Under the pieces are notes generated by a model. That model was not told where the DNA came from. It did no database searches and was given only the letters and a program-made list of their open reading frames with translations. Positions 1-64,000 of a stretch of 64,000 nucleotides of DNA are shown here, one piece after another. Position 1 is the stretch's first letter, and the number at the start of each line of letters is the position of its first letter. The stretch is taken from NCBI GenBank assembly GCA_964610875.1, contig CAZSWP010000003.1, forward strand, positions 80,113 to 144,112, in the 5' to 3' direction. The stretch comes from an uncultured archaeon. Its GTDB lineage: Archaea > Asgardarchaeota > Thorarchaeia > Thorarchaeales > Thorarchaeaceae. The position numbers were made by a program, and so were the translations under genes.

Positions 1-1012
1 TTTTGGGTTTTTCAGATTTTTTAACTACAAAATAGCTTAGAGAATATACTTCAATTTCAAGTTCAATAGAAGAGTTGTGGAATCTATCTGTTCCTGCATA
101 TTCAACCGTGATTGAGTGTACACCGAGTTCGATTTCGTTGTCGATTCGAAAAGTTATGTTTGCATTCCCTAGATTATCTGTTTTGAAATTTGAATGAAAA
201 ATATCGTCAATATATAATGAAAGATTCTTTTCTGACATATAGTCATCTTCAATTATCCCAGTAACAATAAATGAGAGATAAGAATCAATTAGCAAAGTCG
301 TATTTGGTTTTTGATTCATTGAAAGGTGCGTATCAATCTTGCTAATGTTTAATTCGATATTCCTATCGACTCCACGATAGTATTGTTCAAAATTGCCAGC
401 ATATATTATTTCCAATTGATTAATTCCCAAGTCAATCCAACTGGAATTACATTCTATATGGAAAATGGAATTTCCACTCGCGTTTGTATATTGGGTTGAC
501 AGACATAGTCCCTTTGAGTATACCGAGATTTTTGCAAATGGTATTGGTTCAAAATGATCATCAGTCAATTCTAAGAAAATATCAAAAGTATCGCCAGGTG
601 CAAGATTGGAATTGTTATGTGAGATATTCATAGTTGCTGATGATAGAACATAAATTTCTTGACACTTGTAAATGGGTGCTAATGCAAGTGATTCGTTTCC
701 TCTGAATGTAGCATTAAGTATGGTAGTTCCAAGTGGATGAGAGTAGTCGAATACGATGTCTAACGATGCAATTCCTTGTTGATTAGTCTTAGCGGCCCCA
801 AGATAAGTATCATAAGTTTCATCATAGAATTCGATTGGTTGGTCTGGTATTGGATTTCCATAAGTGCCATATTCCAGAAGAGTGGCTGACATTGAGAATT
901 CTTCCCCGCGTGATACTATTGTTTGTTCTTGAGCATTCACATTAGGTGATTGAACTATTATCATAACGAATACAAATAGTAGAATTGGTGCTATGAACTT
1001 CCAATTTGTCAA
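1..1012 (-). CDS. Secreted/surface protein with Ig-like (Big-type) beta-sandwich repeats, runs off the left edge
   Basis: Not in the ORF track. Manual translation from TTG at 1012, with GTGAGG SD-like site upstream: MTNWKFIAPILLFVFVMIIVQSPNVNAQEQTIVSRGEEFSMSATLLEYGTYGNPIPDQPIEFYD...KTNQQGIASLDI...LGTTILNATFRGN. Signal peptide plus repeated T-N-x-x-G / Y-x-G patterns; same frame is open at the window edge. Confidence 0.75.
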   Translation of the reverse strand, partial: MTNWKFIAPILLFVFVMIIVQSPNVNAQEQTIVSRGEEFSMSATLLEYGTYGNPIPDQPIEFYDETYDTYLGAAKTNQQGIASLDIVFDYSHPLGTTILNATFRGNESLALAPIYKCQEIYVLSSATMNISHNNSNLAPGDTFDIFLELTDDHFEPIPFAKISVYSKGLCLSTQYTNASGNSIFHIECNSSWIDLGINQLEIIYAGNFEQYYRGVDRNIELNISKIDTHLSMNQKPNTTLLIDSYLSFIVTGIIEDDYMSEKNLSLYIDDIFHSNFKTDNLGNANITFRIDNEIELGVHSITVEYAGTDRFHNSSIELEIEVYSLSYFVVKKSEKPK

Positions 1013-1229
1013 ATGAATAATCCTCACTTGTTTTCTCAGACTAACTGATATTTGTCAATCAAACTTTCAATATCGTTTCAAAGGTTATAATCTCGTACAA
1101 AGATTCGTTCTGCAAGATTAATTGATGGTTTTTGGGGGCAGTTCATATGCTATGAATCAGAATAGAACAGTGTGATTGATGTTAATAATAGATATGATTG
1201 TTGCAGACCTATGATAGTGTGGTGAAATT

Positions 1230-4200
1230 ATGGCTGTTGGTAGAATTGATGGTTTAAAGCAAATGAGATCCAGAGTAGATACTATATTTCCTAACATCGC
1301 CTGGAAAACATGGCTTTTTGGCACAGCCTTTTCTTTTTTATATATTCAAATTGTATACATTTTACCACTTTTTGGATTAGTGGAACCAATGATAATACCC
1401 GGACGAATTATTTTCGAATGTGTTCTGTGTCTGTTATCACTTACCTTTGGTGCAATGGTCGCATATCAAGGATTCAGAGGGCAAATTCCAAGTCCTCAAA
1501 TAGAACATGAATTACTCATATTACATCACGGAAACAAAATTTCTGCAATCTCCTGTCTTGAGCTGGTTACAGTGTCTGGATCGGTTATAACTAGTGAAGA
1601 AGGCATTGCACAATACAATACTGCTATGTTACTAGCTATTAGAGGTGGCGCCAATTCAAGTGTCAGTTTTGCCTATGAAGCAGGCGTGAAAGATGGAGAT
1701 GTCTTTCTGAGAATTTTCATAACAACCACAGCAGGGACATCTACAGAAGCCTCGGAAATAATACAGCGAGAAGCAACTAGAATTGAAGCAGTATTGCTTT
1801 CATCTCTGACAAATATAGAGATTGAAAAACTAACTGGTGCTTCACTCCTTAGTGCTTCAAATTCTATGTTGTTGAAAACGGACCATGATGTTGAGTCTAC
1901 TAAAATTGAGGACCAAAAATTGATTTTGGTCCGTGGAATACCTAAATCTCGCCCTTCTCTCGAGTCCTCTCAGATTGGTACATTCATTTCAACATTATTG
2001 AAACAGAGTTTTTCGGTCAGTTTCACATGTGTGTTTTCGCCAACCAAAGGTAATAGAGAACAAAGAAAGATGGAGAGAGAATGGCAATCAATTCGTTCTA
2101 AGGAAAAGAGAATGGAAGATTCACTTTCTGACCAAGCTAGTAAAAAGAAATTACTCACCGAATATGAAAGAATTCAAGGATCTGGTGGTTGGTTCAAGGT
2201 TTCAGTATATATTCTTATCAAGGATTCTAATCAATCAAATATACCGGTAATTAATGAAGCTGTGAAAGCTATTGTACTCTCAATTTGGGATGATGACTCA
2301 TCACTTTCTTTCAAAGAGTTAGGTTTGAATTCCAGTAGAATTTTCGAATTTACATGTCGCAGACATATAAAATCTCAAAAAATGCATGTAAGTAGATTAG
2401 TATCATATGTCAATACACCAGTACAACGACTACCAGTAATATCTGCACTTGAAATTCCGAAATTTGTTGTACCATCTTCAGATTTGCTCGATAATGAAAT
2501 AGACATTGGTTGGACTGTATTTGAAGGTAAGAAGCTAAATCGTGTTGGATTGAAAAGCAATTGGTTCAGAGAGCATGTTGCAGTTATAGGGGCAACAGGT
2601 ACGGGTAAAACAACATTGGTAAAAAGAATGATTTTGGAGTTGAGTTCAAAATCAAATGTGCCTTGGTGGATATTTGATGTCAAGGGGTCTGAATATTCAG
2701 AGATTGAGAGAATAGGAGAGGTGGTAGTTCTTAGACCAGGATTGGACCGTTCATTTGTGATTAATCTTCTTGATAATAGTGTTTCAACTTCTGGTCAGAT
2801 TCATGGAACGTTTGCACTTTTGAGGGAGCTAATCAATGAAAGTAGTTCGTCTGAGATGTCTCCTGCAATGGAGAAACTATTGCGGCAGTCTGTGTATGAA
2901 CTCGCAAATCAAGATGATGACTGTTCGGTCCAGAAACTTATTGCAATTATTCACCAGATTACAGAAAAGGACCAGAATATGACAATGACTAGAGATGGTC
3001 TATTAAATCGTCTTGAAGTTCTTGTACGTGAACCGTTAGGTACAGTCCTGAGTGGTGGAGATGATGCCATAAGGATAGCAGATTTGTTAGATAGAAGAGT
3101 TGTTTTTGATCTTCGTCATGTATCACGTATTGGAGGAATGGACTCTGTTAGGCTTTTGTACAATTTGGTTGCAAAAAGAATCTTTGAAGCGGCAATGAGA
3201 AGAGGTATAAAGAGTGGATTACATCACGTTGTGGTACTAGAAGAAGCAAATAATTTAGTCCCAGAGAGTTATTCTCGAAGTTCTGCCGCCGAGATTACTA
3301 CTGGCGAATCTATGGTGATGTTACAAAGAGCAACAGGCCAAGGTGTTATCATTGTTTCAACGAGACCAAATATATCATCAAATATTCTTGCGAATACATC
3401 TACAAAGTTCACGTTTCGGCTTCCTTATGATAGTTCTATTGGAGGAAGATATCTTTCTTTAAATGAAACTCAGGAAAAGTATCTTCGTACTCTAAAGCGG
3501 GGACATGCACTAACAATAGTGCCTATGTCTGAGGCTTTTGAAGTTGTTACTGATGTGTTTGATATCAATGACTATATTCCAATTAACAAAGAAGGAGAGC
3601 ACGTTAGACCTGATAGTGGTGTGATTGAGAAAACTCCTTCCGAAAAGGACGAAAATGAGGACAAGTCATCAAAAGAGAAACCTGTTTTCTTCCATCGATT
3701 GGGAGAGCTGACTAACCACATTGTTGCCTATTTGGCATCTAGGGAGATAACTACTCACGAGAATCTTTACAAATACCTATCCACCCTTGATTCAAGAATG
3801 AGGGAAGAAGACATGAGTGAAATAATCAGAGATTTGGTTTCACTCTCCACCGTCCAAAGGGAAGCAATACCCCTCTCTTCAGGAGGATTTGTATATAGTC
3901 TACCGGGCAAGGGGCTTGAAGCAGTAAAGAAGGTGATTATTGATTTCATACTTGAACATGTACAGGATAAAAATCCTGAAACCCAAGTGGAAGTATGTGA
4001 AGAAAAGGTTGACATTCTAGTAGATGATTATGCTTTTTTAGTGATTCCGCAGCATCTCAAAGCTTCAACAATGAAAGAAGTTGTGGACGATATTAGAGAT
4101 AAAATGAACAGTTTAGGAAATGCAGTAAATGGTCTGACAATTGTCGTTAGAGGGAGTGTTGCTGCAGCCAAGTTGAGAGAGCTTTTTGATATCCATGAAG

Positions 4201-4958
4201 AATTCAATGAAGTAGATGTGGTGTCAGCATTTCCTAATTCTTTGATAAAAATTATTGATAGATATATCGGAAAACAGACGAAACAGAAAAAGCTTCAAGG
4301 TGTCATCACGGATTTCTCTGAATCTAAAGATGATATTGATCTTATTGGAGCGGTACATTCAGTTGGGCCTGTAACAAGCAGAGAGGTTCAGCTCAAGCTT
4401 TGGTTTGGGTTGATACAGGATTTTGTCGATATTTCAAAGGGTATCGTTGCTTGGAATTCACTTCTTGAATTCATTGAAACAACAGCATCTCAATCTCTTA
4501 AAGGTCGAGCTGCACCTATGAAAGCAGAAGAGGGAAGAAGAGCTCTTACAGAATTACTTGCTGATGAAGTATTAGTAGCAATAAGAAACGGGTCTGATGG
4601 CGAACTTGGTGAGCTTGATAGCGGTCTTTGGGTCGTTAATACTACTGTGTTAGGCAAATTGAAAAATAATGTAATTGATAAACTGGAGAGAAAACTACTG
4701 AACCGAGAGAAAGCGGTTTACAAAGATCATGAATATTATGACCTTTGTTCTGGTTCGACATCTTATGTCGTTTTTCCTAATCAACAACAGCTTAGCACTT
4801 TACTTCGTTTACATAGCGATGTTGCATGTAGGAAATGTGGTTCGACCGAGGTTATTTGTTTACTCACAGCAGCCGAGTATGTTGATGATTCTGTGACAAC
4901 ACCTTCTAATTTGACGGTGTTCACCCTCGATGATGGACTTGTTGCTACAGTTGTTTGA
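1230..4958 (+). CDS. Large membrane-anchored HerA/FtsK/VirB4-superfamily ATPase (DUF87-like) with long C-terminal extension
   Basis: Two N-terminal TM segments; [15 protein letters not shown] Walker [17 protein letters not shown] Walker B, STRP and [13 protein letters not shown] motifs typical of the HerA clade. Confidence 0.85.
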
Positions 4959-5055
4959 CGGAAATAATGATTCCTTTTCCACACACAAGACAAGCTTTTT
5001 ATCCATACTAATTCCGGTTCGGTTGGACATCTCCTACATGGAGCTGGATTTCAAA

Positions 5056-5367
5056 ATGACCCAAAGAGCAAGAATCCGTCTATCAAGTACAAGTACTGAA
5101 CACCTTGATGGAGTATGTAATCAGATTAGGAGAATTACACGAAAGACTGGTGTAAGGATGTCAGGCCCAATCCCATTGCCAACAAGAAGAATGGTCGTTC
5201 CCACTCGAAAGACTCCTTGTGGTGATGGTTCACAGACTTGGGATAAGTGGGAGATGCGTATACACAAACGCCTTATTGACATTGATGCTGATGAGCGTGC
5301 TATAAGACAAATTATGAGAGTTAGAATTCCTGATTCTGTTTATATTGAGATTGAATTAACAGGATAA
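5056..5367 (+). CDS. rps10: 30S ribosomal protein uS10
   Basis: [11 protein letters not shown]...SGPIPLPT...[26 protein letters not shown]; start moved to ATG 5056. Confidence 0.97.
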
Positions 5368-5455
5368 TTGATTGTAATATAGCACAAACTCTTTGTGGGT
5401 ACTAGTATATGGACTTTCATCACTTATTTGTCTATATCCATGGAGATGAGCCATC

Positions 5456-7279
5456 ATGTGTGGTATAATTGGTGTAATTCAGAAGAAAGGGTTTGTTGCA
5501 CCTTTTATTCATCAAGCTCTGAGAAGACTGGAATATAGAGGATATGATTCAGTAGGAGTAACAACTATTCATGATGGAAAATTGCACATGAAGAAGGACA
5601 AAGGAAAGATTGATGATGTCCATAGAAAGCTGAATCTTGATGATCTTCCAGGAAATATTGGGATTGGACACACTCGTTGGGCAACTCATGGTATCCCTTC
5701 AATGTTTAATTCGCATCCACACTTTGACTGTAAAAACAGGATAGCAGTTGTGCATAACGGAGTTATTGATAATTTTCTTGAATTGAGAAAGGAGCTAATG
5801 AAAAGAGGACATAAATTCGGCTCGGAAACGGACACGGAAGTAATTCCTCACATGATTGAGGAATATATGGCAGAAGGAATGAGTCTGAAGAAGTCTCTAA
5901 AGAAAGTTTCACAGCGCATAGAGGGTACATATGCAGTTGTAGCGATGGCTATTGATGAACCTAATAAAATAGTAGTGACGCGTGATGGTAATCCTTTGGT
6001 CATTGGAAGAAGAGATGATGCTGCTTATGTTTCCTCAGATATCCCTGCATTTCTGCCGATGACGAATGACATGATGCTTCTGTTAGATGGTGAAGTTGCT
6101 ACGTTGTCTCTAGAAGGTATTACGATTGAAAAGCTGACAGATGGTTCTCATGTTGATAGAGAAACAATAAAGATAAGTTGGACAGCAGATCAGGCACAGA
6201 AAGCTGGATATCCTCATTTTATGTTAAAGGAGATACATGAGCAGCCTGATGCTATTAGAAATACATTACATCTAAGACCGGAAATCATCTCGAAAGCTGC
6301 TGAGATAATATCAAACGCAGAGAGAGTCTTTATGTTGGCAATGGGAACATCGGGACATGCTGCCTTAGCAGGAAAACATATGCTCGCATCAATTGGTGGT
6401 GTACTACCCTCTGTAGAACTTGCCAGTGATTTTGAAGATACCGTATATGGAACCTTAGGAAATGACGATGTTATTATTGCTATAACACAATCAGGTGAAA
6501 CAACTGATACTATTACAGCTGTAAAACATGCGAAAAAGAGTGGAGTAAAAGTAGTTGTAGTGACGAATGTTGTTGGCAGTTCGATAACACGTATTGCAGA
6601 TCATGCAATAATAACACAGGCGGGACCGGAAATTGGAGTGGCAGCAACAAAGACTTTCATGGTTCAATTGACATCATTGGCCCAGATTGCATTGTCATTG
6701 GGTGAGATAAATTCATTTAGGGATCTTGAAACTCTTAGGGCTAAAAGAATCGCCTTGGAAAAATTACCAGACATTGTATCCGAAGTCATTGCAACTGAAG
6801 AAGAACGTGCAAGGGGCATTGCTTCTCTTTACTATGACAGTCCTAGTATGTTATTTCTTGGAAGAGGAATTTCGGTAGCAACGGCATATGAAGGAGCACT
6901 GAAGCTGAAAGAGATTGCATATAATCATGCAGAGGGATATTCTGCTGGTGAATCAAAACATGGTCCAATTGCTCTTGTACAGGATGACTACCCAGTGATT
7001 TTTGTTGCTCCGAATGATAGAACAAGAGCTCGTTTGATAGGTAATATAATGGAGATGAAGGCGAGAGGAGCTGAAATTATTTCGGTTATAGAAAGAGAGG
7101 ATAATGAGATAAGAGAGTTATCAAGTCAGAGTTTTCTGATTCCCCCAAATATTGAATCAGAGTTTTCAGTGATGCCTTATGTAGTGCCTCTTCAATTATT
7201 CAGTTACTATATGGCGACTCGGAAAGGCTACGATCCAGATAAACCTCGTAATCTTGCTAAGTCCGTAACGGTCCTATAG
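5456..7279 (+). CDS. glmS: Glutamine-fructose-6-phosphate transaminase (isomerizing)
   Basis: N-terminal MCGI, GHTRWATHG, SETDTEV, GESKHGP, C-terminal PRNLAKSVTV. Confidence 0.97.
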   Translation: MCGIIGVIQKKGFVAPFIHQALRRLEYRGYDSVGVTTIHDGKLHMKKDKGKIDDVHRKLNLDDLPGNIGIGHTRWATHGIPSMFNSHPHFDCKNRIAVVHNGVIDNFLELRKELMKRGHKFGSETDTEVIPHMIEEYMAEGMSLKKSLKKVSQRIEGTYAVVAMAIDEPNKIVVTRDGNPLVIGRRDDAAYVSSDIPAFLPMTNDMMLLLDGEVATLSLEGITIEKLTDGSHVDRETIKISWTADQAQKAGYPHFMLKEIHEQPDAIRNTLHLRPEIISKAAEIISNAERVFMLAMGTSGHAALAGKHMLASIGGVLPSVELASDFEDTVYGTLGNDDVIIAITQSGETTDTITAVKHAKKSGVKVVVVTNVVGSSITRIADHAIITQAGPEIGVAATKTFMVQLTSLAQIALSLGEINSFRDLETLRAKRIALEKLPDIVSEVIATEEERARGIASLYYDSPSMLFLGRGISVATAYEGALKLKEIAYNHAEGYSAGESKHGPIALVQDDYPVIFVAPNDRTRARLIGNIMEMKARGAEIISVIEREDNEIRELSSQSFLIPPNIESEFSVMPYVVPLQLFSYYMATRKGYDPDKPRNLAKSVTVL

Positions 7280-7323
7280 GGGGTTTAAATTCTATAACAC
7301 TGACAAATGTCTGTGTGAGACCA

Positions 7324-7578
7324 ATGTCCAATATCGTAATGTTAAGTCCGTTATCAGACTTTGCAGATCTTATATCAGGATATTTTCTTGAAATATGGGA
7401 TTTTTTAATGTTCATTGGCAGAGTATCAGCGGCAATTGTTGTATTAGTAGGAGCCATACTCTGGTTCACTGATGTTAATACAAAGAGAGGGAAAGCACTT
7501 GTCTTTAGTGGAATAATGCTGGCAATTGTTGTTCAATATTTCTTTATGTATCCACCATCATTTTTGATGGGAGGGTAA
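7324..7578 (+). CDS. Small 2-TM membrane protein, VirB2/TrbC-pilin-like topology
   Basis: Amphipathic helix, then two hydrophobic helices separated by the basic loop TDVNTKRGK; start uncertain (7315, 7324 or 7339). Confidence 0.6.
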   Translation: MSNIVMLSPLSDFADLISGYFLEIWDFLMFIGRVSAAIVVLVGAILWFTDVNTKRGKALVFSGIMLAIVVQYFFMYPPSFLMGG

Positions 7579-7598
7579 TTAAGGAATAGCCTGACGAG

Positions 7599-8804
7599 TC
7601 ATAACAAATCTGTTGATATTACTTGTAATACATTAGTTAGACGGTTAATATCTTCTAACGTATTGTATACATGAATAGAGATTTGAACAAGTCCATCTGG
7701 TGATAAGGGAACTATTAATGGATGTGCGCAAAGGAGACCACTTCTCACAGCTATATTTGATTCGTCTAGGAATAGAGCGATATCATGACAATTGATTCCA
7801 TCTTCATTATTTCCAATATTGATTCCAAAGATTGTTGATTTTTCTGTAGGGTTGCCATAGATTTGTAGATTTGGAATATTTTGGAGGCGGCTTAGAAGAT
7901 GCTTTGCCAAGTACTGTAGATGCTGTTTCATTCCACCTGCGACAAGCATCGAATGATATTCTAATGCTGCACCAAGGCCAATAATTCCTGGAATGTTCAA
8001 TACTCCAGATTCGAATTTATCAGGTTGTAAAGAAAGTTCAAATTCATTTGCTAATACTTTAGATACAGAAGAGCTTCCGATAATTCCTGGATTGATTGCA
8101 TCACCCGTTGTTTGTTCCACCCATTGGACGGCAATTCCAGGAGGACCCATTAGTCCAATGTTTCCTGAAAACATGAGAACGTCAGGTCCTATTTTGGTTG
8201 GTATGTTATCACAAAAGGCAATTGATTGACGAATGTCAGATAGATAGATTGCCTCATAATCATGTGTTATGGATGCAATTTGATCAATCTCATTTCTTCC
8301 TCCAATCATTGTGGTTTCAGAAACTGCAACAAGGCCTGTTTTATCGTTTATCATATCTTGGATTGCAATTGGACTAGTTTCTCCTTTGCTATCTACAGGG
8401 ATTGTTATCAATTCAAGTCCTAAGATTTGTGCGATTCTCTGAAGTGTTACAAGAACTGAATGTTCTTCTCCCAAAGATACAATGATGTTCTTCTTATCTT
8501 TCCAGTCCATTCCCAGAACAAATGAGACCACCGCAGACGGAATCGAATTTTGAAACGATATCTGTGAAGTTGATGTGTCTAGATAATTTGCCAGCAATTT
8601 TCGAACATCTTCAACTAGAGATCCACCCTTTACAGCAAGATGATGTGCGCCTCTTCTTGCTGATGCTACTGTATTTTTCAGGAATTCAGATGTTGCATTG
8701 ATAACAGCTTTTGGAAGAAGTGTTGTACTTGCCGAGTCAAAATATGCTAAGTCCGGTTCTATGTCAAATATTGGAAAATCCTGTTTGACCTCTAGAGTTG
8801 TCAT
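7599..8804 (-). CDS. Class V aminotransferase / SufS-like cysteine desulfurase homolog lacking the PLP lysine
   Basis: YFDSASTT, KFESGVLNIPGIIGLGAAL, IAVRSGLLCAHP; the usual SGHK reads SGNI. Confidence 0.85.
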   Translation of the reverse strand: MTTLEVKQDFPIFDIEPDLAYFDSASTTLLPKAVINATSEFLKNTVASARRGAHHLAVKGGSLVEDVRKLLANYLDTSTSQISFQNSIPSAVVSFVLGMDWKDKKNIIVSLGEEHSVLVTLQRIAQILGLELITIPVDSKGETSPIAIQDMINDKTGLVAVSETTMIGGRNEIDQIASITHDYEAIYLSDIRQSIAFCDNIPTKIGPDVLMFSGNIGLMGPPGIAVQWVEQTTGDAINPGIIGSSSVSKVLANEFELSLQPDKFESGVLNIPGIIGLGAALEYHSMLVAGGMKQHLQYLAKHLLSRLQNIPNLQIYGNPTEKSTIFGINIGNNEDGINCHDIALFLDESNIAVRSGLLCAHPLIVPLSPDGLVQISIHVYNTLEDINRLTNVLQVISTDLL

Positions 8805-8869
8805 GATATTACTTGACCAAATGTTAGGGCTTTAATTGTAACGTTGTATTCTATGGATTGTAAAGAAAA

Positions 8870-9892
8870 ATGAATCTGAATGAAGGATATTTCATCATTA
8901 CAACAGAGGATCTGATATTTGAAGTAAAAGGGAACCTCCATCCCAAGAATCGTACAATTGCATATCTTCGATATGCAATAGAAAAGAATGGTGAAAGAGA
9001 GTCTGGAACAGAAATTAGGTATAAGAAAATCTATCCTTTATCAGAACGAGAAACGTATTTGAAAAAATACTATCCAAAGTATATCTGGTATGACCCAAAT
9101 CGAAAGCGTACTTTTCAATCAATTAATGATAAAGATATAAAAATCGTAATAGACCCGGTCGACTTCTTATCAAGTCTGAGAGATAGAGGAAGTCATATTT
9201 TGCTATTACAAGAACAAGCCCTTGAATTGGCAGATACTCTTTCTAAGTGTGCGAGTATCGATATCTCTTGTTTTGGGATTACTGGCTCATTGCTTTTAGG
9301 GTTGGAGAAAGAAACATCTGATATTGATCTTGTCGTATATGGAGAGGATGAGAGTTTCAAGCTGTATAGTTATCTCCAACAGCACTTTGATGATATTGAT
9401 GGTATATCGCGGTATTCAGGAAATTTGCTTGAGAAACATGCCATATTTCGTTGGGGACCTGAAAAAGGACTGATGAAAGAGTATCAGGCTATCGAGGCAA
9501 GGAAAAATCTACAAGGCCTCTTTAGAGATTATGAATTCTTCATTCGTTTAACAAAGCCTTATTGTTCAAATAGTCCACAGTACGAGGATTACAAGATTAT
9601 AGACAAAGGCAAGATAATGCTTACTGCTTATGTACTAGATGATATTCACAGGATATTTACACCCTGTGAATACTATGTGAAGTGTGAAGAAAATCGGTAT
9701 TTGAAGAAAATCATTAGCTATAGAGGAAGATTCACCGAACAGGTAAGTAAAGGGGACACTATTGTAGTATGTGGGAGATTAGAAGAGGTTTCTGTGAAAT
9801 CTCAAAATCTATTTTATCACCAGATTGTTGTTGGAGATTGTGACGATATATTGTTAGAATTTTCAGATTATGAAAGAGTCAAAGGAACTTGA
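8870..9892 (+). CDS. Archaeal Pol-beta-superfamily nucleotidyltransferase with C-terminal OB-like domain (COG1665-like)
   Basis: GITGSLLLGLEKETSDIDLVVYG (GS...DxD), N-terminal VKGNLHP..RTIAYLRY, C-terminal SYRGRFTEQ. Confidence 0.8.
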   Translation: MNLNEGYFIITTEDLIFEVKGNLHPKNRTIAYLRYAIEKNGERESGTEIRYKKIYPLSERETYLKKYYPKYIWYDPNRKRTFQSINDKDIKIVIDPVDFLSSLRDRGSHILLLQEQALELADTLSKCASIDISCFGITGSLLLGLEKETSDIDLVVYGEDESFKLYSYLQQHFDDIDGISRYSGNLLEKHAIFRWGPEKGLMKEYQAIEARKNLQGLFRDYEFFIRLTKPYCSNSPQYEDYKIIDKGKIMLTAYVLDDIHRIFTPCEYYVKCEENRYLKKIISYRGRFTEQVSKGDTIVVCGRLEEVSVKSQNLFYHQIVVGDCDDILLEFSDYERVKGT

Positions 9893-10049
9893 TTAGGTGT
9901 GTTTTCCTATTCACTCTATATACAGCTTTCACAAACATGAGTTGTGAATGGCGCCAATATTGCGAATAATCATGATGAAAATTGGCTTATAATGGCTCTA
10001 TTTATCCAAAACAGGTATTATAATTGCTATTACATATGTGAACAAAGAC

Positions 10050-10070
10050 ACCCCTTCGTTTCCAGTGGAG
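10050..10070 (-). promoter_or_regulatory. ORB (Orc1/Cdc6 origin recognition box)
   Basis: Minus strand reads CTCCACTGGAAACGAAGGGGT: TCCA-x-TGGA dyad plus G-string, in a 470-bp intergenic region. Confidence 0.75.
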
Positions 10071-10363
10071 ATAGGATTGAAGACTTATCGCATTCCTTTT
10101 CACCTGTTCACAAAGCATATAGTTTAGTGAATGTTGAAGTAAATGGAAATGAAATCTTATTTTGGATAATAAAGTGTAATAGATATTATTTGAAAAAATA
10201 AAGTTCTTATAGTCCTTAATTGATGATTTTAAAGCTCTTGTTTCGTTTCATACTGTTTCAACGTGCTATCTCACTCTTATCTGGATATATGTGATTCACA
10301 TACTCACACTTATTTGTGAAATAAAGCTATATTTTTGTGAATAGTGAACGGTGGGCGAATAGA

Positions 10364-10990
10364 ATGCCTCAATCAAAAAAGACCAATTATGTGTATGAGT
10401 TTACCTACAATTCGGGACCAGGTATGAAAGAGGTATTCCAATGTAAGTATGTAACTCCTGAAGAAGCATTGACACGCTTCAAAAGAATTCTTGCTCTTAC
10501 AGAGTCACCTTTTGACTTCAAGATTCTTCTTATGGATGAATCCACAGGAGAAGAATCAAGCTTCCAAGTCAAGGGTGATATTTCTGAGATGTTCGATAAG
10601 TTCCAGGTATTTCTTGAAACAAGCACAGGTTATCAGTTCACAGAACGGATTGTAGAAGGTACTGAGATAAATTATGAAGAAATAGATTTGGAAGCAATGA
10701 GTAACTACGAAAAGATGCAATCAATCATTTATGCTTCGTTCAAACATGGAAAATTCTCATCCCTTGATGTAACTGAAATCTATGAGTCGACATTCAATGA
10801 GGATTTACCAAAGAGTACTGCTTCTACATATCTAGCACGGATGTGGGATGACAATAAAGGCCATCTTGAAAGATTTGGAAAACGTTCTGGATATACATAT
10901 CGATTGAAGACCGAGCTCGAAGAGGTCCACAGGGAGATAGAAAGAGCAGAAGAAGTCCTTGCGTCCATCCAGCTACGAGTAGGAAAATAG
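10364..10990 (+). CDS. Conserved archaeal protein with C-terminal winged-helix domain
   Basis: FSSLDVTEIYESTFNEDLPKSTASTYLARM...LERFGKRSGYTYRL wHTH pattern; ATG 10364. Confidence 0.75.
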   Translation: MPQSKKTNYVYEFTYNSGPGMKEVFQCKYVTPEEALTRFKRILALTESPFDFKILLMDESTGEESSFQVKGDISEMFDKFQVFLETSTGYQFTERIVEGTEINYEEIDLEAMSNYEKMQSIIYASFKHGKFSSLDVTEIYESTFNEDLPKSTASTYLARMWDDNKGHLERFGKRSGYTYRLKTELEEVHREIERAEEVLASIQLRVGK

Positions 10991-11024
10991 CAGATGTCTG
11001 CAAAGTCTTCTTTTCAATCCGACT

Positions 11025-12344
11025 TTAGGATAACAGGATTTTCTTTTCCTTTAGACTGATTCCTAATGACTCTAGTTCCTTGAGTATGGGTTCATAGATG
11101 TCTGACGTTATTGGACGGTGTACACCAGTTACAGTGATTTCGCCTTCCAGAATCATATGGCTTGCTATTGCCACTGGTAAGGCAACTGTTCTTGACATTG
11201 AACTGTCACCATTTGGAATGCCATAATCAATCATCGTTGACGTGATTTTTTCCTTTCGGTCTGGAAACTCAGCTATGAACTCATGATGCATGACAATCAT
11301 ATCACGTTCGCTAGGAGCATACTGGAGTTTCTCTTCGAAAAGAAGACAAAGTGCATCTAAATAGGTTGTAGTATCCTGAGGGATTTTCTCATCACTGAAC
11401 AATCCAAGCCATTCCAATCTTGATATTACAGAATCAGAAGTAGCAATCTCAAGGTGGTTTGCGATTGCTTCTTTGATATCTTCTTTGTCTGTGGGGACGA
11501 GTCTTCTCATCATTTCAGCATATGTAAGATCTGATAGATTATGTTCATCCAGACTCAAGAGACCTAGATCAGCTATTTTCTTTAGAGTCCTACACCAGCC
11601 GATATTTCTAAAGGTACCTCTGAGCATGGTATTAGTTTCTTGAATATCATAGATATTAATGTACGATAAACTATCACGATTGGGATACCCTTCAAATTCT
11701 CCCATGCTTGGCACGGTCATTTTCTCACAGTTATCGAATAACTCTGGTCCAGGAATGGTTACTTTCTGTCCATCACGCAAGAAATGAGCGTCGTTGCGGC
11801 CTGCAAGTAGTACGCCACGTGGACTCCAAGAGAGCTTGTAGCCAAATGGATTATCATTTGCTTCAGGTGCTGGAAGACCTCCAGTGAATGATGTGAATCT
11901 TACAATATTTCCTCCTTCATCGTGCACCTCATCAATTATTTTCATAGCACTCATGTGATCAATGCCGGGATCTACTCCACATTCATTTAGGAGGAGGACA
12001 TTAGCTTCTTTTGCTTTCTTATCGAGTGCTTGCATCTCATCTGAGATGTATGATGTTGTACAGAAGTGTTTCTTATGTTTTATTGCAACCTTTGCTGCTT
12101 TCACATGGAAAGTATATGGGAGGAGAGAACATACAAGGTCTGTTTCTGCAGTCAATTCTTCTAGTAATTCGTCATCTTTAGCTATATTGAAAGTAACTGC
12201 TTTGGCGTTCTCACATCCTTGGATCAATCGTTCGGCTTTTTCTTTAGTTCTGCTAGCTACAGTCACATGATATCCTTGTTTGCAGAGGTATTGTACATAC
12301 GGTCGTGCCACAAGCCCAGCACCAAGACAGAGTATTCGTTTCAT
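11025..12344 (-). CDS. Saccharopine dehydrogenase (L-glutamate-forming; Lys9/AASS-SDH type)
   Basis: LGAGLVARP Rossmann motif, SLLPYTFH, ECGVDPGIDHMSAMK, GGLPAPEANDNPFGYKLSWSPRGVL, MSRTVALP. Confidence 0.93.
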   Translation of the reverse strand: MKRILCLGAGLVARPYVQYLCKQGYHVTVASRTKEKAERLIQGCENAKAVTFNIAKDDELLEELTAETDLVCSLLPYTFHVKAAKVAIKHKKHFCTTSYISDEMQALDKKAKEANVLLLNECGVDPGIDHMSAMKIIDEVHDEGGNIVRFTSFTGGLPAPEANDNPFGYKLSWSPRGVLLAGRNDAHFLRDGQKVTIPGPELFDNCEKMTVPSMGEFEGYPNRDSLSYINIYDIQETNTMLRGTFRNIGWCRTLKKIADLGLLSLDEHNLSDLTYAEMMRRLVPTDKEDIKEAIANHLEIATSDSVISRLEWLGLFSDEKIPQDTTTYLDALCLLFEEKLQYAPSERDMIVMHHEFIAEFPDRKEKITSTMIDYGIPNGDSSMSRTVALPVAIASHMILEGEITVTGVHRPITSDIYEPILKELESLGISLKEKKILLS

Positions 12345-12354
12345 GATTAATCAC

Positions 12355-13671
12355 CTATTTCAGATATTGCTCTAAATATGCGTAGTTCTTTGTGAGAGTA
12401 CCTCGATAGACTATTACAGCATCAAGTAGTTCTCTCGGAAGACTAAGTTCTTCAAAAGGAACTGAGAAGTCTGCCCCTGCTAGGGCAGGAATGAAGTCAA
12501 GTAAAGTTTCACTAAAGGATGTAGAAGCCTCCCTGGGTAGTTCACAGGGAAGATTATCAACAGCCATAATTACAGGCCCATCACCTTCAACTCCAAGAAG
12601 GGCTTTATCCTCATCCACAATGTAAGTGAATGATGGTCTGTCTGCATGTGTGCATTGTAATGTGAATTCAATTGCCCCACCTATATCGCAGGAGATATCA
12701 CCTATGATTCTAAGTTTTCTTGATTCTTCATGCCAGTGTTTCCGTATGAAATCCTTAGTAATCAACCGAGGAGATTTCTTGGTCCAGTATATGCAATTCA
12801 TTAGGACTGTAAGACTGTGAACATACTTGTGAAAGACGCCCAGGTATTTCTCCGCACCATGTTTGTAGTAATCCTGTAAATCAAATGATGCATTTGGGTC
12901 GATTGGTTCTACCATATGTTCTTCTTTGAAGACACATTTGTATAGAAGATCATCCTTTGGAGGAAGACTGTTTAGCTGTTCAGGGGTGATTTCTTCATGG
13001 GGGAGAATGTCGAATATTTTCTGAGCCCCACATGATACATTTCCATACCCTGCAAAACCAATAACAAAAGGTGTGAGTTGAGGAGGAAGGCCTTGGGTTT
13101 TAATTCTCTCAGCCAATTTTCTGAACTCTTCCTTCAATTCAGAGAGGTCTTTGCATTCAAGAGTCGAACGCATGCCAGCAAAGGGATTGGGTTTGATGTC
13201 TTCATAATCAAGTCGCTCTCCAAGTGAACGAAGTGTATCTGAAATTCCAGCCATCCCTGCCCAGTTTCCAAAATAAATCAGACGTCTACCTTTGTCATCA
13301 ATCACTTTTTCATAATCAATCAGAGTTGCGCCAGTGTCAAGTAATCGTTGCAACATTGACATGTTTTGTTTCTGACCTTTTATGGTGTGACTGAAGAAAA
13401 TATATACCTTATCAGGCTCAAAAAAATCATTTGGCATCTCTTTGATTCCGAGAACTATTGGAACGTTGGATCTTTTGAGGGGAGAAATCTCCGCTCCAAC
13501 CTGTATATACTCTTTAGCATCAAAAGCTCGTTGGTTACTTGGTTCTACAACAAATGAAATTCCGTGTTTTTCACCAAGTAGTTTCACGTGTCCTGGTATT
13601 ACAGCTACTCGAGTTTCAAATGCTTTTTCTTCCTTTCGCAGGCCTATCAGGTTCAGGATGAATCCCTCCAA
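12355..13671 (-). CDS. Lysine-ketoglutarate reductase (LKR; AlaDH/PNT fold, AASS N-terminal-domain type)
   Basis: IGLRKEEKAFETRVAVIP, GIKE, FFSHTIKGQKQNM, LIDYEK, GYGNVSCGA, DISCDIGGAIEF, AVDNLPCELPREASTSF. Confidence 0.9.
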   Translation of the reverse strand: MEGFILNLIGLRKEEKAFETRVAVIPGHVKLLGEKHGISFVVEPSNQRAFDAKEYIQVGAEISPLKRSNVPIVLGIKEMPNDFFEPDKVYIFFSHTIKGQKQNMSMLQRLLDTGATLIDYEKVIDDKGRRLIYFGNWAGMAGISDTLRSLGERLDYEDIKPNPFAGMRSTLECKDLSELKEEFRKLAERIKTQGLPPQLTPFVIGFAGYGNVSCGAQKIFDILPHEEITPEQLNSLPPKDDLLYKCVFKEEHMVEPIDPNASFDLQDYYKHGAEKYLGVFHKYVHSLTVLMNCIYWTKKSPRLITKDFIRKHWHEESRKLRIIGDISCDIGGAIEFTLQCTHADRPSFTYIVDEDKALLGVEGDGPVIMAVDNLPCELPREASTSFSETLLDFIPALAGADFSVPFEELSLPRELLDAVIVYRGTLTKNYAYLEQYLK

Positions 13672-13766
13672 TCAAGCTTTACTTGGGAGATGAATCGCTT
13701 TCGAAAGAAACACACGCTTTAACCTTTCCATCGCGGACGATATTGTATTACACAACATGATATTGA

Positions 13767-14315
13767 GAACATGTGTTCCATATTTCGAGGAACCAGAATG
13801 GTACATCTATTATACCTCTATGATTGTGTTAATTCTAGAAAGAGCAACGCTAGAAGAGTATCTTTTACAAAAGAGCTCTATGGTTTTACATATTCTTGGA
13901 AAACGAAGTCAGGACCTAAAGAGAGAAAGAAGAGTGGCTTGATTGATGTGTGCGTTGGTGCAACAGCTGTTAGTGACTCAGCTATTTTAGTTCCGGAGGA
14001 ATATAGAGGTCTCTTTGATCAACTATTCAATGCATATCGTGACATTCTGAACATCCGCATTTTTGAGATAAACCAAGAATTGGAATTATAAGAACACGTG
14101 TTCCAACAACCTGCAAACCCCTTCATTTCCTGTCGAAAATAAAATCTTCTAAAAAACTATAAAGAACAAAAGTATAAATATAGGTTTGCCGAACTACATT
14201 TATCTCCATTTTACTAACATACATACTTACACACTTTTCTACTCCATTCTACTAATTTCCAGTGGAAGCAGAGGGGTATATTGGCTGGGTCATACACACT
14301 GGAACACGTGCTCCA
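13767..14315. repeat. Three copies of the near-palindrome GAACAYGTGYTCCA (13767, 14092, 14302)
   Basis: gaacatgtgttcca, gaacacgtgttcca and gaacacgtgctcca read directly from the sequence. Confidence 0.7.
13798..14091 (+). CDS. Small hypothetical protein next to the putative origin
   Basis: GAGG SD before ATG 13798; MVHLLYLYD...RRVSFTKELYG...SGLID...SAILVP, alpha/beta pattern. Confidence 0.65.
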   Translation: MVHLLYLYDCVNSRKSNARRVSFTKELYGFTYSWKTKSGPKERKKSGLIDVCVGATAVSDSAILVPEEYRGLFDQLFNAYRDILNIRIFEINQELEL

Positions 14316-14404
14316 AAACTTGCATGATGGTTCAAACCACAACACTGATACTATGTTTAGTTTTCCGATGATTCGCCCAAAGAGGAAAATCGGAGGATCT
14401 TGCG
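14092..14404. other. Putative chromosomal replication origin (oriC)
   Basis: Inverted ORBs 14117-14137 (minus: TTCGACAGGAAATGAAGGGGT) and 14257-14277 (plus: TTCCAGTGGAAGCAGAGGGGT) flank a 119-bp AT-rich spacer. Confidence 0.75.
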
Positions 14405-16294
14405 ATGACGAAACCAAAGGAGCTTCTTGAAGACGCGCCTGAAAAAACTGTTCTTTTACTGGCTAATGAAGCAATTGCACGTGGGGTACTTGAAGCAGGA
14501 GTACGATTAGTTGCTTTATATCCTGGCACACCAAGCAGCGAAATCGGTAATAATCTTACATTTATGGCACCTGAAATACCTAATTTTTACTTTGAATTTA
14601 GCACAAATGAGAAAGTTGCCTTAGAAGTTGCAGGTGCAGCTGCTGTTGCTGGTGTTCGTTCAATGATGGTATGTAAAGGCCCAGGACTGAATGTTGCAGC
14701 AGATCCTTTCTTCTCATTAGCCTATGTTGGGGTACGAGCTGGCATGGTGATAGTGGTTGCAGATGACCCTAGCATGTGGAGTTCGCAGAACGAGAATGAT
14801 AGCCGTTACTATGCACTCATGGGAAATATGCCAATGATTGAACCTGCGGATCCTGCTGAAGCTAAGTCAATGCTGCTTGAAGCATACAAGATATCTGAGA
14901 AACTTCAGCTTCCAGTATTATTCAGAACTACAACAAGAGTGAATCATACCAGAGCTCCTGTAACCTTTGGTCCTATACGTGCACGCCCAGAGAAAATAGA
15001 ATTTGAAAAAGACCCATTCAGATTTGTCCCTGTTCCGGCTGTGGCAAGAAAAAGACATCCATGGTTGTTACAACAGATTGAACTTGCCAAGGAGATATCT
15101 GAAAAGACTTCACTGAACTTTATCGAAGGTGAAGGCGAGCTTGGAATCATCACCAGTGGTGTATCATATAACTATGTCAAAGAAGCATTTGATACAATGG
15201 GAATCAATGCAGAAGTGATGAAGTTAGGGATGACCCATCCCGTTCCAGAACACAAAATCATGGAATTCCTCAGAAGTCATAATCGAGTTTTAGTTGTTGA
15301 AGAACTAGAACCGTTCCTAGAAACACATGCTAGAAGAATTGCTCAACTGCATGATATCAAAGTGGAGATCTTAGGGAAAGAACAAGGGTATTTTGAGCGA
15401 ACCTATGAGTACAGTCCACGTATCGTCATGCAAGCTTTGGAGTCTATTACTGGTAATACAAGTATTAATTGGAATGAGATTGAGGAACTTGCTGGAACAA
15501 TTCCAGAGATTCCGCCACGACCTCCATTACTTTGTGCAGGTTGTCCACATAGAGCTAGTTACTTTGCAATTAGAACTGCTACTCGTGGAAAGGCTATCTA
15601 TCCATCAGATATTGGTTGCTATACTTTGAGCATTGCACCTCCTCTTGAAACAGCTGACATCTTGTTTGATATGGGATCATCCATAACCACGGCATGTGGT
15701 CTTGCACAAGTGACTGATCAAGACATTGTTGCAACAATCGGTGATAGCACATTTTTCGCATCAGGTCTTCCTGGTATTGTTGATGCTGTCTATAACCATC
15801 ACCCGATAGCATTAGTTGTCTTGGACAATCGTACAACAGCAATGACAGGGCATCAACCACACCCAGGTACTGGAGTTACTGGAATGCAAGAAAAAGTTGA
15901 ACCACTCGACATTGAAGAAGTATGTAGAGGGCTGGGTGTAAAGTATGCAAAAACTATTGATCCCTTTGAATCTGTAGCTGATCTTGTCAAAGAAGTAAGA
16001 GAGATGGTGGCTTGGTCACGTGAGAACAAAGCTCCATCAGTATTAGTATCTAAAGCTCCATGTGCACTTCTCACAGCTGCTGATAGAAGAAGAAGTGGAG
16101 AATACCCACCAAAGTATTACGTCGATTCTGAAATATGCAACTCATGTAAGAGATGTTTGAACCGACTTTCTTGTCCAGCAATGTATCTTGATCCTGAAAC
16201 TGACAAAGCAGTAATTGACGAAGCATTATGTAATCTCTGTGGTACGTGTGTTTCGGTATGCCCCCAGGGGGCTATTAAACAGGAGGAGAAATAG
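14405..16294 (+). CDS. iorA: Indolepyruvate:ferredoxin oxidoreductase alpha subunit
   Basis: YPGTPSSEI, NEKVALEVA, DDPSMWSSQNENDSR, LCAGCPHR, DIGCYTL, GDSTFF, C-terminal 2x[4Fe-4S] motifs. Confidence 0.95.
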   Translation: MTKPKELLEDAPEKTVLLLANEAIARGVLEAGVRLVALYPGTPSSEIGNNLTFMAPEIPNFYFEFSTNEKVALEVAGAAAVAGVRSMMVCKGPGLNVAADPFFSLAYVGVRAGMVIVVADDPSMWSSQNENDSRYYALMGNMPMIEPADPAEAKSMLLEAYKISEKLQLPVLFRTTTRVNHTRAPVTFGPIRARPEKIEFEKDPFRFVPVPAVARKRHPWLLQQIELAKEISEKTSLNFIEGEGELGIITSGVSYNYVKEAFDTMGINAEVMKLGMTHPVPEHKIMEFLRSHNRVLVVEELEPFLETHARRIAQLHDIKVEILGKEQGYFERTYEYSPRIVMQALESITGNTSINWNEIEELAGTIPEIPPRPPLLCAGCPHRASYFAIRTATRGKAIYPSDIGCYTLSIAPPLETADILFDMGSSITTACGLAQVTDQDIVATIGDSTFFASGLPGIVDAVYNHHPIALVVLDNRTTAMTGHQPHPGTGVTGMQEKVEPLDIEEVCRGLGVKYAKTIDPFESVADLVKEVREMVAWSRENKAPSVLVSKAPCALLTAADRRRSGEYPPKYYVDSEICNSCKRCLNRLSCPAMYLDPETDKAVIDEALCNLCGTCVSVCPQGAIKQEEK

Positions 16295-16295
16295 A

Positions 16296-16925
16296 ATGTC
16301 TAGTAATACAGGTAATACGAGCAATTTGGTCAGCGTTGCAATATCAGGTGTTGGTGGCCAAGGAGTCCTAACTCTTGCAGAGGTACTAGCCAAAGCCGCA
16401 TTGAGAAACTCCCACAATGTTCGTGTTGGTGAGATTCATGGAATGGCACAACGTGGTGGGCATGTAATATGCACTGTCAGAATAGGTCCTGGTGCAAAAG
16501 GACCGATTGTAGATAATGGCACAGCTGACATAATGGTTGGATTTGAACCTGCTGAAACTCTAAGAGAAATCCAGCTTGTGAAAAAGGATGGACATGTTTT
16601 GATGAATACCCATATCATGTATCCAGTAGCTGTTTCCATGGGGAAAGCTGAGTATCCAGAACACAAAGAGATCCTAGAAAATATGAAGAAATTCAGCAAG
16701 AACATAATTGAATTTGATGCCTTTCAACTAGCAAAGGAATCAGGTGATACTCGGGCAATGAACATGGTCATGCTCGGAGCTATAATTGGTACTGGTATCA
16801 CACCAATAAGTGAAGAAGCCGCAATTGAATCAGTCCGGACATCATTTCCTGGTAGGTTCGAAGAAATTAACATCAAAGCTTTCAAGCTTGGTCTAGAGAA
16901 AGTGAAACGTTTATTAAAATCATAG
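16296..16925 (+). CDS. iorB: Indolepyruvate:ferredoxin oxidoreductase beta subunit
   Basis: GVGGQGVL, EIHGMAQRGGHV, NMVMLGA; ATG 16296. Confidence 0.93.
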   Translation: MSSNTGNTSNLVSVAISGVGGQGVLTLAEVLAKAALRNSHNVRVGEIHGMAQRGGHVICTVRIGPGAKGPIVDNGTADIMVGFEPAETLREIQLVKKDGHVLMNTHIMYPVAVSMGKAEYPEHKEILENMKKFSKNIIEFDAFQLAKESGDTRAMNMVMLGAIIGTGITPISEEAAIESVRTSFPGRFEEINIKAFKLGLEKVKRLLKS

Positions 16926-16949
16926 TTATTACTTGTAATACAAATATTA

Positions 16950-19319
16950 CTAGTAGATTTCTCTTGCTATCGCCACTGCTGCTTGACCAATAGACACGCC
17001 TCCATCTCCCGGAGGAACATCTCTATGGATAAGAGGAGTAAGACCATGATCCTTAATTTTAGAAACAATAGCTCTTGTAATAATTCGGTTCAATGCGACT
17101 CCTCCTGAAAATCCAATGTGTCTGACAGCGTATTGTTTGGCATTCTGTACAGCAATGTCTACAAGAGAAGACCCCAAATACCATTGAGCCGCATACGCAA
17201 TATCTTGAACTGGTTCTCCTCCCCTACGCAAATCGATTATGTATTGAATTGCATCGCGGACATCAAGCTGCATTTGCCCATTGTTTTCAGAGAAAATACT
17301 AGGTATCCTAAGTGTTGATTCTCTTGCTATTGCCTCAAGTTTCATTGGGCACTCACCATCATATGTATTAGCATCACATATTCCAAGAACTAATGCAACA
17401 GTATCAAGAAACCTTCCCGCACTGCTGCTTGTCACTGTATTGATTTTGCGTTTCGTGGCCGTCAATAATAATGAAACTTCTTCTTCATTTGCAATTCTAT
17501 CTTTTGATATTCGTGGATAAGTAACAGCATTCAAAATTCCATCAGCATTCATATCATCAGCCATGAAACCAATGAACGGTCTAATTGCATATTGTGCAGT
17601 AAGATTTCCTCCAGGAAAGTCATAGGGTTTTATACCTCCGATGCGGTCGTACTGTTTTGCATCCCCAAGTAATATCTCTCCACCCCAAGCATTCCCATCA
17701 TCTCCATAACCGAAGCCATCAGCTGTAATACAAATAATACGAGTATTAAGTGGTAGTTTGTACTCCACAAGATGCGAAGCTAAATGTGCATGATGATGTT
17801 GTACTCTGTGAAGATTTGCATCATAAGTTTCTGAGAGATGTTCAGCAAGACTAGTTGTGAGAAACTCGGGATGCAAATCACAAGCCACAGCATCCACAGT
17901 GTTAAGACCAATTAAAGACATCAGATGATTTAGAGCGTCTTTAAGAAACTCCACATTTTCAATTCTATCAGTATTTCCAATATACTGCGTTGGATAGACT
18001 CTTCCAGATCTTACAAGAGACCCCGTTACCTTTTCTTCTGGACCCACTGCCAATACGCTATGATGCTTTGGTACATCTTTGAGTGTTAATGGCTCAGGGA
18101 CATAACCCCTTGCTCTCCTAATGAGCAAAGTTGAATCGTTTATCACTTTGATAACTGAGTCATCTTCTCTTTGATGGATTCTTCTATCATGCACCAGAAA
18201 ATAATCGGCTATAGAGTGTAATTCAGAAACCAAGGCATCGGAATCAATATACATAGGGATACCTGTAGGATTCGCACTGGTCATTATCAGAGCAGGTTCA
18301 TCCAAGTAATCAAAGAGAAGTAGATGAACAGGTGCGTATGGAAGCATAACTCCAACTGTATCGAGTCCTGGTGCAATGAGATCAACTGTCTCCTGAGGTA
18401 TTAGTTGTAATACAGATATTTTCTTCACTGATTTTTTCCTAACCAACACAATTGGTCTGCGCCAGGATTTGATTAGATCTAACTCCATCTCTGTGATATC
18501 GAAATTATTTAGAAGAGTATCTTCATCACGGACCATTATTGCAAAAGGTCTTGCAGACCTTTTCTTACGTTCACGAAGTTCTTCTATGGGTCTATAATCT
18601 CGTGTCCCCGTCACAAGATGAGTACCAGAAATCCCTTGGACTGCCAGAATCTTATTACATGCAATCAGTTCTGAAGCCTTTTTTATCGAGTTTTTCAATT
18701 CCAGAGAGTTTCCACTTTTATCAACTAGTTTGTATTGAGGTCCACAATCTTCGCACGCTGTTGTTTGAGCATGATATCTCCTGTCGAGGGGATCTGTATA
18801 ACCAATATTACAAGTATTACATAACGGAAAATCAACCATTGTAGTATTCGGACGATCATATGGCAGAGTTGTTATGGTTGAATATCTTGGACCACATGCT
18901 GCACATGAAGTGAAAGGATAACGATACCATCTTGATGCTTCATCAAATAGGTCCCTTTTGCAATCACCACATATAGCTATATCTGGTGGTATGATTGGAT
19001 CAACATCCTCTGTTCTTGTTTCTGAAGATTTTTCAATCAGGAACTCATCAAAATCATTCTGAAACTTTTCCCATTGAACAGAAATTTCGTCCACTCTTGA
19101 GATTGAGGGAGGTTCAGATTTTACCATCTGTATCAGTTTTTCTAGTTGCTTCTTTTCACCCTCAGCCACTATTCGTACACCTGCATCACCTAGGTTTAAG
19201 ACATATCCTGTTAAAGAAAGATTTCTAGCTACACGGTATACAAAAGGCCGGAAGCCTACACCTTGTACAATTCCATTCACTCTAATAATGGCACGTTGCT
19301 TCAAAGATCCAAACTCCAT
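16950..19319 (-). CDS. hypF: Hydrogenase maturation carbamoyltransferase
   Basis: Acylphosphatase GIVQGVGFRPF, Zn fingers (CxxC), YrdC-like region, DLHP, QHHHAH, DGFGYGDDG..WGGE, PPGDGGVSIGQ. Confidence 0.96.
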   Translation of the reverse strand: MEFGSLKQRAIIRVNGIVQGVGFRPFVYRVARNLSLTGYVLNLGDAGVRIVAEGEKKQLEKLIQMVKSEPPSISRVDEISVQWEKFQNDFDEFLIEKSSETRTEDVDPIIPPDIAICGDCKRDLFDEASRWYRYPFTSCAACGPRYSTITTLPYDRPNTTMVDFPLCNTCNIGYTDPLDRRYHAQTTACEDCGPQYKLVDKSGNSLELKNSIKKASELIACNKILAVQGISGTHLVTGTRDYRPIEELRERKKRSARPFAIMVRDEDTLLNNFDITEMELDLIKSWRRPIVLVRKKSVKKISVLQLIPQETVDLIAPGLDTVGVMLPYAPVHLLLFDYLDEPALIMTSANPTGIPMYIDSDALVSELHSIADYFLVHDRRIHQREDDSVIKVINDSTLLIRRARGYVPEPLTLKDVPKHHSVLAVGPEEKVTGSLVRSGRVYPTQYIGNTDRIENVEFLKDALNHLMSLIGLNTVDAVACDLHPEFLTTSLAEHLSETYDANLHRVQHHHAHLASHLVEYKLPLNTRIICITADGFGYGDDGNAWGGEILLGDAKQYDRIGGIKPYDFPGGNLTAQYAIRPFIGFMADDMNADGILNAVTYPRISKDRIANEEEVSLLLTATKRKINTVTSSSAGRFLDTVALVLGICDANTYDGECPMKLEAIARESTLRIPSIFSENNGQMQLDVRDAIQYIIDLRRGGEPVQDIAYAAQWYLGSSLVDIAVQNAKQYAVRHIGFSGGVALNRIITRAIVSKIKDHGLTPLIHRDVPPGDGGVSIGQAAVAIAREIY

Positions 19320-19464
19320 TCTTCTTTGAAAAATAATTATGATATTAAGTCAATGAAGTGGCAAAGGAATCTACTTTTGTCATTACATTACAAGTATAAC
19401 ATGTATTACAATCAATTTTGTAGGTCCTCTTAAGTATGAATACAGAATATACTATTGATTTTAG

Positions 19465-19878
19465 ATGCCAGCTCCGTCAAAAACATCACATCGTATCATT
19501 GGGGAACCCAAGACCACGCCTTCTATATTAGCCAATATCCCAGATTGTCTACATTCAGTTCTTATTGAATCTGCAAATGCTGCTAGTCGTAAGAAAAAGT
19601 CTATTCTCATATCAAGTAATAGTCTTGCGAATAGATTCATTCTAGATAGATGGGGGATAAGACCTTCACAACGCAGACGCTTCAAGAATCTATTCGCATC
19701 TGTTAGAAAACAATGTCGTAATATGTTTCAACATTATCTGGCACGAGGTCGAATAGAATGGACTTCGGGATCCGATAATCACAAGTTTGGTGTCTATAAA
19801 TTTGATGAGATACGAGGTAACTTGATTCTAGGATTTGTTGAAGTTACTCCTGAAAAGGACTGGACATTGAAATTCTAA
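19465..19878 (+). CDS. Basic hypothetical protein, possibly DNA-binding
   Basis: 137-aa Arg/Lys-rich ORF bracketed by GTAWTAC arrays on both sides. Confidence 0.7.
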   Translation: MPAPSKTSHRIIGEPKTTPSILANIPDCLHSVLIESANAASRKKKSILISSNSLANRFILDRWGIRPSQRRRFKNLFASVRKQCRNMFQHYLARGRIEWTSGSDNHKFGVYKFDEIRGNLILGFVEVTPEKDWTLKF

Positions 19879-19879
19879 C

Positions 19880-19909
19880 AATATATGTAATACAGGTATT
19901 ACATATATT
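19880..19909. promoter_or_regulatory. Perfect 14-bp inverted repeat AATATATGTAATAC-ag-GTATTACATATATT (strongest GTAWTAC site)
   Basis: Arms 19880-19893 and 19896-19909 are exact reverse complements. Confidence 0.8.
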
Positions 19910-20027
19910 CAAACTATATCCTTATTTGTAAAATATTGAGTGTATACAAACATGTATCCGTGTAGAAACTTTTGTAAAATGTTTCTAAAACACCTCTCAA
20001 AACAAATTAAAATAAATTTAGAGGCTT

Positions 20028-20603
20028 ATGAGGACTCTTAAGATGAGTGATGAAAAAACAAATGAAATAAACGTGGAAGAAGCGAAAAGACTAGCAAAAG
20101 GGACTAAACAAGTAATGAGAGAACCCATTCTTCGTATACTATTGGAAAGGTCTCTCATTACCGAAGCACAACTAGAAACCTTACTAATTGATCTTGTAGT
20201 TGAAGATGCAATAAGACAACAAATACCGTATGAAGAGAAAGCAAGCTTACGATCTAAGAAATCGAGTAGAACGAAAGGGGTATCCAGAGGTGCATTCAAC
20301 AGGACACTAAAACAAGCAAGGCGTAATGTTACAAGATGTCTTTACACAATGTTACTCTTAGCATATTTAGGACTATTTGATTTTGCAGTATTTCGTCCAT
20401 TTGAAGAAGTAGCAGCAAAAATTGGGAACTACAGAAAAATCAGGGATGTATTATCTGGCAGGTCAAATCTAACTGATGAAGAATTGGAAAGCTATCATGC
20501 TTCAGAGAGAGCAATTACAGAAGCACTTGAAAATATGGCTACGTCTTTGATATTGAAGTCAGAAATTTCACGTAGACGTGGTACCACAGAAAATGAAGAA
20601 TAG
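20028..20603 (+). CDS. Conserved archaeal HTH-like protein
   Basis: SLITEAQLETLL...KGVSRGAFNRTLKQARRNV..CLYTMLLLAYLGL, sigma70-region-4-like HTH pattern. Confidence 0.7.
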   Translation: MRTLKMSDEKTNEINVEEAKRLAKGTKQVMREPILRILLERSLITEAQLETLLIDLVVEDAIRQQIPYEEKASLRSKKSSRTKGVSRGAFNRTLKQARRNVTRCLYTMLLLAYLGLFDFAVFRPFEEVAAKIGNYRKIRDVLSGRSNLTDEELESYHASERAITEALENMATSLILKSEISRRRGTTENEE

Positions 20604-21017
20604 AGTATTATTTGTATTACATTTTATGTAATCTATGTCAAGCGATGAAAATAGGTAAAAATAAAATTGGCACGAATGTGTCGATTCACACGTAGACCCA
20701 ATGCGTTGAGGAATCCACAGGAACTCGTATCATTAGCATTACCATCATCTGAGGTATTTGCGAGGAGATAGAGATGGTAACAACCAATCTCCGAGTTAGC
20801 CTGCAGATCATTTTCCACAAGCATTGAGTGTTCATCGTAAATACGACACACTCACTATATAGTAAGTTCAAACTTCTACATAGTTCTAATCCTAGAACGA
20901 GGTGTTACTCAAATAATCTCAATAACATTAAAAGATAATATCGATTCTCTATACTATTATAAGTAATAATCGTATTACAATAGCCATCTACAAAATGCGC
21001 AATCTACTTTATATAAA

Positions 21018-22274
21018 ATGCATTACAAAATGGTGATCACTTTGAGAGATAATGACCCCCTGGATAAACTAAGACGATCTGCAAAAAGATACATTGAGAA
21101 AAAAAGTGAGAAGGAACTATTGGAACTAATTGTAAATTGTATTGGTGAGCGCCGTTCAAATGATTTACTTGATATTCTTGCGTCTGAAGAATCAAAAAGG
21201 GGCTGGCAAAAAGTTGTGTTTGATATAAAACACATACTTGGAATGAGATATTCTATACCTCTAGGATTCACAAAAAATAAACTTGAAATTGAAGAGCTGA
21301 AGTTTAGAGAAGTTATCTTCGACACACTAGGATGCCGAGGTCTTGAAGCAATTCCTTTGAGTATAGATTTGATACTTGAGAAACTAAATACATGTGAGAA
21401 TATGACTGAGGCACAGAATACTCTAGCAGTGCTATGTGAGGAAGGGTTGAATGAATTAATCAGCAAGGGGGCACTACTTTTCTTTGACTCATCAGAATTT
21501 GCTGCTACTATTAAATCAGAATTACTGAGTCAAATTGAAAGTCGCCAGGAACAAAATATCTCACAACTTTATTTATCACGAGATGATCAATACATAGATA
21601 TCACCGCTCTTTGGCACACAGAATTAGGCAGAAGAGCACTTCTCAATATTGGAATAAAAGGAACTAAAATCACGGAAACTCAAATGGACCTTGTAATATC
21701 TGTATTACAAGTATCACGAGAAACGAAAAAATATCTGATGGAATCCTTATCTGAGAACAAACAAGCGATTGAAACCAAATCTCTCAACCCATTGTATAAC
21801 GAACTACTACAGTACATGATTGAATGGAACATTTCTGGTCTTCGCTCTCTTGGAAGTAGATTTGCAATACCATTATTCAGACATATCACAATCTTTTCTT
21901 TTGAAAAATACTCAACTACTGAAGATAGTAAAACATACAATGAATATCTCGAAAGTCTGAAAAATCATGTACTTGTTAGAACATCTGAATCACTAGAAAT
22001 ACTTGAATATCTCTCTCAGAAATCAGACCCAAGAATTGCAAGCCCTGCAATCACATATCTTGGAAACTTTTACACAGCAACAGTATCATCAATATTGGTA
22101 GATCTCGTCTGTTCAAGTAAGAAAAAAGTAATTCAACATACCGCTGTTACAGCATTGAAAAACGTCCAAACAAGATGCCCAGAAACTAAGAATATAGTTG
22201 AGCTTGCTCTTAAAGCAGATTGCCAGAATAGAGGAAGACTATTGAAGTTTTATAGAGATTTGTGGCAAAAGTGA
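21018..22274 (+). CDS. Alpha-helical hypothetical protein with C-terminal HEAT-like repeats
   Basis: 418-aa ORF; SDPRIASPAITYLGNF and KKVIQHTAVTALKNV are HEAT-like segments. Confidence 0.7.
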   Translation: MHYKMVITLRDNDPLDKLRRSAKRYIEKKSEKELLELIVNCIGERRSNDLLDILASEESKRGWQKVVFDIKHILGMRYSIPLGFTKNKLEIEELKFREVIFDTLGCRGLEAIPLSIDLILEKLNTCENMTEAQNTLAVLCEEGLNELISKGALLFFDSSEFAATIKSELLSQIESRQEQNISQLYLSRDDQYIDITALWHTELGRRALLNIGIKGTKITETQMDLVISVLQVSRETKKYLMESLSENKQAIETKSLNPLYNELLQYMIEWNISGLRSLGSRFAIPLFRHITIFSFEKYSTTEDSKTYNEYLESLKNHVLVRTSESLEILEYLSQKSDPRIASPAITYLGNFYTATVSSILVDLVCSSKKKVIQHTAVTALKNVQTRCPETKNIVELALKADCQNRGRLLKFYRDLWQK

Positions 22275-22356
22275 CCGTATTACAAGTATTAAAAACAATA
22301 CAAATCTAACTGCCATCTCGACAGACATAAAACCCACTTGTATCTAGCTCATTATC

Positions 22357-23751
22357 ATGATGGTAAGAAATGAGATTGTGGAGGAACTAGACTCATTTTT
22401 CAATCCGAAAAGAGTTGCACTAGTAGGAGCCTCTGCTGACTATAGAAAACTGGGTAATTCAATATTGATGAATTTACTTGCATCAGAAATTGAAATTTAT
22501 CCTATTACTATCAGTCGTGACCGTGTTTTAGGCGTCAATGCATATCCAAATCTCCATGATTTACCACAGCCTGTTGATCTTGTTATCATTGCTGTGGCAG
22601 CAAAATATTGTACTGGACTCATGTCAGAAGTCCGAAAAGCTGGAGCAAGAAATGCTATAGTAATATCTGGTGGATTTAGTGAAACTGGGGAGGAGGGGAA
22701 GAAACTTGAGAAACAACTTGTAGATGCTGCTAAGGCTGAGGGTGTCAGGATAATTGGTCCTAATTGTGTAGGAGTTTCAAATAGTAGATTGTTCAATGGC
22801 ACATTTACTATGATGCCCGAGAGAGGAAATATTGCTCTTCTCTCTCAAAGTGGTGCATTAGGTGGAATGACCATATACACTACAAGAACAAAACGAATTG
22901 GGATGAGCAAATTTGTTAGCCTTGGGAATGCAGCTGATGTCAGTTTCACTGAAGTCCTTGAGTATTTCAGATATGACCAGAGAACGAACGTGATTGCAGT
23001 CTATGTTGAAGGTGTAGATGAGGGTCGTGATTTTTATGAAGCATTAAAGAGAGCCTCGAGCGAAAAACCTGTTGTAGTTCTCAAGGGGGGAAGAAGTGAG
23101 GCTGGGGCAAAAGCAACCATGAGTCATACAGGGTCTCTTGCAGGTTCTATCAAAGTCTTTGATGGAATGATACGCCAAGCAGGTTGCGTGACTGCTCCTA
23201 CATTTGATTCATTCTTTGAAGTTTGTAAATTATTTGATTATCAACCTTTACCGAAAGGTCGTAATATTGGTATTATTAGTAATACAGGGGGAGCTGGTGT
23301 TCTCGCTACTGATAAAGCGACCGACATGAACCTTGAAGTACCAGTTTTAAATCCTGAAACACGAAATGAATTAAGACAAGCCCTCTCTCCTATGGCATCA
23401 ATTGAAAACCCAATCGATGTTGTTGCTAGTGGTGGAAGAAGGGAATACCGTATTGCTACAGAGTTATTGTTGAAAGATTCCAATGTTGATATGTTGTTAG
23501 TCATATGTGGCGTTCCAACCTTTGCAGGGATGACCCAAACTGAACATGCTGCTGGTACACTTGAAGGGGTACGGATGGCTGAAACTAGTAAACCAGTAGT
23601 GGGTGTTTGGCTCGCTGGCAATGTTGGAAAACCTGGAAAAGATCTTCTGGAGATGAATCGCATTCCTTGTTATGATGATCCAGCATTAGGTATTCTCTGC
23701 ATGACTAAGATGGCTGAATATGCTGAAATGCACAGTCATATGAACTTGTAG
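22357..23751 (+). CDS. acdA: Acetate/acyl-CoA ligase (ADP-forming) alpha subunit
   Basis: VALVGAS, ISGGFSETG, IIGPNCVG, SQSGALG, SHTGSLAG phospho-His motif, NPIDV. Confidence 0.92.
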   Translation: MMVRNEIVEELDSFFNPKRVALVGASADYRKLGNSILMNLLASEIEIYPITISRDRVLGVNAYPNLHDLPQPVDLVIIAVAAKYCTGLMSEVRKAGARNAIVISGGFSETGEEGKKLEKQLVDAAKAEGVRIIGPNCVGVSNSRLFNGTFTMMPERGNIALLSQSGALGGMTIYTTRTKRIGMSKFVSLGNAADVSFTEVLEYFRYDQRTNVIAVYVEGVDEGRDFYEALKRASSEKPVVVLKGGRSEAGAKATMSHTGSLAGSIKVFDGMIRQAGCVTAPTFDSFFEVCKLFDYQPLPKGRNIGIISNTGGAGVLATDKATDMNLEVPVLNPETRNELRQALSPMASIENPIDVVASGGRREYRIATELLLKDSNVDMLLVICGVPTFAGMTQTEHAAGTLEGVRMAETSKPVVGVWLAGNVGKPGKDLLEMNRIPCYDDPALGILCMTKMAEYAEMHSHMNL

Positions 23752-23776
23752 TAATTGTATTATTTGTAATACACCA

Positions 23777-24082
23777 TTATTCAAGATACTTGTTTGCAAG
23801 TTCCGGAAACTCGTCTGTAACTGCATCCCTAAGCTTGCGCTCGACCCACATACTTAGATTGATTGCACGCTCATTTCTTACAGACTGAAGACAAGACCTA
23901 AGTTCAGTTGTAACACTGAATGACATTATTGGACTTCGTCTCTCACTGTTAGGAACAGCTGAGGGAGTTTCAGTCCTTCTAACCCGGGTCTGGCTGGTAG
24001 ATTCAGTTGTTGATGTTGTTTCGTCTTTGTCTTTTTCATCTCTACCTTGTTCATCTTTCCGGTACTTTCCTAAGAGACTCAT
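23777..24082 (-). CDS. Ribbon-helix-helix protein with long disordered N-terminal tail (ParG/omega/SegB-like architecture)
   Basis: Low-complexity S/T/E/R N-terminal half, then IMSFSVTTELRSCLQSVRNERAINLSMWVERKLRDAV (beta-helix-helix). Its ATG overlaps the upstream stop (TAATG). Confidence 0.7.
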   Translation of the reverse strand: MSLLGKYRKDEQGRDEKDKDETTSTTESTSQTRVRRTETPSAVPNSERRSPIMSFSVTTELRSCLQSVRNERAINLSMWVERKLRDAVTDEFPELANKYLE

Positions 24083-25056
24083 TATCTGACCTCCCTAAGT
24101 AACGTCGCATATGCATCGGAAACTAGTGATGCTATCTCTTCATTAACCTCAGGATTTCCATTGCTCCTGAAGTTTTCAGCAGCTACTTGTTGACAACCAC
24201 GAGCTAACATTCTGATATCGCGAGGATTGCCTTTTGCAGCTGAATTGATTATATCAATCGCCTTCTCATGGAATGGATAAAGATCAAAATCATTTAGATC
24301 GAATGTGTCAATCTCACCACGTGCATATGCCAACCGTCGTCCTATGAACTCCTTTGCCTTCATAGCATCAAATGCAGGCACATCAAGGGGTTCAGTTCTA
24401 TCAGCAATCTGTGGAAGATATGATAGCATAGCATTCCAATACATTGCAGTACCACTCATCACAAGAGTCACAATTGGTTCATCTAATGACTGTCCATGGC
24501 CTGCAATCATCTCTTCTGTAGGTAAATCTGCCAAGTAGCGTAATTTATGAAATGCTGCTTCCTGATTATCCGCAACATCTTCTATGAATAGTGCAGTACG
24601 ACTTTGTTCTTCCATATATCTCCGAAGACATTCTTGAGCCACTGCTTCGATAATCTGACTAGACTCCCAAGACCTCCGATATTTTACTCGTAATGAATCG
24701 GCAATAGCTGCCGACATTTGCTTCTCGTATAACCCAGTCATTCCAACATAACCAGTGACGAATTTGTTACCACGTCGATCTGCCAGTGTTGGCAGGTCTC
24801 TCAGGGCAAGTAACATCAATGTACTTTTTCCAGAACCAACAGGTCCACGAAGGAATACATGTCGCTCGTTTGTTATTATCAAATCTACAATAGAGTCAAG
24901 AAAGTCTGCATGCTCTATATAGAGCCGACTATCTGGCATCTTGAAACCACGAAATGGTGAGAATTTGGCCCTGATTTTATCCTCCCAAGCTTTTAGGGTT
25001 TCTTTTCGTGTATTGAAGTGACGTATTAGAGCACTCTCATGAATTGCAATTGTCAT
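24082..25056 (-). CDS. ExeA/GspA-like (AAA_22, Orc1/Cdc6-related) AAA+ ATPase
   Basis: VFLRGPVGSGKST Walker A, ALFIED variant Walker B, LVMSGT sensor-1, PQIADR Arg finger, PF.EKAIDII..AAKGNPRDIRML lid; start ATG 25056 or GTG 25074. Confidence 0.85.
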   Translation of the reverse strand: MTIAIHESALIRHFNTRKETLKAWEDKIRAKFSPFRGFKMPDSRLYIEHADFLDSIVDLIITNERHVFLRGPVGSGKSTLMLLALRDLPTLADRRGNKFVTGYVGMTGLYEKQMSAAIADSLRVKYRRSWESSQIIEAVAQECLRRYMEEQSRTALFIEDVADNQEAAFHKLRYLADLPTEEMIAGHGQSLDEPIVTLVMSGTAMYWNAMLSYLPQIADRTEPLDVPAFDAMKAKEFIGRRLAYARGEIDTFDLNDFDLYPFHEKAIDIINSAAKGNPRDIRMLARGCQQVAAENFRSNGNPEVNEEIASLVSDAYATLLREVR

Positions 25057-25289
25057 GGCTCGGCCTCGTATCACATGTAGTTATTGTAATACAATTTCAA
25101 TACACTGCCCATTCATAAAGGTTCCGTGCGTTCAAAATACTTTATTCAAACAGCGCCAATAAAAAGCAATGTTTCAATAACATGGTATTAACTGTAATAC
25201 ATTCCAATCACGAAAATCCGAACATGGCACAACCTTTTTCAACCAATTGCTTTCGTGATTCAGTAGTTGACGCAAGGAGTCACAAGAAA

Positions 25290-25568
25290 ATGGACGTTGA
25301 CAGGACTCAGCGAATTCTGACATCATTAATGATCATCAGTTTTCTAGTATTCGGCCTTTTAGCTGGAATCATTTTGATCACTGATGCACCATTGGACGCA
25401 TCCACTACCTCACTGCCTTTTGCTTTTCTATTCATATCAGGAATGACACTGATAATTACCGGACAAATAAATGAGCGTCCAAAACGGGTAGATAGATACC
25501 TACGACAATGGTTGGTCATCTGTGTTTTTGTTGCCGTTCTTAGTGCTCTTGCATTTACACTTGCATAG
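25290..25568 (+). CDS. Small 3-TM membrane protein
   Basis: AGGAG SD before ATG 25290; three hydrophobic helices. Confidence 0.7.
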   Translation: MDVDRTQRILTSLMIISFLVFGLLAGIILITDAPLDASTTSLPFAFLFISGMTLIITGQINERPKRVDRYLRQWLVICVFVAVLSALAFTLA

Positions 25569-25660
25569 AAACACCTATCGCAATAGTTTTAGGAATGCGA
25601 AAATGCAGTGGATTTATTGAGTAATGACTCAATATACTGAGCCATGAAAAAGTGATTATT

Positions 25661-26290
25661 ATGAGCAAGGTTCTGCCAGGAACAAAGACTACTCGAAGCG
25701 AACTACTTCGAATAAAGACAAGAATGCGTCTTGCAGAACGTGGTCATGATTTATTAAAAGAAAAACGTGACTCCCTTGTTTTAGAGTTTTTTAATGCTAT
25801 TGCTGAAATAAAAGAAGCACGTGACAAGATGGAAAAAGCTCTCGATGAAGCTTTTTCAAGTCTTACACAAGCAAAGATGATTATGGGTCCTGCTCGAGTA
25901 ATTGAATTCGCTCATGCGAGTAAAGTACGAACTGACCTATCGATTACCACTCGTTCAATGATGGGTGTCCGTGTTCCGGTAATCTCTGTTGAACAACAAG
26001 TACCTGAACTTCCTTATTCTCTCCCTGACTCAAGTGCAAGGCTTGATACAATGAGTCTGAAATTTAGAGAGGCTCTAAAGGCAATAATACACCTTGCCGA
26101 AATTGAATCTGCAATCAAGCGCCTCGCTCTTGAAATAGAAAGGACAAAACGCAGAGTTTCTGCTCTCGAAACTGTGGTAATACCACGACTAGATGCAACC
26201 CAGAGATTTGTGAAACTGGCACTCGAAGAACGCGAGCGAGAAGACTTCATTCGTCTGAAGATCATCCGTGATCGGATGGAAAACGAATAA
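25661..26290 (+). CDS. atpD: A/V-type ATP synthase subunit D (stand-alone)
   Basis: TRSELLRIK..MRLAERGHDLLKEKRD, EIERTKRRVSALE, LEEREREDFIRLK. Confidence 0.93.
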   Translation: MSKVLPGTKTTRSELLRIKTRMRLAERGHDLLKEKRDSLVLEFFNAIAEIKEARDKMEKALDEAFSSLTQAKMIMGPARVIEFAHASKVRTDLSITTRSMMGVRVPVISVEQQVPELPYSLPDSSARLDTMSLKFREALKAIIHLAEIESAIKRLALEIERTKRRVSALETVVIPRLDATQRFVKLALEEREREDFIRLKIIRDRMENE

Positions 26291-26294
26291 TACA

Positions 26295-26672
26295 CTAGGT
26301 TTTTCTAAGTTTTAAAATAGCTGCAGCCAAATCTCCACCCGTTTCCTTCAAAGTTTCAATTGCAGTTTCAATATCCACACCTGTCTGGCCTGCCACTAAT
26401 GCTGCATCTTCAACTGGAATCTCAATCTCAGATTCTGCTACTTCTGTGACTTCACCACCAGATGTGAGTCCACGTTCTATCTTATTTCCTGATACTTGAT
26501 ATGATTCATTCCCTGCTTGCTTAATGACCATCACTTGCGCATTAGCAATCTGCCATTCTTTATCTTCAAAACGAATAATGACCTCTTTAACTCCTTTTAG
26601 CTCATTTTGTTCAATACCCATTTTTTTCATCATTCGTGCCATCTGTTTAGGTGATAGTCCTCGAAATCCCAT
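26295..26672 (-). CDS. nac: Nascent polypeptide-associated complex protein
   Basis: PKQMARMMKKMGI, VKEVII, C-terminal UBA-like EDAALVAGQTGV...GDLAAAILKL. Confidence 0.93.
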   Translation of the reverse strand: MGFRGLSPKQMARMMKKMGIEQNELKGVKEVIIRFEDKEWQIANAQVMVIKQAGNESYQVSGNKIERGLTSGGEVTEVAESEIEIPVEDAALVAGQTGVDIETAIETLKETGGDLAAAILKLRKT

Positions 26673-26765
26673 TATTCATTCCTCAGAAATCTGTAATTTT
26701 GATATCAATTACTTTCCTCTTTAGTGAAATAATTATGGCCACTGATAAAACGGTTGTGCTCTAGT

Positions 26766-27593
26766 TCAAATAGATTCCAGCTCTATGTCAAAAACAAAAT
26801 GGATAATATTGGGCGAATAGTATTTTATTTTACGTATTTCAATACTAGCAGTGAAATTATATTTCCCAGAAATAGTATTAATTGTATTACAAACATTATG
26901 GATTGAATCTGGATGTGATGCAAGATGCATATGTATGGCACCTCCTCTCTTGGAAAGTGTTTCAAGGGCGTAGGGCAGAAACTCTGTAGTGCTATGCAAG
27001 TAACCCATCACAATCCTATCTGCTATACCAATAGGATGTACCTTCCTACAGTCTCCCAAAATTGCTTCCATTCTATCAGTTACATTATTGAGTTGAATGT
27101 TTTCCTGTAAATAAGAGTGTGCTAAAGGACTGATTTCAATAGCTATCACTTTTGCTCCACTCCTACTAGCTATATGCAACCCGAATTGTCCTACACATGC
27201 AAACATATCCACAACGGTTTCTGAGGGATCGACCAAGTCCGGCAAACGAATTCGCTCTGCACGATTACCTCCAGAAAAAGTAATCTTCAATGGGTCAAGT
27301 TTGAACTTTACTCCACTTTCAATGTGTGTGGTGACAGTGTTAGAATCTCCTGCAAACAACTTGTATTGTGGTTCTCTGATCTCTCCTTTTGTGCCTCCAA
27401 CCTTAATAGCAATAGACTTTGCCTTTTTCTCATACTGCAGCGTAAGCTCTGCAATCATTTTGGATAGAACAGCAACCTCATTTTTTATCTGTAGTAGGAC
27501 GACATGTCCTACAACGTGGTAACCTTGTGGTAAGCTAGACTCTGATGTAACATATTCTCTGAGTTCTGTTTTGAGGAAATTCCTATATTTCAT
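26766..27593 (-). CDS. Trm5/TYW2 (Taw2-like) SAM-dependent tRNA modification enzyme
   Basis: HIESGVKFKLDP.KITFSGGN..ER, VVDMFACVGQF, DRIVMGY. Confidence 0.85.
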   Translation of the reverse strand: MKYRNFLKTELREYVTSESSLPQGYHVVGHVVLLQIKNEVAVLSKMIAELTLQYEKKAKSIAIKVGGTKGEIREPQYKLFAGDSNTVTTHIESGVKFKLDPLKITFSGGNRAERIRLPDLVDPSETVVDMFACVGQFGLHIASRSGAKVIAIEISPLAHSYLQENIQLNNVTDRMEAILGDCRKVHPIGIADRIVMGYLHSTTEFLPYALETLSKRGGAIHMHLASHPDSIHNVCNTINTISGKYNFTASIEIRKIKYYSPNIIHFVFDIELESI

Positions 27594-27615
27594 TGTAATT
27601 CATGTATTACAATTT

Positions 27616-28890
27616 TTAGCAGTATATACCTGCAGGAGCATCTTGTCCGCCTTTTCCACGAACTTGCATCTTTATAATGGCTTTCTGGAAATCATCATGT
27701 GTTACGCAGGTTCGTCCATCACGGATTGCAAACATACCTGCTTCCGTACACATTGCTTTGATATCCGCTCCAGTCTTGTTCTGAGTGAGAAGAACAATTT
27801 GATCAATATCTAATTCCTTGTCAATATTCATACCACGTATGTGAATCTTGATTATCTCTTTCCTGCTTACTTGATCTGGCATTGGAAAGTCAATTATTCT
27901 ATCAAAACGACCCGGTCTCAAAAGGGCTGGATCAAGGATATCAGGTCGGTTCGTTGCTCCAATAATGGCAACTTGACCTCTTGTTTCGAACCCATCAAGC
28001 TCGCTAAGAAGTTGCATTAATGTACGTTGTACTTCTCTATCTCCAGATGTAGCAATATCAAGTCTGTGTGAACCAACAGCATCAAGTTCGTCAATAAACA
28101 CAATGGCAGGAGATTTCTCTTTTGCAAGCATGAATATCTCTCTTACCAACCTGGCACCTTCACCGATGAATTTCTGGACAAGCTCGGATCCAATGACTCT
28201 TATGAAAGTGGCATTGGTTTCATGTGCGACGGCTCTAGCGCTGAGTGTTTTACCTGTTCCAGGAAGTCCAGTAAGCAATACTCCTTTTGGAGGTTCTATG
28301 CCCACTTCCTTAAACAGGTCGGGCTTTATTAATGGCAATTCAACAGTTTCCCTAATCTCTCGTAATTGATCTTCCAAGCCTCCAATATCGCTATAGGATA
28401 CTTCTGGAGCTTCTTCAATCTCCATAGCTCTAATCATTGGGTCACGAGATGGTGGGAGTTCTTGAGTCACAGCAAAAGACCTCTGATTGAGTGCAACACG
28501 CATACCTGGCTGAATCCGATTTCTGGGAATAGATGATGCCACATGGACTACAAAATTTGGTCCAGTTGAACTCTTGACAATGGCGCGTCCATCCTCAAGC
28601 ATCTCTACAATAGTTGCTGTTATCAAAGGAGAAGAACGTAGTTTCTCGAGTTCCGTTCGTAAAGTCTGTGTTTCCTTTTCCAATCTACTACGCTCTGCAT
28701 GAAGAATTTGTTTTTCGGTTTCCAATGCTCGAAGTCGACGTTCAAGATGTCTTGTATAACTCTGTGAATAAGTTGAGTCATCAACGTTACCATCTTTCTT
28801 TGCATCAGTAGTTCCAGGCAAAAAGGTGCACCTCAGCTCCTCATCCTCTGCTAAGGTTTTAAGCATATCCGTATTGGTGTTTTTCATCAT
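27616..28890 (-). CDS. pan: Proteasome-activating nucleotidase
   Basis: Coiled coil and OB domain, [16 protein letters not shown]-type Walker [23 protein letters not shown]-terminal HbYX (IYC). True start may be TTG 28821. Confidence 0.95.
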
Positions 28891-28946
28891 TCAGGTCAAG
28901 CTTTATCTATGCTCTATCTTGAGAGTAATTAGAGAGGGAAGAACCC

Positions 28947-29528
28947 GTGCGCAACTGTGAACTATGTGGTCGAAGCATGAAAGGCCGCGGTAGAAACGTT
29001 GAGATAGAAGGTGCCATGATGAATGTCTGCCCTCAATGTGCTACCAAGTTTGGAAGACAGTCTTCTGACCATGACTCCAAAACCACCTCATCAACAAGAC
29101 GAACAAAACCATCATGGGTAGGACGACCCGATGTGCAGACAACTAGGCCCTCCACAACATCCTCTCCAGTCGTACACCGGAAAAAACCCCAAAAATCACG
29201 TCCAAGAGGTGGTCCTTTGATAGACGACCTTGAACTAGTTGATAATTATGCTTCAATCATTCGCAATGCAAGACAGAAAAAGGGGATGAATCAGGAGGAG
29301 CTAGCTCAGAAAATAGGTGAACGTATTACTACTCTTCAGTCCATTGAGGCAGGGCGATTGAAGCCTACACGGAAGGCAATTCGTGGACTGGAACGTGAGT
29401 TAGACGTCTCTCTTCTTGAAGCGGTTGGTACACCTCCACTGAAAGTGAGTAAGGGCAGAAGCTCTGGTGGACCTACTTTAGGTGATGTTGTAAAGGTAAA
29501 AAGGAAGAAATCACAAAAACAAGACTAA
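28947..29528 (+). CDS. mbf1: Archaeal multiprotein bridging factor aMBF1
   Basis: N-terminal CELCG...VCPQC Zn ribbon, Cro-like HTH, TLGD motif; divergent from pan. Confidence 0.9.
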   Translation: MRNCELCGRSMKGRGRNVEIEGAMMNVCPQCATKFGRQSSDHDSKTTSSTRRTKPSWVGRPDVQTTRPSTTSSPVVHRKKPQKSRPRGGPLIDDLELVDNYASIIRNARQKKGMNQEELAQKIGERITTLQSIEAGRLKPTRKAIRGLERELDVSLLEAVGTPPLKVSKGRSSGGPTLGDVVKVKRKKSQKQD

Positions 29529-29691
29529 GCTCTTATTCCGCGCAGCTTAACTAACCACAGAACAGCTCTTAAATAGTATATGAACATATATTATTATAGG
29601 TGCAAATTTCTCCCAAGTTTGGAACTTCTAATGGTCCAACAGATACAGTAGACTATCCGACTTATGATATTACCAAGGTGATTACATCAAA

Positions 29692-30222
29692 ATGGCACAT
29701 CCGACTTTCAACAGTGACTTATTCAGATTAGTAGTAGAAGAAATAGCAGGAAAAGAAGGAGTAGATGTTGCTACAGTCTTGGTAAATGCAGATGAAACAA
29801 CCGATGAAGAGATTGCTACTAAAACTGATTTGAAATTGAATGTAGTTCGTCGTATTCTTTACAAATTACATGATAATCATCTTGCCTCATATCGTCGAAT
29901 ACGTGATACAAACACTGGATGGTTTCTTTATTATTGGAAGATTGACCCAAAGAAAGCACAAACCTTAGTGAACAGGAAAAAAAGAATGGTTCTCAACCTT
30001 CTTCAACAAAGACTGGAACATGAGAGTAACAATGATTTGTATGCTTGTGTAAATCGGGATTCCTCACCTGTACCCTTCGAAGAAGCTATGAACCTTTCAT
30101 TCAGATGTCCTACATGTAATCAACCTCTTGAGTATGTTGATAACAAACAATCCGTTGATTTCCTTAAGAAGCGCGTTGAGGAATTAAAGGCTGACCTTGA
30201 GGCTACATCATCAACTACCTAG
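29692..30222 (+). CDS. tfe: Transcription factor E (alpha)
   Basis: TDEEIA...LNVVRRILYKL...TGWFLYYW, FEEAM..SFRCPTC. Confidence 0.93.
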   Translation: MAHPTFNSDLFRLVVEEIAGKEGVDVATVLVNADETTDEEIATKTDLKLNVVRRILYKLHDNHLASYRRIRDTNTGWFLYYWKIDPKKAQTLVNRKKRMVLNLLQQRLEHESNNDLYACVNRDSSPVPFEEAMNLSFRCPTCNQPLEYVDNKQSVDFLKKRVEELKADLEATSSTT

Positions 30223-30273
30223 GAATCATATGAAGGAACTCTAAGCATTATACTGAGAGGAGATTATAATTAA

Positions 30274-31029
30274 TTGAAAGAAATTGTACTAATGCCCAAA
30301 ATTTACGGTCAATACCGTAATAGACTATCCAATCAGATAGAGTCAGATATTCACGAAATGGTGCGAGAATTAGATGCCAGAATAATGCGCTTCTCTCTTG
30401 ACAATAGAGGTCATCCAAAACTCATTGTTGAAGGAAAGGACGAAGAATTTGTAATAAATGTATTACGAACTGAATTTGGTGAAGCACTAACATTTCATCA
30501 AGCACTTCCTAACACATCATATCATGGAAATTTAATTGATGTTGGAAAGGTAGGCTATGGTCTTTATATTGACATTGGAATTGTCGAACCTGAATTTTCA
30601 GATGCTTTAATCCCATTGCATAGACTTAGAGAACAACTCGATATGGAAGGCATGTCTACTCGAAAAATCGCAAAGAATCTAAATCTCGTTGATTATCTTC
30701 CAGTAGAAGTAACCATCATAGAAACAGACTCATCTGACTCAAAAATAGAGGCTGAATTTAGTGATGTTCTGCTACAGAGGCTTGAGAACTGGATCAATGA
30801 TGACCATGAACGACTTCTTGTGTTTGGCGCCAATCGAGAGATGATTGAAACTGCTTTAGGCATAACACATCATCTTGAAGACATTTATGAATTCGAACAA
30901 CTAGGGCATCTTGAGTTTGCACTGAGATGTAAAAGAAGTACACGTGCGTCAGGAATTCTTGCTGCTATAGGCCCAAAACTAAAGGGAGTTCCAATGCATC
31001 TCTTCATACCATCAGAAATAGAGAGATGA
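30274..31029 (+). CDS. DUF2110-family protein
   Basis: GKDEEFVINVLRTEFG, GKVGYGLYIDIG, ASGILAAIGP; usual neighbour of tfe. Confidence 0.8.
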   Translation: MKEIVLMPKIYGQYRNRLSNQIESDIHEMVRELDARIMRFSLDNRGHPKLIVEGKDEEFVINVLRTEFGEALTFHQALPNTSYHGNLIDVGKVGYGLYIDIGIVEPEFSDALIPLHRLREQLDMEGMSTRKIAKNLNLVDYLPVEVTIIETDSSDSKIEAEFSDVLLQRLENWINDDHERLLVFGANREMIETALGITHHLEDIYEFEQLGHLEFALRCKRSTRASGILAAIGPKLKGVPMHLFIPSEIER

Positions 31030-31707
31030 ATGATGCCACGAATTGATGTTTGGCTTGTGGAACAGGGACTATTCAAATCAAGGCAGGCTGCAAAGAGAGC
31101 TATAAGGAATGGATACGTAAAAGTCAATGGGGTCATAGCAAAGCCGTCTACCAAAATTTCTGGAAACGAATCGGTTGAGGTTTCCGATGATGCTAAAGAT
31201 GTGCCACTTGGTTATACTAAACTAAGGCAGATAAATCATCATCTCCATAACAGACTTATCCAATCTGGAATGAGAGCACTAGATATTGGTAGTTCTGTAG
31301 GAGGTTTTCTCAAGTATCTACTAGAAAAAGATGTCATTGTAACAGGAATTGAAATTTCAGATGAATTCATACAAGAGTTAGAACATCTAGTAGAAGAATA
31401 TGACACACTCTCATTGATTATAGATGATGCATTTCTCCTCGAGCCCTCAGAACTGTTTGAAAAAGAAGACTTTGATTTACTTCTCATTGATGTAACAACA
31501 GATCCGGATGGCACAATCTCACTAGCAGAGAAATACTCCCTATTTGTGAAAAAAGGAGGGTACATGCTGCTGGCAATCAAATCACAAGAAGATGACCTCG
31601 AAAGAAAAACGATTGATCATGTACTCCAAGAATTAGGGTTCTCTGAATTACAAGTAATACAACTTGATGACTCAAAGAAGGAAATACACATAGTAGCTCT
31701 TCGCTAG
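31030..31707 (+). CDS. S4-domain TlyA-like rRNA methyltransferase
   Basis: RIDVWLVEQGLFKSRQAAKRAI S4 motif; ALDIGSSVGGF SAM motif. Confidence 0.85.
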   Translation: MMPRIDVWLVEQGLFKSRQAAKRAIRNGYVKVNGVIAKPSTKISGNESVEVSDDAKDVPLGYTKLRQINHHLHNRLIQSGMRALDIGSSVGGFLKYLLEKDVIVTGIEISDEFIQELEHLVEEYDTLSLIIDDAFLLEPSELFEKEDFDLLLIDVTTDPDGTISLAEKYSLFVKKGGYMLLAIKSQEDDLERKTIDHVLQELGFSELQVIQLDDSKKEIHIVALR

Positions 31708-31746
31708 TAAGCAACTCTTTTATTGGGATTAGACTAGCGATGGATA

Positions 31747-31856
31747 GGGCCGCTAGTCTAGCCCGGCTATGATGTCTCGTTTACACCGAGAATTCGCATG
31801 AGCATCATGCTCATCGACATCGAAGGTCGCTGGTTCAAATCCGGCGCGGCCCACCA
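31747..31856 (+). tRNA. tRNA-Val(TAC) with non-canonical intron at about 44/45 (31793-31824)
   Basis: Acceptor GGGCCGC/GCGGCCC-A-CCA; anticodon arm TCTCG-tttacac-CGAGA; a 32-nt hairpin insert precedes GGTC and the T arm. Confidence 0.88.
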
Positions 31857-31922
31857 CTTTTTCAACCTTGGACAAATAACAAAGGTTGAAGAGTAAAAAC
31901 GCCCGAAAAAAGTCATGCAAAT

Positions 31923-32044
31923 GCGGGAGTAGCCAAGCCCGGTCAAAGGCGGTGGACTTAAGATCGGATGAATTACGGGGTCATTACGTATAGGACATCC
32001 ACTCTCGTAGGAGTCCGTGGGTTCGAAGCCCACCTCCCGCACCA
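31923..32044 (+). tRNA. tRNA-Leu(TAA) with 37/38 intron (31963-31996)
   Basis: GCGGGAG/CTCCCGC-A-CCA, GTGGA-ctTAAg^a-TCCAC, long variable arm. Confidence 0.92.
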
Positions 32045-32100
32045 TCTTTTCTATTCAGATAGTCTTATTGGTAATCAGATGTTCCAACCACAAGAGTACA

Positions 32101-33420
32101 ATGACCTATAAAGACCTCATTTTTCCAGATGGATTTCAGTGGGGTAGTGCAGCATCAGCCCATCAGACTGAAGGAGATAATCACAATAACTGGAGCGACT
32201 GGGAAAAGATTCCTGGCAAGATAAAGGATGATAGCGACTCCAGTATTGCATGTGATCATTACAACAGGTATCAGGAAGACTTCGAACTGGCAAAACAGCT
32301 TGGGCATCAAGTCCATCGTTTCTCCATCGAATGGAGTCGGATTGAACCAAAACAGGGTGAATGGAATCTAAAGGAGATTGACCATTACAAGTCCGTAATC
32401 AAATCATTAATAGATCTTGATATTCAACCAATGGTCACACTTCACCATTTCACAGAGCCCATTTGGTTCAGAAACATTGGTTCATGGCTGAATCCTGAGT
32501 CTGCGGAAACATTTGCACCTTTTTGCCGAAAAGTTGCTGAAGCGTTTAATGAATTTGATATCATCTGGAATACCATAAACGAACCAATCATTGTTGCATC
32601 TCTAGGATATCTCTTTGGAGATTTTCCTCCAGAAATCAAAGACTTTGGAAAGACCGTAGAAGTTGCAATGAATCTCCTCAAGGCACATGGTCAAGCGGCA
32701 ACACAAATACGTGAAGTATACAGTGACTTAGGGAAGCTACAACCTCAGATTGCTCCTGTACTCAGTGTTTCATATTTCATGCCACATAATCCACAAAATG
32801 AAGATGACTTGGAACTGGTTGCATATCTTGATGATCTCTACAATCACAACTGGATCAGGGGTGCCATAAAGGGAATACTTCCAGAACCAATGGGTGATGG
32901 TAGTAGATACAAGCCACTTGAAAAATCGGTAGATTTCATAGGTGTGAACTATTACAGTAGGATGGTAGTGTCCTCGGAGATGGATTTCACGTCAGGTGAG
33001 ATGCCTCCTAAAGATCCCAATCTTGAGAGGTGTGAGGGTCTTGACTGGGAGGTCTATCCTGAAGGCTACTATCATGTTTTGAAATCTTACTGGGATTCAT
33101 ACAATAAACCTCTCTTTTTGACTGAGAATGGAATTGGAACTAGTGACGATACAGTCAAACAGCGATACTTGATTACACATCTTCAGCAGGTACACAGAGC
33201 GATTGAGGAAGGTGCAGATATTCGAGGATATCTAGTATGGTCTCTGACTGATAACTTTGAATGGGCTGAAGGTTTCAGTAGTCATTTTGGACTTGTTGAA
33301 GTAGACTATGAAACCTTAGAACGCACTCCACGAGAGAGTGCATTCATGTTTCGTGATATCATACAGAATAATGGTATAACCTCTGGACTCCAAAAGAAAT
33401 ACCTTGATTCGAAGCAATAA
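32101..33420 (+). CDS. Glycoside hydrolase family 1 (beta-glucosidase-like)
   Basis: FPDGFQWGSAASAHQTEG, RFSIEWSRI, TINEP and LTENG catalytic Glu motifs, DNFEWAEG; start set to ATG 32101 after the tRNA. Confidence 0.95.
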   Translation: MTYKDLIFPDGFQWGSAASAHQTEGDNHNNWSDWEKIPGKIKDDSDSSIACDHYNRYQEDFELAKQLGHQVHRFSIEWSRIEPKQGEWNLKEIDHYKSVIKSLIDLDIQPMVTLHHFTEPIWFRNIGSWLNPESAETFAPFCRKVAEAFNEFDIIWNTINEPIIVASLGYLFGDFPPEIKDFGKTVEVAMNLLKAHGQAATQIREVYSDLGKLQPQIAPVLSVSYFMPHNPQNEDDLELVAYLDDLYNHNWIRGAIKGILPEPMGDGSRYKPLEKSVDFIGVNYYSRMVVSSEMDFTSGEMPPKDPNLERCEGLDWEVYPEGYYHVLKSYWDSYNKPLFLTENGIGTSDDTVKQRYLITHLQQVHRAIEEGADIRGYLVWSLTDNFEWAEGFSSHFGLVEVDYETLERTPRESAFMFRDIIQNNGITSGLQKKYLDSKQ

Positions 33421-33472
33421 TGATGTTCAAATAGAAACATCTAAAGCAACAACTGAGGCGGCATAGTCTACA

Positions 33473-34036
33473 ATGCCTTTTCAGACTTTTATTATCTCAG
33501 CATGTCTTATCTTAATTATGGAATTAGGTGATAAGACCATGTTGACAGCAATGTGTCTTAGTGCACAGTACCGAAGGTCTGGTATTGTTCTTCTCGCAAC
33601 GATGCTTGCATTGACATTCTCAACTATAATTGCGATAGTCATAGCATGGATTCTTTCTGCAACACTACCTGTCGAAATTATAATCTACATCTCTGGATTT
33701 CTATTCATATTGCTTGGTATTCACTCGCTAGTCAAAAGTAATTCCGAAGAGGTAGACAACTGTGAAAATCCAGGGACATTCCTAAGTATGTTCTCACTGG
33801 TATTATTCTCAGAATTAGGCGATAAGAGTCAGCTAGCAACCTTAGCTCTTGCTGCACAATCACTGTATCCCCTGATGGTATTTGTTGGTGCTATTTTGGG
33901 ATTTCTAATTGTGAACCTGCTAGGCGTTGTAGTGGGTAAGAAAACATCATCTAGAATTTCAATCAAGACTGTGAAGAAGGTAGCTGGTCTGGTCTTCATA
34001 GTGTTTGGTATTCTCATTATCTTTGGTTTTCTCTAG
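33473..34036 (+). CDS. TMEM165/GDT1 (UPF0016) Ca/Mn transporter
   Basis: Two ELGDK(T/S) motifs and about 6 TM helices. Confidence 0.92.
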   Translation: MPFQTFIISACLILIMELGDKTMLTAMCLSAQYRRSGIVLLATMLALTFSTIIAIVIAWILSATLPVEIIIYISGFLFILLGIHSLVKSNSEEVDNCENPGTFLSMFSLVLFSELGDKSQLATLALAAQSLYPLMVFVGAILGFLIVNLLGVVVGKKTSSRISIKTVKKVAGLVFIVFGILIIFGFL

Positions 34037-34100
34037 TAAGACGAAGCCTTTATGACTCGCCTAAGAGGGAATCATTCGTAGCATTGAGGTGTGATATATA

Positions 34101-35453
34101 GTGAGTCTGGACGAGTCAGGATATACTGGATCTGTATTACAATTAATAGCATCAGCCAATGCAAAAGTTGGCGACCAAGTCAAAATATCACACGATGATT
34201 CTGAGTTCATTGGAATCCTTATGCCACGCAGCCAAGTTGGTTCTGACCCTAATCATATTGTTATCAAACTTGAGAGCGGATATAATATCGGCATCAGATT
34301 GTCTGAAAACACTACACTTGAGAAAATCAAGACACCTCGTAGACCGAAACGAAAGGATATTGAAACAACAACTCTAACTACGAAGGGGTTGCCTAAAGTC
34401 TCAGTATTGAGTACCGGTGGAACAATTGCAAGTAGAGTTGATTATCGTACTGGTGCCGTGAATCCCGCTCTAACAGCACAAGATTTCTATGATTCCATTC
34501 CTGAATTACAGGAACATGCAAACATAACAGCAAAGATAATGATGAGTGTTCTCTCTGAGAATGTCCATCCCAGTGATTGGGAAAAAATAGCGCGTAGTGT
34601 TGCATCTCAAATACGCAATAGTGCAGATGGCGTTGTTGTTGCTCATGGTACTGATACTCTTGCTTTCACTGCAACCGCTCTTGCATTTGCACTACAAGAT
34701 TTACCAGTACCAGTGGCACTTGTTGGTTCACAAAGGTCTTCTGATAGGCCATCATCCGATGCATCCTTGAATCTAATTGGTGCTATAGACTTAGTAGGAC
34801 GGGTTCATGCGGCAGAAGTAATGGTTGTGATGCATGGAGTACCAGATGACAGCTTTCTCTATGCTCACAGAGCTGCACGGTCTCGTAAACTACATACTAG
34901 CAGAAGGGATGCCTTTCAATCAGTCAATGCACTCCCTCTATTCAAGATTGATAATGGAGAATCGTTCGAACTCAATGTGCCTCTACGGCGACGTGACAAG
35001 GATAGAAAACTCAAATTAAAAGCAAAATTTGATGATAGAGTTGCTCTAGTAAAGACACATCCTGGAATTCATGACTCTTTTATTACCAGTCTGATCGATA
35101 GTGACTACAAAGGTATAATCATAGAGGGCACAGGACTTGGTCATATTCCTGAGTGCATCTATCCTGGAATTCGCAAAGCAATTGCGGAAGACATCATTGT
35201 TGCAATGACAAGCCAGTGCATAAACGGACGAGTGGATATGAATGTCTATCGCACAGGAGTAGAGCTCCTTGAGATGGGAGTGATATCCTGTGAGGATATG
35301 TTGTCTGAGGTCGCTCTGGTAAAACTAATGTGGCTTTTAGCAAATCAGAAGGATTCGGATAAGATTCGAGTTCAGATGGTTCAATCTCTGGTAGGCGAGA
35401 TAGATATGCGAAGTGAACTCTCTGAATATACTGGAAACTCGGAGTTGATGTAG
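34101..35453 (+). CDS. gatD: Glu-tRNA(Gln) amidotransferase subunit D
   Basis: IVIKLESGYNIG, STGGTIASRVDYRTG, HGTDT, GSQRSSDRPSSD, HTSRRDAF. Confidence 0.96.
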   Translation: MSLDESGYTGSVLQLIASANAKVGDQVKISHDDSEFIGILMPRSQVGSDPNHIVIKLESGYNIGIRLSENTTLEKIKTPRRPKRKDIETTTLTTKGLPKVSVLSTGGTIASRVDYRTGAVNPALTAQDFYDSIPELQEHANITAKIMMSVLSENVHPSDWEKIARSVASQIRNSADGVVVAHGTDTLAFTATALAFALQDLPVPVALVGSQRSSDRPSSDASLNLIGAIDLVGRVHAAEVMVVMHGVPDDSFLYAHRAARSRKLHTSRRDAFQSVNALPLFKIDNGESFELNVPLRRRDKDRKLKLKAKFDDRVALVKTHPGIHDSFITSLIDSDYKGIIIEGTGLGHIPECIYPGIRKAIAEDIIVAMTSQCINGRVDMNVYRTGVELLEMGVISCEDMLSEVALVKLMWLLANQKDSDKIRVQMVQSLVGEIDMRSELSEYTGNSELM

Positions 35454-35454
35454 C

Positions 35455-37374
35455 ATGGTGTCTAAAGAACATTACAAGAAAATCAGACTCATGGTTGGCC
35501 TGGAACTCCATCAACAATTGGACACCTCAAGAAAACTCTACTGTCATTGTCCTACACTCATCCGCGATGACGAACCTCATGGCAAAATCATTAGGCGACT
35601 CAGACCTACCAAAAGTGAGATGGGGGAGATTGATCCAGCAGCTCTCTTCGAGTTTCAAAGGAAGAAGCGATTCTGCTATGAATACTACAATGATAGCACA
35701 TGTCTGGTAGAAGCAGATGAAGAACCTCCTCATGACATCAGTAGCGAGGCAATCGACATATGTCTTACAATGGCAGAGTTTCTAGAGTCTACACCTGTAG
35801 ATGAGATTCACCCTATGCGTAAAATCGTAATCGACGGATCAAATACAACAGGATTCCAACGAACGGCTATTATCTCTCAAGGCGGGAGTGTTGAAGTCGA
35901 AGGGAAAACGATTGGAATTCAAGCCATCAGTCTGGAAGAAGATGCGGCAAGAAAAATTGATGAAGATGACAAGAACAACATGAGAATCTACCGTCTAGAT
36001 CGTTTGGGCATCCCTCTGATTGAGATTGCTACAGCTCCAGATATCAACACACCTGATGAGGCGCAGAATGTAGCACTAACTCTTGGACTACTCTTGAGAG
36101 CTACAGGCAAGGTGAAGCGTGGACTTGGCACGATTCGACAAGATGTGAACATCTCAATTCAAGATGGTGCCATTATGGAAATCAAGGGGTTACAACAACT
36201 CGATTTACTCTCCGTGGTGGTAGAATATGAAGCACTTCGACAAGAACGACTACTAAATATTAGAGATACTCTCATTGAACGCGGAATTACTCCGGATACT
36301 ATCAAGGATGATATCGTCAATGTGACAGCTGAGCTATCAAAAAGCGAATCGAAGGTCTTGAAGCGCGCTTTGAAAGCAGATGGCTCCATTTTTGCTGTCA
36401 AACTACCCGGTTTTGCAGGACTAATCGGTATGGAGATACAACCCAATCGTCGACTCGGAACAGAATTATCCGATTATGCGAAGTTCTGGGGCAACGTGGG
36501 AGGGATATTCCATACTGATGAACTACCAAAACATGGGATAACCCAAGATGAAGTAGATAGAATACGAAAGACACTCAAGACAGAAGAAGAGGACGCCGTT
36601 GTACTAGTTGCTGCTGCAAAAGAGAATTGTATAGATGCTCTTACTGCAGTTGTAGAGCGTGCAAGAGAGGCTGTAATTGGGGTCCCAGCTGAAACACGTA
36701 CACCACTACCAAATGGTACATCAAAATACGCTCGTCCGCGACCTGGCGCAAGTCGAATGTATCCCGAAACCGATGTACGACCAGTAAAAATCACAGAATC
36801 ACACCTTCGTAAAATCAAGAAAAATATGCCCGAAACCCTTGAAGAGAAGGAGAAACGTTACATAGCTGAACACAAATTGAGCCAAGAACTCGCTTTACAA
36901 ATGGCCAAGTCTTTGAATATGGACCTCTTTGAAAAACTTGTAGAAGAAACTGGCGAAAGCCCAACTCTGATTGCGGCCACTCTTGAGAATACTGTTGTCA
37001 GTCTTCACCGAGATGAAATCCCAACAGAACAAATAACTGACCAGCACTTCATCGAACTTTTCCACATGACCAAAAGGGGGAAGATAGCACAAGATGCGAT
37101 AGCAGAAATCCTCACATATCTTGCAAACCATCCCAATTTCAGTGTAGAAGATGCAATCGAAGCTAAAGGACTTGGTATAGTTGATCAAGATGAGTTAACC
37201 GCAACCATCAGAAAAATCGTTAAAGAACGAAAGGACTACATTCTTGAAGCTGGTGATAGAGCTATTGGTGGTCTAATGGGTGCTGCCATGAAGGAGTTAC
37301 GCGGGAAAGCCGATGGTAAGACTGTAAAGAATTTGATAGCAGCTGAGGTAAAACGAGTTCTGGACTCATCATGA
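35455..37374 (+). CDS. gatE: Glu-tRNA(Gln) amidotransferase subunit E
   Basis: GLELHQQL, CLVEADEEPPH, IDGSNTTGFQRT, RLDRLGIPLIEIAT, RPRPGASRMYPETD. Confidence 0.96.
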   Translation: MVSKEHYKKIRLMVGLELHQQLDTSRKLYCHCPTLIRDDEPHGKIIRRLRPTKSEMGEIDPAALFEFQRKKRFCYEYYNDSTCLVEADEEPPHDISSEAIDICLTMAEFLESTPVDEIHPMRKIVIDGSNTTGFQRTAIISQGGSVEVEGKTIGIQAISLEEDAARKIDEDDKNNMRIYRLDRLGIPLIEIATAPDINTPDEAQNVALTLGLLLRATGKVKRGLGTIRQDVNISIQDGAIMEIKGLQQLDLLSVVVEYEALRQERLLNIRDTLIERGITPDTIKDDIVNVTAELSKSESKVLKRALKADGSIFAVKLPGFAGLIGMEIQPNRRLGTELSDYAKFWGNVGGIFHTDELPKHGITQDEVDRIRKTLKTEEEDAVVLVAAAKENCIDALTAVVERAREAVIGVPAETRTPLPNGTSKYARPRPGASRMYPETDVRPVKITESHLRKIKKNMPETLEEKEKRYIAEHKLSQELALQMAKSLNMDLFEKLVEETGESPTLIAATLENTVVSLHRDEIPTEQITDQHFIELFHMTKRGKIAQDAIAEILTYLANHPNFSVEDAIEAKGLGIVDQDELTATIRKIVKERKDYILEAGDRAIGGLMGAAMKELRGKADGKTVKNLIAAEVKRVLDSS

Positions 37375-37471
37375 TTTTTTTGTGAGGACGGCAACTTTAA
37401 TAGCGCAACCCGCTGGTTTGCTCAAACTGTGGAATCTGGGCTTTGTCCATTCCATTTTACCTGAGAAACGT

Positions 37472-37609
37472 GCCGCAGTGGCCTAGCCTGGCAGGGCGCG
37501 AGACTCATAATCTGATTGAACTACTCAATCAAAAATATGGGGTCAACGTCTCGAAGGCCCGAGATGAGAAATCTCGAAGTCGAGGGCTCGAATCCCTCCT
37601 GCGGCACCA
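37472..37609 (+). tRNA. tRNA-Met(CAT), elongator-type, with 61-nt 37/38 intron (37510-37570)
   Basis: GCCGCAG/CTGCGGC-A-CCA, CGAGA-ctCATa^a-TCTCG; T loop reads CTCGAAT. Confidence 0.88.
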
Positions 37610-37985
37610 TCTCTCTTCCAAAATAGATGAATACAATGACAATGCTACAAGTCAGGTATTTCTTCATGACTAGAATGACCAAATACAATCCGGACTCTCT
37701 AATAGAGAAGAAAAAGTGCAGTCATCAATTGAATTGGAATTGGTCCTGTATAGTAGAGAAAGTTGATTGGTGGAATTATCATTAGTGGAACAAGGAAACT
37801 GCCCATCGGAACGATTAGTGTACAGGCCTCCAAAAATAGCGGTTCAATCAACAAAGAATGATTTAGATATCGTTTCACAATCTTTCCATCAATCAATTTA
37901 TTTAGACCTTAACGGTTGCGCAAAAGGGGTCGTAGGTGGTATACAATTCCTATCGACCGTTTCACCAATCTGATGGTGTTGTCTA

Positions 37986-39482
37986 TTGGAGAGAAATCAG
38001 GGAATAATCAGCGTCTTCGACAAGACAGGAATTATTGATTTTTGCAACAAAATATCAGAATATTTTCACTTTATCAGTACAGGAAAGACCGCAAAACTTC
38101 TCGAATCAGCCAACATACCTGTAAACACTGTTTCCAGTGTGACAAACTATCCTGAGATACTTGATGGGCGTGTAAAGACTCTGCATCCAAAAATCATGGG
38201 TGGCATCCTTGGGACTGCCGCGCACGAAACCGAGCTCAAACAAATGGACCTTCGACCAATAGGTTTGGTCGTTGTTAATTTGTATCCTTTTGAACAGGTC
38301 GTTTCAAAACCACATGCGTTCATGGATGCAATAGAGAATATCGATATTGGCGGCGTGACACTTCTGCGAGCAGCTGCTAAGAACTATCATGAAGTCATAG
38401 TGGTCAGTTCTCCTGAAGACTATGGTAGTGTGGCAGACGCGATAAAATCAGAATCGCTATCCATGGAATTTCGGAAAGAACTAGCCAAGGAAGCTTTCTT
38501 CCATACTGCAAAATATGATATTGCTATCAGTAAATATCTCTCATCAGAAGACAGATTTCCACCAAGTTTTGTCTTGGGATTTGACCGTCCTCAACACTTG
38601 CGATATGGTGAGAACTGGCATCAAGAAGCTCGATATTATCTCCGAACCGACAAGGAGCCATTCTTTGAACAAATTCATGGGAAGGAGGTTTCTTACAACA
38701 ATCTTGTTGATTTCTATGCCGCTATCGGACTATTTTCTGAGCATAACGGACCAGCATGCGCAATAATCAAACACACAAGTCCTTGTGGTTTTGCTACTGG
38801 TGATGACATTGAAACTGCTTTTGATCATGCTTTTGCCACGGACAATCTTTCTGCATTCGGTTCGATTATGGGTTTCAACCGCCCGGTGACCGCTGAACTA
38901 GCTAGAAAAGTCAATGCAATGTTTGTGGATGGAATCATTGCACATAGCTATCATGATGATGCACTTGAGATACTGAAAAAGAAGAAAAACATCATAATCT
39001 GCAATTTCAAAGAGTATGAAATTCCTGATTTGACAATAAGATTGGTTCCCAATGGAATCCTAGTTCAACCAACGGACACTCACATCATCTCAGAATTGGA
39101 CTTCAAAGTGGTCACAAAGAAATCACCAACGCCTGAACAGATGAAGGAACTCATCTTCGCGTGGAAAGTAGTGAAATATGCCAAGTCTAATGCAGCAGTC
39201 ATAAGTAAGAGGACACGAACCCTTGGAATAGGCATGGGTCAGACTTCCAGAATCGCAGCTGTAGAACTCGCTTTACAACGTGCAGGTGATAGAGCAAGGA
39301 ATGCAGTAATGGCATCTGATGCGTTCTTTCCGTATCGTGACTCCGTAGATGCAGCTGTACAAAAGGGAGTCACTGCAATAATTGCACCTGGTGGTTCGAT
39401 ACGTGACAGTGAATCAATAAAAGCTGCAGACGAAGTCGGAATTACAATGGTCTGGTCCGGCAAACGAGCTTTTTTGCATTAA
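37986..39482 (+). CDS. purH: Bifunctional AICAR formyltransferase/IMP cyclohydrolase
   Basis: ISVFDKTG, GRVKTLHPKI, IENIDIGG, LRYGEN.HQ, KSNA, ASDAFFPY.D. Confidence 0.95.
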   Translation: MERNQGIISVFDKTGIIDFCNKISEYFHFISTGKTAKLLESANIPVNTVSSVTNYPEILDGRVKTLHPKIMGGILGTAAHETELKQMDLRPIGLVVVNLYPFEQVVSKPHAFMDAIENIDIGGVTLLRAAAKNYHEVIVVSSPEDYGSVADAIKSESLSMEFRKELAKEAFFHTAKYDIAISKYLSSEDRFPPSFVLGFDRPQHLRYGENWHQEARYYLRTDKEPFFEQIHGKEVSYNNLVDFYAAIGLFSEHNGPACAIIKHTSPCGFATGDDIETAFDHAFATDNLSAFGSIMGFNRPVTAELARKVNAMFVDGIIAHSYHDDALEILKKKKNIIICNFKEYEIPDLTIRLVPNGILVQPTDTHIISELDFKVVTKKSPTPEQMKELIFAWKVVKYAKSNAAVISKRTRTLGIGMGQTSRIAAVELALQRAGDRARNAVMASDAFFPYRDSVDAAVQKGVTAIIAPGGSIRDSESIKAADEVGITMVWSGKRAFLH

Positions 39483-39605
39483 CCTGACAATTTGAAAGAG
39501 TGCTTTTACTGTAGACAGATTTTTGAATGGTACTTCTCTAGCCAGACATAATCAGAAAGAATATGTTCTGATTTTGTAGAGTCATCTCAGGAGTGGTAGT
39601 AACAA

Positions 39606-40811
39606 ATGGTTCTCGCATTCAAAACCCTTGATGATGTTGATGTCAAAGGAAAAAGAGTTCTCGTTCGGTTAGATATCAATTGTTCTGTTGAGCCGGATAC
39701 TAAGGAGATACTGGATGACACTAGAATTGTGGCTGCTCTCCCTACCTTGAATGAATTATCCGAGAGCAAAGTCGTACTCATGGCACACCAAGGTCGTCCT
39801 GGTAGCGATGATTTCATCTCTCTAGAACCACATACTGAGATTCTAAAGGAAAAAGGGATCAATGCACACTTTATCGATGACATCTTTGGTGATAAAGCAA
39901 AGCAGGCAATCAAAGCACTAGAAGATGGAGAAGTCCTAGTACTTCAAAATGTTAGATATTTTGACGGTGAACTCAAGAAGGCACCTCCTGAAGAGGTTGC
40001 AAAGGAGCCCTTGGTACAGGAGATCTATCCTCTATTTGACCTATTTGTCAATGACGCATTTGGAGCTGCTCACCGTTCTCAAGCCTCTCTTGTTGGCTTC
40101 ACAACTGTGTTGCCTTCCGTTGCTGGTAGATTGGTGGAAAAAGAGATACGTACATTGAAATCAGCGACCGAGACTGAGAAGTATCCTTGGACGCTACTGT
40201 TAGGAGGAAGTAAAGTAGAAGACAAGGTGAAGATTTTAGACAAACTACTAAGTGTAGAGCGTGTAGATCATGCCCTCCTTGGTGGACTTATCGGAACATT
40301 GTTTTTAATCGCAAATGGTGAAATATCTGAAACATATTCCAGACCTATCAAAGGATATAGTAAATCCGTTGAAACGGCAAGGACCCTTTTGGATAAATAC
40401 CCAAAAGTAATCAGCCTTCCAAAAGATGCTGCAGTAGAGAGAAATAGGGAAAGAATTGAATGCAGTTTTGAAGAGATGAATGAAGCCCCCTTCTATGATA
40501 TCGGTAGCAAGACAATAAACGAGTATGTGGAAATAATCAAGGAGTCCGCAGTAGTATTTGCTAATGGTCCAATGGGCTTTTTTGAGAAAACACCATTTGC
40601 TCTGGGCACGGAAAAGACTCTAGATGCCATTGCATCATGTCAGGGAATCACTGTGGTTGGTGGTGGTCACCTCGGATCAATGGCTGAAAAGAAGAAGCTG
40701 GATGATAAAATCACTCACATTAGCACAGGTGGTGGTGCAACTATAAACTTCCTCACAGGTAAAAAGTTGGAAGTGATAGCTGCCCTAGAGCAAGCTGCCA
40801 AACGGATGTGA
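39606..40811 (+). CDS. pgk: Phosphoglycerate kinase
   Basis: VLVRLDIN, AHQGRPG, NDAFGAAHR, NGPMGFFE, HISTGGGA. Confidence 0.96.
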   Translation: MVLAFKTLDDVDVKGKRVLVRLDINCSVEPDTKEILDDTRIVAALPTLNELSESKVVLMAHQGRPGSDDFISLEPHTEILKEKGINAHFIDDIFGDKAKQAIKALEDGEVLVLQNVRYFDGELKKAPPEEVAKEPLVQEIYPLFDLFVNDAFGAAHRSQASLVGFTTVLPSVAGRLVEKEIRTLKSATETEKYPWTLLLGGSKVEDKVKILDKLLSVERVDHALLGGLIGTLFLIANGEISETYSRPIKGYSKSVETARTLLDKYPKVISLPKDAAVERNRERIECSFEEMNEAPFYDIGSKTINEYVEIIKESAVVFANGPMGFFEKTPFALGTEKTLDAIASCQGITVVGGGHLGSMAEKKKLDDKITHISTGGGATINFLTGKKLEVIAALEQAAKRM

Positions 40812-40817
40812 ATTCAA

Positions 40818-41111
40818 TTGCAGACAGCAGCTGATCTATCATTCTGGATGCCAGTCATTTACCTATTCATAATCAATATCATTGCATTTTTCGCCATGTG
40901 GTGGGACAAGAGAAAGGCATCTCAAAATGCATGGCGTATTGCCGAAGCAACTCTTCATATCATAGGCTTCATGGGTGGTGCTTTAGGCATTTTTGGCGGA
41001 ATGTACAAATTCAGACACAAGACCCAGAAGAGAATATTCCAAGGCATTGCAATAGTCAGTCTTATTGTTTCTCTTGTGATATACTGGTTCATAGCAAACA
41101 TGTACATATAA
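40818..41111 (+). CDS. DUF1294-family membrane protein
   Basis: WDKRKA...WRIAEATLH...GGALG...FRHKTQK. Confidence 0.88.
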   Translation: MQTAADLSFWMPVIYLFIINIIAFFAMWWDKRKASQNAWRIAEATLHIIGFMGGALGIFGGMYKFRHKTQKRIFQGIAIVSLIVSLVIYWFIANMYI

Positions 41112-41165
41112 TATTGTAATACTTGTATTACCATCTTTCATCCCATGAATTGTAAAAAGAAGTAA

Positions 41166-41308
41166 TGGAGCCTCGGCCGAGATTTGAACTCGGGATCTCC
41201 TGATTTCTTGATCAAGAGACGGCAGTCTTCTGACGTACAAGTCAGGCGCATTCTAGGGAGTGATCCAAACCATGGTCACAACCTCTTAGACCACTTAGCT
41301 ACCGAGGC
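41166..41308 (-). tRNA. tRNA-Thr(TGT) with two introns (D-arm about 23/24: 41250-41284; 37/38: 41205-41235)
   Basis: GCCTCGG/CCGAGGC-T-CCA; CCTGA-ctTGTa^a-TCAGG; BHB-like TCTA/TAGA helix at the D-arm insert. Confidence 0.87.
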
Positions 41309-41371
41309 ATATACATGCGAAAAACTGAACCGATTATAGAGTTTTCGTCGAGTACACAAGAAATTCATCAT

Positions 41372-41917
41372 TTACTTATCATGATATACATTGTCAATGA
41401 TAATTGCGTACGCGAGAAGCATCAGTCGTGGTGCATCAGGGTCAGCAATATGAATGACATATCTGTCCCTGAAATTGAATGAGGGCGCAAACACATCTTG
41501 CCACTTATCACCTTTCTTGATTTCAGCATAGACCTGTTTCTTGTCTTTGGGGTCTGTGATGGTGAAGTTCCACTTGGTTACTCCACCCTGCGCTTTGTAT
41601 ATCATCTTGTCATCAGCATCATACATGTCAATAGATCCTCGAAAAGCAATCATTGGGCGTTTTGCTCTTCCAATGAGTTCACCATCTTTATCCTTTACAT
41701 CATATATTGGCCGAGTACTGATGAGTTTCTTGTTAATAGTACATAACAAGGTATCATCTGCATCCAGTATGCTGATCTCGGCACGCATAGAGAGAAGTTT
41801 TCTCTTCATCGTGCCTATCTTTTGACCTTGGGGATTGGATATATCGCCGCCACCGAATTTCCATGATTTCTCCATGAGTACATAGTGTTCAATTGATCTG
41901 TCTAATAGTGTCAACAT
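41372..41917 (-). CDS. LURP-one/Tubby-C/scramblase-like protein
   Basis: Repeated I.D.DG..IG..KRK units; C-terminal DRYVIHI...RLMLLAYAIIID; start ATG 41917. Confidence 0.85.
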   Translation of the reverse strand: MLTLLDRSIEHYVLMEKSWKFGGGDISNPQGQKIGTMKRKLLSMRAEISILDADDTLLCTINKKLISTRPIYDVKDKDGELIGRAKRPMIAFRGSIDMYDADDKMIYKAQGGVTKWNFTITDPKDKKQVYAEIKKGDKWQDVFAPSFNFRDRYVIHIADPDAPRLMLLAYAIIIDNVYHDK

Positions 41918-42151
41918 GGGGCACCATATTCTAAGATATATAAGGCAATATAAGATAATGCTGTAAATAGGTAGTACAACAAGCACATGTTTATCAGGCA
42001 AAGAGTATACAATAACCATGAAGGCGAGTATCCCTCAGGCATGAACCCGCGTACCACGCCTGTAGTACAAACCCTAAATGGTAGACGAGAAAGCTAAAAT
42101 AGCGCTCATATAATGCCAATCGTAAGATGATTTACCAGTAGGTGAAGGTAG

Positions 42152-43195
42152 TTGCAGCAACCCCTCGATACATTCTTCCAATACGTATATGGATTCTTTA
42201 ACATACTATCAGATATGCTACAACCACTGGGTATTCCTTTAGGACCTGGTGATTGGTTTTTCCTAATCTATACTATAGTTTTTGTAGCAATAATAGCTGC
42301 AATCGCACGTCGAGGTGGCAGCGGTAAGAGTGATGTTTCTGCTGGTGTCACACGTATCATTGCCTCTACTGGTGACGTTTCAGCTGGGATGACTGGTACA
42401 AAGAAACTTAGTTTTCTGAAGACTCCTGGCGATGCGTTAGTATTCCTTAGGGTAGAGGAAAACGCTGTTCAACAAGCAATCACAGCTGTCGAATATTATG
42501 CCCAACAAGGCGAACTTGACGATTCAATGAAGGATCTTCTCATTGCAGTCTATCAGACTCGACTTGATGGTGTCCGTGCGGCAATGGCAAAGGACGAAGA
42601 ACTCAAGGAGATTGTTGACACCGATGCAGCAATGGATAGGGCACGTTCTGATTACTTGAGAAAACTTGCTGCCATGTCTGGGACTGCAGTCGAATCTGAT
42701 GAAGAGCAAGCTGGACCTCCAAGTGTTGGTATGCCTGATTCTGCTGAAACCACAACCACAACAGTTGCGGCATCCACACCAGATACAGCACCAAGTGGTG
42801 GACCTCCAGGTGGTACAACACCAAGCGGCGGCCCTCCGGGTGGTGCAGCACCAAGTGGTGGACCTCCTGGCGGTGCTCGCCCAAGCGGTGGACCTCCAGC
42901 AGGCGGCCCACCCAACGGTGCAGCTCCTAGTAGTGGTCCACCAGGTGGCGCAGCACCAAGCGGCAGTCCTTCGGCAGGTGAAACAACTCCTAGTGGTCCA
43001 CCAGGTGGTGCAGCTCCAAGTGGCGGCCCTCCGGGTGGTGCAGCTCCAGGCGGAGGAGCTCCTAGTAGCGGTCCACCAGGTGGTGCAGCACCAAGTGGTA
43101 GTCCCTCACCAGGTGGTGCAACTGGCAAGAGTTCATTACAATCCGAGATGCTTGCAGAGATGGAACGGCTCAAAGCCCTAATGAGTGGAGATTAG
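42152..43195 (+). CDS. Membrane-anchored protein with Pro/Gly decapeptide repeats and a C-terminal amphipathic helix
   Basis: One TM segment, helical region, about 11 (A/T)PSGGPPGG(A/T) units, terminal SSLQSEMLAEMERLKALM. Confidence 0.85.
   Translation: MQQPLDTFFQYVYGFFNILSDMLQPLGIPLGPGDWFFLIYTIVFVAIIAAIARRGGSGKSDVSAGVTRIIASTGDVSAGMTGTKKLSFLKTPGDALVFLRVEENAVQQAITAVEYYAQQGELDDSMKDLLIAVYQTRLDGVRAAMAKDEELKEIVDTDAAMDRARSDYLRKLAAMSGTAVESDEEQAGPPSVGMPDSAETTTTTVAASTPDTAPSGGPPGGTTPSGGPPGGAAPSGGPPGGARPSGGPPAGGPPNGAAPSSGPPGGAAPSGSPSAGETTPSGPPGGAAPSGGPPGGAAPGGGAPSSGPPGGAAPSGSPSPGGATGKSSLQSEMLAEMERLKALMSGD
42787..43120 (+). repeat. Coding tandem repeat, about 30-bp unit (PSGGPPGGAA)
   Basis: ccaagYggYggNcctccRggYggtgcagcN repeated with synonymous variation. 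Confidence 0.85.
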
Positions 43196-43342
43196 ATCTC
43201 CCCTCCTATTATCTTTCAGAATACTTTGTATAATAGAGCATAGTATACCAATACAGATTACAAATTCTATTCACATTTTTATCGTATATACTAACAAAAC
43301 TATCCTTCTGTGATTAATAAGTCGAAAATTGGACTATAAGGT

Positions 43343-43558
43343 ATGACCGTCGAGAAGTGGCGTCTTGTTGGTGGCCTCATCTATAAGTTGGCCGATGTGT
43401 TCGAAAGTGGACGTGATGCCATACTTCTCGCTAGGACGCTTAAGAAAGACCGATGTGTTGTCATATCAAAGACTGTCGAAGGCCGATGGGCAGTCTACTG
43501 GAGAGCGAGGGTTGAGGCTCAATCAACTTGTGAACAACTGTATCCCACCACCGCATAA
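43343..43558 (+). CDS. Small hypothetical protein
   Basis: 71-aa ORF with ATG start and protein-like composition, in an otherwise empty gap. Confidence 0.55.
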   Translation: MTVEKWRLVGGLIYKLADVFESGRDAILLARTLKKDRCVVISKTVEGRWAVYWRARVEAQSTCEQLYPTTA

Positions 43559-43662
43559 GACACCTCACGCCTTCCTGAATTCCTTCCCCTCGCTCTCCTT
43601 GGAAAGAATTTTGAGTATATTACATACAGAGCAGATATCACTAGAATTTGAGTTGGTACTAG

Positions 43663-44346
43663 ATGTCACAAGTAAAACGCAATGCTGCAGAGAGTGCGGT
43701 GAAACTTATTCCGGAAAGCGGTGCTATCGGTCTTGGCAGTGGTTCAACTGTTGCAATATTTGCTGAGATACTGGGACAACAGATTGCTGATGGAAAAGTC
43801 GATGTAAGTATCGTGCCCAGTTCATATCAAGCATACCAACTTGCAGTCGAGTATAATATACCCCTCACCACTCTCGATATCAATCCTACTCTATTACTCA
43901 CAGTAGATGGTGCTGATGAAGTCGACAAGGAGCTCAATCTCACAAAGGGTGGTGGAGGTGCTCTATTTCAAGAGAAAATTGTAGCGTCCGCCTCTGAACA
44001 GCTCATCATAATTGTGGACGAGTCCAAGCTGGTGGACCATCTTGCAACGAGATTCGACATCCCCATTGAGGTCCTCCCGTTCTCTCTTGGGGTTGTACGA
44101 CGACGGATTGAAGCAATGGGAATCACACCCAATGTACGGATTGCTGAGAGAAAGATGGGTCCTATTGTCACAGACAATGGTAATTTCATACTTGACCTCA
44201 AATTCTCAGAGCCAATCAAGGACCCAGCTAAAGTCGCAGTTGATTTAAAGATGATTCCTGGTGTCGTTGAAACCGGCTTATTTGTGGGAATGACTGATGA
44301 AGTACATGTAGGTACTGAAGATAGTGTATATGTTCTCAAGAAATAA
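43663..44346 (+). CDS. rpiA: Ribose-5-phosphate isomerase A
   Basis: GLGSGSTV, DGADEVD, KGGGGALFQEKIVA, TDNGNFILD, PGVVETGLF. Confidence 0.96.
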   Translation: MSQVKRNAAESAVKLIPESGAIGLGSGSTVAIFAEILGQQIADGKVDVSIVPSSYQAYQLAVEYNIPLTTLDINPTLLLTVDGADEVDKELNLTKGGGGALFQEKIVASASEQLIIIVDESKLVDHLATRFDIPIEVLPFSLGVVRRRIEAMGITPNVRIAERKMGPIVTDNGNFILDLKFSEPIKDPAKVAVDLKMIPGVVETGLFVGMTDEVHVGTEDSVYVLKK

Positions 44347-44350
44347 TGAA

Positions 44351-44450
44351 TGGCGGGCCCGCGCGGATTTGAACCGCGGATCCCTTGCTTACTCCAGATT
44401 GTAAATTATCTTAGGAGGCAAGTGCCCGATCCAGGCTAGGCTACGGGCCC
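44351..44450 (-). tRNA. tRNA-Arg(CCT) with 22-nt 37/38 intron (44390-44411)
   Basis: GGGCCCG/CGGGCCC-G-CCA, CTTGC-ctCCTa^a-GCAAG. Confidence 0.92.
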
Positions 44451-44508
44451 CTCAGAAACGTTTTCGCTCTTGAGATACTTATAGAGTCTTCGTTAGGCTT
44501 TCAGAATA

Positions 44509-45777
44509 CTATTCTGCAACACGTGCAGTTATTGTAGCGCCTTCTTCCAGTGCATCCACAATCATACTGCCTTGTCTAGTCTTTATCCTGATTGAACTCT
44601 CTCCATTTCTGCCAATGACAGTGGTAAGCATGTAGTTATCATCAGCATAGATTTCCAGACGTTGTTTTGCATATTTTCTGCCAGCGTAAATTGTTACTTT
44701 CTTCTTTGAATAACTGATTGACACTGGTACAGTTTCACCAGGCACTCCTTTCTTTGGAAACCTACCTCTATCCCTAGCATCTGTTTTTCGTGTACTCACA
44801 GGGACTACTACCTTTTCACCACCAAAAGTGAAGATTTCATACTCTAAGTACCCATTCTCAAAATCCCGGACTTCTACAACAGGTCTTGCGAGGTCTCTCT
44901 GAGAACTGCTCATCCCTGTTGGAAGTTTGACCTTGAGGGATAATGAAGACACTTTGGCGACCTGTCCGGCTTCAATATGTATCACAGTATCAACAGTGCT
45001 GGGTAACTGGCCCAACTCTACTCGTCCACCAAGAATGAGTCGCTGTATTGCATCAATTGATGAACCAGCGTGGACTACACCAACCATTCCAACACCTGCT
45101 GACCGTAAGTCAGAATACGCTTCGAAGTCACTATCTTTCCGAAGTTCGTCATATATCACATAATCCGGACGAACCAGTAAGAGAATATCAGCAGCTTTCT
45201 CCATACTACCATCAAGTGGTGAGTATTGAACAATATCCTCTGATACCTGAAGGTCTCTCGGCTGTTCAAGTGTTTTGACAACATTACCTTTTCTACTATA
45301 GAACTCCGCCAGTGCTGCTGAGAAGGTACTCTTTCCAGAACCTGGTGAGCCTGTGACAAGCATTCCCTCAGCCCTGGTTTCAAGACGTTTCATCAGTTTT
45401 GGACTGAGTTTGTAATCGTCCATTGAGAGCTTCGTTATTGGACGGATTGCTGAAATCTCGTATTTGTCAGCAAAGGGTGGCATTGCAATAGCAATCCTTA
45501 GATTTCTTAACTGAACCACTGCGGCTCCTTCTTCTTCTATTTCAATAAATGATGCCCGGTCATTATTAGCGACTTCAAGTATTGCAGCTGCCAGAATATC
45601 AAGTTCATCATGGGTGAGGAGCCTCTCTGATAACTCTACAAGGGACCAATCACCTGGTGACCCGCGTTTCGCTCTTGGTGGGTTATTTTCAACTAAATGA
45701 ACGCTCATAGTGTGGTCATCAAAGAAGGCGTTCAGTTTCATAATTTCTTCTTCATCATATATCCATTCATCATTCAT
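44509..45777 (-). CDS. PINA-family (secretion-ATPase-type) ATPase lacking the N-terminal PIN domain
   Basis: FFDDHTMSVHL...KRGSPGDW, GSPGSGKSTF, KTLEQPRDL, LLVRPDYVIYDELR, GVGMVGVVH, DLARPVVEVRDF..YEIFTFG. Confidence 0.85.
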   Translation of the reverse strand: MNDEWIYDEEEIMKLNAFFDDHTMSVHLVENNPPRAKRGSPGDWSLVELSERLLTHDELDILAAAILEVANNDRASFIEIEEEGAAVVQLRNLRIAIAMPPFADKYEISAIRPITKLSMDDYKLSPKLMKRLETRAEGMLVTGSPGSGKSTFSAALAEFYSRKGNVVKTLEQPRDLQVSEDIVQYSPLDGSMEKAADILLLVRPDYVIYDELRKDSDFEAYSDLRSAGVGMVGVVHAGSSIDAIQRLILGGRVELGQLPSTVDTVIHIEAGQVAKVSSLSLKVKLPTGMSSSQRDLARPVVEVRDFENGYLEYEIFTFGGEKVVVPVSTRKTDARDRGRFPKKGVPGETVPVSISYSKKKVTIYAGRKYAKQRLEIYADDNYMLTTVIGRNGESSIRIKTRQGSMIVDALEEGATITARVAE

Positions 45778-46393
45778 CTGTGTTTCCTCCTATATCTCGG
45801 AGTTCTGTCTTAGCAACATTATAGTAGTTTACTTCACCATTCTGATCTACAAGAGCAAAAACAAGTTCTTTTCTTGCATTCTGAGATGCTTCAGTGACCA
45901 TATCAAGATTATGAAGCGTTATAGGTACACCTTCTCTCATAACGTAAACAAGTTGGTTTGCTGTGGCTGACCCGGGTCGATCGCCTCTTCCATATACCCG
46001 GAAGCCTAGTCCGCTTCCAAAACCTTGACGTACCGCATAACCTCTGCTGCGAAGGTCTCTAAAGACTAGGTATTTCACCCAGAGGTTTGGATCGTCTTTG
46101 AGCAATTGGCCAACAATGTCCTTTGAAGCCAATAATTCTCCATTGGGATTGTGAACCAACACGCGTTTTCGTTCAAGTAGGTGTAATACTTCAACAGGTT
46201 CAAGCTCAAGTCTGCCGTCATCAAGACGGACACCATAGAATCCCTGCTGTGAAATACGGTCGGATTCATCTTTTGCAACGTAACCCTTACCATCAATGAA
46301 CATAGTTTCAGAAGGTTCTTCTTCAATCTCTTCTTCACTGATTTGCTTTTCAGAATAATCATTCATATGTGGGTCATCATTGTTATCAGACAA
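45770..46393 (-). CDS. endA: tRNA-splicing endonuclease subunit, probably the non-catalytic (beta) subunit
   Basis: LEPVEVLHL, YLVFRDLRSRGYAVR.G, FRVY, RKELVFALVD..GEVNYY; catalytic Tyr and His positions are substituted. Confidence 0.85.
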   Translation of the reverse strand: MSDNNDDPHMNDYSEKQISEEEIEEEPSETMFIDGKGYVAKDESDRISQQGFYGVRLDDGRLELEPVEVLHLLERKRVLVHNPNGELLASKDIVGQLLKDDPNLWVKYLVFRDLRSRGYAVRQGFGSGLGFRVYGRGDRPGSATANQLVYVMREGVPITLHNLDMVTEASQNARKELVFALVDQNGEVNYYNVAKTELRDIGGNTDE

Positions 46394-46452
46394 ATCGTTC
46401 GCCTACTACCTGATTGGTAATTGATGATGAGAAAAAGTCTTCGACATGACCA

Positions 46453-46992
46453 ATGACAAGAACTATAGCGTGTTTTTTCTGCCATGCCCATGTGACAACT
46501 CACGAAATCTCTGAACAGCTACATGAGTTTATCAAAGGATCCAAGAAGATTGCAATCTTAGGAATAGGTAATGAACTTCGTACGGATGACGGTCTTGGAC
46601 CTCTGATAGTAAACAGTCTCCAAACAAAACACCCTGATATACTCATAGAGAATGTAGGTTCTGTACCGGAAGCTTTTGCTAGGCCTCTTGCCGATTTTGG
46701 TGCAGAACGGGTCATTATGGTAGATGCCGCTGATATGAGAAAACATCCTGGTCATATTGAACTTGTGACAAAGGACCGAATAGGTGGCATTGCCATCAGT
46801 ACACATAGCATGCCTCTGTCATTCTTGATGGAATACTTAGAACAACAGACAGGTGGGGTGACAATCCTACTTGGGGTTCAACCAAAGAGTATCCAGTTTG
46901 GTGAAGGCTTGACCCCAGAAGTACACACAGTTGTTCAGAAGCTTATTAATACAATGGACCGCATCCTAACGACGCACTTGCGAGGAAGATAA
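46453..46992 (+). CDS. Hydrogenase maturation protease (HycI-like)
   Basis: ILGIGNELRTDDGLGP, GSVPE, MVDAAD, STHSMPL, LGVQP. Confidence 0.9.
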   Translation: MTRTIACFFCHAHVTTHEISEQLHEFIKGSKKIAILGIGNELRTDDGLGPLIVNSLQTKHPDILIENVGSVPEAFARPLADFGAERVIMVDAADMRKHPGHIELVTKDRIGGIAISTHSMPLSFLMEYLEQQTGGVTILLGVQPKSIQFGEGLTPEVHTVVQKLINTMDRILTTHLRGR

Positions 46993-46994
46993 TC

Positions 46995-48026
46995 ATGTAT
47001 CGGACCATAGAGTGGCTTGATGAAATTAATGAAGTACGATTAGTCGATCAGACAAAACTCCCGTTGGAAAAGACCTACGTGCTGACAAAAAGCCATGAAC
47101 GGATTGCCAAATCAATCAAAATCATGGAGATCAGAGGAGCTCCTGCAATTGGTGCAGCTGCAGGAATGGGAATGGCTCTGGCAGCGATTGAGAGCAATGC
47201 CAAATCCAAGGACGAATTAGTCAAGTTCTTAGAAAAAGCTGCGATCACACTGAATACGCGTCCTACAGCAGTGAACCTCACATGGGCTACTGCTCGGATG
47301 CTCAAAGTGACAAAAGAAGCTGAAGGTCCCGTCGATAAAATCGTGGAAACACTCGTCGATGAAGCAAAGGAGATTGCTGAAGAGGACGTACGAATGTGTA
47401 GAGCATTAGGTGAGAATGCCCTTCAGTTCATCAAACCTGGATTCACTATTCAGACCATCTGCAATGCAGGTTCCTTAGCAACAGTTCACCTAGGTACTGT
47501 TGGCGCAGTTGTACGTGTCGCTCATGAAAAGTATGATGGGGATATCAAGGTCTATGCTGCTGAAACTCGTCCACGACAACAAGGTGCAAAACTGACAGTA
47601 TATGAAATGATGGAAGATGATATTGAAACAACTCTCATAACTGATGGCATGATTGGTACCGTCTTCAGGGAGGGACGAGTCGATTGTTGTGTTGTCGGGT
47701 CTGATAGAATATTAGGAACAGGACATGTGACAAATAAAATTGGCACTTATACAATGGCCATTGTTGCCAAACACCATGGGATTCCCTTCTATGTGGTTGC
47801 TCCTATGTCAACAGTGGACTATGAAACTAGGCCTGAAGATGTCGTTATTGAAGAGAGGAATCCGGATGAGATTCGTATCATAAATGGAGAATATGTTACA
47901 GTGCCTGATGCAAAGGTCTACAACCCTGCATTTGACATCACTCCACCAAAACTGATAACTGCCATCATCACTGACCGTGGTGTTGTCGAAGCACCAAATG
48001 AGGAAAAGATGAAGAAATTAATGTAA
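46995..48026 (+). CDS. mtnA: Methylthioribose-1-phosphate isomerase (eIF2B-like family)
   Basis: DQTKLP, IRGAPAIG, RPTAVNL, CNAGSLAT, ETRP..QGAKLT, NKIGTY, NPAFDITP. Confidence 0.88.
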   Translation: MYRTIEWLDEINEVRLVDQTKLPLEKTYVLTKSHERIAKSIKIMEIRGAPAIGAAAGMGMALAAIESNAKSKDELVKFLEKAAITLNTRPTAVNLTWATARMLKVTKEAEGPVDKIVETLVDEAKEIAEEDVRMCRALGENALQFIKPGFTIQTICNAGSLATVHLGTVGAVVRVAHEKYDGDIKVYAAETRPRQQGAKLTVYEMMEDDIETTLITDGMIGTVFREGRVDCCVVGSDRILGTGHVTNKIGTYTMAIVAKHHGIPFYVVAPMSTVDYETRPEDVVIEERNPDEIRIINGEYVTVPDAKVYNPAFDITPPKLITAIITDRGVVEAPNEEKMKKLM

Positions 48027-48364
48027 CAAGCTCAGTATACCGTCAAAAATGTAGTTTGAGCCAAACTATCCTTGAGCTGAATTCACAGTTTTTATTTAGA
48101 GAATGGTTCATCTGGAGGTTTTCCAGGATCGGTTTTATTGTATTTCATTTTTCTTCAATAATCTATAGACAACTTGATCTCAGTAATTCTCTACATATTT
48201 AATTGAACAAATTATTGGAGAATTTTGATAATAGATGCAGCAACTAAAATTAGGCCGTCAATATTACTAAGGAGTTTAATAGCATAAATAGGAAATACTA
48301 TTGATTACTAATATCCCTTAAAACGAACAGAAGAGCTTAAGAATCAAACAGTGGCCCAGAAACT

Positions 48365-48442
48365 GGGCACGTAGTCTAGTATGGATAGGGCGCTTGCCTT
48401 CGGAGCAAGATGTCGCAGGTTCGAATCCTGCCGTGCCCGCCA
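48365..48442 (+). tRNA. tRNA-Arg(TCG), no intron
   Basis: GGGCACG/CGTGCCC-G-CCA, CTTGC-ctTCGga-GCAAG. Confidence 0.95.
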
Positions 48443-48468
48443 CGATTTTTGATAGGCAAATCTACACT

Positions 48469-49980
48469 CTAGTGCATATGTTTAGTTTTGCACCAGTCAA
48501 CTGCACATTTTCTAATAGACTTCTTCTCCTCTTCCTCTATTCTTCTAAGATGCGATAACACAAGACCCATACGACCTATTGATTCAAGTTTCTCTTGATT
48601 TTCTATCAAGAAAGACCAGTAGAGAAAATTGAATGGACATGCATCTGATCCAGTCTTTATCCGTGAATTATATTGGCAATGATCACAGTAATCGCTCATT
48701 TTTCTAATGTAGTTTGCCGATGCAATATACGGCTTAGTAGAAAATACACCTCCATCTGCAAAGAGTCCCATTCCGAGTACATTAGGTTGCATAACCCAAT
48801 CAAATGAATCAATAAAGACACTATGAAACCAGTCTTCTACTAATTGTGGGTTTAGCTTGGCAAGAGTACTGAAATTACTCAAAATCATAAGTCTCTGAAT
48901 ATGATGTGCATATCCTGTATTCTCTATATTCCTCAGAACGGTTCTCATACAATTCATATCGGTCTGCCCAGTCCAGAAGAAATCCGGTAAATCACTCAAA
49001 TGTGCAAAAAAGTTCCTCTCAAAATAATCAGCATCTACCGTATGATATACTCCACGGATGAACTCTCGCCATCCCAATATTTGACGAACAAAACCTTCGA
49101 CGCTAGTAATGTGGGCTTTACCTGTATTGTAAATCTCTTCAGCTGCTTTTACTACTTCAACAGGATGAATTAGTCCAATATTGAGGTAGGGTGATAATAG
49201 TGAATGCCACATCATTGGATAATCCATCAACATTGCATCCTCAAATGGACCAAAATATTGTAATCGATTCTCCAAGAAATATCTTAGTGCCTTTCTCCCA
49301 TTCTCCCGTGTCACACCCCACCTGAATGGTGTTGTTCTCCCAAAAAGTGGAATATCTATGTTCTCTACTTTATCAATAATCCTTCTTGTAATCAAATCTG
49401 GCTCAAAATGGATTGGATTCGATGGCTCAAGTTGTTTACTGGGTGGCTCTCGATTCTCTTTATCATAATTCCATTTCCCCCCAGCTGGCTCACCATCTTC
49501 AAGTAATATGTTGAATTTTTTCCTTCCTTCTCTGTAAAAACTCTCCAATAACAACCTTCTCCGGTCTTCACTCCATCTCTTAAAACTTTCAATACTCCAG
49601 AAGAACTGATTGTTGTTCAGTATTTTCAAGGTACATACTATATCCATCTTATTGAGCTGTTCAAGAAAGGGACGGTCATTGGGTTGCATAACCAGTAATT
49701 TTTCAATCTGATGATCATCAATCCATGAGTTCAAAACATCTTGAAACCCACTACTGGACTCTATATAGTCACATTTCCATCCTTCAGCAATCAGTTCTTG
49801 TTGGAAATGTTTCATTGCTGACCAAAGAAGTACTAGTTTTTGTCTGTGATAGGGTCTTGCTTGTATATGCTTTAATGATTCTATCAATATCACACGAGTG
49901 TTTCTTCTTTTCTTACATGCATCAAGAGCAGTCTGAGTTAGGCTTAGCTGGTCCCCAAGAACCCAGATACCTATATTCAA
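48469..49980 (-). CDS. FeS-BCP cryptochrome/(6-4) photolyase family protein (PhrB/CryB-like)
   Basis: WVLGDQL, HRQKL, GGKWNYDKENR, FGPFEDAM, HSLLSPYLNIGL, GYAHHIQRLM, MSDYCDHC...ACPF FeS cysteines. Confidence 0.93.
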   Translation of the reverse strand: MNIGIWVLGDQLSLTQTALDACKKRRNTRVILIESLKHIQARPYHRQKLVLLWSAMKHFQQELIAEGWKCDYIESSSGFQDVLNSWIDDHQIEKLLVMQPNDRPFLEQLNKMDIVCTLKILNNNQFFWSIESFKRWSEDRRRLLLESFYREGRKKFNILLEDGEPAGGKWNYDKENREPPSKQLEPSNPIHFEPDLITRRIIDKVENIDIPLFGRTTPFRWGVTRENGRKALRYFLENRLQYFGPFEDAMLMDYPMMWHSLLSPYLNIGLIHPVEVVKAAEEIYNTGKAHITSVEGFVRQILGWREFIRGVYHTVDADYFERNFFAHLSDLPDFFWTGQTDMNCMRTVLRNIENTGYAHHIQRLMILSNFSTLAKLNPQLVEDWFHSVFIDSFDWVMQPNVLGMGLFADGGVFSTKPYIASANYIRKMSDYCDHCQYNSRIKTGSDACPFNFLYWSFLIENQEKLESIGRMGLVLSHLRRIEEEEKKSIRKCAVDWCKTKHMH

Positions 49981-50069
49981 TACGCATCATCCTCATTTTT
50001 AGAGAACTCAACAATGAGTCATGCCATATTAATAGGATGGAACAGCGTTAATTGATTTGATTACAAGGT

Positions 50070-50288
50070 CTATTTTTTCCCGAGTTTTTTGCTCCATACT
50101 TCAAGGAAATACTCAAGAGACCTATCGTATGTCTTCTCAGCCTCAGGCGGAAAAAGACAGCCAGGCAGTTCCTTATGTCGCCAATGATAGTCTAGGCAGT
50201 CGCAACAATATCCCTTCCTTGAGCATCCTGGATACGTACAGCCACAACGTTCCTTGTTCCTTTCAATGTTACAGATTCGACCTGTCAT
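50070..50288 (-). CDS. Small Cys-rich protein (DUF6485-like)
   Basis: CGCTYPGCSRKGYCCDCLDYH...LPGCLFPPEAEKTYDRS. Confidence 0.8.
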   Translation of the reverse strand: MTGRICNIERNKERCGCTYPGCSRKGYCCDCLDYHWRHKELPGCLFPPEAEKTYDRSLEYFLEVWSKKLGKK

Positions 50289-50330
50289 GACAAACTCTCG
50301 TGCAAGTTATGCGTCTATCATTAAAACCCT

Positions 50331-51170
50331 GTGCTTTACGGTACTTTCAGCAAGCCTAATAGCCTCTTCTACACCTTTCTGATTATGTGTCCACTAACAG
50401 GTGTGGTCGATGAATACCAGGGAATTGATGGAAAGAAGCTCCCATCGGAAAGAGTAACCAGTCTGGAATACCTACTTGTGGATGAATTTGGTGAATTGTC
50501 AAATTTTCAATTACAGGGACGTATGAGGAGTAAGAAGAACGTAGTTCTGCTTATTGGGATTGAAACAGAAACCACTACTGAACATGAGCAAGTTGTTGCA
50601 AAACTGTACATTGAAGACACTTTCAAGACAGAGCTAGAGATTCTCACTACGAGCAGGGAAAATGGTCTCTTAGTACCAAAGGTAATCAGAGCTCAATATG
50701 ATATCATAATACTCGAAAAAATACAGGGTACTCCATTAGTTGAGGTCATCAATGAAACTTTTGATACCAGACATATTGACGAGCTAGCAAGATGGTATTA
50801 CAACTTTCACTCCATACATAACAAGGTGAAAGGCGACCCCAGATTGAGAAATTTTATAGTCGCAGATGTTGGCATTTATGGTCTTGATTTTGAAGAAGTA
50901 AGAGAAGATGACTGGATGGTTGACATTGCAGGTATCAGTGCAAGCCTGTTAGACACAGACCCCATTTTCGGTCAGAAAAAACAGAATCTCTCGTGGCGAT
51001 TGCTGGAACAATACCTCGCATTGAAAGGAACGTCCCGCACAAGAGAAATTGATGAACGATTTGTTGAAACTGTTGTAAAAACACTCCAGAACACAGCTGC
51101 CTTGAGAAACGACCCACGAATAAAAGAGATTGCACATAGAATTCAAGAATCTGGCATTTCGTTTAATTGA
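50331..51170 (+). CDS. Atypical kinase-like protein (Bud32/RIO/APH fold)
   Basis: VVAKLY, E.EIL, LVPKVI, ILEKIQG, KGDPRLRNF, GLDFE; start uncertain. Confidence 0.8.
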   Translation: MLYGTFSKPNSLFYTFLIMCPLTGVVDEYQGIDGKKLPSERVTSLEYLLVDEFGELSNFQLQGRMRSKKNVVLLIGIETETTTEHEQVVAKLYIEDTFKTELEILTTSRENGLLVPKVIRAQYDIIILEKIQGTPLVEVINETFDTRHIDELARWYYNFHSIHNKVKGDPRLRNFIVADVGIYGLDFEEVREDDWMVDIAGISASLLDTDPIFGQKKQNLSWRLLEQYLALKGTSRTREIDERFVETVVKTLQNTAALRNDPRIKEIAHRIQESGISFN

Positions 51171-51264
51171 TCGCGAAAGACGGTTCTTCCCTAATCTTCA
51201 TATTCCTCTTCTCAAGTGATATGCACAATCAAACATATCAATACCGTAAAGGATTGAATCAAAG

Positions 51265-52815
51265 ATGGAGCGTCGACTAGAGGCAGTCTTACTAATTGTA
51301 TTAGTAGCAAGCGTCTTAGTGGTAGCAATATTCACTATTCCTATCCTACTTGTCAGACCTGCTCCACTCGCCAATGTATCAGGTGGATATCTAAGGATAC
51401 ATAACACTACGACATTCGAAGTGAGAACAATAGGACCAAACACTACTATCTCACTCTCATGGGATGAAGCATCGGGTTTTGGACACCTTTTCTTAGTAAT
51501 TTCAAACATCAATCCATCAAAGACCCAAATCGAATCCGATTGCTCTCCTGTCTTAATCAAAACATATCCATCAGCAATCAAACTAGAGATTTCAACGACG
51601 AATGTGAACGCATGGGTCAAAGTGATTCAACGAGTTGACCCTGATGTGAATTTCTATGTATTTGGAGACTCTCAGGGATATCAGGGTGGCATTGAACAAG
51701 TTGTTCGGGCTGCAGCACTACATAGTCCAGATTTTGTTTTTCATTGTGGTGATCTCACACCCTTTGGAGAGAAAAACCAGTATTTAGACACACTCTCTGC
51801 TCTTCGACCTCTCACTGTTCCTCTCTATACAACACCTGGCAATCATGATGTACGGTCGAACGGTTCACAAAACTATCTGTACTATTTTGGTCCTGATACC
51901 TACTCATTTGACTGGGGACCAGTACACATCACCTCCTTTAACACGTCAAAATATACCGTGACCGATTTGGAACTCGATTGGCTAGAGACCGATTTAGCAG
52001 AGTCCAACGCTGAATGGAAATTTGTGTTCACACACGTCCCAATAGCAGACCCTCGGACCGAAGAGAATCATACATTCTCTGTTGAACTAGCCGAAGAACT
52101 TGCATCAATATTTAGTAATACCAATGTGGATGTTGTCTTCTCCGGACACATTCACATGTTTGCCAACTTCTCTCTAGATAATGTTCAGTATATCATAACT
52201 GGTGGGGCTGGTATGGGACTGTACGCATCTGAGGAAGAAGGAGGTTTCTACCATTATGTCAATGTATCAGTATCAGGGAACGAACTAAAAATAAAAACGG
52301 CACCTCTTGAAACACCATCAATAGATAGGAATCAAGTAGTAATCAGGGGTGTTGATACCACGATCACTCTGAATATTGCTGACTTGTCCGAATTAAATAC
52401 CATCGAAGAATACTCATCATTTCAGAACCAATTTGGTAATTGGCGAGGTCAAGGGATATACCGAGGAGTGAGAATTCTTGACCTACTTGATTTGGTTGGT
52501 GGTCTGAATCCAGATGATACTATACGCGTGACAGCAATTGATGGTTTCTTTCAAGACTTCTGCTATTCCAATGTATATCCAAACATATCTTGGTATCAAT
52601 ATCAAGGGGACATGATTCTTGCATACATGTATAATGAAACCATTGTCCCTGAATGGGAGGACGGAATGAGAATTATTATGATTCCGGAGGATGGAGCTTA
52701 TAGTAACAATGACTGCGTTATGACATCTGCATCAGGGATGGGATGTTCTGTCTATATTTCTGGAGGGACAAGATGGATTCGTTATGTTGCAGAAATTGAG
52801 GTGATATCGGATTGA
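51265..52815 (+). CDS. Membrane-anchored metallophosphoesterase with C-terminal sulfite-oxidase-like (Oxidored_molyb) domain
   Basis: GDSQ, GDLT, PGNHD, FTHVP, SGHIH; C-terminal YRGV...V.AIDGF...WIRYVAEIEV. Confidence 0.85.
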   Translation: MERRLEAVLLIVLVASVLVVAIFTIPILLVRPAPLANVSGGYLRIHNTTTFEVRTIGPNTTISLSWDEASGFGHLFLVISNINPSKTQIESDCSPVLIKTYPSAIKLEISTTNVNAWVKVIQRVDPDVNFYVFGDSQGYQGGIEQVVRAAALHSPDFVFHCGDLTPFGEKNQYLDTLSALRPLTVPLYTTPGNHDVRSNGSQNYLYYFGPDTYSFDWGPVHITSFNTSKYTVTDLELDWLETDLAESNAEWKFVFTHVPIADPRTEENHTFSVELAEELASIFSNTNVDVVFSGHIHMFANFSLDNVQYIITGGAGMGLYASEEEGGFYHYVNVSVSGNELKIKTAPLETPSIDRNQVVIRGVDTTITLNIADLSELNTIEEYSSFQNQFGNWRGQGIYRGVRILDLLDLVGGLNPDDTIRVTAIDGFFQDFCYSNVYPNISWYQYQGDMILAYMYNETIVPEWEDGMRIIMIPEDGAYSNNDCVMTSASGMGCSVYISGGTRWIRYVAEIEVISD

Positions 52816-53879
52816 GTACACCCTCCCGAAAACCAATCAATACTCGGGATATCGTAACCCTTGCCATATTGAGCTCCCTTGGTGGAGCACTAAGTACCTT
52901 TGTTGGGTATCTTGGAAATCTAGTCAACCTTGCACTTGGTGTGCCTTTTGGTGCAGGTCAGTTCATGGCTGGACTCCATGTGTACTGGCTGGTACTAATC
53001 CGTGTTGCAGTTCCAAAAAAAGGTGCTGGAACATTTGGAGGTCTCCTGAAAGGCATGGTTGAGATGTTCACAGGCAGTACTCACGGCATTGTGATAGTAC
53101 TGATATCACTGGTTCAAGGGTTACTTATCGATATCTTTGCTATGATTGGTCAGACCCCAGAAGAAGGAAACACAGTATCACGTATCGTATGGTGGATTGG
53201 TGCAGGCATCTCATCAATATCCAACGTAATTATATTCCAGATAATCTATTTCTCTGGAGTTCCTTTCCTTTACATCTTTGTAATAATTGTCTTGGCGTTC
53301 TGTTCTGGTGTAATCTTTGCAGGATATTTTGCGTGGGAAACACTGGAGTTTCTGAACGAAACGCAGATGTTAGCGTACAATTTCTCTAGTATCAGAGAGA
53401 GTAGAACCACAAAAAGACGGGATATTCTCAGAAGGAATATCCCTGCTGTTATAATGGTTCTATTCCTTATCATTGGTTCTGCATTCTACTTTGTTTTTAT
53501 TGCTCAGGTCGGAGCTGATCCCTATAGTTGTCAAGTCACAGGACTTGTAGACAACCCCTATACCTTTCAACCAACACTCTTCGAAGATGAACGGGTAACA
53601 ATTGAAGCCGAACTGATAGGCGCATATACCCATCTCCCTCCGGCAAACTATACTGGTGTTCTAATGAGCACAATACTCGAATTAGCAGAACCAAAAGCTG
53701 AAGCAACTGGGCTAAGAGTGATTGCACGAGACGGATACACAATACCGTTCAATCTGACTTTAGTCATGAATGATGACCACTTCCTGCTCACTGAAACTAC
53801 TGATGGCCTCTGGCTTATTGCTGGTGAATATGATGGCTCCCAATGGGTACGCCAAGTTGTAACACTTGAGGTCTACTAG
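52812..53879 (+). CDS. ECF transporter S component fused to an extracytoplasmic Oxidored_molyb-like domain
   Basis: About 6 TM helices with PKKGAGTFGGLLKGMVEMFTG; C-terminal YTGV...VIARDGY...WVRQVVTLEV. Confidence 0.8.
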   Translation: MSTPSRKPINTRDIVTLAILSSLGGALSTFVGYLGNLVNLALGVPFGAGQFMAGLHVYWLVLIRVAVPKKGAGTFGGLLKGMVEMFTGSTHGIVIVLISLVQGLLIDIFAMIGQTPEEGNTVSRIVWWIGAGISSISNVIIFQIIYFSGVPFLYIFVIIVLAFCSGVIFAGYFAWETLEFLNETQMLAYNFSSIRESRTTKRRDILRRNIPAVIMVLFLIIGSAFYFVFIAQVGADPYSCQVTGLVDNPYTFQPTLFEDERVTIEAELIGAYTHLPPANYTGVLMSTILELAEPKAEATGLRVIARDGYTIPFNLTLVMNDDHFLLTETTDGLWLIAGEYDGSQWVRQVVTLEVY

Positions 53880-53891
53880 GGAGGAAATCAT

Positions 53892-55340
53892 GTGCTTGAA
53901 GTAAAAGACATTCACTTCTCTTACGATGGGCATACGCAGGTGCTCCATGGAATTGACCTCTCTGTTCCAAGAGGTGAAATTACCACCATAACCGGGCCCA
54001 CTGGCTCCGGCAAGTCAACTTTAGCAAAGATTCTCACAGGATTTATTCCAAGATCAATTCAAGGGGAACTATCTGGTACCATCCTGATAGACAATCAAGA
54101 CACAGAAAGCCTCACAATCTCACAGTATGCAAAGCGGGTTTCCCTAGTACAACAAGATGTTGAGAGCCAGTTATGCACTCTCCTTGTTTCAGACGAGATT
54201 GCCTTTGGTCCCGAAAACTATCAAGTTCCTCAGGATGAAATACTTGAACGTACCTCAAAGCATGCAAGAGATGTAGGTGTTGAACATCTACTTGGTCGAC
54301 CAACATATGCACTATCCGGAGGTGAAAAACAGCGGGTCGTCATTGCATCAATGCTTGCTTGTCAATCTGAATACATGATATTGGACGAACCAACCTCTAG
54401 TCTAGATCCCAACGGCATCAAATTACTCCTGGATGTCTTATGCGAACTCAAGAAAAATGGTATTGGGATTATCTGTATTGAGCACAGGTTGGATGGCATA
54501 ACAAAAATCGCTGATCAAGTCTTGCGACTGAGTGATGGTAGGCTTGAGAAATATCTTGTGAACCCTCAGAAAATTGAGAAAATTACACAAAACCATACAA
54601 ATTATGAATATGGTGCCGAGATTTTGGTTGGAAATGAACTTACTTTTGCATATGACGACCAAGAGGTCATCACAGATCTCGATATCGCTTTGCATGAGGG
54701 TGAAATTGTATTCATAATGGGGCAAAATGGTTCTGGAAAATCTACTTTGTTGGGATTACTTAGTGGTCTTCTCAGTCCAAAAACAGGGTCTGTCCTCCTT
54801 GGTGGGAAGAAACTGACTCAGCTCTCAAGAAAAGATATTGCTTCCCGTATTGCTGTAGTCTTTCAGAATCCAAACTATCAGATTTTTGAGAGAACTGTCT
54901 GGAAGGAACAAATACTCACCCTAGATCTTCTTGATCAATTGAACGACGAAACGACAACGCGTTCCATAGAGGAACTAGAAACCGCCAATCTCCTAGAACT
55001 TCGCGAGAGAAACCCGTTTACCCTCAGTCATGGACAAAAGCGACGACTTAATGTGACATCAACTACGGTACACAGACCTAACATCTTACTATTGGATGAA
55101 CCATTTATTGGTCAAGATACACATGGAAGAAGGCTAATACTTCAAAAAGTACTTGAAAATGCTGAAGCTGGTGGAACCTCTGTTGTAGTGACTCATGATA
55201 TTGGCTTTGCCATGACTTATGCTAATAGACTACTTTTCATACAGGATGGACGTATTCTCCTTGACGGGCATCCAAAAGTTGTGCTTGAGCGTCTGCAATC
55301 AATGAAATATATGGACCAGTCGTGGAGTGTGGAGGGATAA
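53892..55340 (+). CDS. ECF transporter fused ATPase (A-A')
   Basis: Two ABC domains: GPTGSGKST/LSGGEKQR/LDEP and GQNGSGKST/LSHGQKRR/LDEP. Confidence 0.92.
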   Translation: MLEVKDIHFSYDGHTQVLHGIDLSVPRGEITTITGPTGSGKSTLAKILTGFIPRSIQGELSGTILIDNQDTESLTISQYAKRVSLVQQDVESQLCTLLVSDEIAFGPENYQVPQDEILERTSKHARDVGVEHLLGRPTYALSGGEKQRVVIASMLACQSEYMILDEPTSSLDPNGIKLLLDVLCELKKNGIGIICIEHRLDGITKIADQVLRLSDGRLEKYLVNPQKIEKITQNHTNYEYGAEILVGNELTFAYDDQEVITDLDIALHEGEIVFIMGQNGSGKSTLLGLLSGLLSPKTGSVLLGGKKLTQLSRKDIASRIAVVFQNPNYQIFERTVWKEQILTLDLLDQLNDETTTRSIEELETANLLELRERNPFTLSHGQKRRLNVTSTTVHRPNILLLDEPFIGQDTHGRRLILQKVLENAEAGGTSVVVTHDIGFAMTYANRLLFIQDGRILLDGHPKVVLERLQSMKYMDQSWSVEG

Positions 55341-55343
55341 TGT

Positions 55344-56144
55344 TTGTCTAGACAGCTTGGTTACACTCCTAGGAATACCTTCATTCACAGGATTAATCCT
55401 CTATTGAAGTTCTTTCTGTTAATTCTCACACTGATTCTAGTCATCATTATTCCCTACTGGTTCTTTGCTCTTGTTCTTCTCTCTCTCACACTACTATTCT
55501 TCTATCTGGCTGATATTCCCTTCACAGTACGTGTGGGAAGAACAAAGTTCCTCTTATTCTTCTCCTTCCTTCTTCTTATTGTACAAATTCTTGTGACCAC
55601 AAATGGATCTATCTTCCTCTTCATCATTCCAAGATTTGGAGAAGTTGGCCCCGCCATTCCGGTTACCGATTACGGTATAGAAAGAGGTCTATCAATGTCA
55701 ATCAGATTCCTTTTGATAGTATTCGCCAGTATGTTATTTGTGTCCGTGACTGATCCCACTTTACTTGCGCACTCTTTAACAAAACTGAAAACACCATATC
55801 AATATGCCTTCGCACTGATAATTGCACTACGTTTCCTACCTCTTTTCGACTTTGAGAACAAAAAAGTACAGATGGCACAACAATCTCGTGGACTATCTGT
55901 TGAAATCGGGGGAATACGAAAACTGGTACGAACTATTCGCTACACATTCTTTCCACTTCTTGTATCTGCCTTATCGCGAGTGGAAACTCTATCCTTGTCA
56001 ATGGATGGCCGTGGATTCGGGTATGACCCCCATCGAACATATCTCCGTGAATCAGAATGGCAAAAATCAGATTCAATTATCCTATTTTCCATCATTTTTT
56101 TGATCATCTCGTATTTTTTGATAGGTTTCTATATGACATTATGA
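55344..56144 (+). CDS. ECF transporter T component
   Basis: IHRINPLLK, IALRFLP, AQQSRG and SMDGRG Arg motifs. Confidence 0.92.
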   Translation: MSRQLGYTPRNTFIHRINPLLKFFLLILTLILVIIIPYWFFALVLLSLTLLFFYLADIPFTVRVGRTKFLLFFSFLLLIVQILVTTNGSIFLFIIPRFGEVGPAIPVTDYGIERGLSMSIRFLLIVFASMLFVSVTDPTLLAHSLTKLKTPYQYAFALIIALRFLPLFDFENKKVQMAQQSRGLSVEIGGIRKLVRTIRYTFFPLLVSALSRVETLSLSMDGRGFGYDPHRTYLRESEWQKSDSIILFSIIFLIISYFLIGFYMTL

Positions 56145-56165
56145 TAAGTCATTAATTCATCCTTG

Positions 56166-56907
56166 TCATCTCAAAGATTTCTGCATGAAATATCCCGGTA
56201 CTTTGAAACCAAATTTCTTACAATCATCTAGTGAAATCTCATCAAGTGTATGAAGAAGAATGTAAATCCTTGAATAATCATGATTTTTACCCATTTTTCT
56301 GCACTTTTGAATAAAATTTGTCCAATCTTGTCAGATGTATACTCCTGCTTGACAGAAAAATCGTAAATCATGGCAATCATATCATTGAAGTATGCTTTCC
56401 CTATCCAGACATATCCTGCAATTGCACCATCTTTTGTTCGTATTTTCAGACATTGATGGTCATCATCATTTTTGTAACGAGAGAGATATTCTTGATATTT
56501 ATCCTGTATCTCTTTATCAGATATATTTTGAGTAGACCTAACAATTTTTGCAAACTTCTTGATACCAATTTCAAATGCATCATCAAGCGATTCCATCTCA
56601 AGGACCATATCTTGTGATAATTCCACATGATGCGCATTTGGTTCTTTTGAGATTAGGATAGTGTTTACTTCGTATCCACTCGATTCGTAGAAATGTATAG
56701 CTGGTTCATTATGAGAATGAACAAAAAGTCCCATAGAATCTCTCAAATTTGCTGCAAATTCTTCAGCTTTTTGAAGTAAAATTCTTCCAAGTCCCTGTTT
56801 TCGAAAATTCGGATGAACAATTTATGTCAAAATTCAGGAGGAATTGCATCACAATCGAAGGCCTTCAGTAAATCTCGACGTTTTTTGATTTCCTTTTCAT
56901 AGTTCAT
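56166..56907 (-). pseudogene. Frameshifted tandem-GNAT acetyltransferase
   Basis: VHPNFRKQGLGRILLQKAEE lies upstream of the 56228-56746 ORF; the C-terminus (SRIYILLH...KFGFKVPGYFMQKSLR*) is in another frame. Could also be sequencing error. Confidence 0.65.
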
Positions 56908-57057
56908 TATCGTCACCTTTGGGGTCTATAACCGAAGACCAACCTCTATCAACTGTACATTTCTACAGTACGTAATATAAACCGATTGAATCGAGCAGTG
57001 AGATTTCAAATAACATTTTATTGAAGGAACTCTTGAATAGGGGACTAGGTATTCATA

Positions 57058-57903
57058 TTGAAAGTAGACAAAAAACACGCTATACTTGGGATCATCATCA
57101 TAGGGATTGTAGTGACCGGTACCAGCCTTGGTATTTTCCTACTCTCTCCAGAACCTGTAGAATCAAAACTCTTTATTGCAATCCACTGTGAACCCGGAAC
57201 TCTTCCTCAAAGTGTAGATTACCCAGAACAATACTGGTTGGATCTCCGAGCTATGATAATCGAAGCTGATATTCATGACATAAAGCTCACCCTGCTGTTC
57301 AATCCACAATGGGCAACTTACATCCTGAATGACACTAACCGTCTTACGATGGTCAGGAACTGGGATGCAAATGGTCATGAGATAGGACTCCATCATCATG
57401 GTGCTCATATGAACAACTGGAATGGCTATACCAATCAAGCAGACTACCAGACTGGTCCAAAGTATCTTGGTACTATCAGTGACATGATGACTCTAATGAA
57501 TCAACTTCCTGCATCAGGACAAATCAATACAGCCTGTGTTGCTACTGATGAAGACATCGATTACGATTTCCCACTAGATGTGCCATTCCGAACATTTGGT
57601 GGCTCTGATAAATTGGGCCATCTGTGGAGTACTCCTGAAACCAGTACATATAATGAACAGACAGTCCTTGGTGTTTCCCATGCCCGTTTTGCGGACATAT
57701 TATCAGAAGTAAACATAGATCTGGACGAATTCAAAGGATTGGTTGTTCAAAATCAGGAAGAAGTGATGGGTCTTGTCTGGCATGTGTTCAACTATGCTGA
57801 TAATCCCAGTGCATTCATCTCATTATTCGAATATCTGGATGACGAAGGAATTGACACTTGGACTGTTTCAGAGATAATGGAGTCCTACTCTGCCACTGAG
57901 TAA
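57058..57903 (+). CDS. Membrane-anchored NodB/polysaccharide-deacetylase-like protein
   Basis: N-terminal TM; FIAIHCEP, IKLTLLF, GHEIGLHHH, LVWH. Confidence 0.7.
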   Translation: MKVDKKHAILGIIIIGIVVTGTSLGIFLLSPEPVESKLFIAIHCEPGTLPQSVDYPEQYWLDLRAMIIEADIHDIKLTLLFNPQWATYILNDTNRLTMVRNWDANGHEIGLHHHGAHMNNWNGYTNQADYQTGPKYLGTISDMMTLMNQLPASGQINTACVATDEDIDYDFPLDVPFRTFGGSDKLGHLWSTPETSTYNEQTVLGVSHARFADILSEVNIDLDEFKGLVVQNQEEVMGLVWHVFNYADNPSAFISLFEYLDDEGIDTWTVSEIMESYSATE

Positions 57904-58081
57904 TGACTTATGGACAACCATCCACGAAGATGTGGCGAATTCTATAGTCAATTCAAAATCTGTTAGACGAAAAATTTAGTTAAAACGCCTTAAGTAACTA
58001 CAATCCAACAACCGTTGATACGTTCCATTCTTGCACTTCTCTCTGGAAGGGATCCTAGCACGCTGTCCGAGGATGAGCTGA

Positions 58082-58507
58082 GGGCATTCAGAGGAGTTTC
58101 ATAGATACGATACATATGGAAATCGTTGCAATGCAGATAAAAATGGATCAATAATCATCGCTGGACGCCTTATTACGCTCACAAAGTCATTACACTCTGT
58201 GAGAGGACTAGGTAAGTGGGCTCAAGCAGTAGCAAAAGGCTCACGACCAAAAACCCGAGGGAAGCGTTCTCGAAGGAAGTCCTTACTCTCCAAGAAAGAA
58301 TCAATGTCAAGTTCTGGAGAGTCCGCGGCTGTTCACTCTGCTCAAACGAGACTTGTTGATTTTGGTGACGAAATCAAGATGTGTGATAATGACCCCGCCG
58401 TGGAAAAAACTGTAGAAAATCTTTCTGACGTTGGTAGTGATGCACCAACAAAAGGTCAGGAGAAAGAAGCTCCGTCTATTGGAGGGATTGTATCCCAATG
58501 GTATTAG
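58082..58507 (+). pseudogene. 3' remnant of a TnpB/Cas12f-like (IS200/IS605 OrfB) nuclease gene
   Basis: Frame is open from 58082 without a start codon: YGNRCNADKNGSIIIAGR resembles the RuvC-III motif (N/D)ADxNAxxNIA, followed by a low-complexity tail. Confidence 0.5.
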
Positions 58508-58522
58508 ACAAAGTTCCTTCAG

Positions 58523-58657
58523 ACCGTTCATTGTACTCTAGACAATTCTGGACACCAGAGCATTGTCCTCCCAAGAACGGTACTGGGAATGGCTCTGTGA
58601 GGTCATGGTACGTGTCAGGTTGACCTCAGTATTCTTGTACCTTGTCTGAGTATATAA
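58523..58657 (-). ncRNA. 135-bp TATA + structured RNA unit, copy 1
   Basis: TTATATA at 58657-58651, three hairpins, 3' ACAATGAACGGT; homologous to 60382-60516 and 63783-63917. Confidence 0.6.
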
Positions 58658-58889
58658 CCCCCTCCTGAAACATGTCTAGGATTTTTGGAGCTGCTAGCAA
58701 CCCAATTATTTTCGAATCGTTGGGAGTGGTAACACTTGAAGGAGAAGGGTGGAATACAGAAGTCTTACTGTTGAGGTTCACTCACATTCTAAGATAGGTC
58801 AGCAATGGACTGTAGCCATCATAAAAGTCGTGAAATATTAGCTACATTAGCAATCCTTTTATTCTGTTACAGTTGAAAAAGGCCAGCCG

Positions 58890-59025
58890 CGGAGCGTAGC
58901 TCAATCTGGCAGACTGAATCGCAATGCGATTCAGGCCATCAGCAATGGACTGTAGAGAGCTGCCAATTCGGATGGCATTCACAGCTATCCATCGGTTGCC
59001 GGTTCAAATCCGGCCGCTCCGACCA
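58890..59025 (+). tRNA. tRNA-Tyr(GTA) with two introns (22/23: 58913-58940; 37/38: 58956-58986)
   Basis: C1-G72 acceptor CGGAGCG/CGCTCCG-A-CCA; ATGGA-ctGTAg^a-TCCAT; clean BHB TGGC/GCCA at the D-arm intron. Confidence 0.92.
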
Positions 59026-59131
59026 TCTTCTTTTCCTCTTATTACCTTCACCACAGGAGTCCTTCTCAATAAGTAAGATGGTATCCGTTTGGAAACCCGT
59101 CAATATATAAACACATAAACCATAGTTAATA

Positions 59132-60334
59132 ATGGTAATGATAATGAAACCTGTTGAAGTTGTGAAAGATGTCTACTGGGTTGGAGCACTTGATTATAAT
59201 GTTCGTAATTTTCATGGATATAGCTACACTACGCATCATGGAACGACCTACAATGCTTATCTGGTAATTGATGAAAAAATAGCACTTGTAGATGCGGTGC
59301 ACGGTCCTTTCTCTGAGGAGATGTTTGCACGTATCTCAGAAATTATTGACCCCGCAAAGATTGACTTTATGATATCCAATCACACTGAGATGGACCACTC
59401 TGGAGCAATACCTGATGTACTGAAACGTGTTCCCAATGCCAAGCTTGTATGTACTGAAAGGGCAGTTGATGCACTGAAGAAGCACTATCCTGATGGTTGG
59501 GACACCCAGACAGTGAAGACTGGTGATGAGATCTCTCTTGGTAAGAAGACCTTACGGTTCTATGAGGCTCCCATGCTCCACTGGCCTGAGAGTATGTTCA
59601 CCTATTATGTTGAAGAAGAGGTCTTGCTACCCAATGATGCATTTGGACAACACTATGCTACGGAGGAACGCTTTGCAGATGAAGTTGACCAGTATGTCCT
59701 ATGGCGTGAGGCTGAGAAGTACTATGCTAACATCCTTTGGCCACTCAGTCGTATGGTCAAGCGGAAAATAGAGGAAGTACTTGAGCTCGGTCTGCCCATC
59801 AAGATAATCGCTCCTTCTCACGGCTTAATCTGGAGAGAAGACCCTCTTGAGATTGTGAAGAGATACCTGGGCTGGGCAAAGGGAGAACGGACAAATGACA
59901 AGGTGTTGATCGTTTGGGACACAATGTGGGAGAGTACTACAAAACTTGCTCGTGCAATGGCTGAAGGTGTCAAAGCTGCCGGATTGAGACCGCAGCTCAG
60001 GCTGATACCACACAGTGATCGCAGTGATATTATGGGTGAATTACTTGAAGCCCGAGGGATTCTCGTTGGAAGTCCTACTCTTCACAATGATATCCTCCCA
60101 ACCGTGGCACCAGTCCTCTCCGACTTGGAAGTGCTAAAACCTGCAGGGAAGAAGACCGCAGCTTTTGGTTCATACGGATGGGGTGGCGGCTCTGTGAAAA
60201 AGATTCAAGAGGCAATGAAACAGGGTAAGATGGACATAGTCATGGAACCGTTCACTGTGAAGTGGGTCCCAGATACTGATGAACTCGAAGAAGCATTTGA
60301 GTTCGGGAAGAGCTTTGCTGAGAAACTCAACTAA
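59132..60334 (+). CDS. fprA: Flavodiiron protein (FprA/A-type flavoprotein)
   Basis: GTTYNAYL, NHTEMDHSG, PMLHWPESM, DAFGQH, PSHG, flavodoxin domain TMWESTT and FGSYGWGGG. Confidence 0.95.
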   Translation: MVMIMKPVEVVKDVYWVGALDYNVRNFHGYSYTTHHGTTYNAYLVIDEKIALVDAVHGPFSEEMFARISEIIDPAKIDFMISNHTEMDHSGAIPDVLKRVPNAKLVCTERAVDALKKHYPDGWDTQTVKTGDEISLGKKTLRFYEAPMLHWPESMFTYYVEEEVLLPNDAFGQHYATEERFADEVDQYVLWREAEKYYANILWPLSRMVKRKIEEVLELGLPIKIIAPSHGLIWREDPLEIVKRYLGWAKGERTNDKVLIVWDTMWESTTKLARAMAEGVKAAGLRPQLRLIPHSDRSDIMGELLEARGILVGSPTLHNDILPTVAPVLSDLEVLKPAGKKTAAFGSYGWGGGSVKKIQEAMKQGKMDIVMEPFTVKWVPDTDELEEAFEFGKSFAEKLN

Positions 60335-60344
60335 ACATGGAGTT

Positions 60345-60378
60345 GAGTAGCAGTGCCTGTTTTTGAGGCACACTACTC
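60345..60378. terminator. Hairpin downstream of fprA
   Basis: GAGTAGcaGTGCCT-gtttttg-AGGCACaCTACTC imperfect inverted repeat. Confidence 0.4.
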
Positions 60379-60381
60379 TAC

Positions 60382-60516
60382 ACCGTTCATTGTAAGCTGG
60401 ACAAATCTGGACACCGGAGTCTTGTCCTTCCAGAAACGGCACTGGAACGTCACTCCATGGGGTCAGCACAGCGATGTCAGTTGACCTATGAACTAATTAT
60501 GTCCTGAAGCATATAA
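60382..60516 (-). ncRNA. 135-bp TATA + structured RNA unit, copy 2
   Basis: TTATATG at 60516-60510; same three stems with compensatory changes. Confidence 0.6.
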
Positions 60517-60547
60517 GCTCCTGTCAAAAAATTCCAAGTCCATCTAG

Positions 60548-60850
60548 AATTTTCGTAGATACAACCACCCTCGCTGTGTCAGTAGGCTCAAGGGGAACGA
60601 TACCAAGCTCCAAAGACGGATTGATAGAGCCCTAGACCAACTTCGAGCTGATGCCTATGCTGGTGTATTGGTGAAGAGCAGTCGTTGGCCGAGTGAGTAT
60701 AGAGAGCTTGACAACCTGTATGTGTTCAAAATCGACAAGCGGCACAGACTGTTGTACTCAGTTGTCAAAAAGAATGGGCGACGCTTTGTCTTGATACACG
60801 ACTTTCTGAAACATGATGAATATGACAGGCTCTTCGGATACCACACCTAG
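60548..60850 (+). pseudogene. 5'-truncated RelE-like toxin homolog
   Basis: Open frame from 60548 with no start until TTG 60668: LQRRIDRALDQLRADAYAG...NLYVFKIDKRHRLLYSV...IHDFLKHDEYDRLFGY. Confidence 0.55.
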
Positions 60851-61104
60851 AGAGGTTCGTAGGTGTCGAGGATCGCTCTCACTCTGTCACTATCACTGTT
60901 GACCACAACGAATCTTCCATCCACTTCCTCGATGATGTCCTGATCAACTAACTGTCCCAGAATGATGTCAAGGGTTTCTTGTTCCATGCCTTCTAGTTTG
61001 GAGAGGAGTTCGGCTCTGATAGGTGGTTCATCGAACTCTAAAATGACGCTGACTACCTGTTTCAAGTCTACTGAGATAGGAGTTTCAACGTTTCTCATAT
61101 TCAT
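60847..61104 (-). CDS. Small acidic winged-helix-like protein
   Basis: PIRAELLSKL.GMEQETLDIILGQLVDQDIIEEVDGRF wHTH pattern. Confidence 0.6.
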   Translation of the reverse strand: MNMRNVETPISVDLKQVVSVILEFDEPPIRAELLSKLEGMEQETLDIILGQLVDQDIIEEVDGRFVVVNSDSDRVRAILDTYEPL

Positions 61105-61324
61105 ATTTCCTAAAAATTGGCCAATGTGTTTGCCAAGAGCTATTGCTTCTATTCTTGTGTCCTGTCTTTTGTATATAAAACATGAGAAAATTCAACACAT
61201 CGTTCAAATTCGGCCATCTTTTTCATACCATCCAACTCTTTCTGAAAATCTACAGACTTATATGCGCCGCTAAAGAATAATGATCCAGTACGGTTTTCTC
61301 GAACCGTAGGGGGAATGTAACAAA

Positions 61325-62437
61325 TTGCATTGCAAAAAGGAGAAAGCACTAGTAGTATCTATTTTGATAATGCTAGTACAAATAACGAGTTCACTGTATC
61401 TAATGGGTTATTTTATGAACCCTGTCGTGATATGCATATCAGACGACAATCTGGCAAGAGATACAGCAAAATACCTTTCAAACTCACTTGATAACTGCCC
61501 AGTTATTGAAACAGATGATATACATGAGATAAATCGGATAACCACTCATGCATTTGATACTGTCTTCTATGTTGGACATGGAACTGAGAAAGGAATTGAA
61601 TCAAAAAGAAACACAATTGAGTGGGATGCGATTGGAAAGACTATAATCCAATCATTGAGCAATGAACACATGATTCTTGCCTGCAACTCCGAGAATCTGA
61701 ATGTTGAAAGCACCACAAAGACATGGATAACTTTTCCAGGGTTAGTTGATGCCAAAATTGCATCAGATATTACTTTGGCATTACACTTCATGAAGAAAGG
61801 TGATTCTGCTAGGTCGAACGCCTATGGACAACTGGCAACAATCGGATACCTCACAAAAGTGGTGCTTGGAGTTGAAAGACAAGCGTTTCTTGGAATTGTC
61901 TATGATGATGGCGGAGGTGGTACGGGGAGTGATTGGGATTTCTACTATCGGGGAGTCTACTTTGATTCATATGACGTAAATCCAAGCAATGAGGTATATT
62001 ACGATCATCCATCATACCAAACATATTATCGACTACTTGGTGTTGGAGTACCTGATTCATTTACCGTTGGAGATGGATATGATTTGAAGGTCAATCATAT
62101 AGATCGAAATTCAATTATCTTATGGAAGATGGGTGGATTATTAGGCATTGCTGAGTTACTTGTTGCTTTGGGTATTGCAGCTGCTGCTAGTGTATGGGGG
62201 ATCGAAGCTTCACCAATCATTCTAGCATTTGCTGCAATATTGGGTATTTTTGGTTTCACTGTTGCTTACATAGTAGAATCTCTGATTGAAGATGAGATGG
62301 GTGGCGGATGGGTGTTCTACAAGGATATTGATCCCGGTAATGGATTTGTCTGCAAGCTAGGTATGGGTTGGTGGTTTATCGTGTCTGAACTTGGAGGCAT
62401 CATACCCTTCCCCTGTGACGGACATTATGTAAGGTGA
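61325..62437 (+). CDS. Exported protein with caspase/CHAT-like N-terminal domain and hydrophobic C-terminal domain
   Basis: Signal/TM segment; YVGHG and ILACNS His/Cys dyad pattern; DDGGGGTGS linker; long Gly/Ala-rich hydrophobic hairpin. Confidence 0.65.
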   Translation: MHCKKEKALVVSILIMLVQITSSLYLMGYFMNPVVICISDDNLARDTAKYLSNSLDNCPVIETDDIHEINRITTHAFDTVFYVGHGTEKGIESKRNTIEWDAIGKTIIQSLSNEHMILACNSENLNVESTTKTWITFPGLVDAKIASDITLALHFMKKGDSARSNAYGQLATIGYLTKVVLGVERQAFLGIVYDDGGGGTGSDWDFYYRGVYFDSYDVNPSNEVYYDHPSYQTYYRLLGVGVPDSFTVGDGYDLKVNHIDRNSIILWKMGGLLGIAELLVALGIAAAASVWGIEASPIILAFAAILGIFGFTVAYIVESLIEDEMGGGWVFYKDIDPGNGFVCKLGMGWWFIVSELGGIIPFPCDGHYVR

Positions 62438-62446
62438 TATCAAACC

Positions 62447-63040
62447 ATGATTGAAGAACCAACAAAGGAAAGAATCGCAAAGCTTGATATCTGGCTATCG
62501 TTGAACTGGATTCCATTGATAGCAGCATGCTTCATTCTCTTCATGTTGGTTCCATATTTTATTTCGCCTTATGTCTTGATAATTGACAATCCAATGGATA
62601 TCGCACTCATTCAATACATTGGTGAAACGATGGTTAAGCCTCTTCTGTATGCAGGATTTTCTATTGGTAGCCTTCTTGGATTAGTTCCAATTAGATTTTA
62701 TCAGAAAGTTTTTACAGATATTAGAAATGAAGGGCGTTACAAGGTTTTCAAAGTAAGACAAGGGGTAGCTATTATTGCACCATTTTTTGGTATACTTCCT
62801 CATTTTCTCTATGGCATAATGACATTCCTTCCAACTGGTATCGCATCATGGGAGTGGGGTACGATTGTATATCTCTTCGTTACTTTGCCAGCAATTGGTT
62901 TCATGCTTTTCACTTCTCTTGGGTGGATTATTCTAAGATGGAAAGCAGAACACGTTATGAATAACAAGATACATTTCACTCGGATAATTGGCAATGAAAA
63001 AGCCTATTTGCTGACAAGTGAGCCTATCAAGAGGTTTTAG
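62447..63040 (+). CDS. 4-TM membrane protein (candidate immunity partner)
   Basis: Four hydrophobic segments; starts 9 bp after the preceding gene. Confidence 0.7.
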   Translation: MIEEPTKERIAKLDIWLSLNWIPLIAACFILFMLVPYFISPYVLIIDNPMDIALIQYIGETMVKPLLYAGFSIGSLLGLVPIRFYQKVFTDIRNEGRYKVFKVRQGVAIIAPFFGILPHFLYGIMTFLPTGIASWEWGTIVYLFVTLPAIGFMLFTSLGWIILRWKAEHVMNNKIHFTRIIGNEKAYLLTSEPIKRF

Positions 63041-63148
63041 TTCTCTTTCAAATCCGGCCGCTCCGACCATCTTCTTTTCCTCTTATTACCTTCACCACAG
63101 GAGTCCTTCTCAATAAGTAAGACAGTATCCATTTGGAAACCCAAGTTT

Positions 63149-63778
63149 ATGAGAGAAATATTAGGTAGAATGGAAAAAGAGTTAGATCAAGAGGACTGTC
63201 AGAAAATACTCACTGAAGTTGCACATGGGCTTCCAGCGGACTACTGGAAAGCAGAACGAGAACGCTTTGAAGAAGCAGATGATATTGATGATTATATCGC
63301 CAAAAAGCGTGCACGTTCAATTGGAGAATTGGAAAAATACAACAAGAGTGGTGAGTCGTTCTTTGGACAGGAAATCACTGACGAAGTCTTAGCCTATGTA
63401 AAGAGCCGTTCTGACATGCTCTCTGGAGAGAGAAGAGGAAACAAAATCTATCACACAAAGATTCCCTATGACACCAAAAACTTTCTAGCAGCAACTGATG
63501 AGAAGATGAAACGATACTATGCGTGCCATTGTGCATGGGCAAGAGAAGCAATACGCAGCGGCGAAGAGGGCATATCAGCTGATTTCTGCTATTGTAGTGG
63601 TGGTTTTACTAAGAGGCCTTGGGAACAGGCTTTTGGTCAGTATTTGGATGTAGAGATGGTCAAGTCTGTGCTAAAAGGTGACAATGAGTGTTCCTTTGTA
63701 ATTCCAATTCCAGATGAGTTCTTGAAGGGTTTCGTACAGCTCCCAGAATTCCAGACAGACCTAGACATCAGTGTATAG
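63149..63778 (+). CDS. Cys-containing V4R-like / DUF6144-like protein
   Basis: YACHCAW, FCYCSGGF, VEMVKSVLKGDNECSFVI. Confidence 0.75.
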   Translation: MREILGRMEKELDQEDCQKILTEVAHGLPADYWKAERERFEEADDIDDYIAKKRARSIGELEKYNKSGESFFGQEITDEVLAYVKSRSDMLSGERRGNKIYHTKIPYDTKNFLAATDEKMKRYYACHCAWAREAIRSGEEGISADFCYCSGGFTKRPWEQAFGQYLDVEMVKSVLKGDNECSFVIPIPDEFLKGFVQLPEFQTDLDISV

Positions 63779-63782
63779 GCAC

Positions 63783-63917
63783 TTATATACTCCTGACAAG
63801 AACAACTTGGTGAGGGTGTATTGACACACGAACGTGCTCTCACAAAGCCATTCCCAGTACCGCTCCTGGGAGGACAATGCTCTGGTGTCCAGAATTGTCC
63901 AGCTTACAATGAACGGT
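63783..63917 (+). ncRNA. 135-bp TATA + structured RNA unit, copy 3
   Basis: TTATATA at 63783, three hairpins, 3' ACAATGAACGGT ending at 63917. Confidence 0.6.
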
Positions 63918-64000
63918 TGGCATCCTTAGCCCTTTGAAAATTTCATCACGCTTAGTTTCACCAATCTCGTTTCCCATTTCCCTGTGTAAAGTATCCATAA

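Follow-up and report, generated by a model that had tools for sequence, protein, structure and literature searches.

Among described DNA-partition systems, the closest to the locus analyzed here include the type Ib cassettes, ParF-ParG of TP228 and delta-omega of pSM19035. In these cassettes, as here, a two-gene operon begins with the NTPase gene and continues with that of a small, in our case putative, centromere-binding protein, which combines a flexible N-terminal tail with a C-terminal RHH domain for dimerization and DNA binding (a predicted fold in our case). The operon is flanked by arrays of short repeats with a period of less than one helical turn, through which it is probably autoregulated. 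The NTPase distinguishes the two, being a deviant-Walker ParA in type Ib systems and a classical-Walker AAA+ protein with an Orc1/Cdc6/TnsC-like fold here. The setting differs as well, as the present operon is chromosomal and origin-linked and has a dispersed field of about 17 kb lying partly within genes, rather than one compact centromere.

Bacterial-type chromosomal ParABS systems likewise combine an origin-proximal operon with a cluster of specific sites nearly absent elsewhere in the genome, and a ParA-ParB pair in one Asgard family (f13) occupies the very slot of our operon, between the Orc1-h217 origin region and the gene h191. In contrast to ParABS, however, the locus presents no ParB_N/HTH or CTPase domain, no ParA fold and no sequence similarity to either protein, and instead of 16-bp parS it has 7-bp palindromes arrayed with 9-bp phasing. 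SegA-SegB of the Sulfolobales, an archaeal chromosomal pairing of an NTPase with a site-specific RHH-type protein bearing a disordered N-terminal region, may be comparable, but SegA is a ParA-type Walker ATPase whereas the partner here is AAA+, and the segS sites are few and located beside the operon. SegB in Asgard archaea is not reported in PMC12139799 or PMC7617429, and the latter, a review, notes ParA and ParB homologues as ones that Asgard archaea 'may use'. Our search of the accessible literature found no description of an AAA+/RHH origin system.

An AAA+ ATPase gene coupled to that of a small tail-RHH protein

The operon lies on the minus strand of the window (the whole 64-kb stretch of DNA analyzed) and comprises two genes, the first encoding a 324-aa AAA+ ATPase (24082-25056) and the second a 101-aa protein with a tail and an RHH domain (23777-24082). 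The open reading frame and homologue lengths, also 324 aa, place the ATPase start at the ATG at 25056, reading MTIAIHES. Its stop codon and the start codon of the RHH gene overlap within TAATG, and ahead of the second ATG lies GGGAGGT, which resembles a Shine-Dalgarno sequence. An earlier note on this DNA had described a TAATG-coupled AAA+/RHH operon, and both genes and the overlap are confirmed. The ATPase motifs that it listed are also present, namely Walker A (GPVGSGKST), a swapped acidic pair in LFIEDVAD (ED, not DE) and GNPR(279) within the sensor 2 stretch KGNPRDIR. Homologues conserve all three together with R220, which the pattern of conserved residues marks as a candidate arginine finger.

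The predicted model of the ATPase (pLDDT 90) assigns all 324 aa to an AAA+ base and lid. The protein ends with the lid, and neither profile search nor model reveals a winged-helix or other DNA-reading domain. No ParA-family match was obtained from Pfam/NCBIfam profiles or from the fold, and the deviant Walker A KGGxxK[ST] is absent. Resemblance to ExeA/GspA (COG3267, AAA_22) consists of weak sequence matches and an N-terminal ...PF... motif ahead of the P-loop, and JGI annotates the homologues as ExeA. However, all matches fall below family thresholds (AAA_22, 24.2 bits versus 27; AAA_16, 24.9 versus 32.6; TIGR03015, 23.6 versus 324.5), no membrane or peptidoglycan-binding region is present, secretion genes are absent from the neighboring genes, and the host is an archaeon. 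The designation 'ExeA-like' in the earlier note consequently describes a weak sequence similarity but not the predicted fold, which a structure search places nearest to Orc1/Cdc6 (Z 19), TnsC (Z 18.0) and MuB (Z 17.6).

The best structural matches are Orc1/Cdc6 initiators, with 1w5s_B reaching Z 19.0 over 263 aligned residues of the base and lid, and 1w5s, 1fnn, 2v1u and 2qby scoring Z 18.4-19.0 over approximately 255-265 residues. Eukaryotic Cdc6/ORC1 are also among the nearest structures. The GNPR sensor 2 is reminiscent of the initiators' GDAR and the gene adjoins oriC, but the ATPase lacks the C-terminal winged-helix domain (Cdc6_C), its score with the family profile TIGR02928 is 13.3 bits versus a cut-off of 181.3, identity is only 11-15%, and DNA reading is presumably delegated to the separate RHH protein. 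The TnsC/MuB/TniB group is similar in fold (Z 17.2-18.0, with 7plh at 18.0 and 8xvb at 17.6) and in size, and its partner-controlled assembly is mechanistically close to the logic of ParA-ParB. Proteins of this group assemble on DNA with ATP under the control of a partner protein, as in MuB-MuA (PMC3894238).

This likeness, and the frequency of RHH domains in antitoxins, could indicate a mobile-element or defense module, domesticated or active, in which the ATPase is a TnsC/TniB/MuB-like target selector or accompanies an RHH antitoxin. We find this very hard to credit, as there is no transposase partner or mobile-element context and the neighboring genes include no transposase, integrase or toxin. 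Furthermore, the ATPase occurs in 77 of 85 family genomes at 75-87% identity, with two matches at most, in three fragmented genomes, and holds a fixed syntenic position at oriC in those genomes and across Asgard families. The ATPase thus behaves as a core, essentially single-copy gene at a fixed housekeeping locus, which fits a housekeeping role.

The 101-aa protein was delineated by an alignment of 40 homologues, a predicted model and a structure search. A conserved N-terminal peptide, MSLLGKYRK, is followed by a variable, acidic, Ser/Thr-rich linker (approximately residues 14-42) and an RHH domain (approximately residues 48-98). The model, confident over a two-helix C-terminal domain, contains helices at 59-72, 76-91 and 93-99 with pLDDT about 90; linker residues 17-37 fall below 50, and an N-terminal helix at residues 4-13 is of low confidence. 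No sequence profile in Pfam or the PDB recognizes the RHH domain. RHH proteins constitute most of the top 50 structure matches, among them omega (the top match, Z 3.6), the PutA RHH domain, SegB (Z 3.4), ParD, NikR and pCXC100 ParB (Z 3.1), although for a domain of about 50 residues all Z scores are low, at 3.6 or less, and SegB (7duv/7dv2, Z 3.3-3.4 over 54 residues) is tied with many RHH proteins. The disordered N-tail and C-terminal RHH domain suggested by the earlier note agree with the predicted fold and with these RHH-dominated matches, and the predicted architecture matches that of known centromere-binding proteins.

A field of phased heptads beside an oriC-like element

Counts over the window and the genome define a field (13596-31660) in which 27 exact GTAWTAC heptads are distributed over 25 arrays, extending over about 17 kb with a median array spacing of about 690 bp and units phased at 9 bp. 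The window as a whole contains 35 heptads against 5.4 +/- 2.4 expected, a number reached in none of 100 shuffles. The three densest 5-kb bins of the whole genome (10, 7 and 6 heptads) all fall at 15-30 kb of the window, with every other bin holding three or fewer. The entire 3.75-Mb genome has 366 heptads but only 26 phased pairs (TAWTANNNGTAWTAC), 25 of them on this contig and 20 within 13-32 kb of the window. In relatives the phased pairs are similarly concentrated at the locus (15/15 in G019, 29/29 in G008, 5/6 in G379 and 8/10 in G117 of family f20). Shuffles, bins and phased pairs all place the repeat field around the operon, as claimed previously, far beyond chance. The accompanying claim that the operon marks the center of the field does not carry over to relatives, in which it is displaced to near one edge.

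Exact heptads near the operon begin at 23766, 25086 and 25194. The first closes a three-unit array with a 9-bp period (GTAGTAA-nn-GTATTAT-nn-GTAATAC, 23748-23772) in the 3'/3' spacer between convergent genes that immediately follows the RHH gene. The second, GTAATAC at 25086-25092, is the center of an array (25077-25103) located 30 bp upstream of the ATPase ATG, which from its position is likely an operator or promoter-overlapping site. The third belongs to a two-unit array (GTATTAA-nn-GTAATAC, 25185-25200) in the divergent spacer upstream of the operon. Of the GTAWTAC sites listed earlier, 25086 is therefore exact, but 23748 and 25185 are degenerate units with which the arrays 23748/23757/23766 and 25185/25194 begin.

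Both arrays upstream of the ATPase gene overlap the stretch where the operon's promoter presumably lies, and 12 of the 25 arrays are intergenic, many in short spacers, although intergenic DNA makes up 12% of the field. Together with the exclusively promoter-proximal sites of families f7, f31 and f2, this distribution would suit a local transcription regulon in which the RHH protein is an autoregulating repressor that also controls its neighbors and the ATPase has an unrelated job. We judge such a regulon improbable, however. The other 13 arrays lie inside housekeeping genes, at conserved codons, and two arrays occupy convergent 3'/3' spacers that have no promoter. The genes of the field (IOR, HypF, ACD, AtpD, NAC, Trm5, PAN, MBF1 and TFE) are functionally unrelated housekeeping genes, and the sites of a regulon would not be expected to be restricted to a single locus of a 3-4 Mb genome.

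The intragenic heptads keep orthologous codons in ten genera. At ACD residue 308 the heptad is present in 10 of 10 genomes, as AGT-AAT-ACN (Ser-Asn-Thr), and the HypF heptads at about residues 170, 305 and 532 are likewise conserved. Because these codons are held across genera whose regional G+C ranges from 0.38 to 0.54, the alignments indicate that selection is acting on the heptad DNA itself.

The left edge of the field is marked by an oriC-like element (14118-14276), recognized from its sequence and its conservation in relatives, in which two inverted ORB-like boxes (14118-14137, minus; 14257-14276, plus, TTCCAGTGGAAGCAGAGGGG) surround an AT-rich spacer of about 120 bp. The pattern has two occurrences in the whole genome and is kept in the orthologous spacer in relatives and in other Asgard families. 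The inverted pair lies about 10 kb from the operon, as the earlier note stated. An Orc1/Cdc6 gene is found on the same contig, approximately 23 kb left of the oriC-like element and approximately 9 kb left of the window start.

Co-occurrence in Asgard archaea and ParA-ParB in the same slot

The ATPase-RHH pair is also present in Heimdall/Gerd-, Freyr- and Odin-labelled lineages and in two further families. It lies within about 1-10 kb of ORB boxes in every lineage and, outside Thorarchaeota, usually within a similar distance (about 1-10 kb) of an Orc1/Cdc6 gene, with the PolD small-subunit gene also nearby in some lineages. The earlier note had proposed a test of co-occurrence, and orthologous pairs in nine other genera and five other Asgard families do retain repeat arrays and origin linkage. 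Within Thorarchaeota the field-operon linkage is not independent evidence because the whole 35-kb region is syntenic there, but operon and repeats co-occur across deep lineages that share only the origin neighborhood as context. In L033 (Heimdall/Gerd-labelled), 12 of the 14 heptads are packed into approximately 2.1 kb that cover the operon and the DNA immediately downstream; eight of the 12 fall in the ~950-bp spacer that follows the RHH gene. In G030 (f7) all three heptads precede the ATPase gene by no more than about 300 bp, and the heptads of f31 flank this gene. The sister family f2 has a single heptad at the promoter and no repeat field.

Lineages whose RHH strand reads NFNVRMP (f7 and f21) carry GATATC arrays with 12-14-bp spacing instead of GTAWTAC, and in a complete f21 genome 9 of 10 GATATC pairs are located within 11.4 kb around the ATPase gene. 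From these sequences, the repeat type appears to change where the RHH strand changes, except in f31. With its strand MIKISIWIP, that family nonetheless has GTAWTAC close to the operon, and strand type and repeat type therefore do not correspond one-to-one.

A candidate associated component, h191 (20028-20603, plus strand), is probably an HTH protein; its DUF134/UPF0251-like matches fall below threshold, and its putative recognition helix is nearly invariant. It is near the pair in every pair-carrying family, follows it on the same strand in four of the six others, overlaps or abuts the small RHH gene in f7, and in most of the loci covered has Orc1/Cdc6 and/or ORB boxes close by. As a probable DNA-binding protein it raises the question of whether the heptads belong to another factor (h191, h106, h217 or a ParA/MinD-type system), with the operon a mere syntenic neighbor, and the non-independence of the thorarchaeal linkage leaves room for this. 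There is, however, little to recommend it: no heptad cluster occurs near h191 in families without the pair (f13, f12, f6 and f24), the switch between GTAWTAC and GATATC tracks the RHH strand while h191 hardly differs, and the arrays hug the ATPase-RHH genes in distant lineages.

Family f13, which is without the pair, has canonical ParA-ParB in its place, in the order Orc1 - h217 - gap - ParA - ParB - h191, with h191 directly following ParB. The ParA matches AAA_31 (E 1e-53) and the ParB contains ParB_N and HTH_ParB. This replacement gives independent support to the partition analogy drawn by the earlier note. ParB_N was not found in the genome that carries the window (95% complete), and few thorarchaeal genomes have it (4 of 39). 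The genome with the window does have, at other loci, genes for three generic ParA/MinD-like ATPases, and one of these could be the real partner of the RHH tail instead of the AAA+ protein.

The adjacency to oriC and Orc1/Cdc6 and the Orc1/Cdc6-like fold, with both archaeal (Z 19) and eukaryotic proteins as nearest structures, fit a role in replication equally well. In such a module the winged-helix-less ATPase would use the RHH protein as its sequence reader and serve as accessory initiator, helicase-loading cofactor, negative regulator or titration field (compare datA, SeqA and Soj-DnaA logic). Proximity of the pair to ORB boxes in every lineage, usually to Orc1/Cdc6 and sometimes to the PolD small subunit, is consistent with replication control, as is the beginning of the field exactly at the ORB pair in the window. 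We nevertheless consider this reading unlikely. The heptads lie outside the ORB/DUE core, across many kb, in genes and 3'/3' spacers; the combination of a tail-RHH protein with phased short repeats typifies partition adaptors rather than archaeal initiators; the replacement in f13 is ParA-ParB, not an initiator; and two full Orc1/Cdc6 genes that score above the family cut-off are already present in the genome.

A proposed centromere-like system at the origin

The conserved pair beside oriC, the unique repeat cluster and the shared slot with ParA-ParB together point to an undescribed chromosome-segregation or origin-organizing machine. We favor, at about an even chance, a centromere-like nucleoprotein system close to the origin that is built on an AAA+ ATPase and has functional analogues in ParABS or type Ib systems. 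That the RHH protein binds DNA, that its tail contacts the ATPase, that the ATPase too binds DNA, and what the system does in the cell are inferences here. The 101-aa protein would dimerize via its C-terminal RHH domain, and the dimers would bind the palindromic GTAWTAC heptads, one per heptad and cooperatively on arrays of two to three units with a 9-bp period, the predicted targets being GTAATACnnGTATTAC arrays. Some 25 such arrays, approximately 0.7 kb apart over approximately 17 kb next to oriC, would form a unique chromosomal landmark, and those flanking the operon would also autoregulate it. The basic peptide MSLLGKYRK, held on the disordered linker, would recruit the co-translated ATPase, trigger ATP hydrolysis, or both, and the ATPase is expected to oligomerize on DNA when ATP-bound, as its structural relatives Orc1/Cdc6, TnsC and MuB do. 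The origin region would thereby be compacted, positioned or segregated, possibly with SMC loading as a part of this.

A broader reading, which we hold more tentatively and rate somewhat below even, is that the locus represents a further class of DNA-segregation machine beside the ParA-, actin- and tubulin-type classes. This class would consist of an Orc1/Cdc6/TnsC-like AAA+ ATPase driven by the N-terminal peptide of an RHH centromere-binding protein on a dispersed origin field of phased palindromes, and would be ancient in Asgard archaea and interchangeable with ParAB at the shared slot. If true, an origin-recognition-type ATPase would be linked to segregation in the closest prokaryotic relatives of eukaryotes.

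The locus offers a concrete, testable candidate for how Asgard archaea organize or segregate their chromosomes. Both proteins are small and soluble, the 7-bp site is defined and phased at 9 bp, and the field next to oriC is unique in the genome. In addition, there is a natural swap for ParAB in one family and a natural change of site specificity from GTAWTAC to GATATC in another. Should the pair control initiation instead, origin regulators would gain a new type, one that relies on a separate sequence reader. If the AAA+ protein is a motor or organizer, the known repertoire of partition NTPases would grow and, in the archaea most closely related to eukaryotes, an ORC-like ATPase would have a part in handling the chromosome that goes beyond initiation.

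A coupled operon for an AAA+ ATPase and a small RHH protein

The AAA+ ATPase ORF (324 aa; 25056 to 24082, minus strand) begins with an ATG encoding MTIAIHES and is directly followed on the same strand by the small-protein ORF (101 aa; 24082 to 23777). The coupled two-gene operon described in the earlier note was recovered in full, with both ORFs present, the ATPase stop and small-gene start overlapping as TAATG, and a GGGAGGT stretch situated 5' of the second ATG. Nearly all full-length ATPase homologues share the same start and a length of 323-326 aa. The AAA+ motifs already named were likewise all found (GPVGSGKST, FIED within LFIEDVAD and GNPR within KGNPRDIR). Across 26 homologues, the positions that vary little or not at all include G74, G76, K77, E159/D160, T203, R220 and R279, which fit Walker A, an acidic pair, sensor 1, an arginine finger and sensor 2.

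The previous description of this protein as an ExeA-like AAA+ ATPase holds for the predicted AAA+ fold and, for the ExeA likeness, only as weak sequence similarity, as the profile matches to AAA_22 and TIGR03015, like that to AAA_16, were all sub-threshold and the structural model (pLDDT 90, winged-helix domain absent) has its closest folds in Drosophila Cdc6 and archaeal Orc1/Cdc6, the latter at Z 18.4-19.0 with about 260 residues aligned. The next nearest folds are TnsC (Z 18.0) and MuB (Z 17.6), with Clp-type AAA+ proteins ranking behind at about Z 15.8. With ATP, these top relatives, all of them AAA+ proteins (Orc1/Cdc6, TnsC and MuB), assemble on double-stranded DNA. MuB is controlled by its partner MuA (PMC3894238). 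A secretion-ATPase identity was considered and rejected.

Alignment of homologues divides the small protein into an invariant N-terminal M-S-L-L-G-K-Y-R-K (conserved peptide MSLLGKYRKDEQ), a variable linker that is acidic and rich in Ser and Thr, and 50 conserved residues at the C-terminus. The model is of low confidence over the N-terminal peptide and linker (pLDDT below 50 at residues 17-37); residues 50-57 are extended, and the helices that come after them (59-72, 76-91 and 93-99) are modelled with confidence. RHH proteins made up most of the top 50 in an exhaustive VIA structural search with this model, including omega (1irq, 2bnw; Z 3.6), SegB (Z 3.4), the PutA RHH domain, ParD, TacA, NikR, pCXC100 ParB and Arc, and such low Z scores are expected of a 50-residue monomer. 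A Foldseek search of the PDB returned no match, a profile search of PDB sequences gave chance matches only, and Pfam recovered no RHH family from 40 family members, the sole match (Vma22) being spurious and located in the acidic linker. The RHH assignment thus rests on the VIA search and the sequence pattern, and the disordered N-terminal tail and C-terminal RHH proposed earlier are upheld as predictions of the model and structural search (Z 3.6 or less). Complex prediction for two small-protein copies and the ATPase, run with alignments, scored 0.01 and is neutral on binding.

A phased heptad field extending from the putative origin

The window contains 35 copies of the heptad GTAWTAC where 5.4 would be expected. 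Its repeat unit, derived from 234 aligned sites in ten genomes, is a strong central heptad with weaker xTAWTAx heptads at -9 and +9 bp, and the phased heptad-array motif is GTAATACnnGTATTAC. The three densest 5-kb bins for the 366 copies in the 3.75-Mb assembly all fall at window positions 15-30 kb, and 25 of the 26 phased pairs in this genome are on this contig and 20 of the 26 are in the field. Genome-wide comparisons between genomes counted such phased-pair patterns, not the bare 7-mer. The field covers 13.6-31.7 kb, and its 25 arrays are about 690 bp apart (median); intergenic DNA makes up 12% of it but holds 12 of the 25, two of them in convergent 3'/3' spacers, and the other 13 lie within unrelated housekeeping genes. 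That the pair serves a local regulon is a minor alternative.

Across this genome GTAWTAC is scarcer than expected (366 copies against about 712 from base composition), and another Asgard genome, G379, has 97 copies against 308 of a reversed control pattern; the scarcity outside the field, as measured against base composition in the one and the reversed pattern in the other, could reflect avoidance of off-target sites. Also encoded within the field, between the probable HTH protein h191 and ACD, is a 418-aa protein (21018-22274) seen in Thorarchaeota only, with a sub-threshold HEAT-repeat match and one heptad at a conserved position (about residues 225-230).

The field starts at the ORB origin and runs to one side. 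Two inverted ORB-like boxes (TTCCAGTGGAA...GGGG) at 14118-14276 enclose an AT-rich spacer, roughly 120 bp long. The pattern has two occurrences in the whole genome and is found again at the same spacer in relatives, including the sister family. The operon is about 10 kb away, as in the earlier placement relative to a putative oriC. An Orc1/Cdc6 gene is on the same contig, about 23 kb left of the ORB pair. The main rival reading, in which the pair is a replication-control module, we consider unlikely.

A 13-bp palindrome, GAACAYGTGYTCC, is present in three copies around the ORB pair (13767-13779, 14092-14104 and 14302-14314) and, judged by sequence, looks like a second origin-associated element. 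At Freyr-type loci (L037 8216-8542), the origin spacer between h217 and h106 has similar GAACA..TGTTC palindromes and an AACAYGTTAAC cluster. The AACAYGTTAAC/GTTAACA cluster was rejected as the operon repeat of those loci and assigned to the origin because it is located between h217 and h106. About 9-13 kb left of oriC, a 1242-aa protein (1230-4958) contains a HerA/FtsK/TrwB-like P-loop domain (DUF87, FtsK_SpoIIIE), and homologous sequence is present at the matching region end in two relatives.

The core genes of the window include h217 (10337-10990) and h106 (13771-14091), neither of which matched a Pfam family, HypF (16950-19319) and h191 (20028-20603). The core order is Orc1/Cdc6, h217, h106, ORB, ATPase-RHH or ParA-ParB, h191 and HypF; most of this neighbourhood is kept in at least eight Asgard families (loci L033, L037, L069-L076 and L092).

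Conservation and change of the repeat among Asgard families

Within Thorarchaeota, 77 of the 85 family genomes have the ATPase gene, almost always in single copy (three fragmented genomes gave two matches), with within-family identities of 75-87% for the ATPase and 52-69% for the small protein; only 18 of 1.84 billion cluster representatives matched the ATPase. For the pair, a mobile element and a toxin-antitoxin or defence module were each considered and rejected, and a mobile or defence origin is a minor alternative. Nine other genera have 17-32 heptads per 35-40 kb, clustered in the same approximately 13 kb from oriC to the PAN gene despite a region G+C of 0.38-0.54, and phased pairs are concentrated at this locus (15 of 15 genome-wide in G019, 29 of 29 in G008 and 5 of 6 in G379). 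Because the region is syntenic, this linkage of field and operon within the family is no independent evidence. Intragenic heptads, however, recur at orthologous codons, namely ACD residue 308 in 10 of 10 genomes (AGT-AAT-ACN, Ser-Asn-Thr), about residues 170, 305 and 532 of HypF, and residue 350 of IOR-a, a pattern that needs selection on the DNA itself. In G025, an AT-rich sister-family genome, the only heptad at the locus is one at the promoter, phased pairs are absent there, and a k-mer search found no alternative motif.

Among 400 scanned Asgard genomes, six families other than Thorarchaeota have full-length ATPase orthologues, and several large families have none (0/135, 0/31 and 0/22). 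Each further pair-carrying family retains part of the core neighbourhood, and the pair accompanied by arrays and the origin core was found in several families, in line with the co-occurrence of pair, heptads and ORBs that the earlier note had put forward for checking. By source name, three of the distant homologue clusters belong to genomes labelled Heimdall/Gerd, Freyr and Odin, and a fourth to Bathyarchaeota. A variant operon on a Bathyarchaeota-labelled contig (L036 486-2472) combines an RHH gene of 66 aa that lacks the tail with genes for an ATPase homologue (41% identity) and for a KaiC/RecA-like ATPase. The KaiC/RecA-like protein has three copies of (V)LSKYRK/LSKYKK at its N-terminus, which suggests that the MSLLGKYRK-type peptide serves this AAA+ family as a portable docking motif.

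From family to family, the cis repeats stay with the operon. At the Heimdall/Gerd-type locus, 12 of 14 GTAWTAC copies fall within about 2.1 kb covering the operon and the DNA just downstream, among them a series phased at 9 bp in the spacer that follows the RHH gene, and 8 of the 10 phased pairs in that genome are at this locus. In one f7 genome, 40 kb contain three heptads, all of them in the roughly 300 bp upstream of the ATPase gene, and in family f31 heptads are on both flanks of this gene. GATATC/GGTATC arrays flank the operon in f7, f21 and Freyr-type loci. In a complete f21 chromosome (G149, 3.58 Mb), 9 of 10 GATATC-N6-8-GATATC pairs (12-14-bp spacing; control pattern 0) fall in 11.4 kb around the ATPase gene, a field (G149:C1:1636680-1648120; L069/L070) spanning Orc1, h217, h106, the ATPase, the RHH gene and h191. 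The sequence of the RHH strand is NFNVRMP in f7 and f21, and PIMSFSV or PVISATV in Thorarchaeota, the sister family f2 and f20. The architecture thus is conserved while repeat and RHH strand change together, although the fit is imperfect because f31 has yet another strand and retains GTAWTAC.

The heptads might instead be read by h191, which is near the pair in every pair-carrying family, lies downstream on the same strand in four of six other families, and overlaps or abuts the small gene in f7. Its DUF134 matches are only sub-threshold and it matched no PDB sequence. However, the putative recognition helix of h191 is nearly unchanged between GTAWTAC and GATATC lineages, and no heptad cluster is found near h191 in families that have it without the pair; these sequence comparisons favour the RHH protein as the probable reader and leave h191 a minor alternative.

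ParA-ParB in the same slot

The pair is missing from family f13, whose slot between the Orc1-h217 origin region and h191 is filled by a canonical ParA (AAA_31, E 1e-53; KGGVGKTT), the gene of which overlaps that of a ParB with ParB_N and HTH_ParB domains; in G041, h191 follows about 95 bp after the ParB gene. No ParB_N was found in the genome studied here (G000, 95% complete); it has two SMC-like genes, and its ParA/MinD-like genes are all generic and located elsewhere. Few Thorarchaeota carry ParB_N (4 of 39 genomes). Together these findings make the strongest case from gene context that the AAA+/RHH pair may do the job of ParAB. Three generic ParA/MinD-superfamily ATPase genes of this genome (loci L093-L095, at G000:C33:29101-30513, G000:C22:20088-21381 and G000:C55:16474-17997) are each followed by a same-strand ORF (203, 148 and 221 aa, respectively); the ATPases matched no specific MinD or ParA family above cut-off and the ORFs no NCBIfam family.

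Full-text literature searches found no description of the pair or the repeat field; SegAB work deals with ParA-type systems (PMC12139799), and reviews state Asgard segregation as unknown (PMC7617429). The present analysis adds ParAB in the same slot in one family, a GATATC field in another, codon-level conservation of embedded sites, and the Bathyarchaeota variant. We hold with middling confidence that the pair is an origin-region organising or segregating system with ParABS or type Ib logic and an AAA+ NTPase, in which the RHH protein would bind heptad DNA, its tail would contact the ATPase, and the ATPase would assemble on DNA.

What the first reader, a model, noticed from the sequence alone, without database searches (positions are those of the whole stretch)
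58523..63917. Three diverged copies of a fixed-length (135 bp) promoter + pseudoknotted RNA unit around the tRNA-Tyr hotspot
Seen: 58523-58657(-), 60382-60516(-) and 63783-63917(+) each span exactly 135 bp from a TTATAT box to a terminal ACAATGAACGGT. Stem 1 differs in sequence but stays paired (TGAGGTCA/TGACCTCA; GGTCA/TGACC; GTGAGGG/CTCTCAC) around a conserved TGACA. Stem 2 covaries (TCCCAG/YTGGGA vs TTCCAG/CTGGAA). Stem 3 is GGACAA..TCYGG-tgt-CCAGA..TTGTCY. The stem-2 loop (ACCGTTC, GCCGTTT, ACCGCTC) is complementary to the 3' GAACGGT, which predicts a pseudoknot; most G-U pairs favour the TATA-defined strand. Sequence after GAACGGT is unrelated between copies. Inference: an undescribed ncRNA family. 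A scaffold closed by a 3' pseudoknot and followed by a variable tail is the layout of TnpB/Cas12f guide RNAs, and a tnpB-like remnant abuts copy 1, so these could be stand-alone guide cassettes. Alternatively they are leaders that sequester the conserved ATG (MNG...) of short peptides.
Basis: partly seen in the sequence, partly recalled or inferred. Interest (0 to 1): 0.85.

Follow-up and report, generated by a model that had tools for sequence, protein, structure and literature searches.

The report
Gene-less IS607 mini-transposons carrying TnpB guide RNA
The three repeats are copies of a roughly 190-bp gene-less mobile element, a cut-down IS607 transposon that keeps its two ends, a promoter-like box and the guide-RNA scaffold of a TnpB nuclease; this is real and well supported, but it is a variant of a known kind of element.

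Summary
All three 135-bp units exist at the stated coordinates. They belong to a family of about 58 copies in this 3.75-Mb genome and hundreds more in related genera.

Each 135-bp unit is the right-hand part of a 181-191-bp element with sharp ends. The 5' part (GGG, then GT..ACAGCT..CCAGACA-N3-CCTAGACAT plus a TATA-like box) matches the left end upstream of IS607-type serine-recombinase tnpA genes. The last 67 nt match the 3' end of a 731-aa TnpB gene. So these are internal-deletion, gene-less IS607 elements that carry a TnpB omega/reRNA scaffold, and the variable tail is the flanking DNA, i.e. the guide.

Junctions follow the published IS607 rule: W-GGG on the left flank and ...ACGG on the right end. 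Covariation supports stem 1, stem 2 and GGACAA/TTGTCC. The 3' pseudoknot is compatible but shows no two-sided compensatory change.

The leader-peptide idea is rejected. The tnpB remnant beside copy 1 is an unrelated TnpB type. Transcription and action in trans could not be tested.

Stand-alone mobilised omega RNAs are already published, and this scan reached the same reading on other pieces of this genome.

The parts
58523..58703 (-). Copy 1, whole mini-element: flank motif GGG (58701-58703), left end, TATA-like box, RNA scaffold, right end ...ACGG plus fixed T (58523). It lacks one of the two 10-nt left-end repeats.
   Evidence: 10-nt variant table 4
58650..58657 (-). Copy 1 TATA-like box TTATATAC, about 29 nt before stem 1
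58523..58633 (-). Copy 1 omega/reRNA scaffold (covariance-model match 1-112, 115.9 bits)
58503..58522 (-). Copy 1 putative guide: 20 nt of flank after the right end. The length is assumed from published reRNAs.
   Evidence: inference from 10.1101/2023.08.09.552727
60382..60570 (-). Copy 2, whole mini-element (GGG at 60568-60570; TATA-like TTATATG at 60510-60516; scaffold 60382-60494)
60362..60381 (-). Copy 2 putative guide (flank)
   Evidence: loose ends at 60382
63727..63917 (+). Copy 3, whole mini-element (GGG at 63727-63729; TATA-like box at 63783-63790; scaffold 63806-63917). It replaces the last 17 codons of the DUF6144 gene 63149-63778.
63918..63937 (+). Copy 3 putative guide (flank)
   Evidence: loose ends at 63917
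58112..58507 (+). Not part of the family: C-terminal remnant (last ~128 aa, 63% identity) of a different TnpB type. Its own 3' RNA (58508-58522 and 58704-58785, ending GTTGAGGTTCACTCAC) is split by copy 1.

Best explanation
Each copy is a non-autonomous, gene-less derivative of an IS607-family transposon. It consists of a left end (the binding-site-like repeats CCAGACA-N3-CCTAGACA and a TATA-like box that sits where the tnpA promoter lies in full elements) fused by internal deletion to the right end. The right end encodes the roughly 105-nt omega/reRNA scaffold of a large (731-aa) TnpB nuclease.

Proposed mechanism:
(1) The serine recombinase TnpA, supplied in trans, recombines the GG cores at both junctions and moves the element to W-GGG-T sites.
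(2) The box drives a short RNA that starts just before stem 1 and reads through ...ACGG(T) into about 16-20 nt of flank, which becomes the guide.
(3) TnpB, supplied in trans, loads this RNA and cuts the emptied site (GGG motif plus flank), so that repair restores the element. The occupied site is spared because it reads CGG.

Shown here: the homology of both ends, the junction motifs, the copy number, RNA covariation, and intact TnpA and TnpB genes. Inferred: transcription, loading in trans, cleavage and homing.
For: - Copy number: about 58 copies with sharp ends on both sides, and several pairs 98-100% identical in unrelated flanks.
- Right end: the last 67 nt match the 3' end of TnpB gene G000:C18:22509-24704. 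The RNA overlaps its stop codon and ends ACAATCAACGGT. Orthologous TnpB genes (47-67% identity) in relatives carry the same RNA.
- Left end: the 5' 55 nt match the region upstream of two MerR-HTH plus resolvase tnpA genes. One relative holds left end, truncated tnpA, tnpB and right end (L047). Another holds a 1.1-kb deletion intermediate (L048).
- Junctions: W (38 of 40) then GGG on the left, ACGG then T (39 of 40) on the right, with no inverted repeats and no target duplication.
- Empty site: the L047 insertion splits a PmbA/TldD gene. Its halves abut without gain or loss on the intact homologue only if one GG is shared.
- Published parallels: a GGG motif against CGG at the right end, a fixed first flank base, and a loop-to-tail pseudoknot (PMC10690162; 10.1101/2023.08.09.552727).
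- RNA structure: 90.9% of cells paired, 21 of 31 pairs with two-sided changes, 0 of 500 shuffles as high, slid controls at most 50%.
- TnpB keeps GADRG, YFENL and HADVNAARN plus two CxxC pairs.
- The model matches full-length in 30 of 41 genomes of the family, up to 60 per genome.
- Orthologous sites in this genome are empty for the relatives' insertions tested.
Against: - I have no direct evidence that any copy is transcribed. No RNA run was available, and about half the copies have a degenerate box.
- The pseudoknot shows no two-sided compensatory change.
- Single-sequence folding is not significant, z -0.7 to -1.7.
- No empty site was recovered for the window's own copies.
- In this genome tnpA and tnpB lie about 5.7 kb apart rather than adjacent.
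- Stem 1 of the mini-elements has no sequence similarity to the matching coding part of tnpB, so its origin is unclear.
- Copy 3 has an A-C mismatch in the new stem, and copy 1 has lost one left-end repeat.
Confidence: 0.85

Rival explanations
1. The elements are mobile IS607 mini-transposons, but the RNA-like part is kept only because the right-end recombination sites lie inside it. No functional guide RNA is made.
For: The TGTCCAG x2 repeats and the invariant 3' tail lie inside the 'RNA'. These parts barely vary, as expected of DNA sites. Transcription was not shown, and the box is degenerate in about half the copies.
Against: Stems 1, A and 2 lie outside the repeats. They keep pairing through many two-sided changes across 13 genera. 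A double-stranded DNA recombinase site would not select for that. G-U pairs exceed A-C pairs 145 to 68.
Confidence: 0.08
2. They are host-domesticated stand-alone guide-RNA genes that programme the single large TnpB for a cellular job such as defence or gene regulation.
For: The ratio of RNA units to TnpB genes is about 50 to 1. Each unit has its own promoter-like box. The RNA is conserved across the family.
Against: The 24-nt tails match only their own locus. One exception looks like a local duplication. Insertion sites are not shared between genera. Near-identical copies sit in unrelated flanks. Copies disrupt genes. TnpB keeps its nuclease residues.
Confidence: 0.05
3. They are conserved promoter and 5' leader units that control translation of short peptides starting at the conserved ATG (MNG...).
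For: ATGAACGGT is invariant at the end of the unit.
Against: Reading frames after the ATG run 3 to more than 100 codons (median about 15), and nothing is conserved after codon 3. The same tail lies downstream of the stop codon of tnpB genes.
Confidence: 0.01

Closest known systems
IS607-family transposons with TnpB and their omega/reRNA (ISXfa1, C. botulinum IStron; 10.1101/2023.08.09.552727, PMC10690162)
   Same: Serine-recombinase TnpA with a MerR-type HTH. GG core at both junctions. GGG flank motif against CGG at the right end. Fixed first flank base. No inverted repeats and no target duplication. The guide-RNA scaffold overlaps the tnpB 3' end and holds the TnpA repeats. A loop-to-tail pseudoknot.
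   Different: Here most copies have lost both genes and are about 190 bp. The RNA is placed about 29 nt behind a TATA-like box of the left end. The TnpB is unusually long (731 aa). The host is an archaeon. No sequence similarity to the published RNAs was tested.
Stand-alone mobilised omega RNAs and gene-less PATE-like IS200/IS605 elements (PMC10691335; PMC10055086)
   Same: Gene-less elements bounded by transposon ends that encode a guide-RNA scaffold. They must use a nuclease and a transposase encoded elsewhere in the same genome.
   Different: Those belong to Y1-transposase (single-strand, hairpin-end) elements. This genome has no Y1 transposase match, and the ends are of the IS607 type.
Classical MITEs
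   Same: Short, high-copy, non-autonomous deletion derivatives of a DNA transposon.
   Different: No terminal inverted repeats and no target-site duplication.

Membership tests
IS607-family transposon (non-autonomous derivative) | The ends are shared with elements that encode a serine-recombinase TnpA (MerR-like HTH plus resolvase domain) | tested here: met
   The unit's 5' part matches the region upstream of two such genes. L047 and L048 join this left end to tnpB and the right end.
IS607-family transposon (non-autonomous derivative) | GG core dinucleotide at both junctions, no terminal inverted repeats, no target-site duplication | tested here: met
   GGG on the left in 40 of 40 copies and CGG on the right in 39 of 40. 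The split PmbA/TldD gene is restored in frame only if one GG is shared.
IS607-family transposon (non-autonomous derivative) | Evidence of mobility | tested here: met
   98-100% identical copies sit in unrelated flanks. Contigs break inside copies. Orthologous sites of relatives' insertions are empty in this genome. No empty allele of the window's own copies was found.
IS607-family transposon (non-autonomous derivative) | Subterminal repeats bound by TnpA | tested here: inconclusive
   Tandem CYWGACA repeats with a 10-nt period are present in the left end and, inverted, in the right end. Binding was not testable.
TnpB omega/reRNA | Homologous to the 3' end of a tnpB gene and running to the transposon right end | tested here: met
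   nhmmer and covariance-model matches at the 3' end of six tnpB genes in five genomes.
TnpB omega/reRNA | Conserved secondary structure supported by covariation | tested here: met
   Caveat: alignment A3 was fitted to stems 1, A and 2.
TnpB omega/reRNA | Pseudoknot between an apical loop and the bases next to the guide | tested here: inconclusive
   91-94% paired but no two-sided change. C at the last position occurs with G in the loop in 5 of the sequences.
TnpB omega/reRNA | The variable guide begins at the transposon boundary | tested here: met
   Similarity ends at GGT in all copies, and the flanks are unrelated.
TnpB omega/reRNA | A compatible, catalytically intact TnpB in the same genome | tested here: met
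   The 731-aa ORF has a TNB domain, RuvC D/E/D motifs and a zinc finger. Compatibility is inferred from RNA homology.
TnpB omega/reRNA | The RNA is expressed and bound by TnpB | not testable with these tools
   Only DNA contig runs were available.
IS200/IS605 PATE | Y1 (HUH) transposase and hairpin ends | tested here: not met
   No PF01797 match in a 95%-complete genome. The ends are of the IS607 type.
Classical MITE | Terminal inverted repeats and target-site duplication | tested here: not met
Any Rfam family | Covariance-model match | tested here: not met
   No match at E up to 1 over 56000-64000.

The most novel reading that the evidence does not exclude
The mini-elements are 'guide-only' parasites of a single large TnpB. 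By placing a recycled tnpA promoter directly in front of the scaffold, they out-express the nuclease's own guide and secure their own retention. Alternatively, the roughly 50 dispersed guides plus one nuclease have become a host-level RNA-guided system. Either way the arrangement has been maintained across a whole family of Asgard archaea.
Probability: 0.12. Interest if true: 0.7.

Novelty: new variant of a known kind. Interest (0 to 1): 0.4.

Why it matters
It explains a high-copy repeat that breaks this assembly and those of related archaeal genomes. It gives exact ends, a junction rule (W-GGG | element | ...ACGG-T) and a covariance model for annotating it.

Gene-less elements that keep a guide RNA under structural selection, about 50 per nuclease gene, are a natural test of whether TnpB retention works in trans for serine-recombinase transposons.

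It also points to a 731-aa archaeal TnpB with a compact scaffold of about 105 nt and a predicted GGG motif, which could be characterised as an RNA-guided nuclease. The concept itself is already published for other transposon families.

Tried and rejected
- Rfam scan of 56000-64000 at E up to 1: nothing.
- ARAGORN did not call the intron-bearing tRNA near 58.9 kb.
- Y1 transposase search: none, so an IS200/IS605 PATE reading was dropped.
- End of a long IS: rejected, because homology stops 181-222 nt upstream even between identical copies.
- The structure string stored with A3 put that stem one column off (62% paired). It was corrected by hand.
- The RNAalifold 3' hairpin (TGTCCA with TGAACGG) shows no two-sided change.
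- Single-sequence folding: z -0.7 to -1.7, uninformative.
- Tails against the own genome: only chance-level matches, plus one local duplicate.
- Leader-peptide reading: rejected.
- Sequencing runs: four microbial-mat or sediment DNA contig sets and no RNA holder listed. No contig bridged an empty site. Loose ends at 60382 and 63917 only confirm the repeat boundary.
- GT or GGT as the crossover core: would leave the split PmbA/TldD gene out of frame.
- PDB sequence search with the TnpB: only weak matches to LaTranC over RuvC-II/III.
- Not done: tails against viral collections, structure prediction of the TnpB.
Full report
OBSERVATION. The three units are present exactly as described: 58523-58657(-), 60382-60516(-) and 63783-63917(+). 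Each runs 135 nt from a TTATAT(A/G) box to ACAATGAACGGT, mean column identity is 76%, and similarity ends at GGT. They are not a local curiosity. The window's own assembly (3.75 Mb, 124 contigs, 95% complete) holds about 58 copies by blastn and nhmmer, and many contigs break inside a copy.

TRUE EXTENT. I extended every copy by 4 kb upstream and 300 nt downstream and compared all against all. Homology stops at GGT on the 3' side. On the 5' side it stops 181-222 nt upstream, even for pairs that are 98-100% identical. The 5' boundary is an invariant GGG followed by GT/TT..ACAGCT..CCAGACA-N3-CCTAGACAT. The 135-bp unit is therefore the right-hand two thirds of a short element with two sharp ends. 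In the window the elements are 58523-58703(-), 60382-60570(-) and 63727-63917(+). The TATA-to-end distance is 135-137 nt in 22 copies. About half the copies have a degenerate box at that place, so the length is typical rather than fixed.

WHAT THE TWO HALVES ARE. The genome has eight TnpB-like genes (PF07282) and no Y1 transposase. Only one TnpB gene, G000:C18:22509-24704 (731 aa, TNB domain only in Pfam), is followed by this repeat. The last 67 nt of the unit (stem 2, GGACAA..TTGTCC and the tail) align with the end of its coding region and the 25 nt after its stop, ending ACAATCAACGGT. Orthologues of this protein (47-67% identity, 712-741 aa, one to three per genome) in related genera carry the same RNA at their 3' ends. 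The protein keeps GADRG, YFENL and HADVNAARN and two CxxC pairs, so it looks catalytically intact.

The first ~55 nt of the unit match the region just upstream of two genes on contig C18. These genes encode 204-206-aa proteins with a MerR-type HTH and a resolvase domain, which is the IS607 type of TnpA. In those full left ends a TATA-like TTATAG lies 8 nt after the same CCTAGACAT motif and about 20 nt before the tnpA ATG. The box of the mini-elements therefore sits where the tnpA promoter is expected. That it derives from the tnpA promoter is an inference.

Two relatives link the halves. L047 has left end, truncated tnpA, tnpB and right end in 2.6 kb. L048 has left end, a tnpA/tnpB deletion fusion and right end in 1.1 kb. 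The units are thus internal-deletion, gene-less derivatives of an IS607-family element.

JUNCTIONS. Across 40 full copies the base before GGG is A or T in 38. The left motif GGG is invariant. The right end is ACGG in 39, and the next base is T in all 40. There are no inverted repeats and no target duplication.

The L047 element interrupts a PmbA/TldD gene. Its two halves abut residue-for-residue on the intact homologue in this genome (...FDSEG | T.SSRT...). The reading frame is restored only if a single GG is shared between the two junctions, which gives an empty site AGGG-T.

This is the published IS607 rule. TnpA strictly needs a GG core. The C. botulinum element inserts at TGGG, which is also the TnpB motif, while its scaffold ends UCGG (PMC10690162). 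ISXfa1 TnpB cuts next to GGG but not CGG, its guide is flanked by CGG, the first flank base is fixed and counted into the scaffold, and TnpA repeats lie in its stem-loop 3 (10.1101/2023.08.09.552727). In the present elements TGTCCAG-N3-TGTCCAG in the right end mirrors CCAGACA-N3-CCTAGACA in the left end.

RNA STRUCTURE. Counting pairs on A2 gave these figures:
- new stem: 95.5% paired, 4 of 6 pairs with two-sided changes
- stem 2: 98%
- GGACAA/TTGTCC: 97%
- stem 1: 79% on the MAFFT alignment
- loop/tail pseudoknot: 91%

I built a covariance model (R1). It finds full-length matches in 30 of 41 genomes of the taxonomic family, 13 of 16 genera, up to 60 per genome. A DNA search found none in the 16 genomes sampled from other families.

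On the model-based alignment of 56 distinct sequences (A3), after I corrected a one-column offset in the stored structure, 90.9% of cells pair. 21 of 31 pairs show two-sided changes, 0 of 500 shuffles reach this, and slid controls reach at most 50%. Stem 1 now has two-sided changes in all 8 pairs. One pair of the new stem is GC:23 against AU:22. The inner stem 3 is 61% paired.

The pseudoknot is 94% paired but varies on one side only, so it is compatible but not demonstrated here. An equivalent pseudoknot was confirmed by compensatory mutation in ISXfa1. G-U cells outnumber A-C cells 145 to 68, a mild vote for the TATA-defined strand. Single-sequence folding is not significant.

Caveats: A3 was fitted to stems 1, A and 2, and the sequences are related to one another.

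MOBILE OR DOMESTICATED? The 24-nt tails have no second match in the genome beyond chance, apart from one local duplicate. For several relatives' insertions both flanks map to one contiguous region of this genome that has no unit (L061 on C33, L073 on C36). Copy 3 replaces the last 17 codons of a DUF6144 gene. Copy 1 sits inside the 3' RNA of another TnpB type. These are the marks of a transposon, not of fixed host genes.

The leader-peptide alternative fails. Frames after the ATG are 3 to more than 100 codons long with nothing conserved.

MECHANISM. Most likely (0.85 for identity; about 0.6 that the RNA acts in trans): TnpA moves the elements through GG cores to WGGG(T) sites. The left-end box drives a scaffold of about 105 nt that reads into the flank. 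The single large TnpB uses these RNAs to cut emptied sites, and the occupied site is protected by CGG. Only the sequence-level parts of this are shown. No RNA data were available, and the contig runs from microbial-mat metagenomes neither bridged an empty site nor informed on expression.

COMPARISON AND NOVELTY. Stand-alone, mobilised omega RNAs that work in trans are already reported (PMC10691335), as are gene-less PATE-like IS605 elements that encode omega RNAs (PMC10055086). A search for papers combining TnpB, IS607 and MITE found nothing relevant. The IS607 study used only an engineered mini-element. This is therefore a new variant of a known kind: serine-recombinase type, archaeal promoter-like box fused to the scaffold, very large TnpB, family-wide spread.

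Other agents of this scan reached the same reading on other pieces of this genome and called the host Thorarchaeota. I did not test that taxonomic label. I had reached my reading before seeing those notes, as stated.

Noticed in passing
window 59003-59098 and 63047-63142: A 96-nt direct repeat (97% identical), made of the tRNA 3' end plus downstream DNA, brackets a 4.0-kb segment. The segment holds a flavodiiron-like gene, copy 2, a weak HigB-like ORF and two ORFs without any Pfam match. It looks like att sites of an integrated element at the tRNA, yet I saw no integrase inside.
   Followed up: partly
window 58112-58507 and 58704-58830: The remnant of a second TnpB type has a 3' RNA ending GTTGAGGTTCACTCAC. 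This resembles the GTTCACTCA motif reported downstream of Asgard aCas1-linked TnpBs (PMC10691335). About 15 nt after it, CAGCAATGGACTGTAG recurs inside the neighbouring tRNA (58941-58956).
   Followed up: partly
window about 58886-59025: A tRNA-like gene (anticodon region GACTGTAGA, apparently with introns) is called neither by ARAGORN nor by Rfam.
   Followed up: no
G000:C18:16147-24729 (L052, L031) and C18:60599 to the contig end (L053): Left end and tnpA lie 5.7 kb from tnpB and the right end, with a 1181-aa ORF without any Pfam match on the opposite strand between them. A second, about 69% identical, collinear copy (1235-aa ORF) runs off the contig end. This is a candidate 8.6-kb cargo-carrying IS607 transposon.
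   Followed up: partly
L047 (G008:C1), 1462-4106: An IS607 copy with a truncated tnpA splits a PmbA/TldD metallopeptidase gene. It was used here to reconstruct the empty site.
   Followed up: yes
window 58672: Copy 1 lacks one 10-nt left-end repeat. One contig of run X3 carries the extra TGTCTAGGAT at this place, most likely from another copy or a variant allele.
   Followed up: partly
window 44351-44450: ARAGORN reports a 100-nt 'tRNA-???' with a four-base anticodon (ccta) on the minus strand.
   Followed up: no
window 63806-63917: Copy 3 and its twin at G000:C2:111566 have an A-C mismatch in the new stem (CAAAG with CTCTG). Three 99%-identical copies have the compensated CTTTG.
   Followed up: yes
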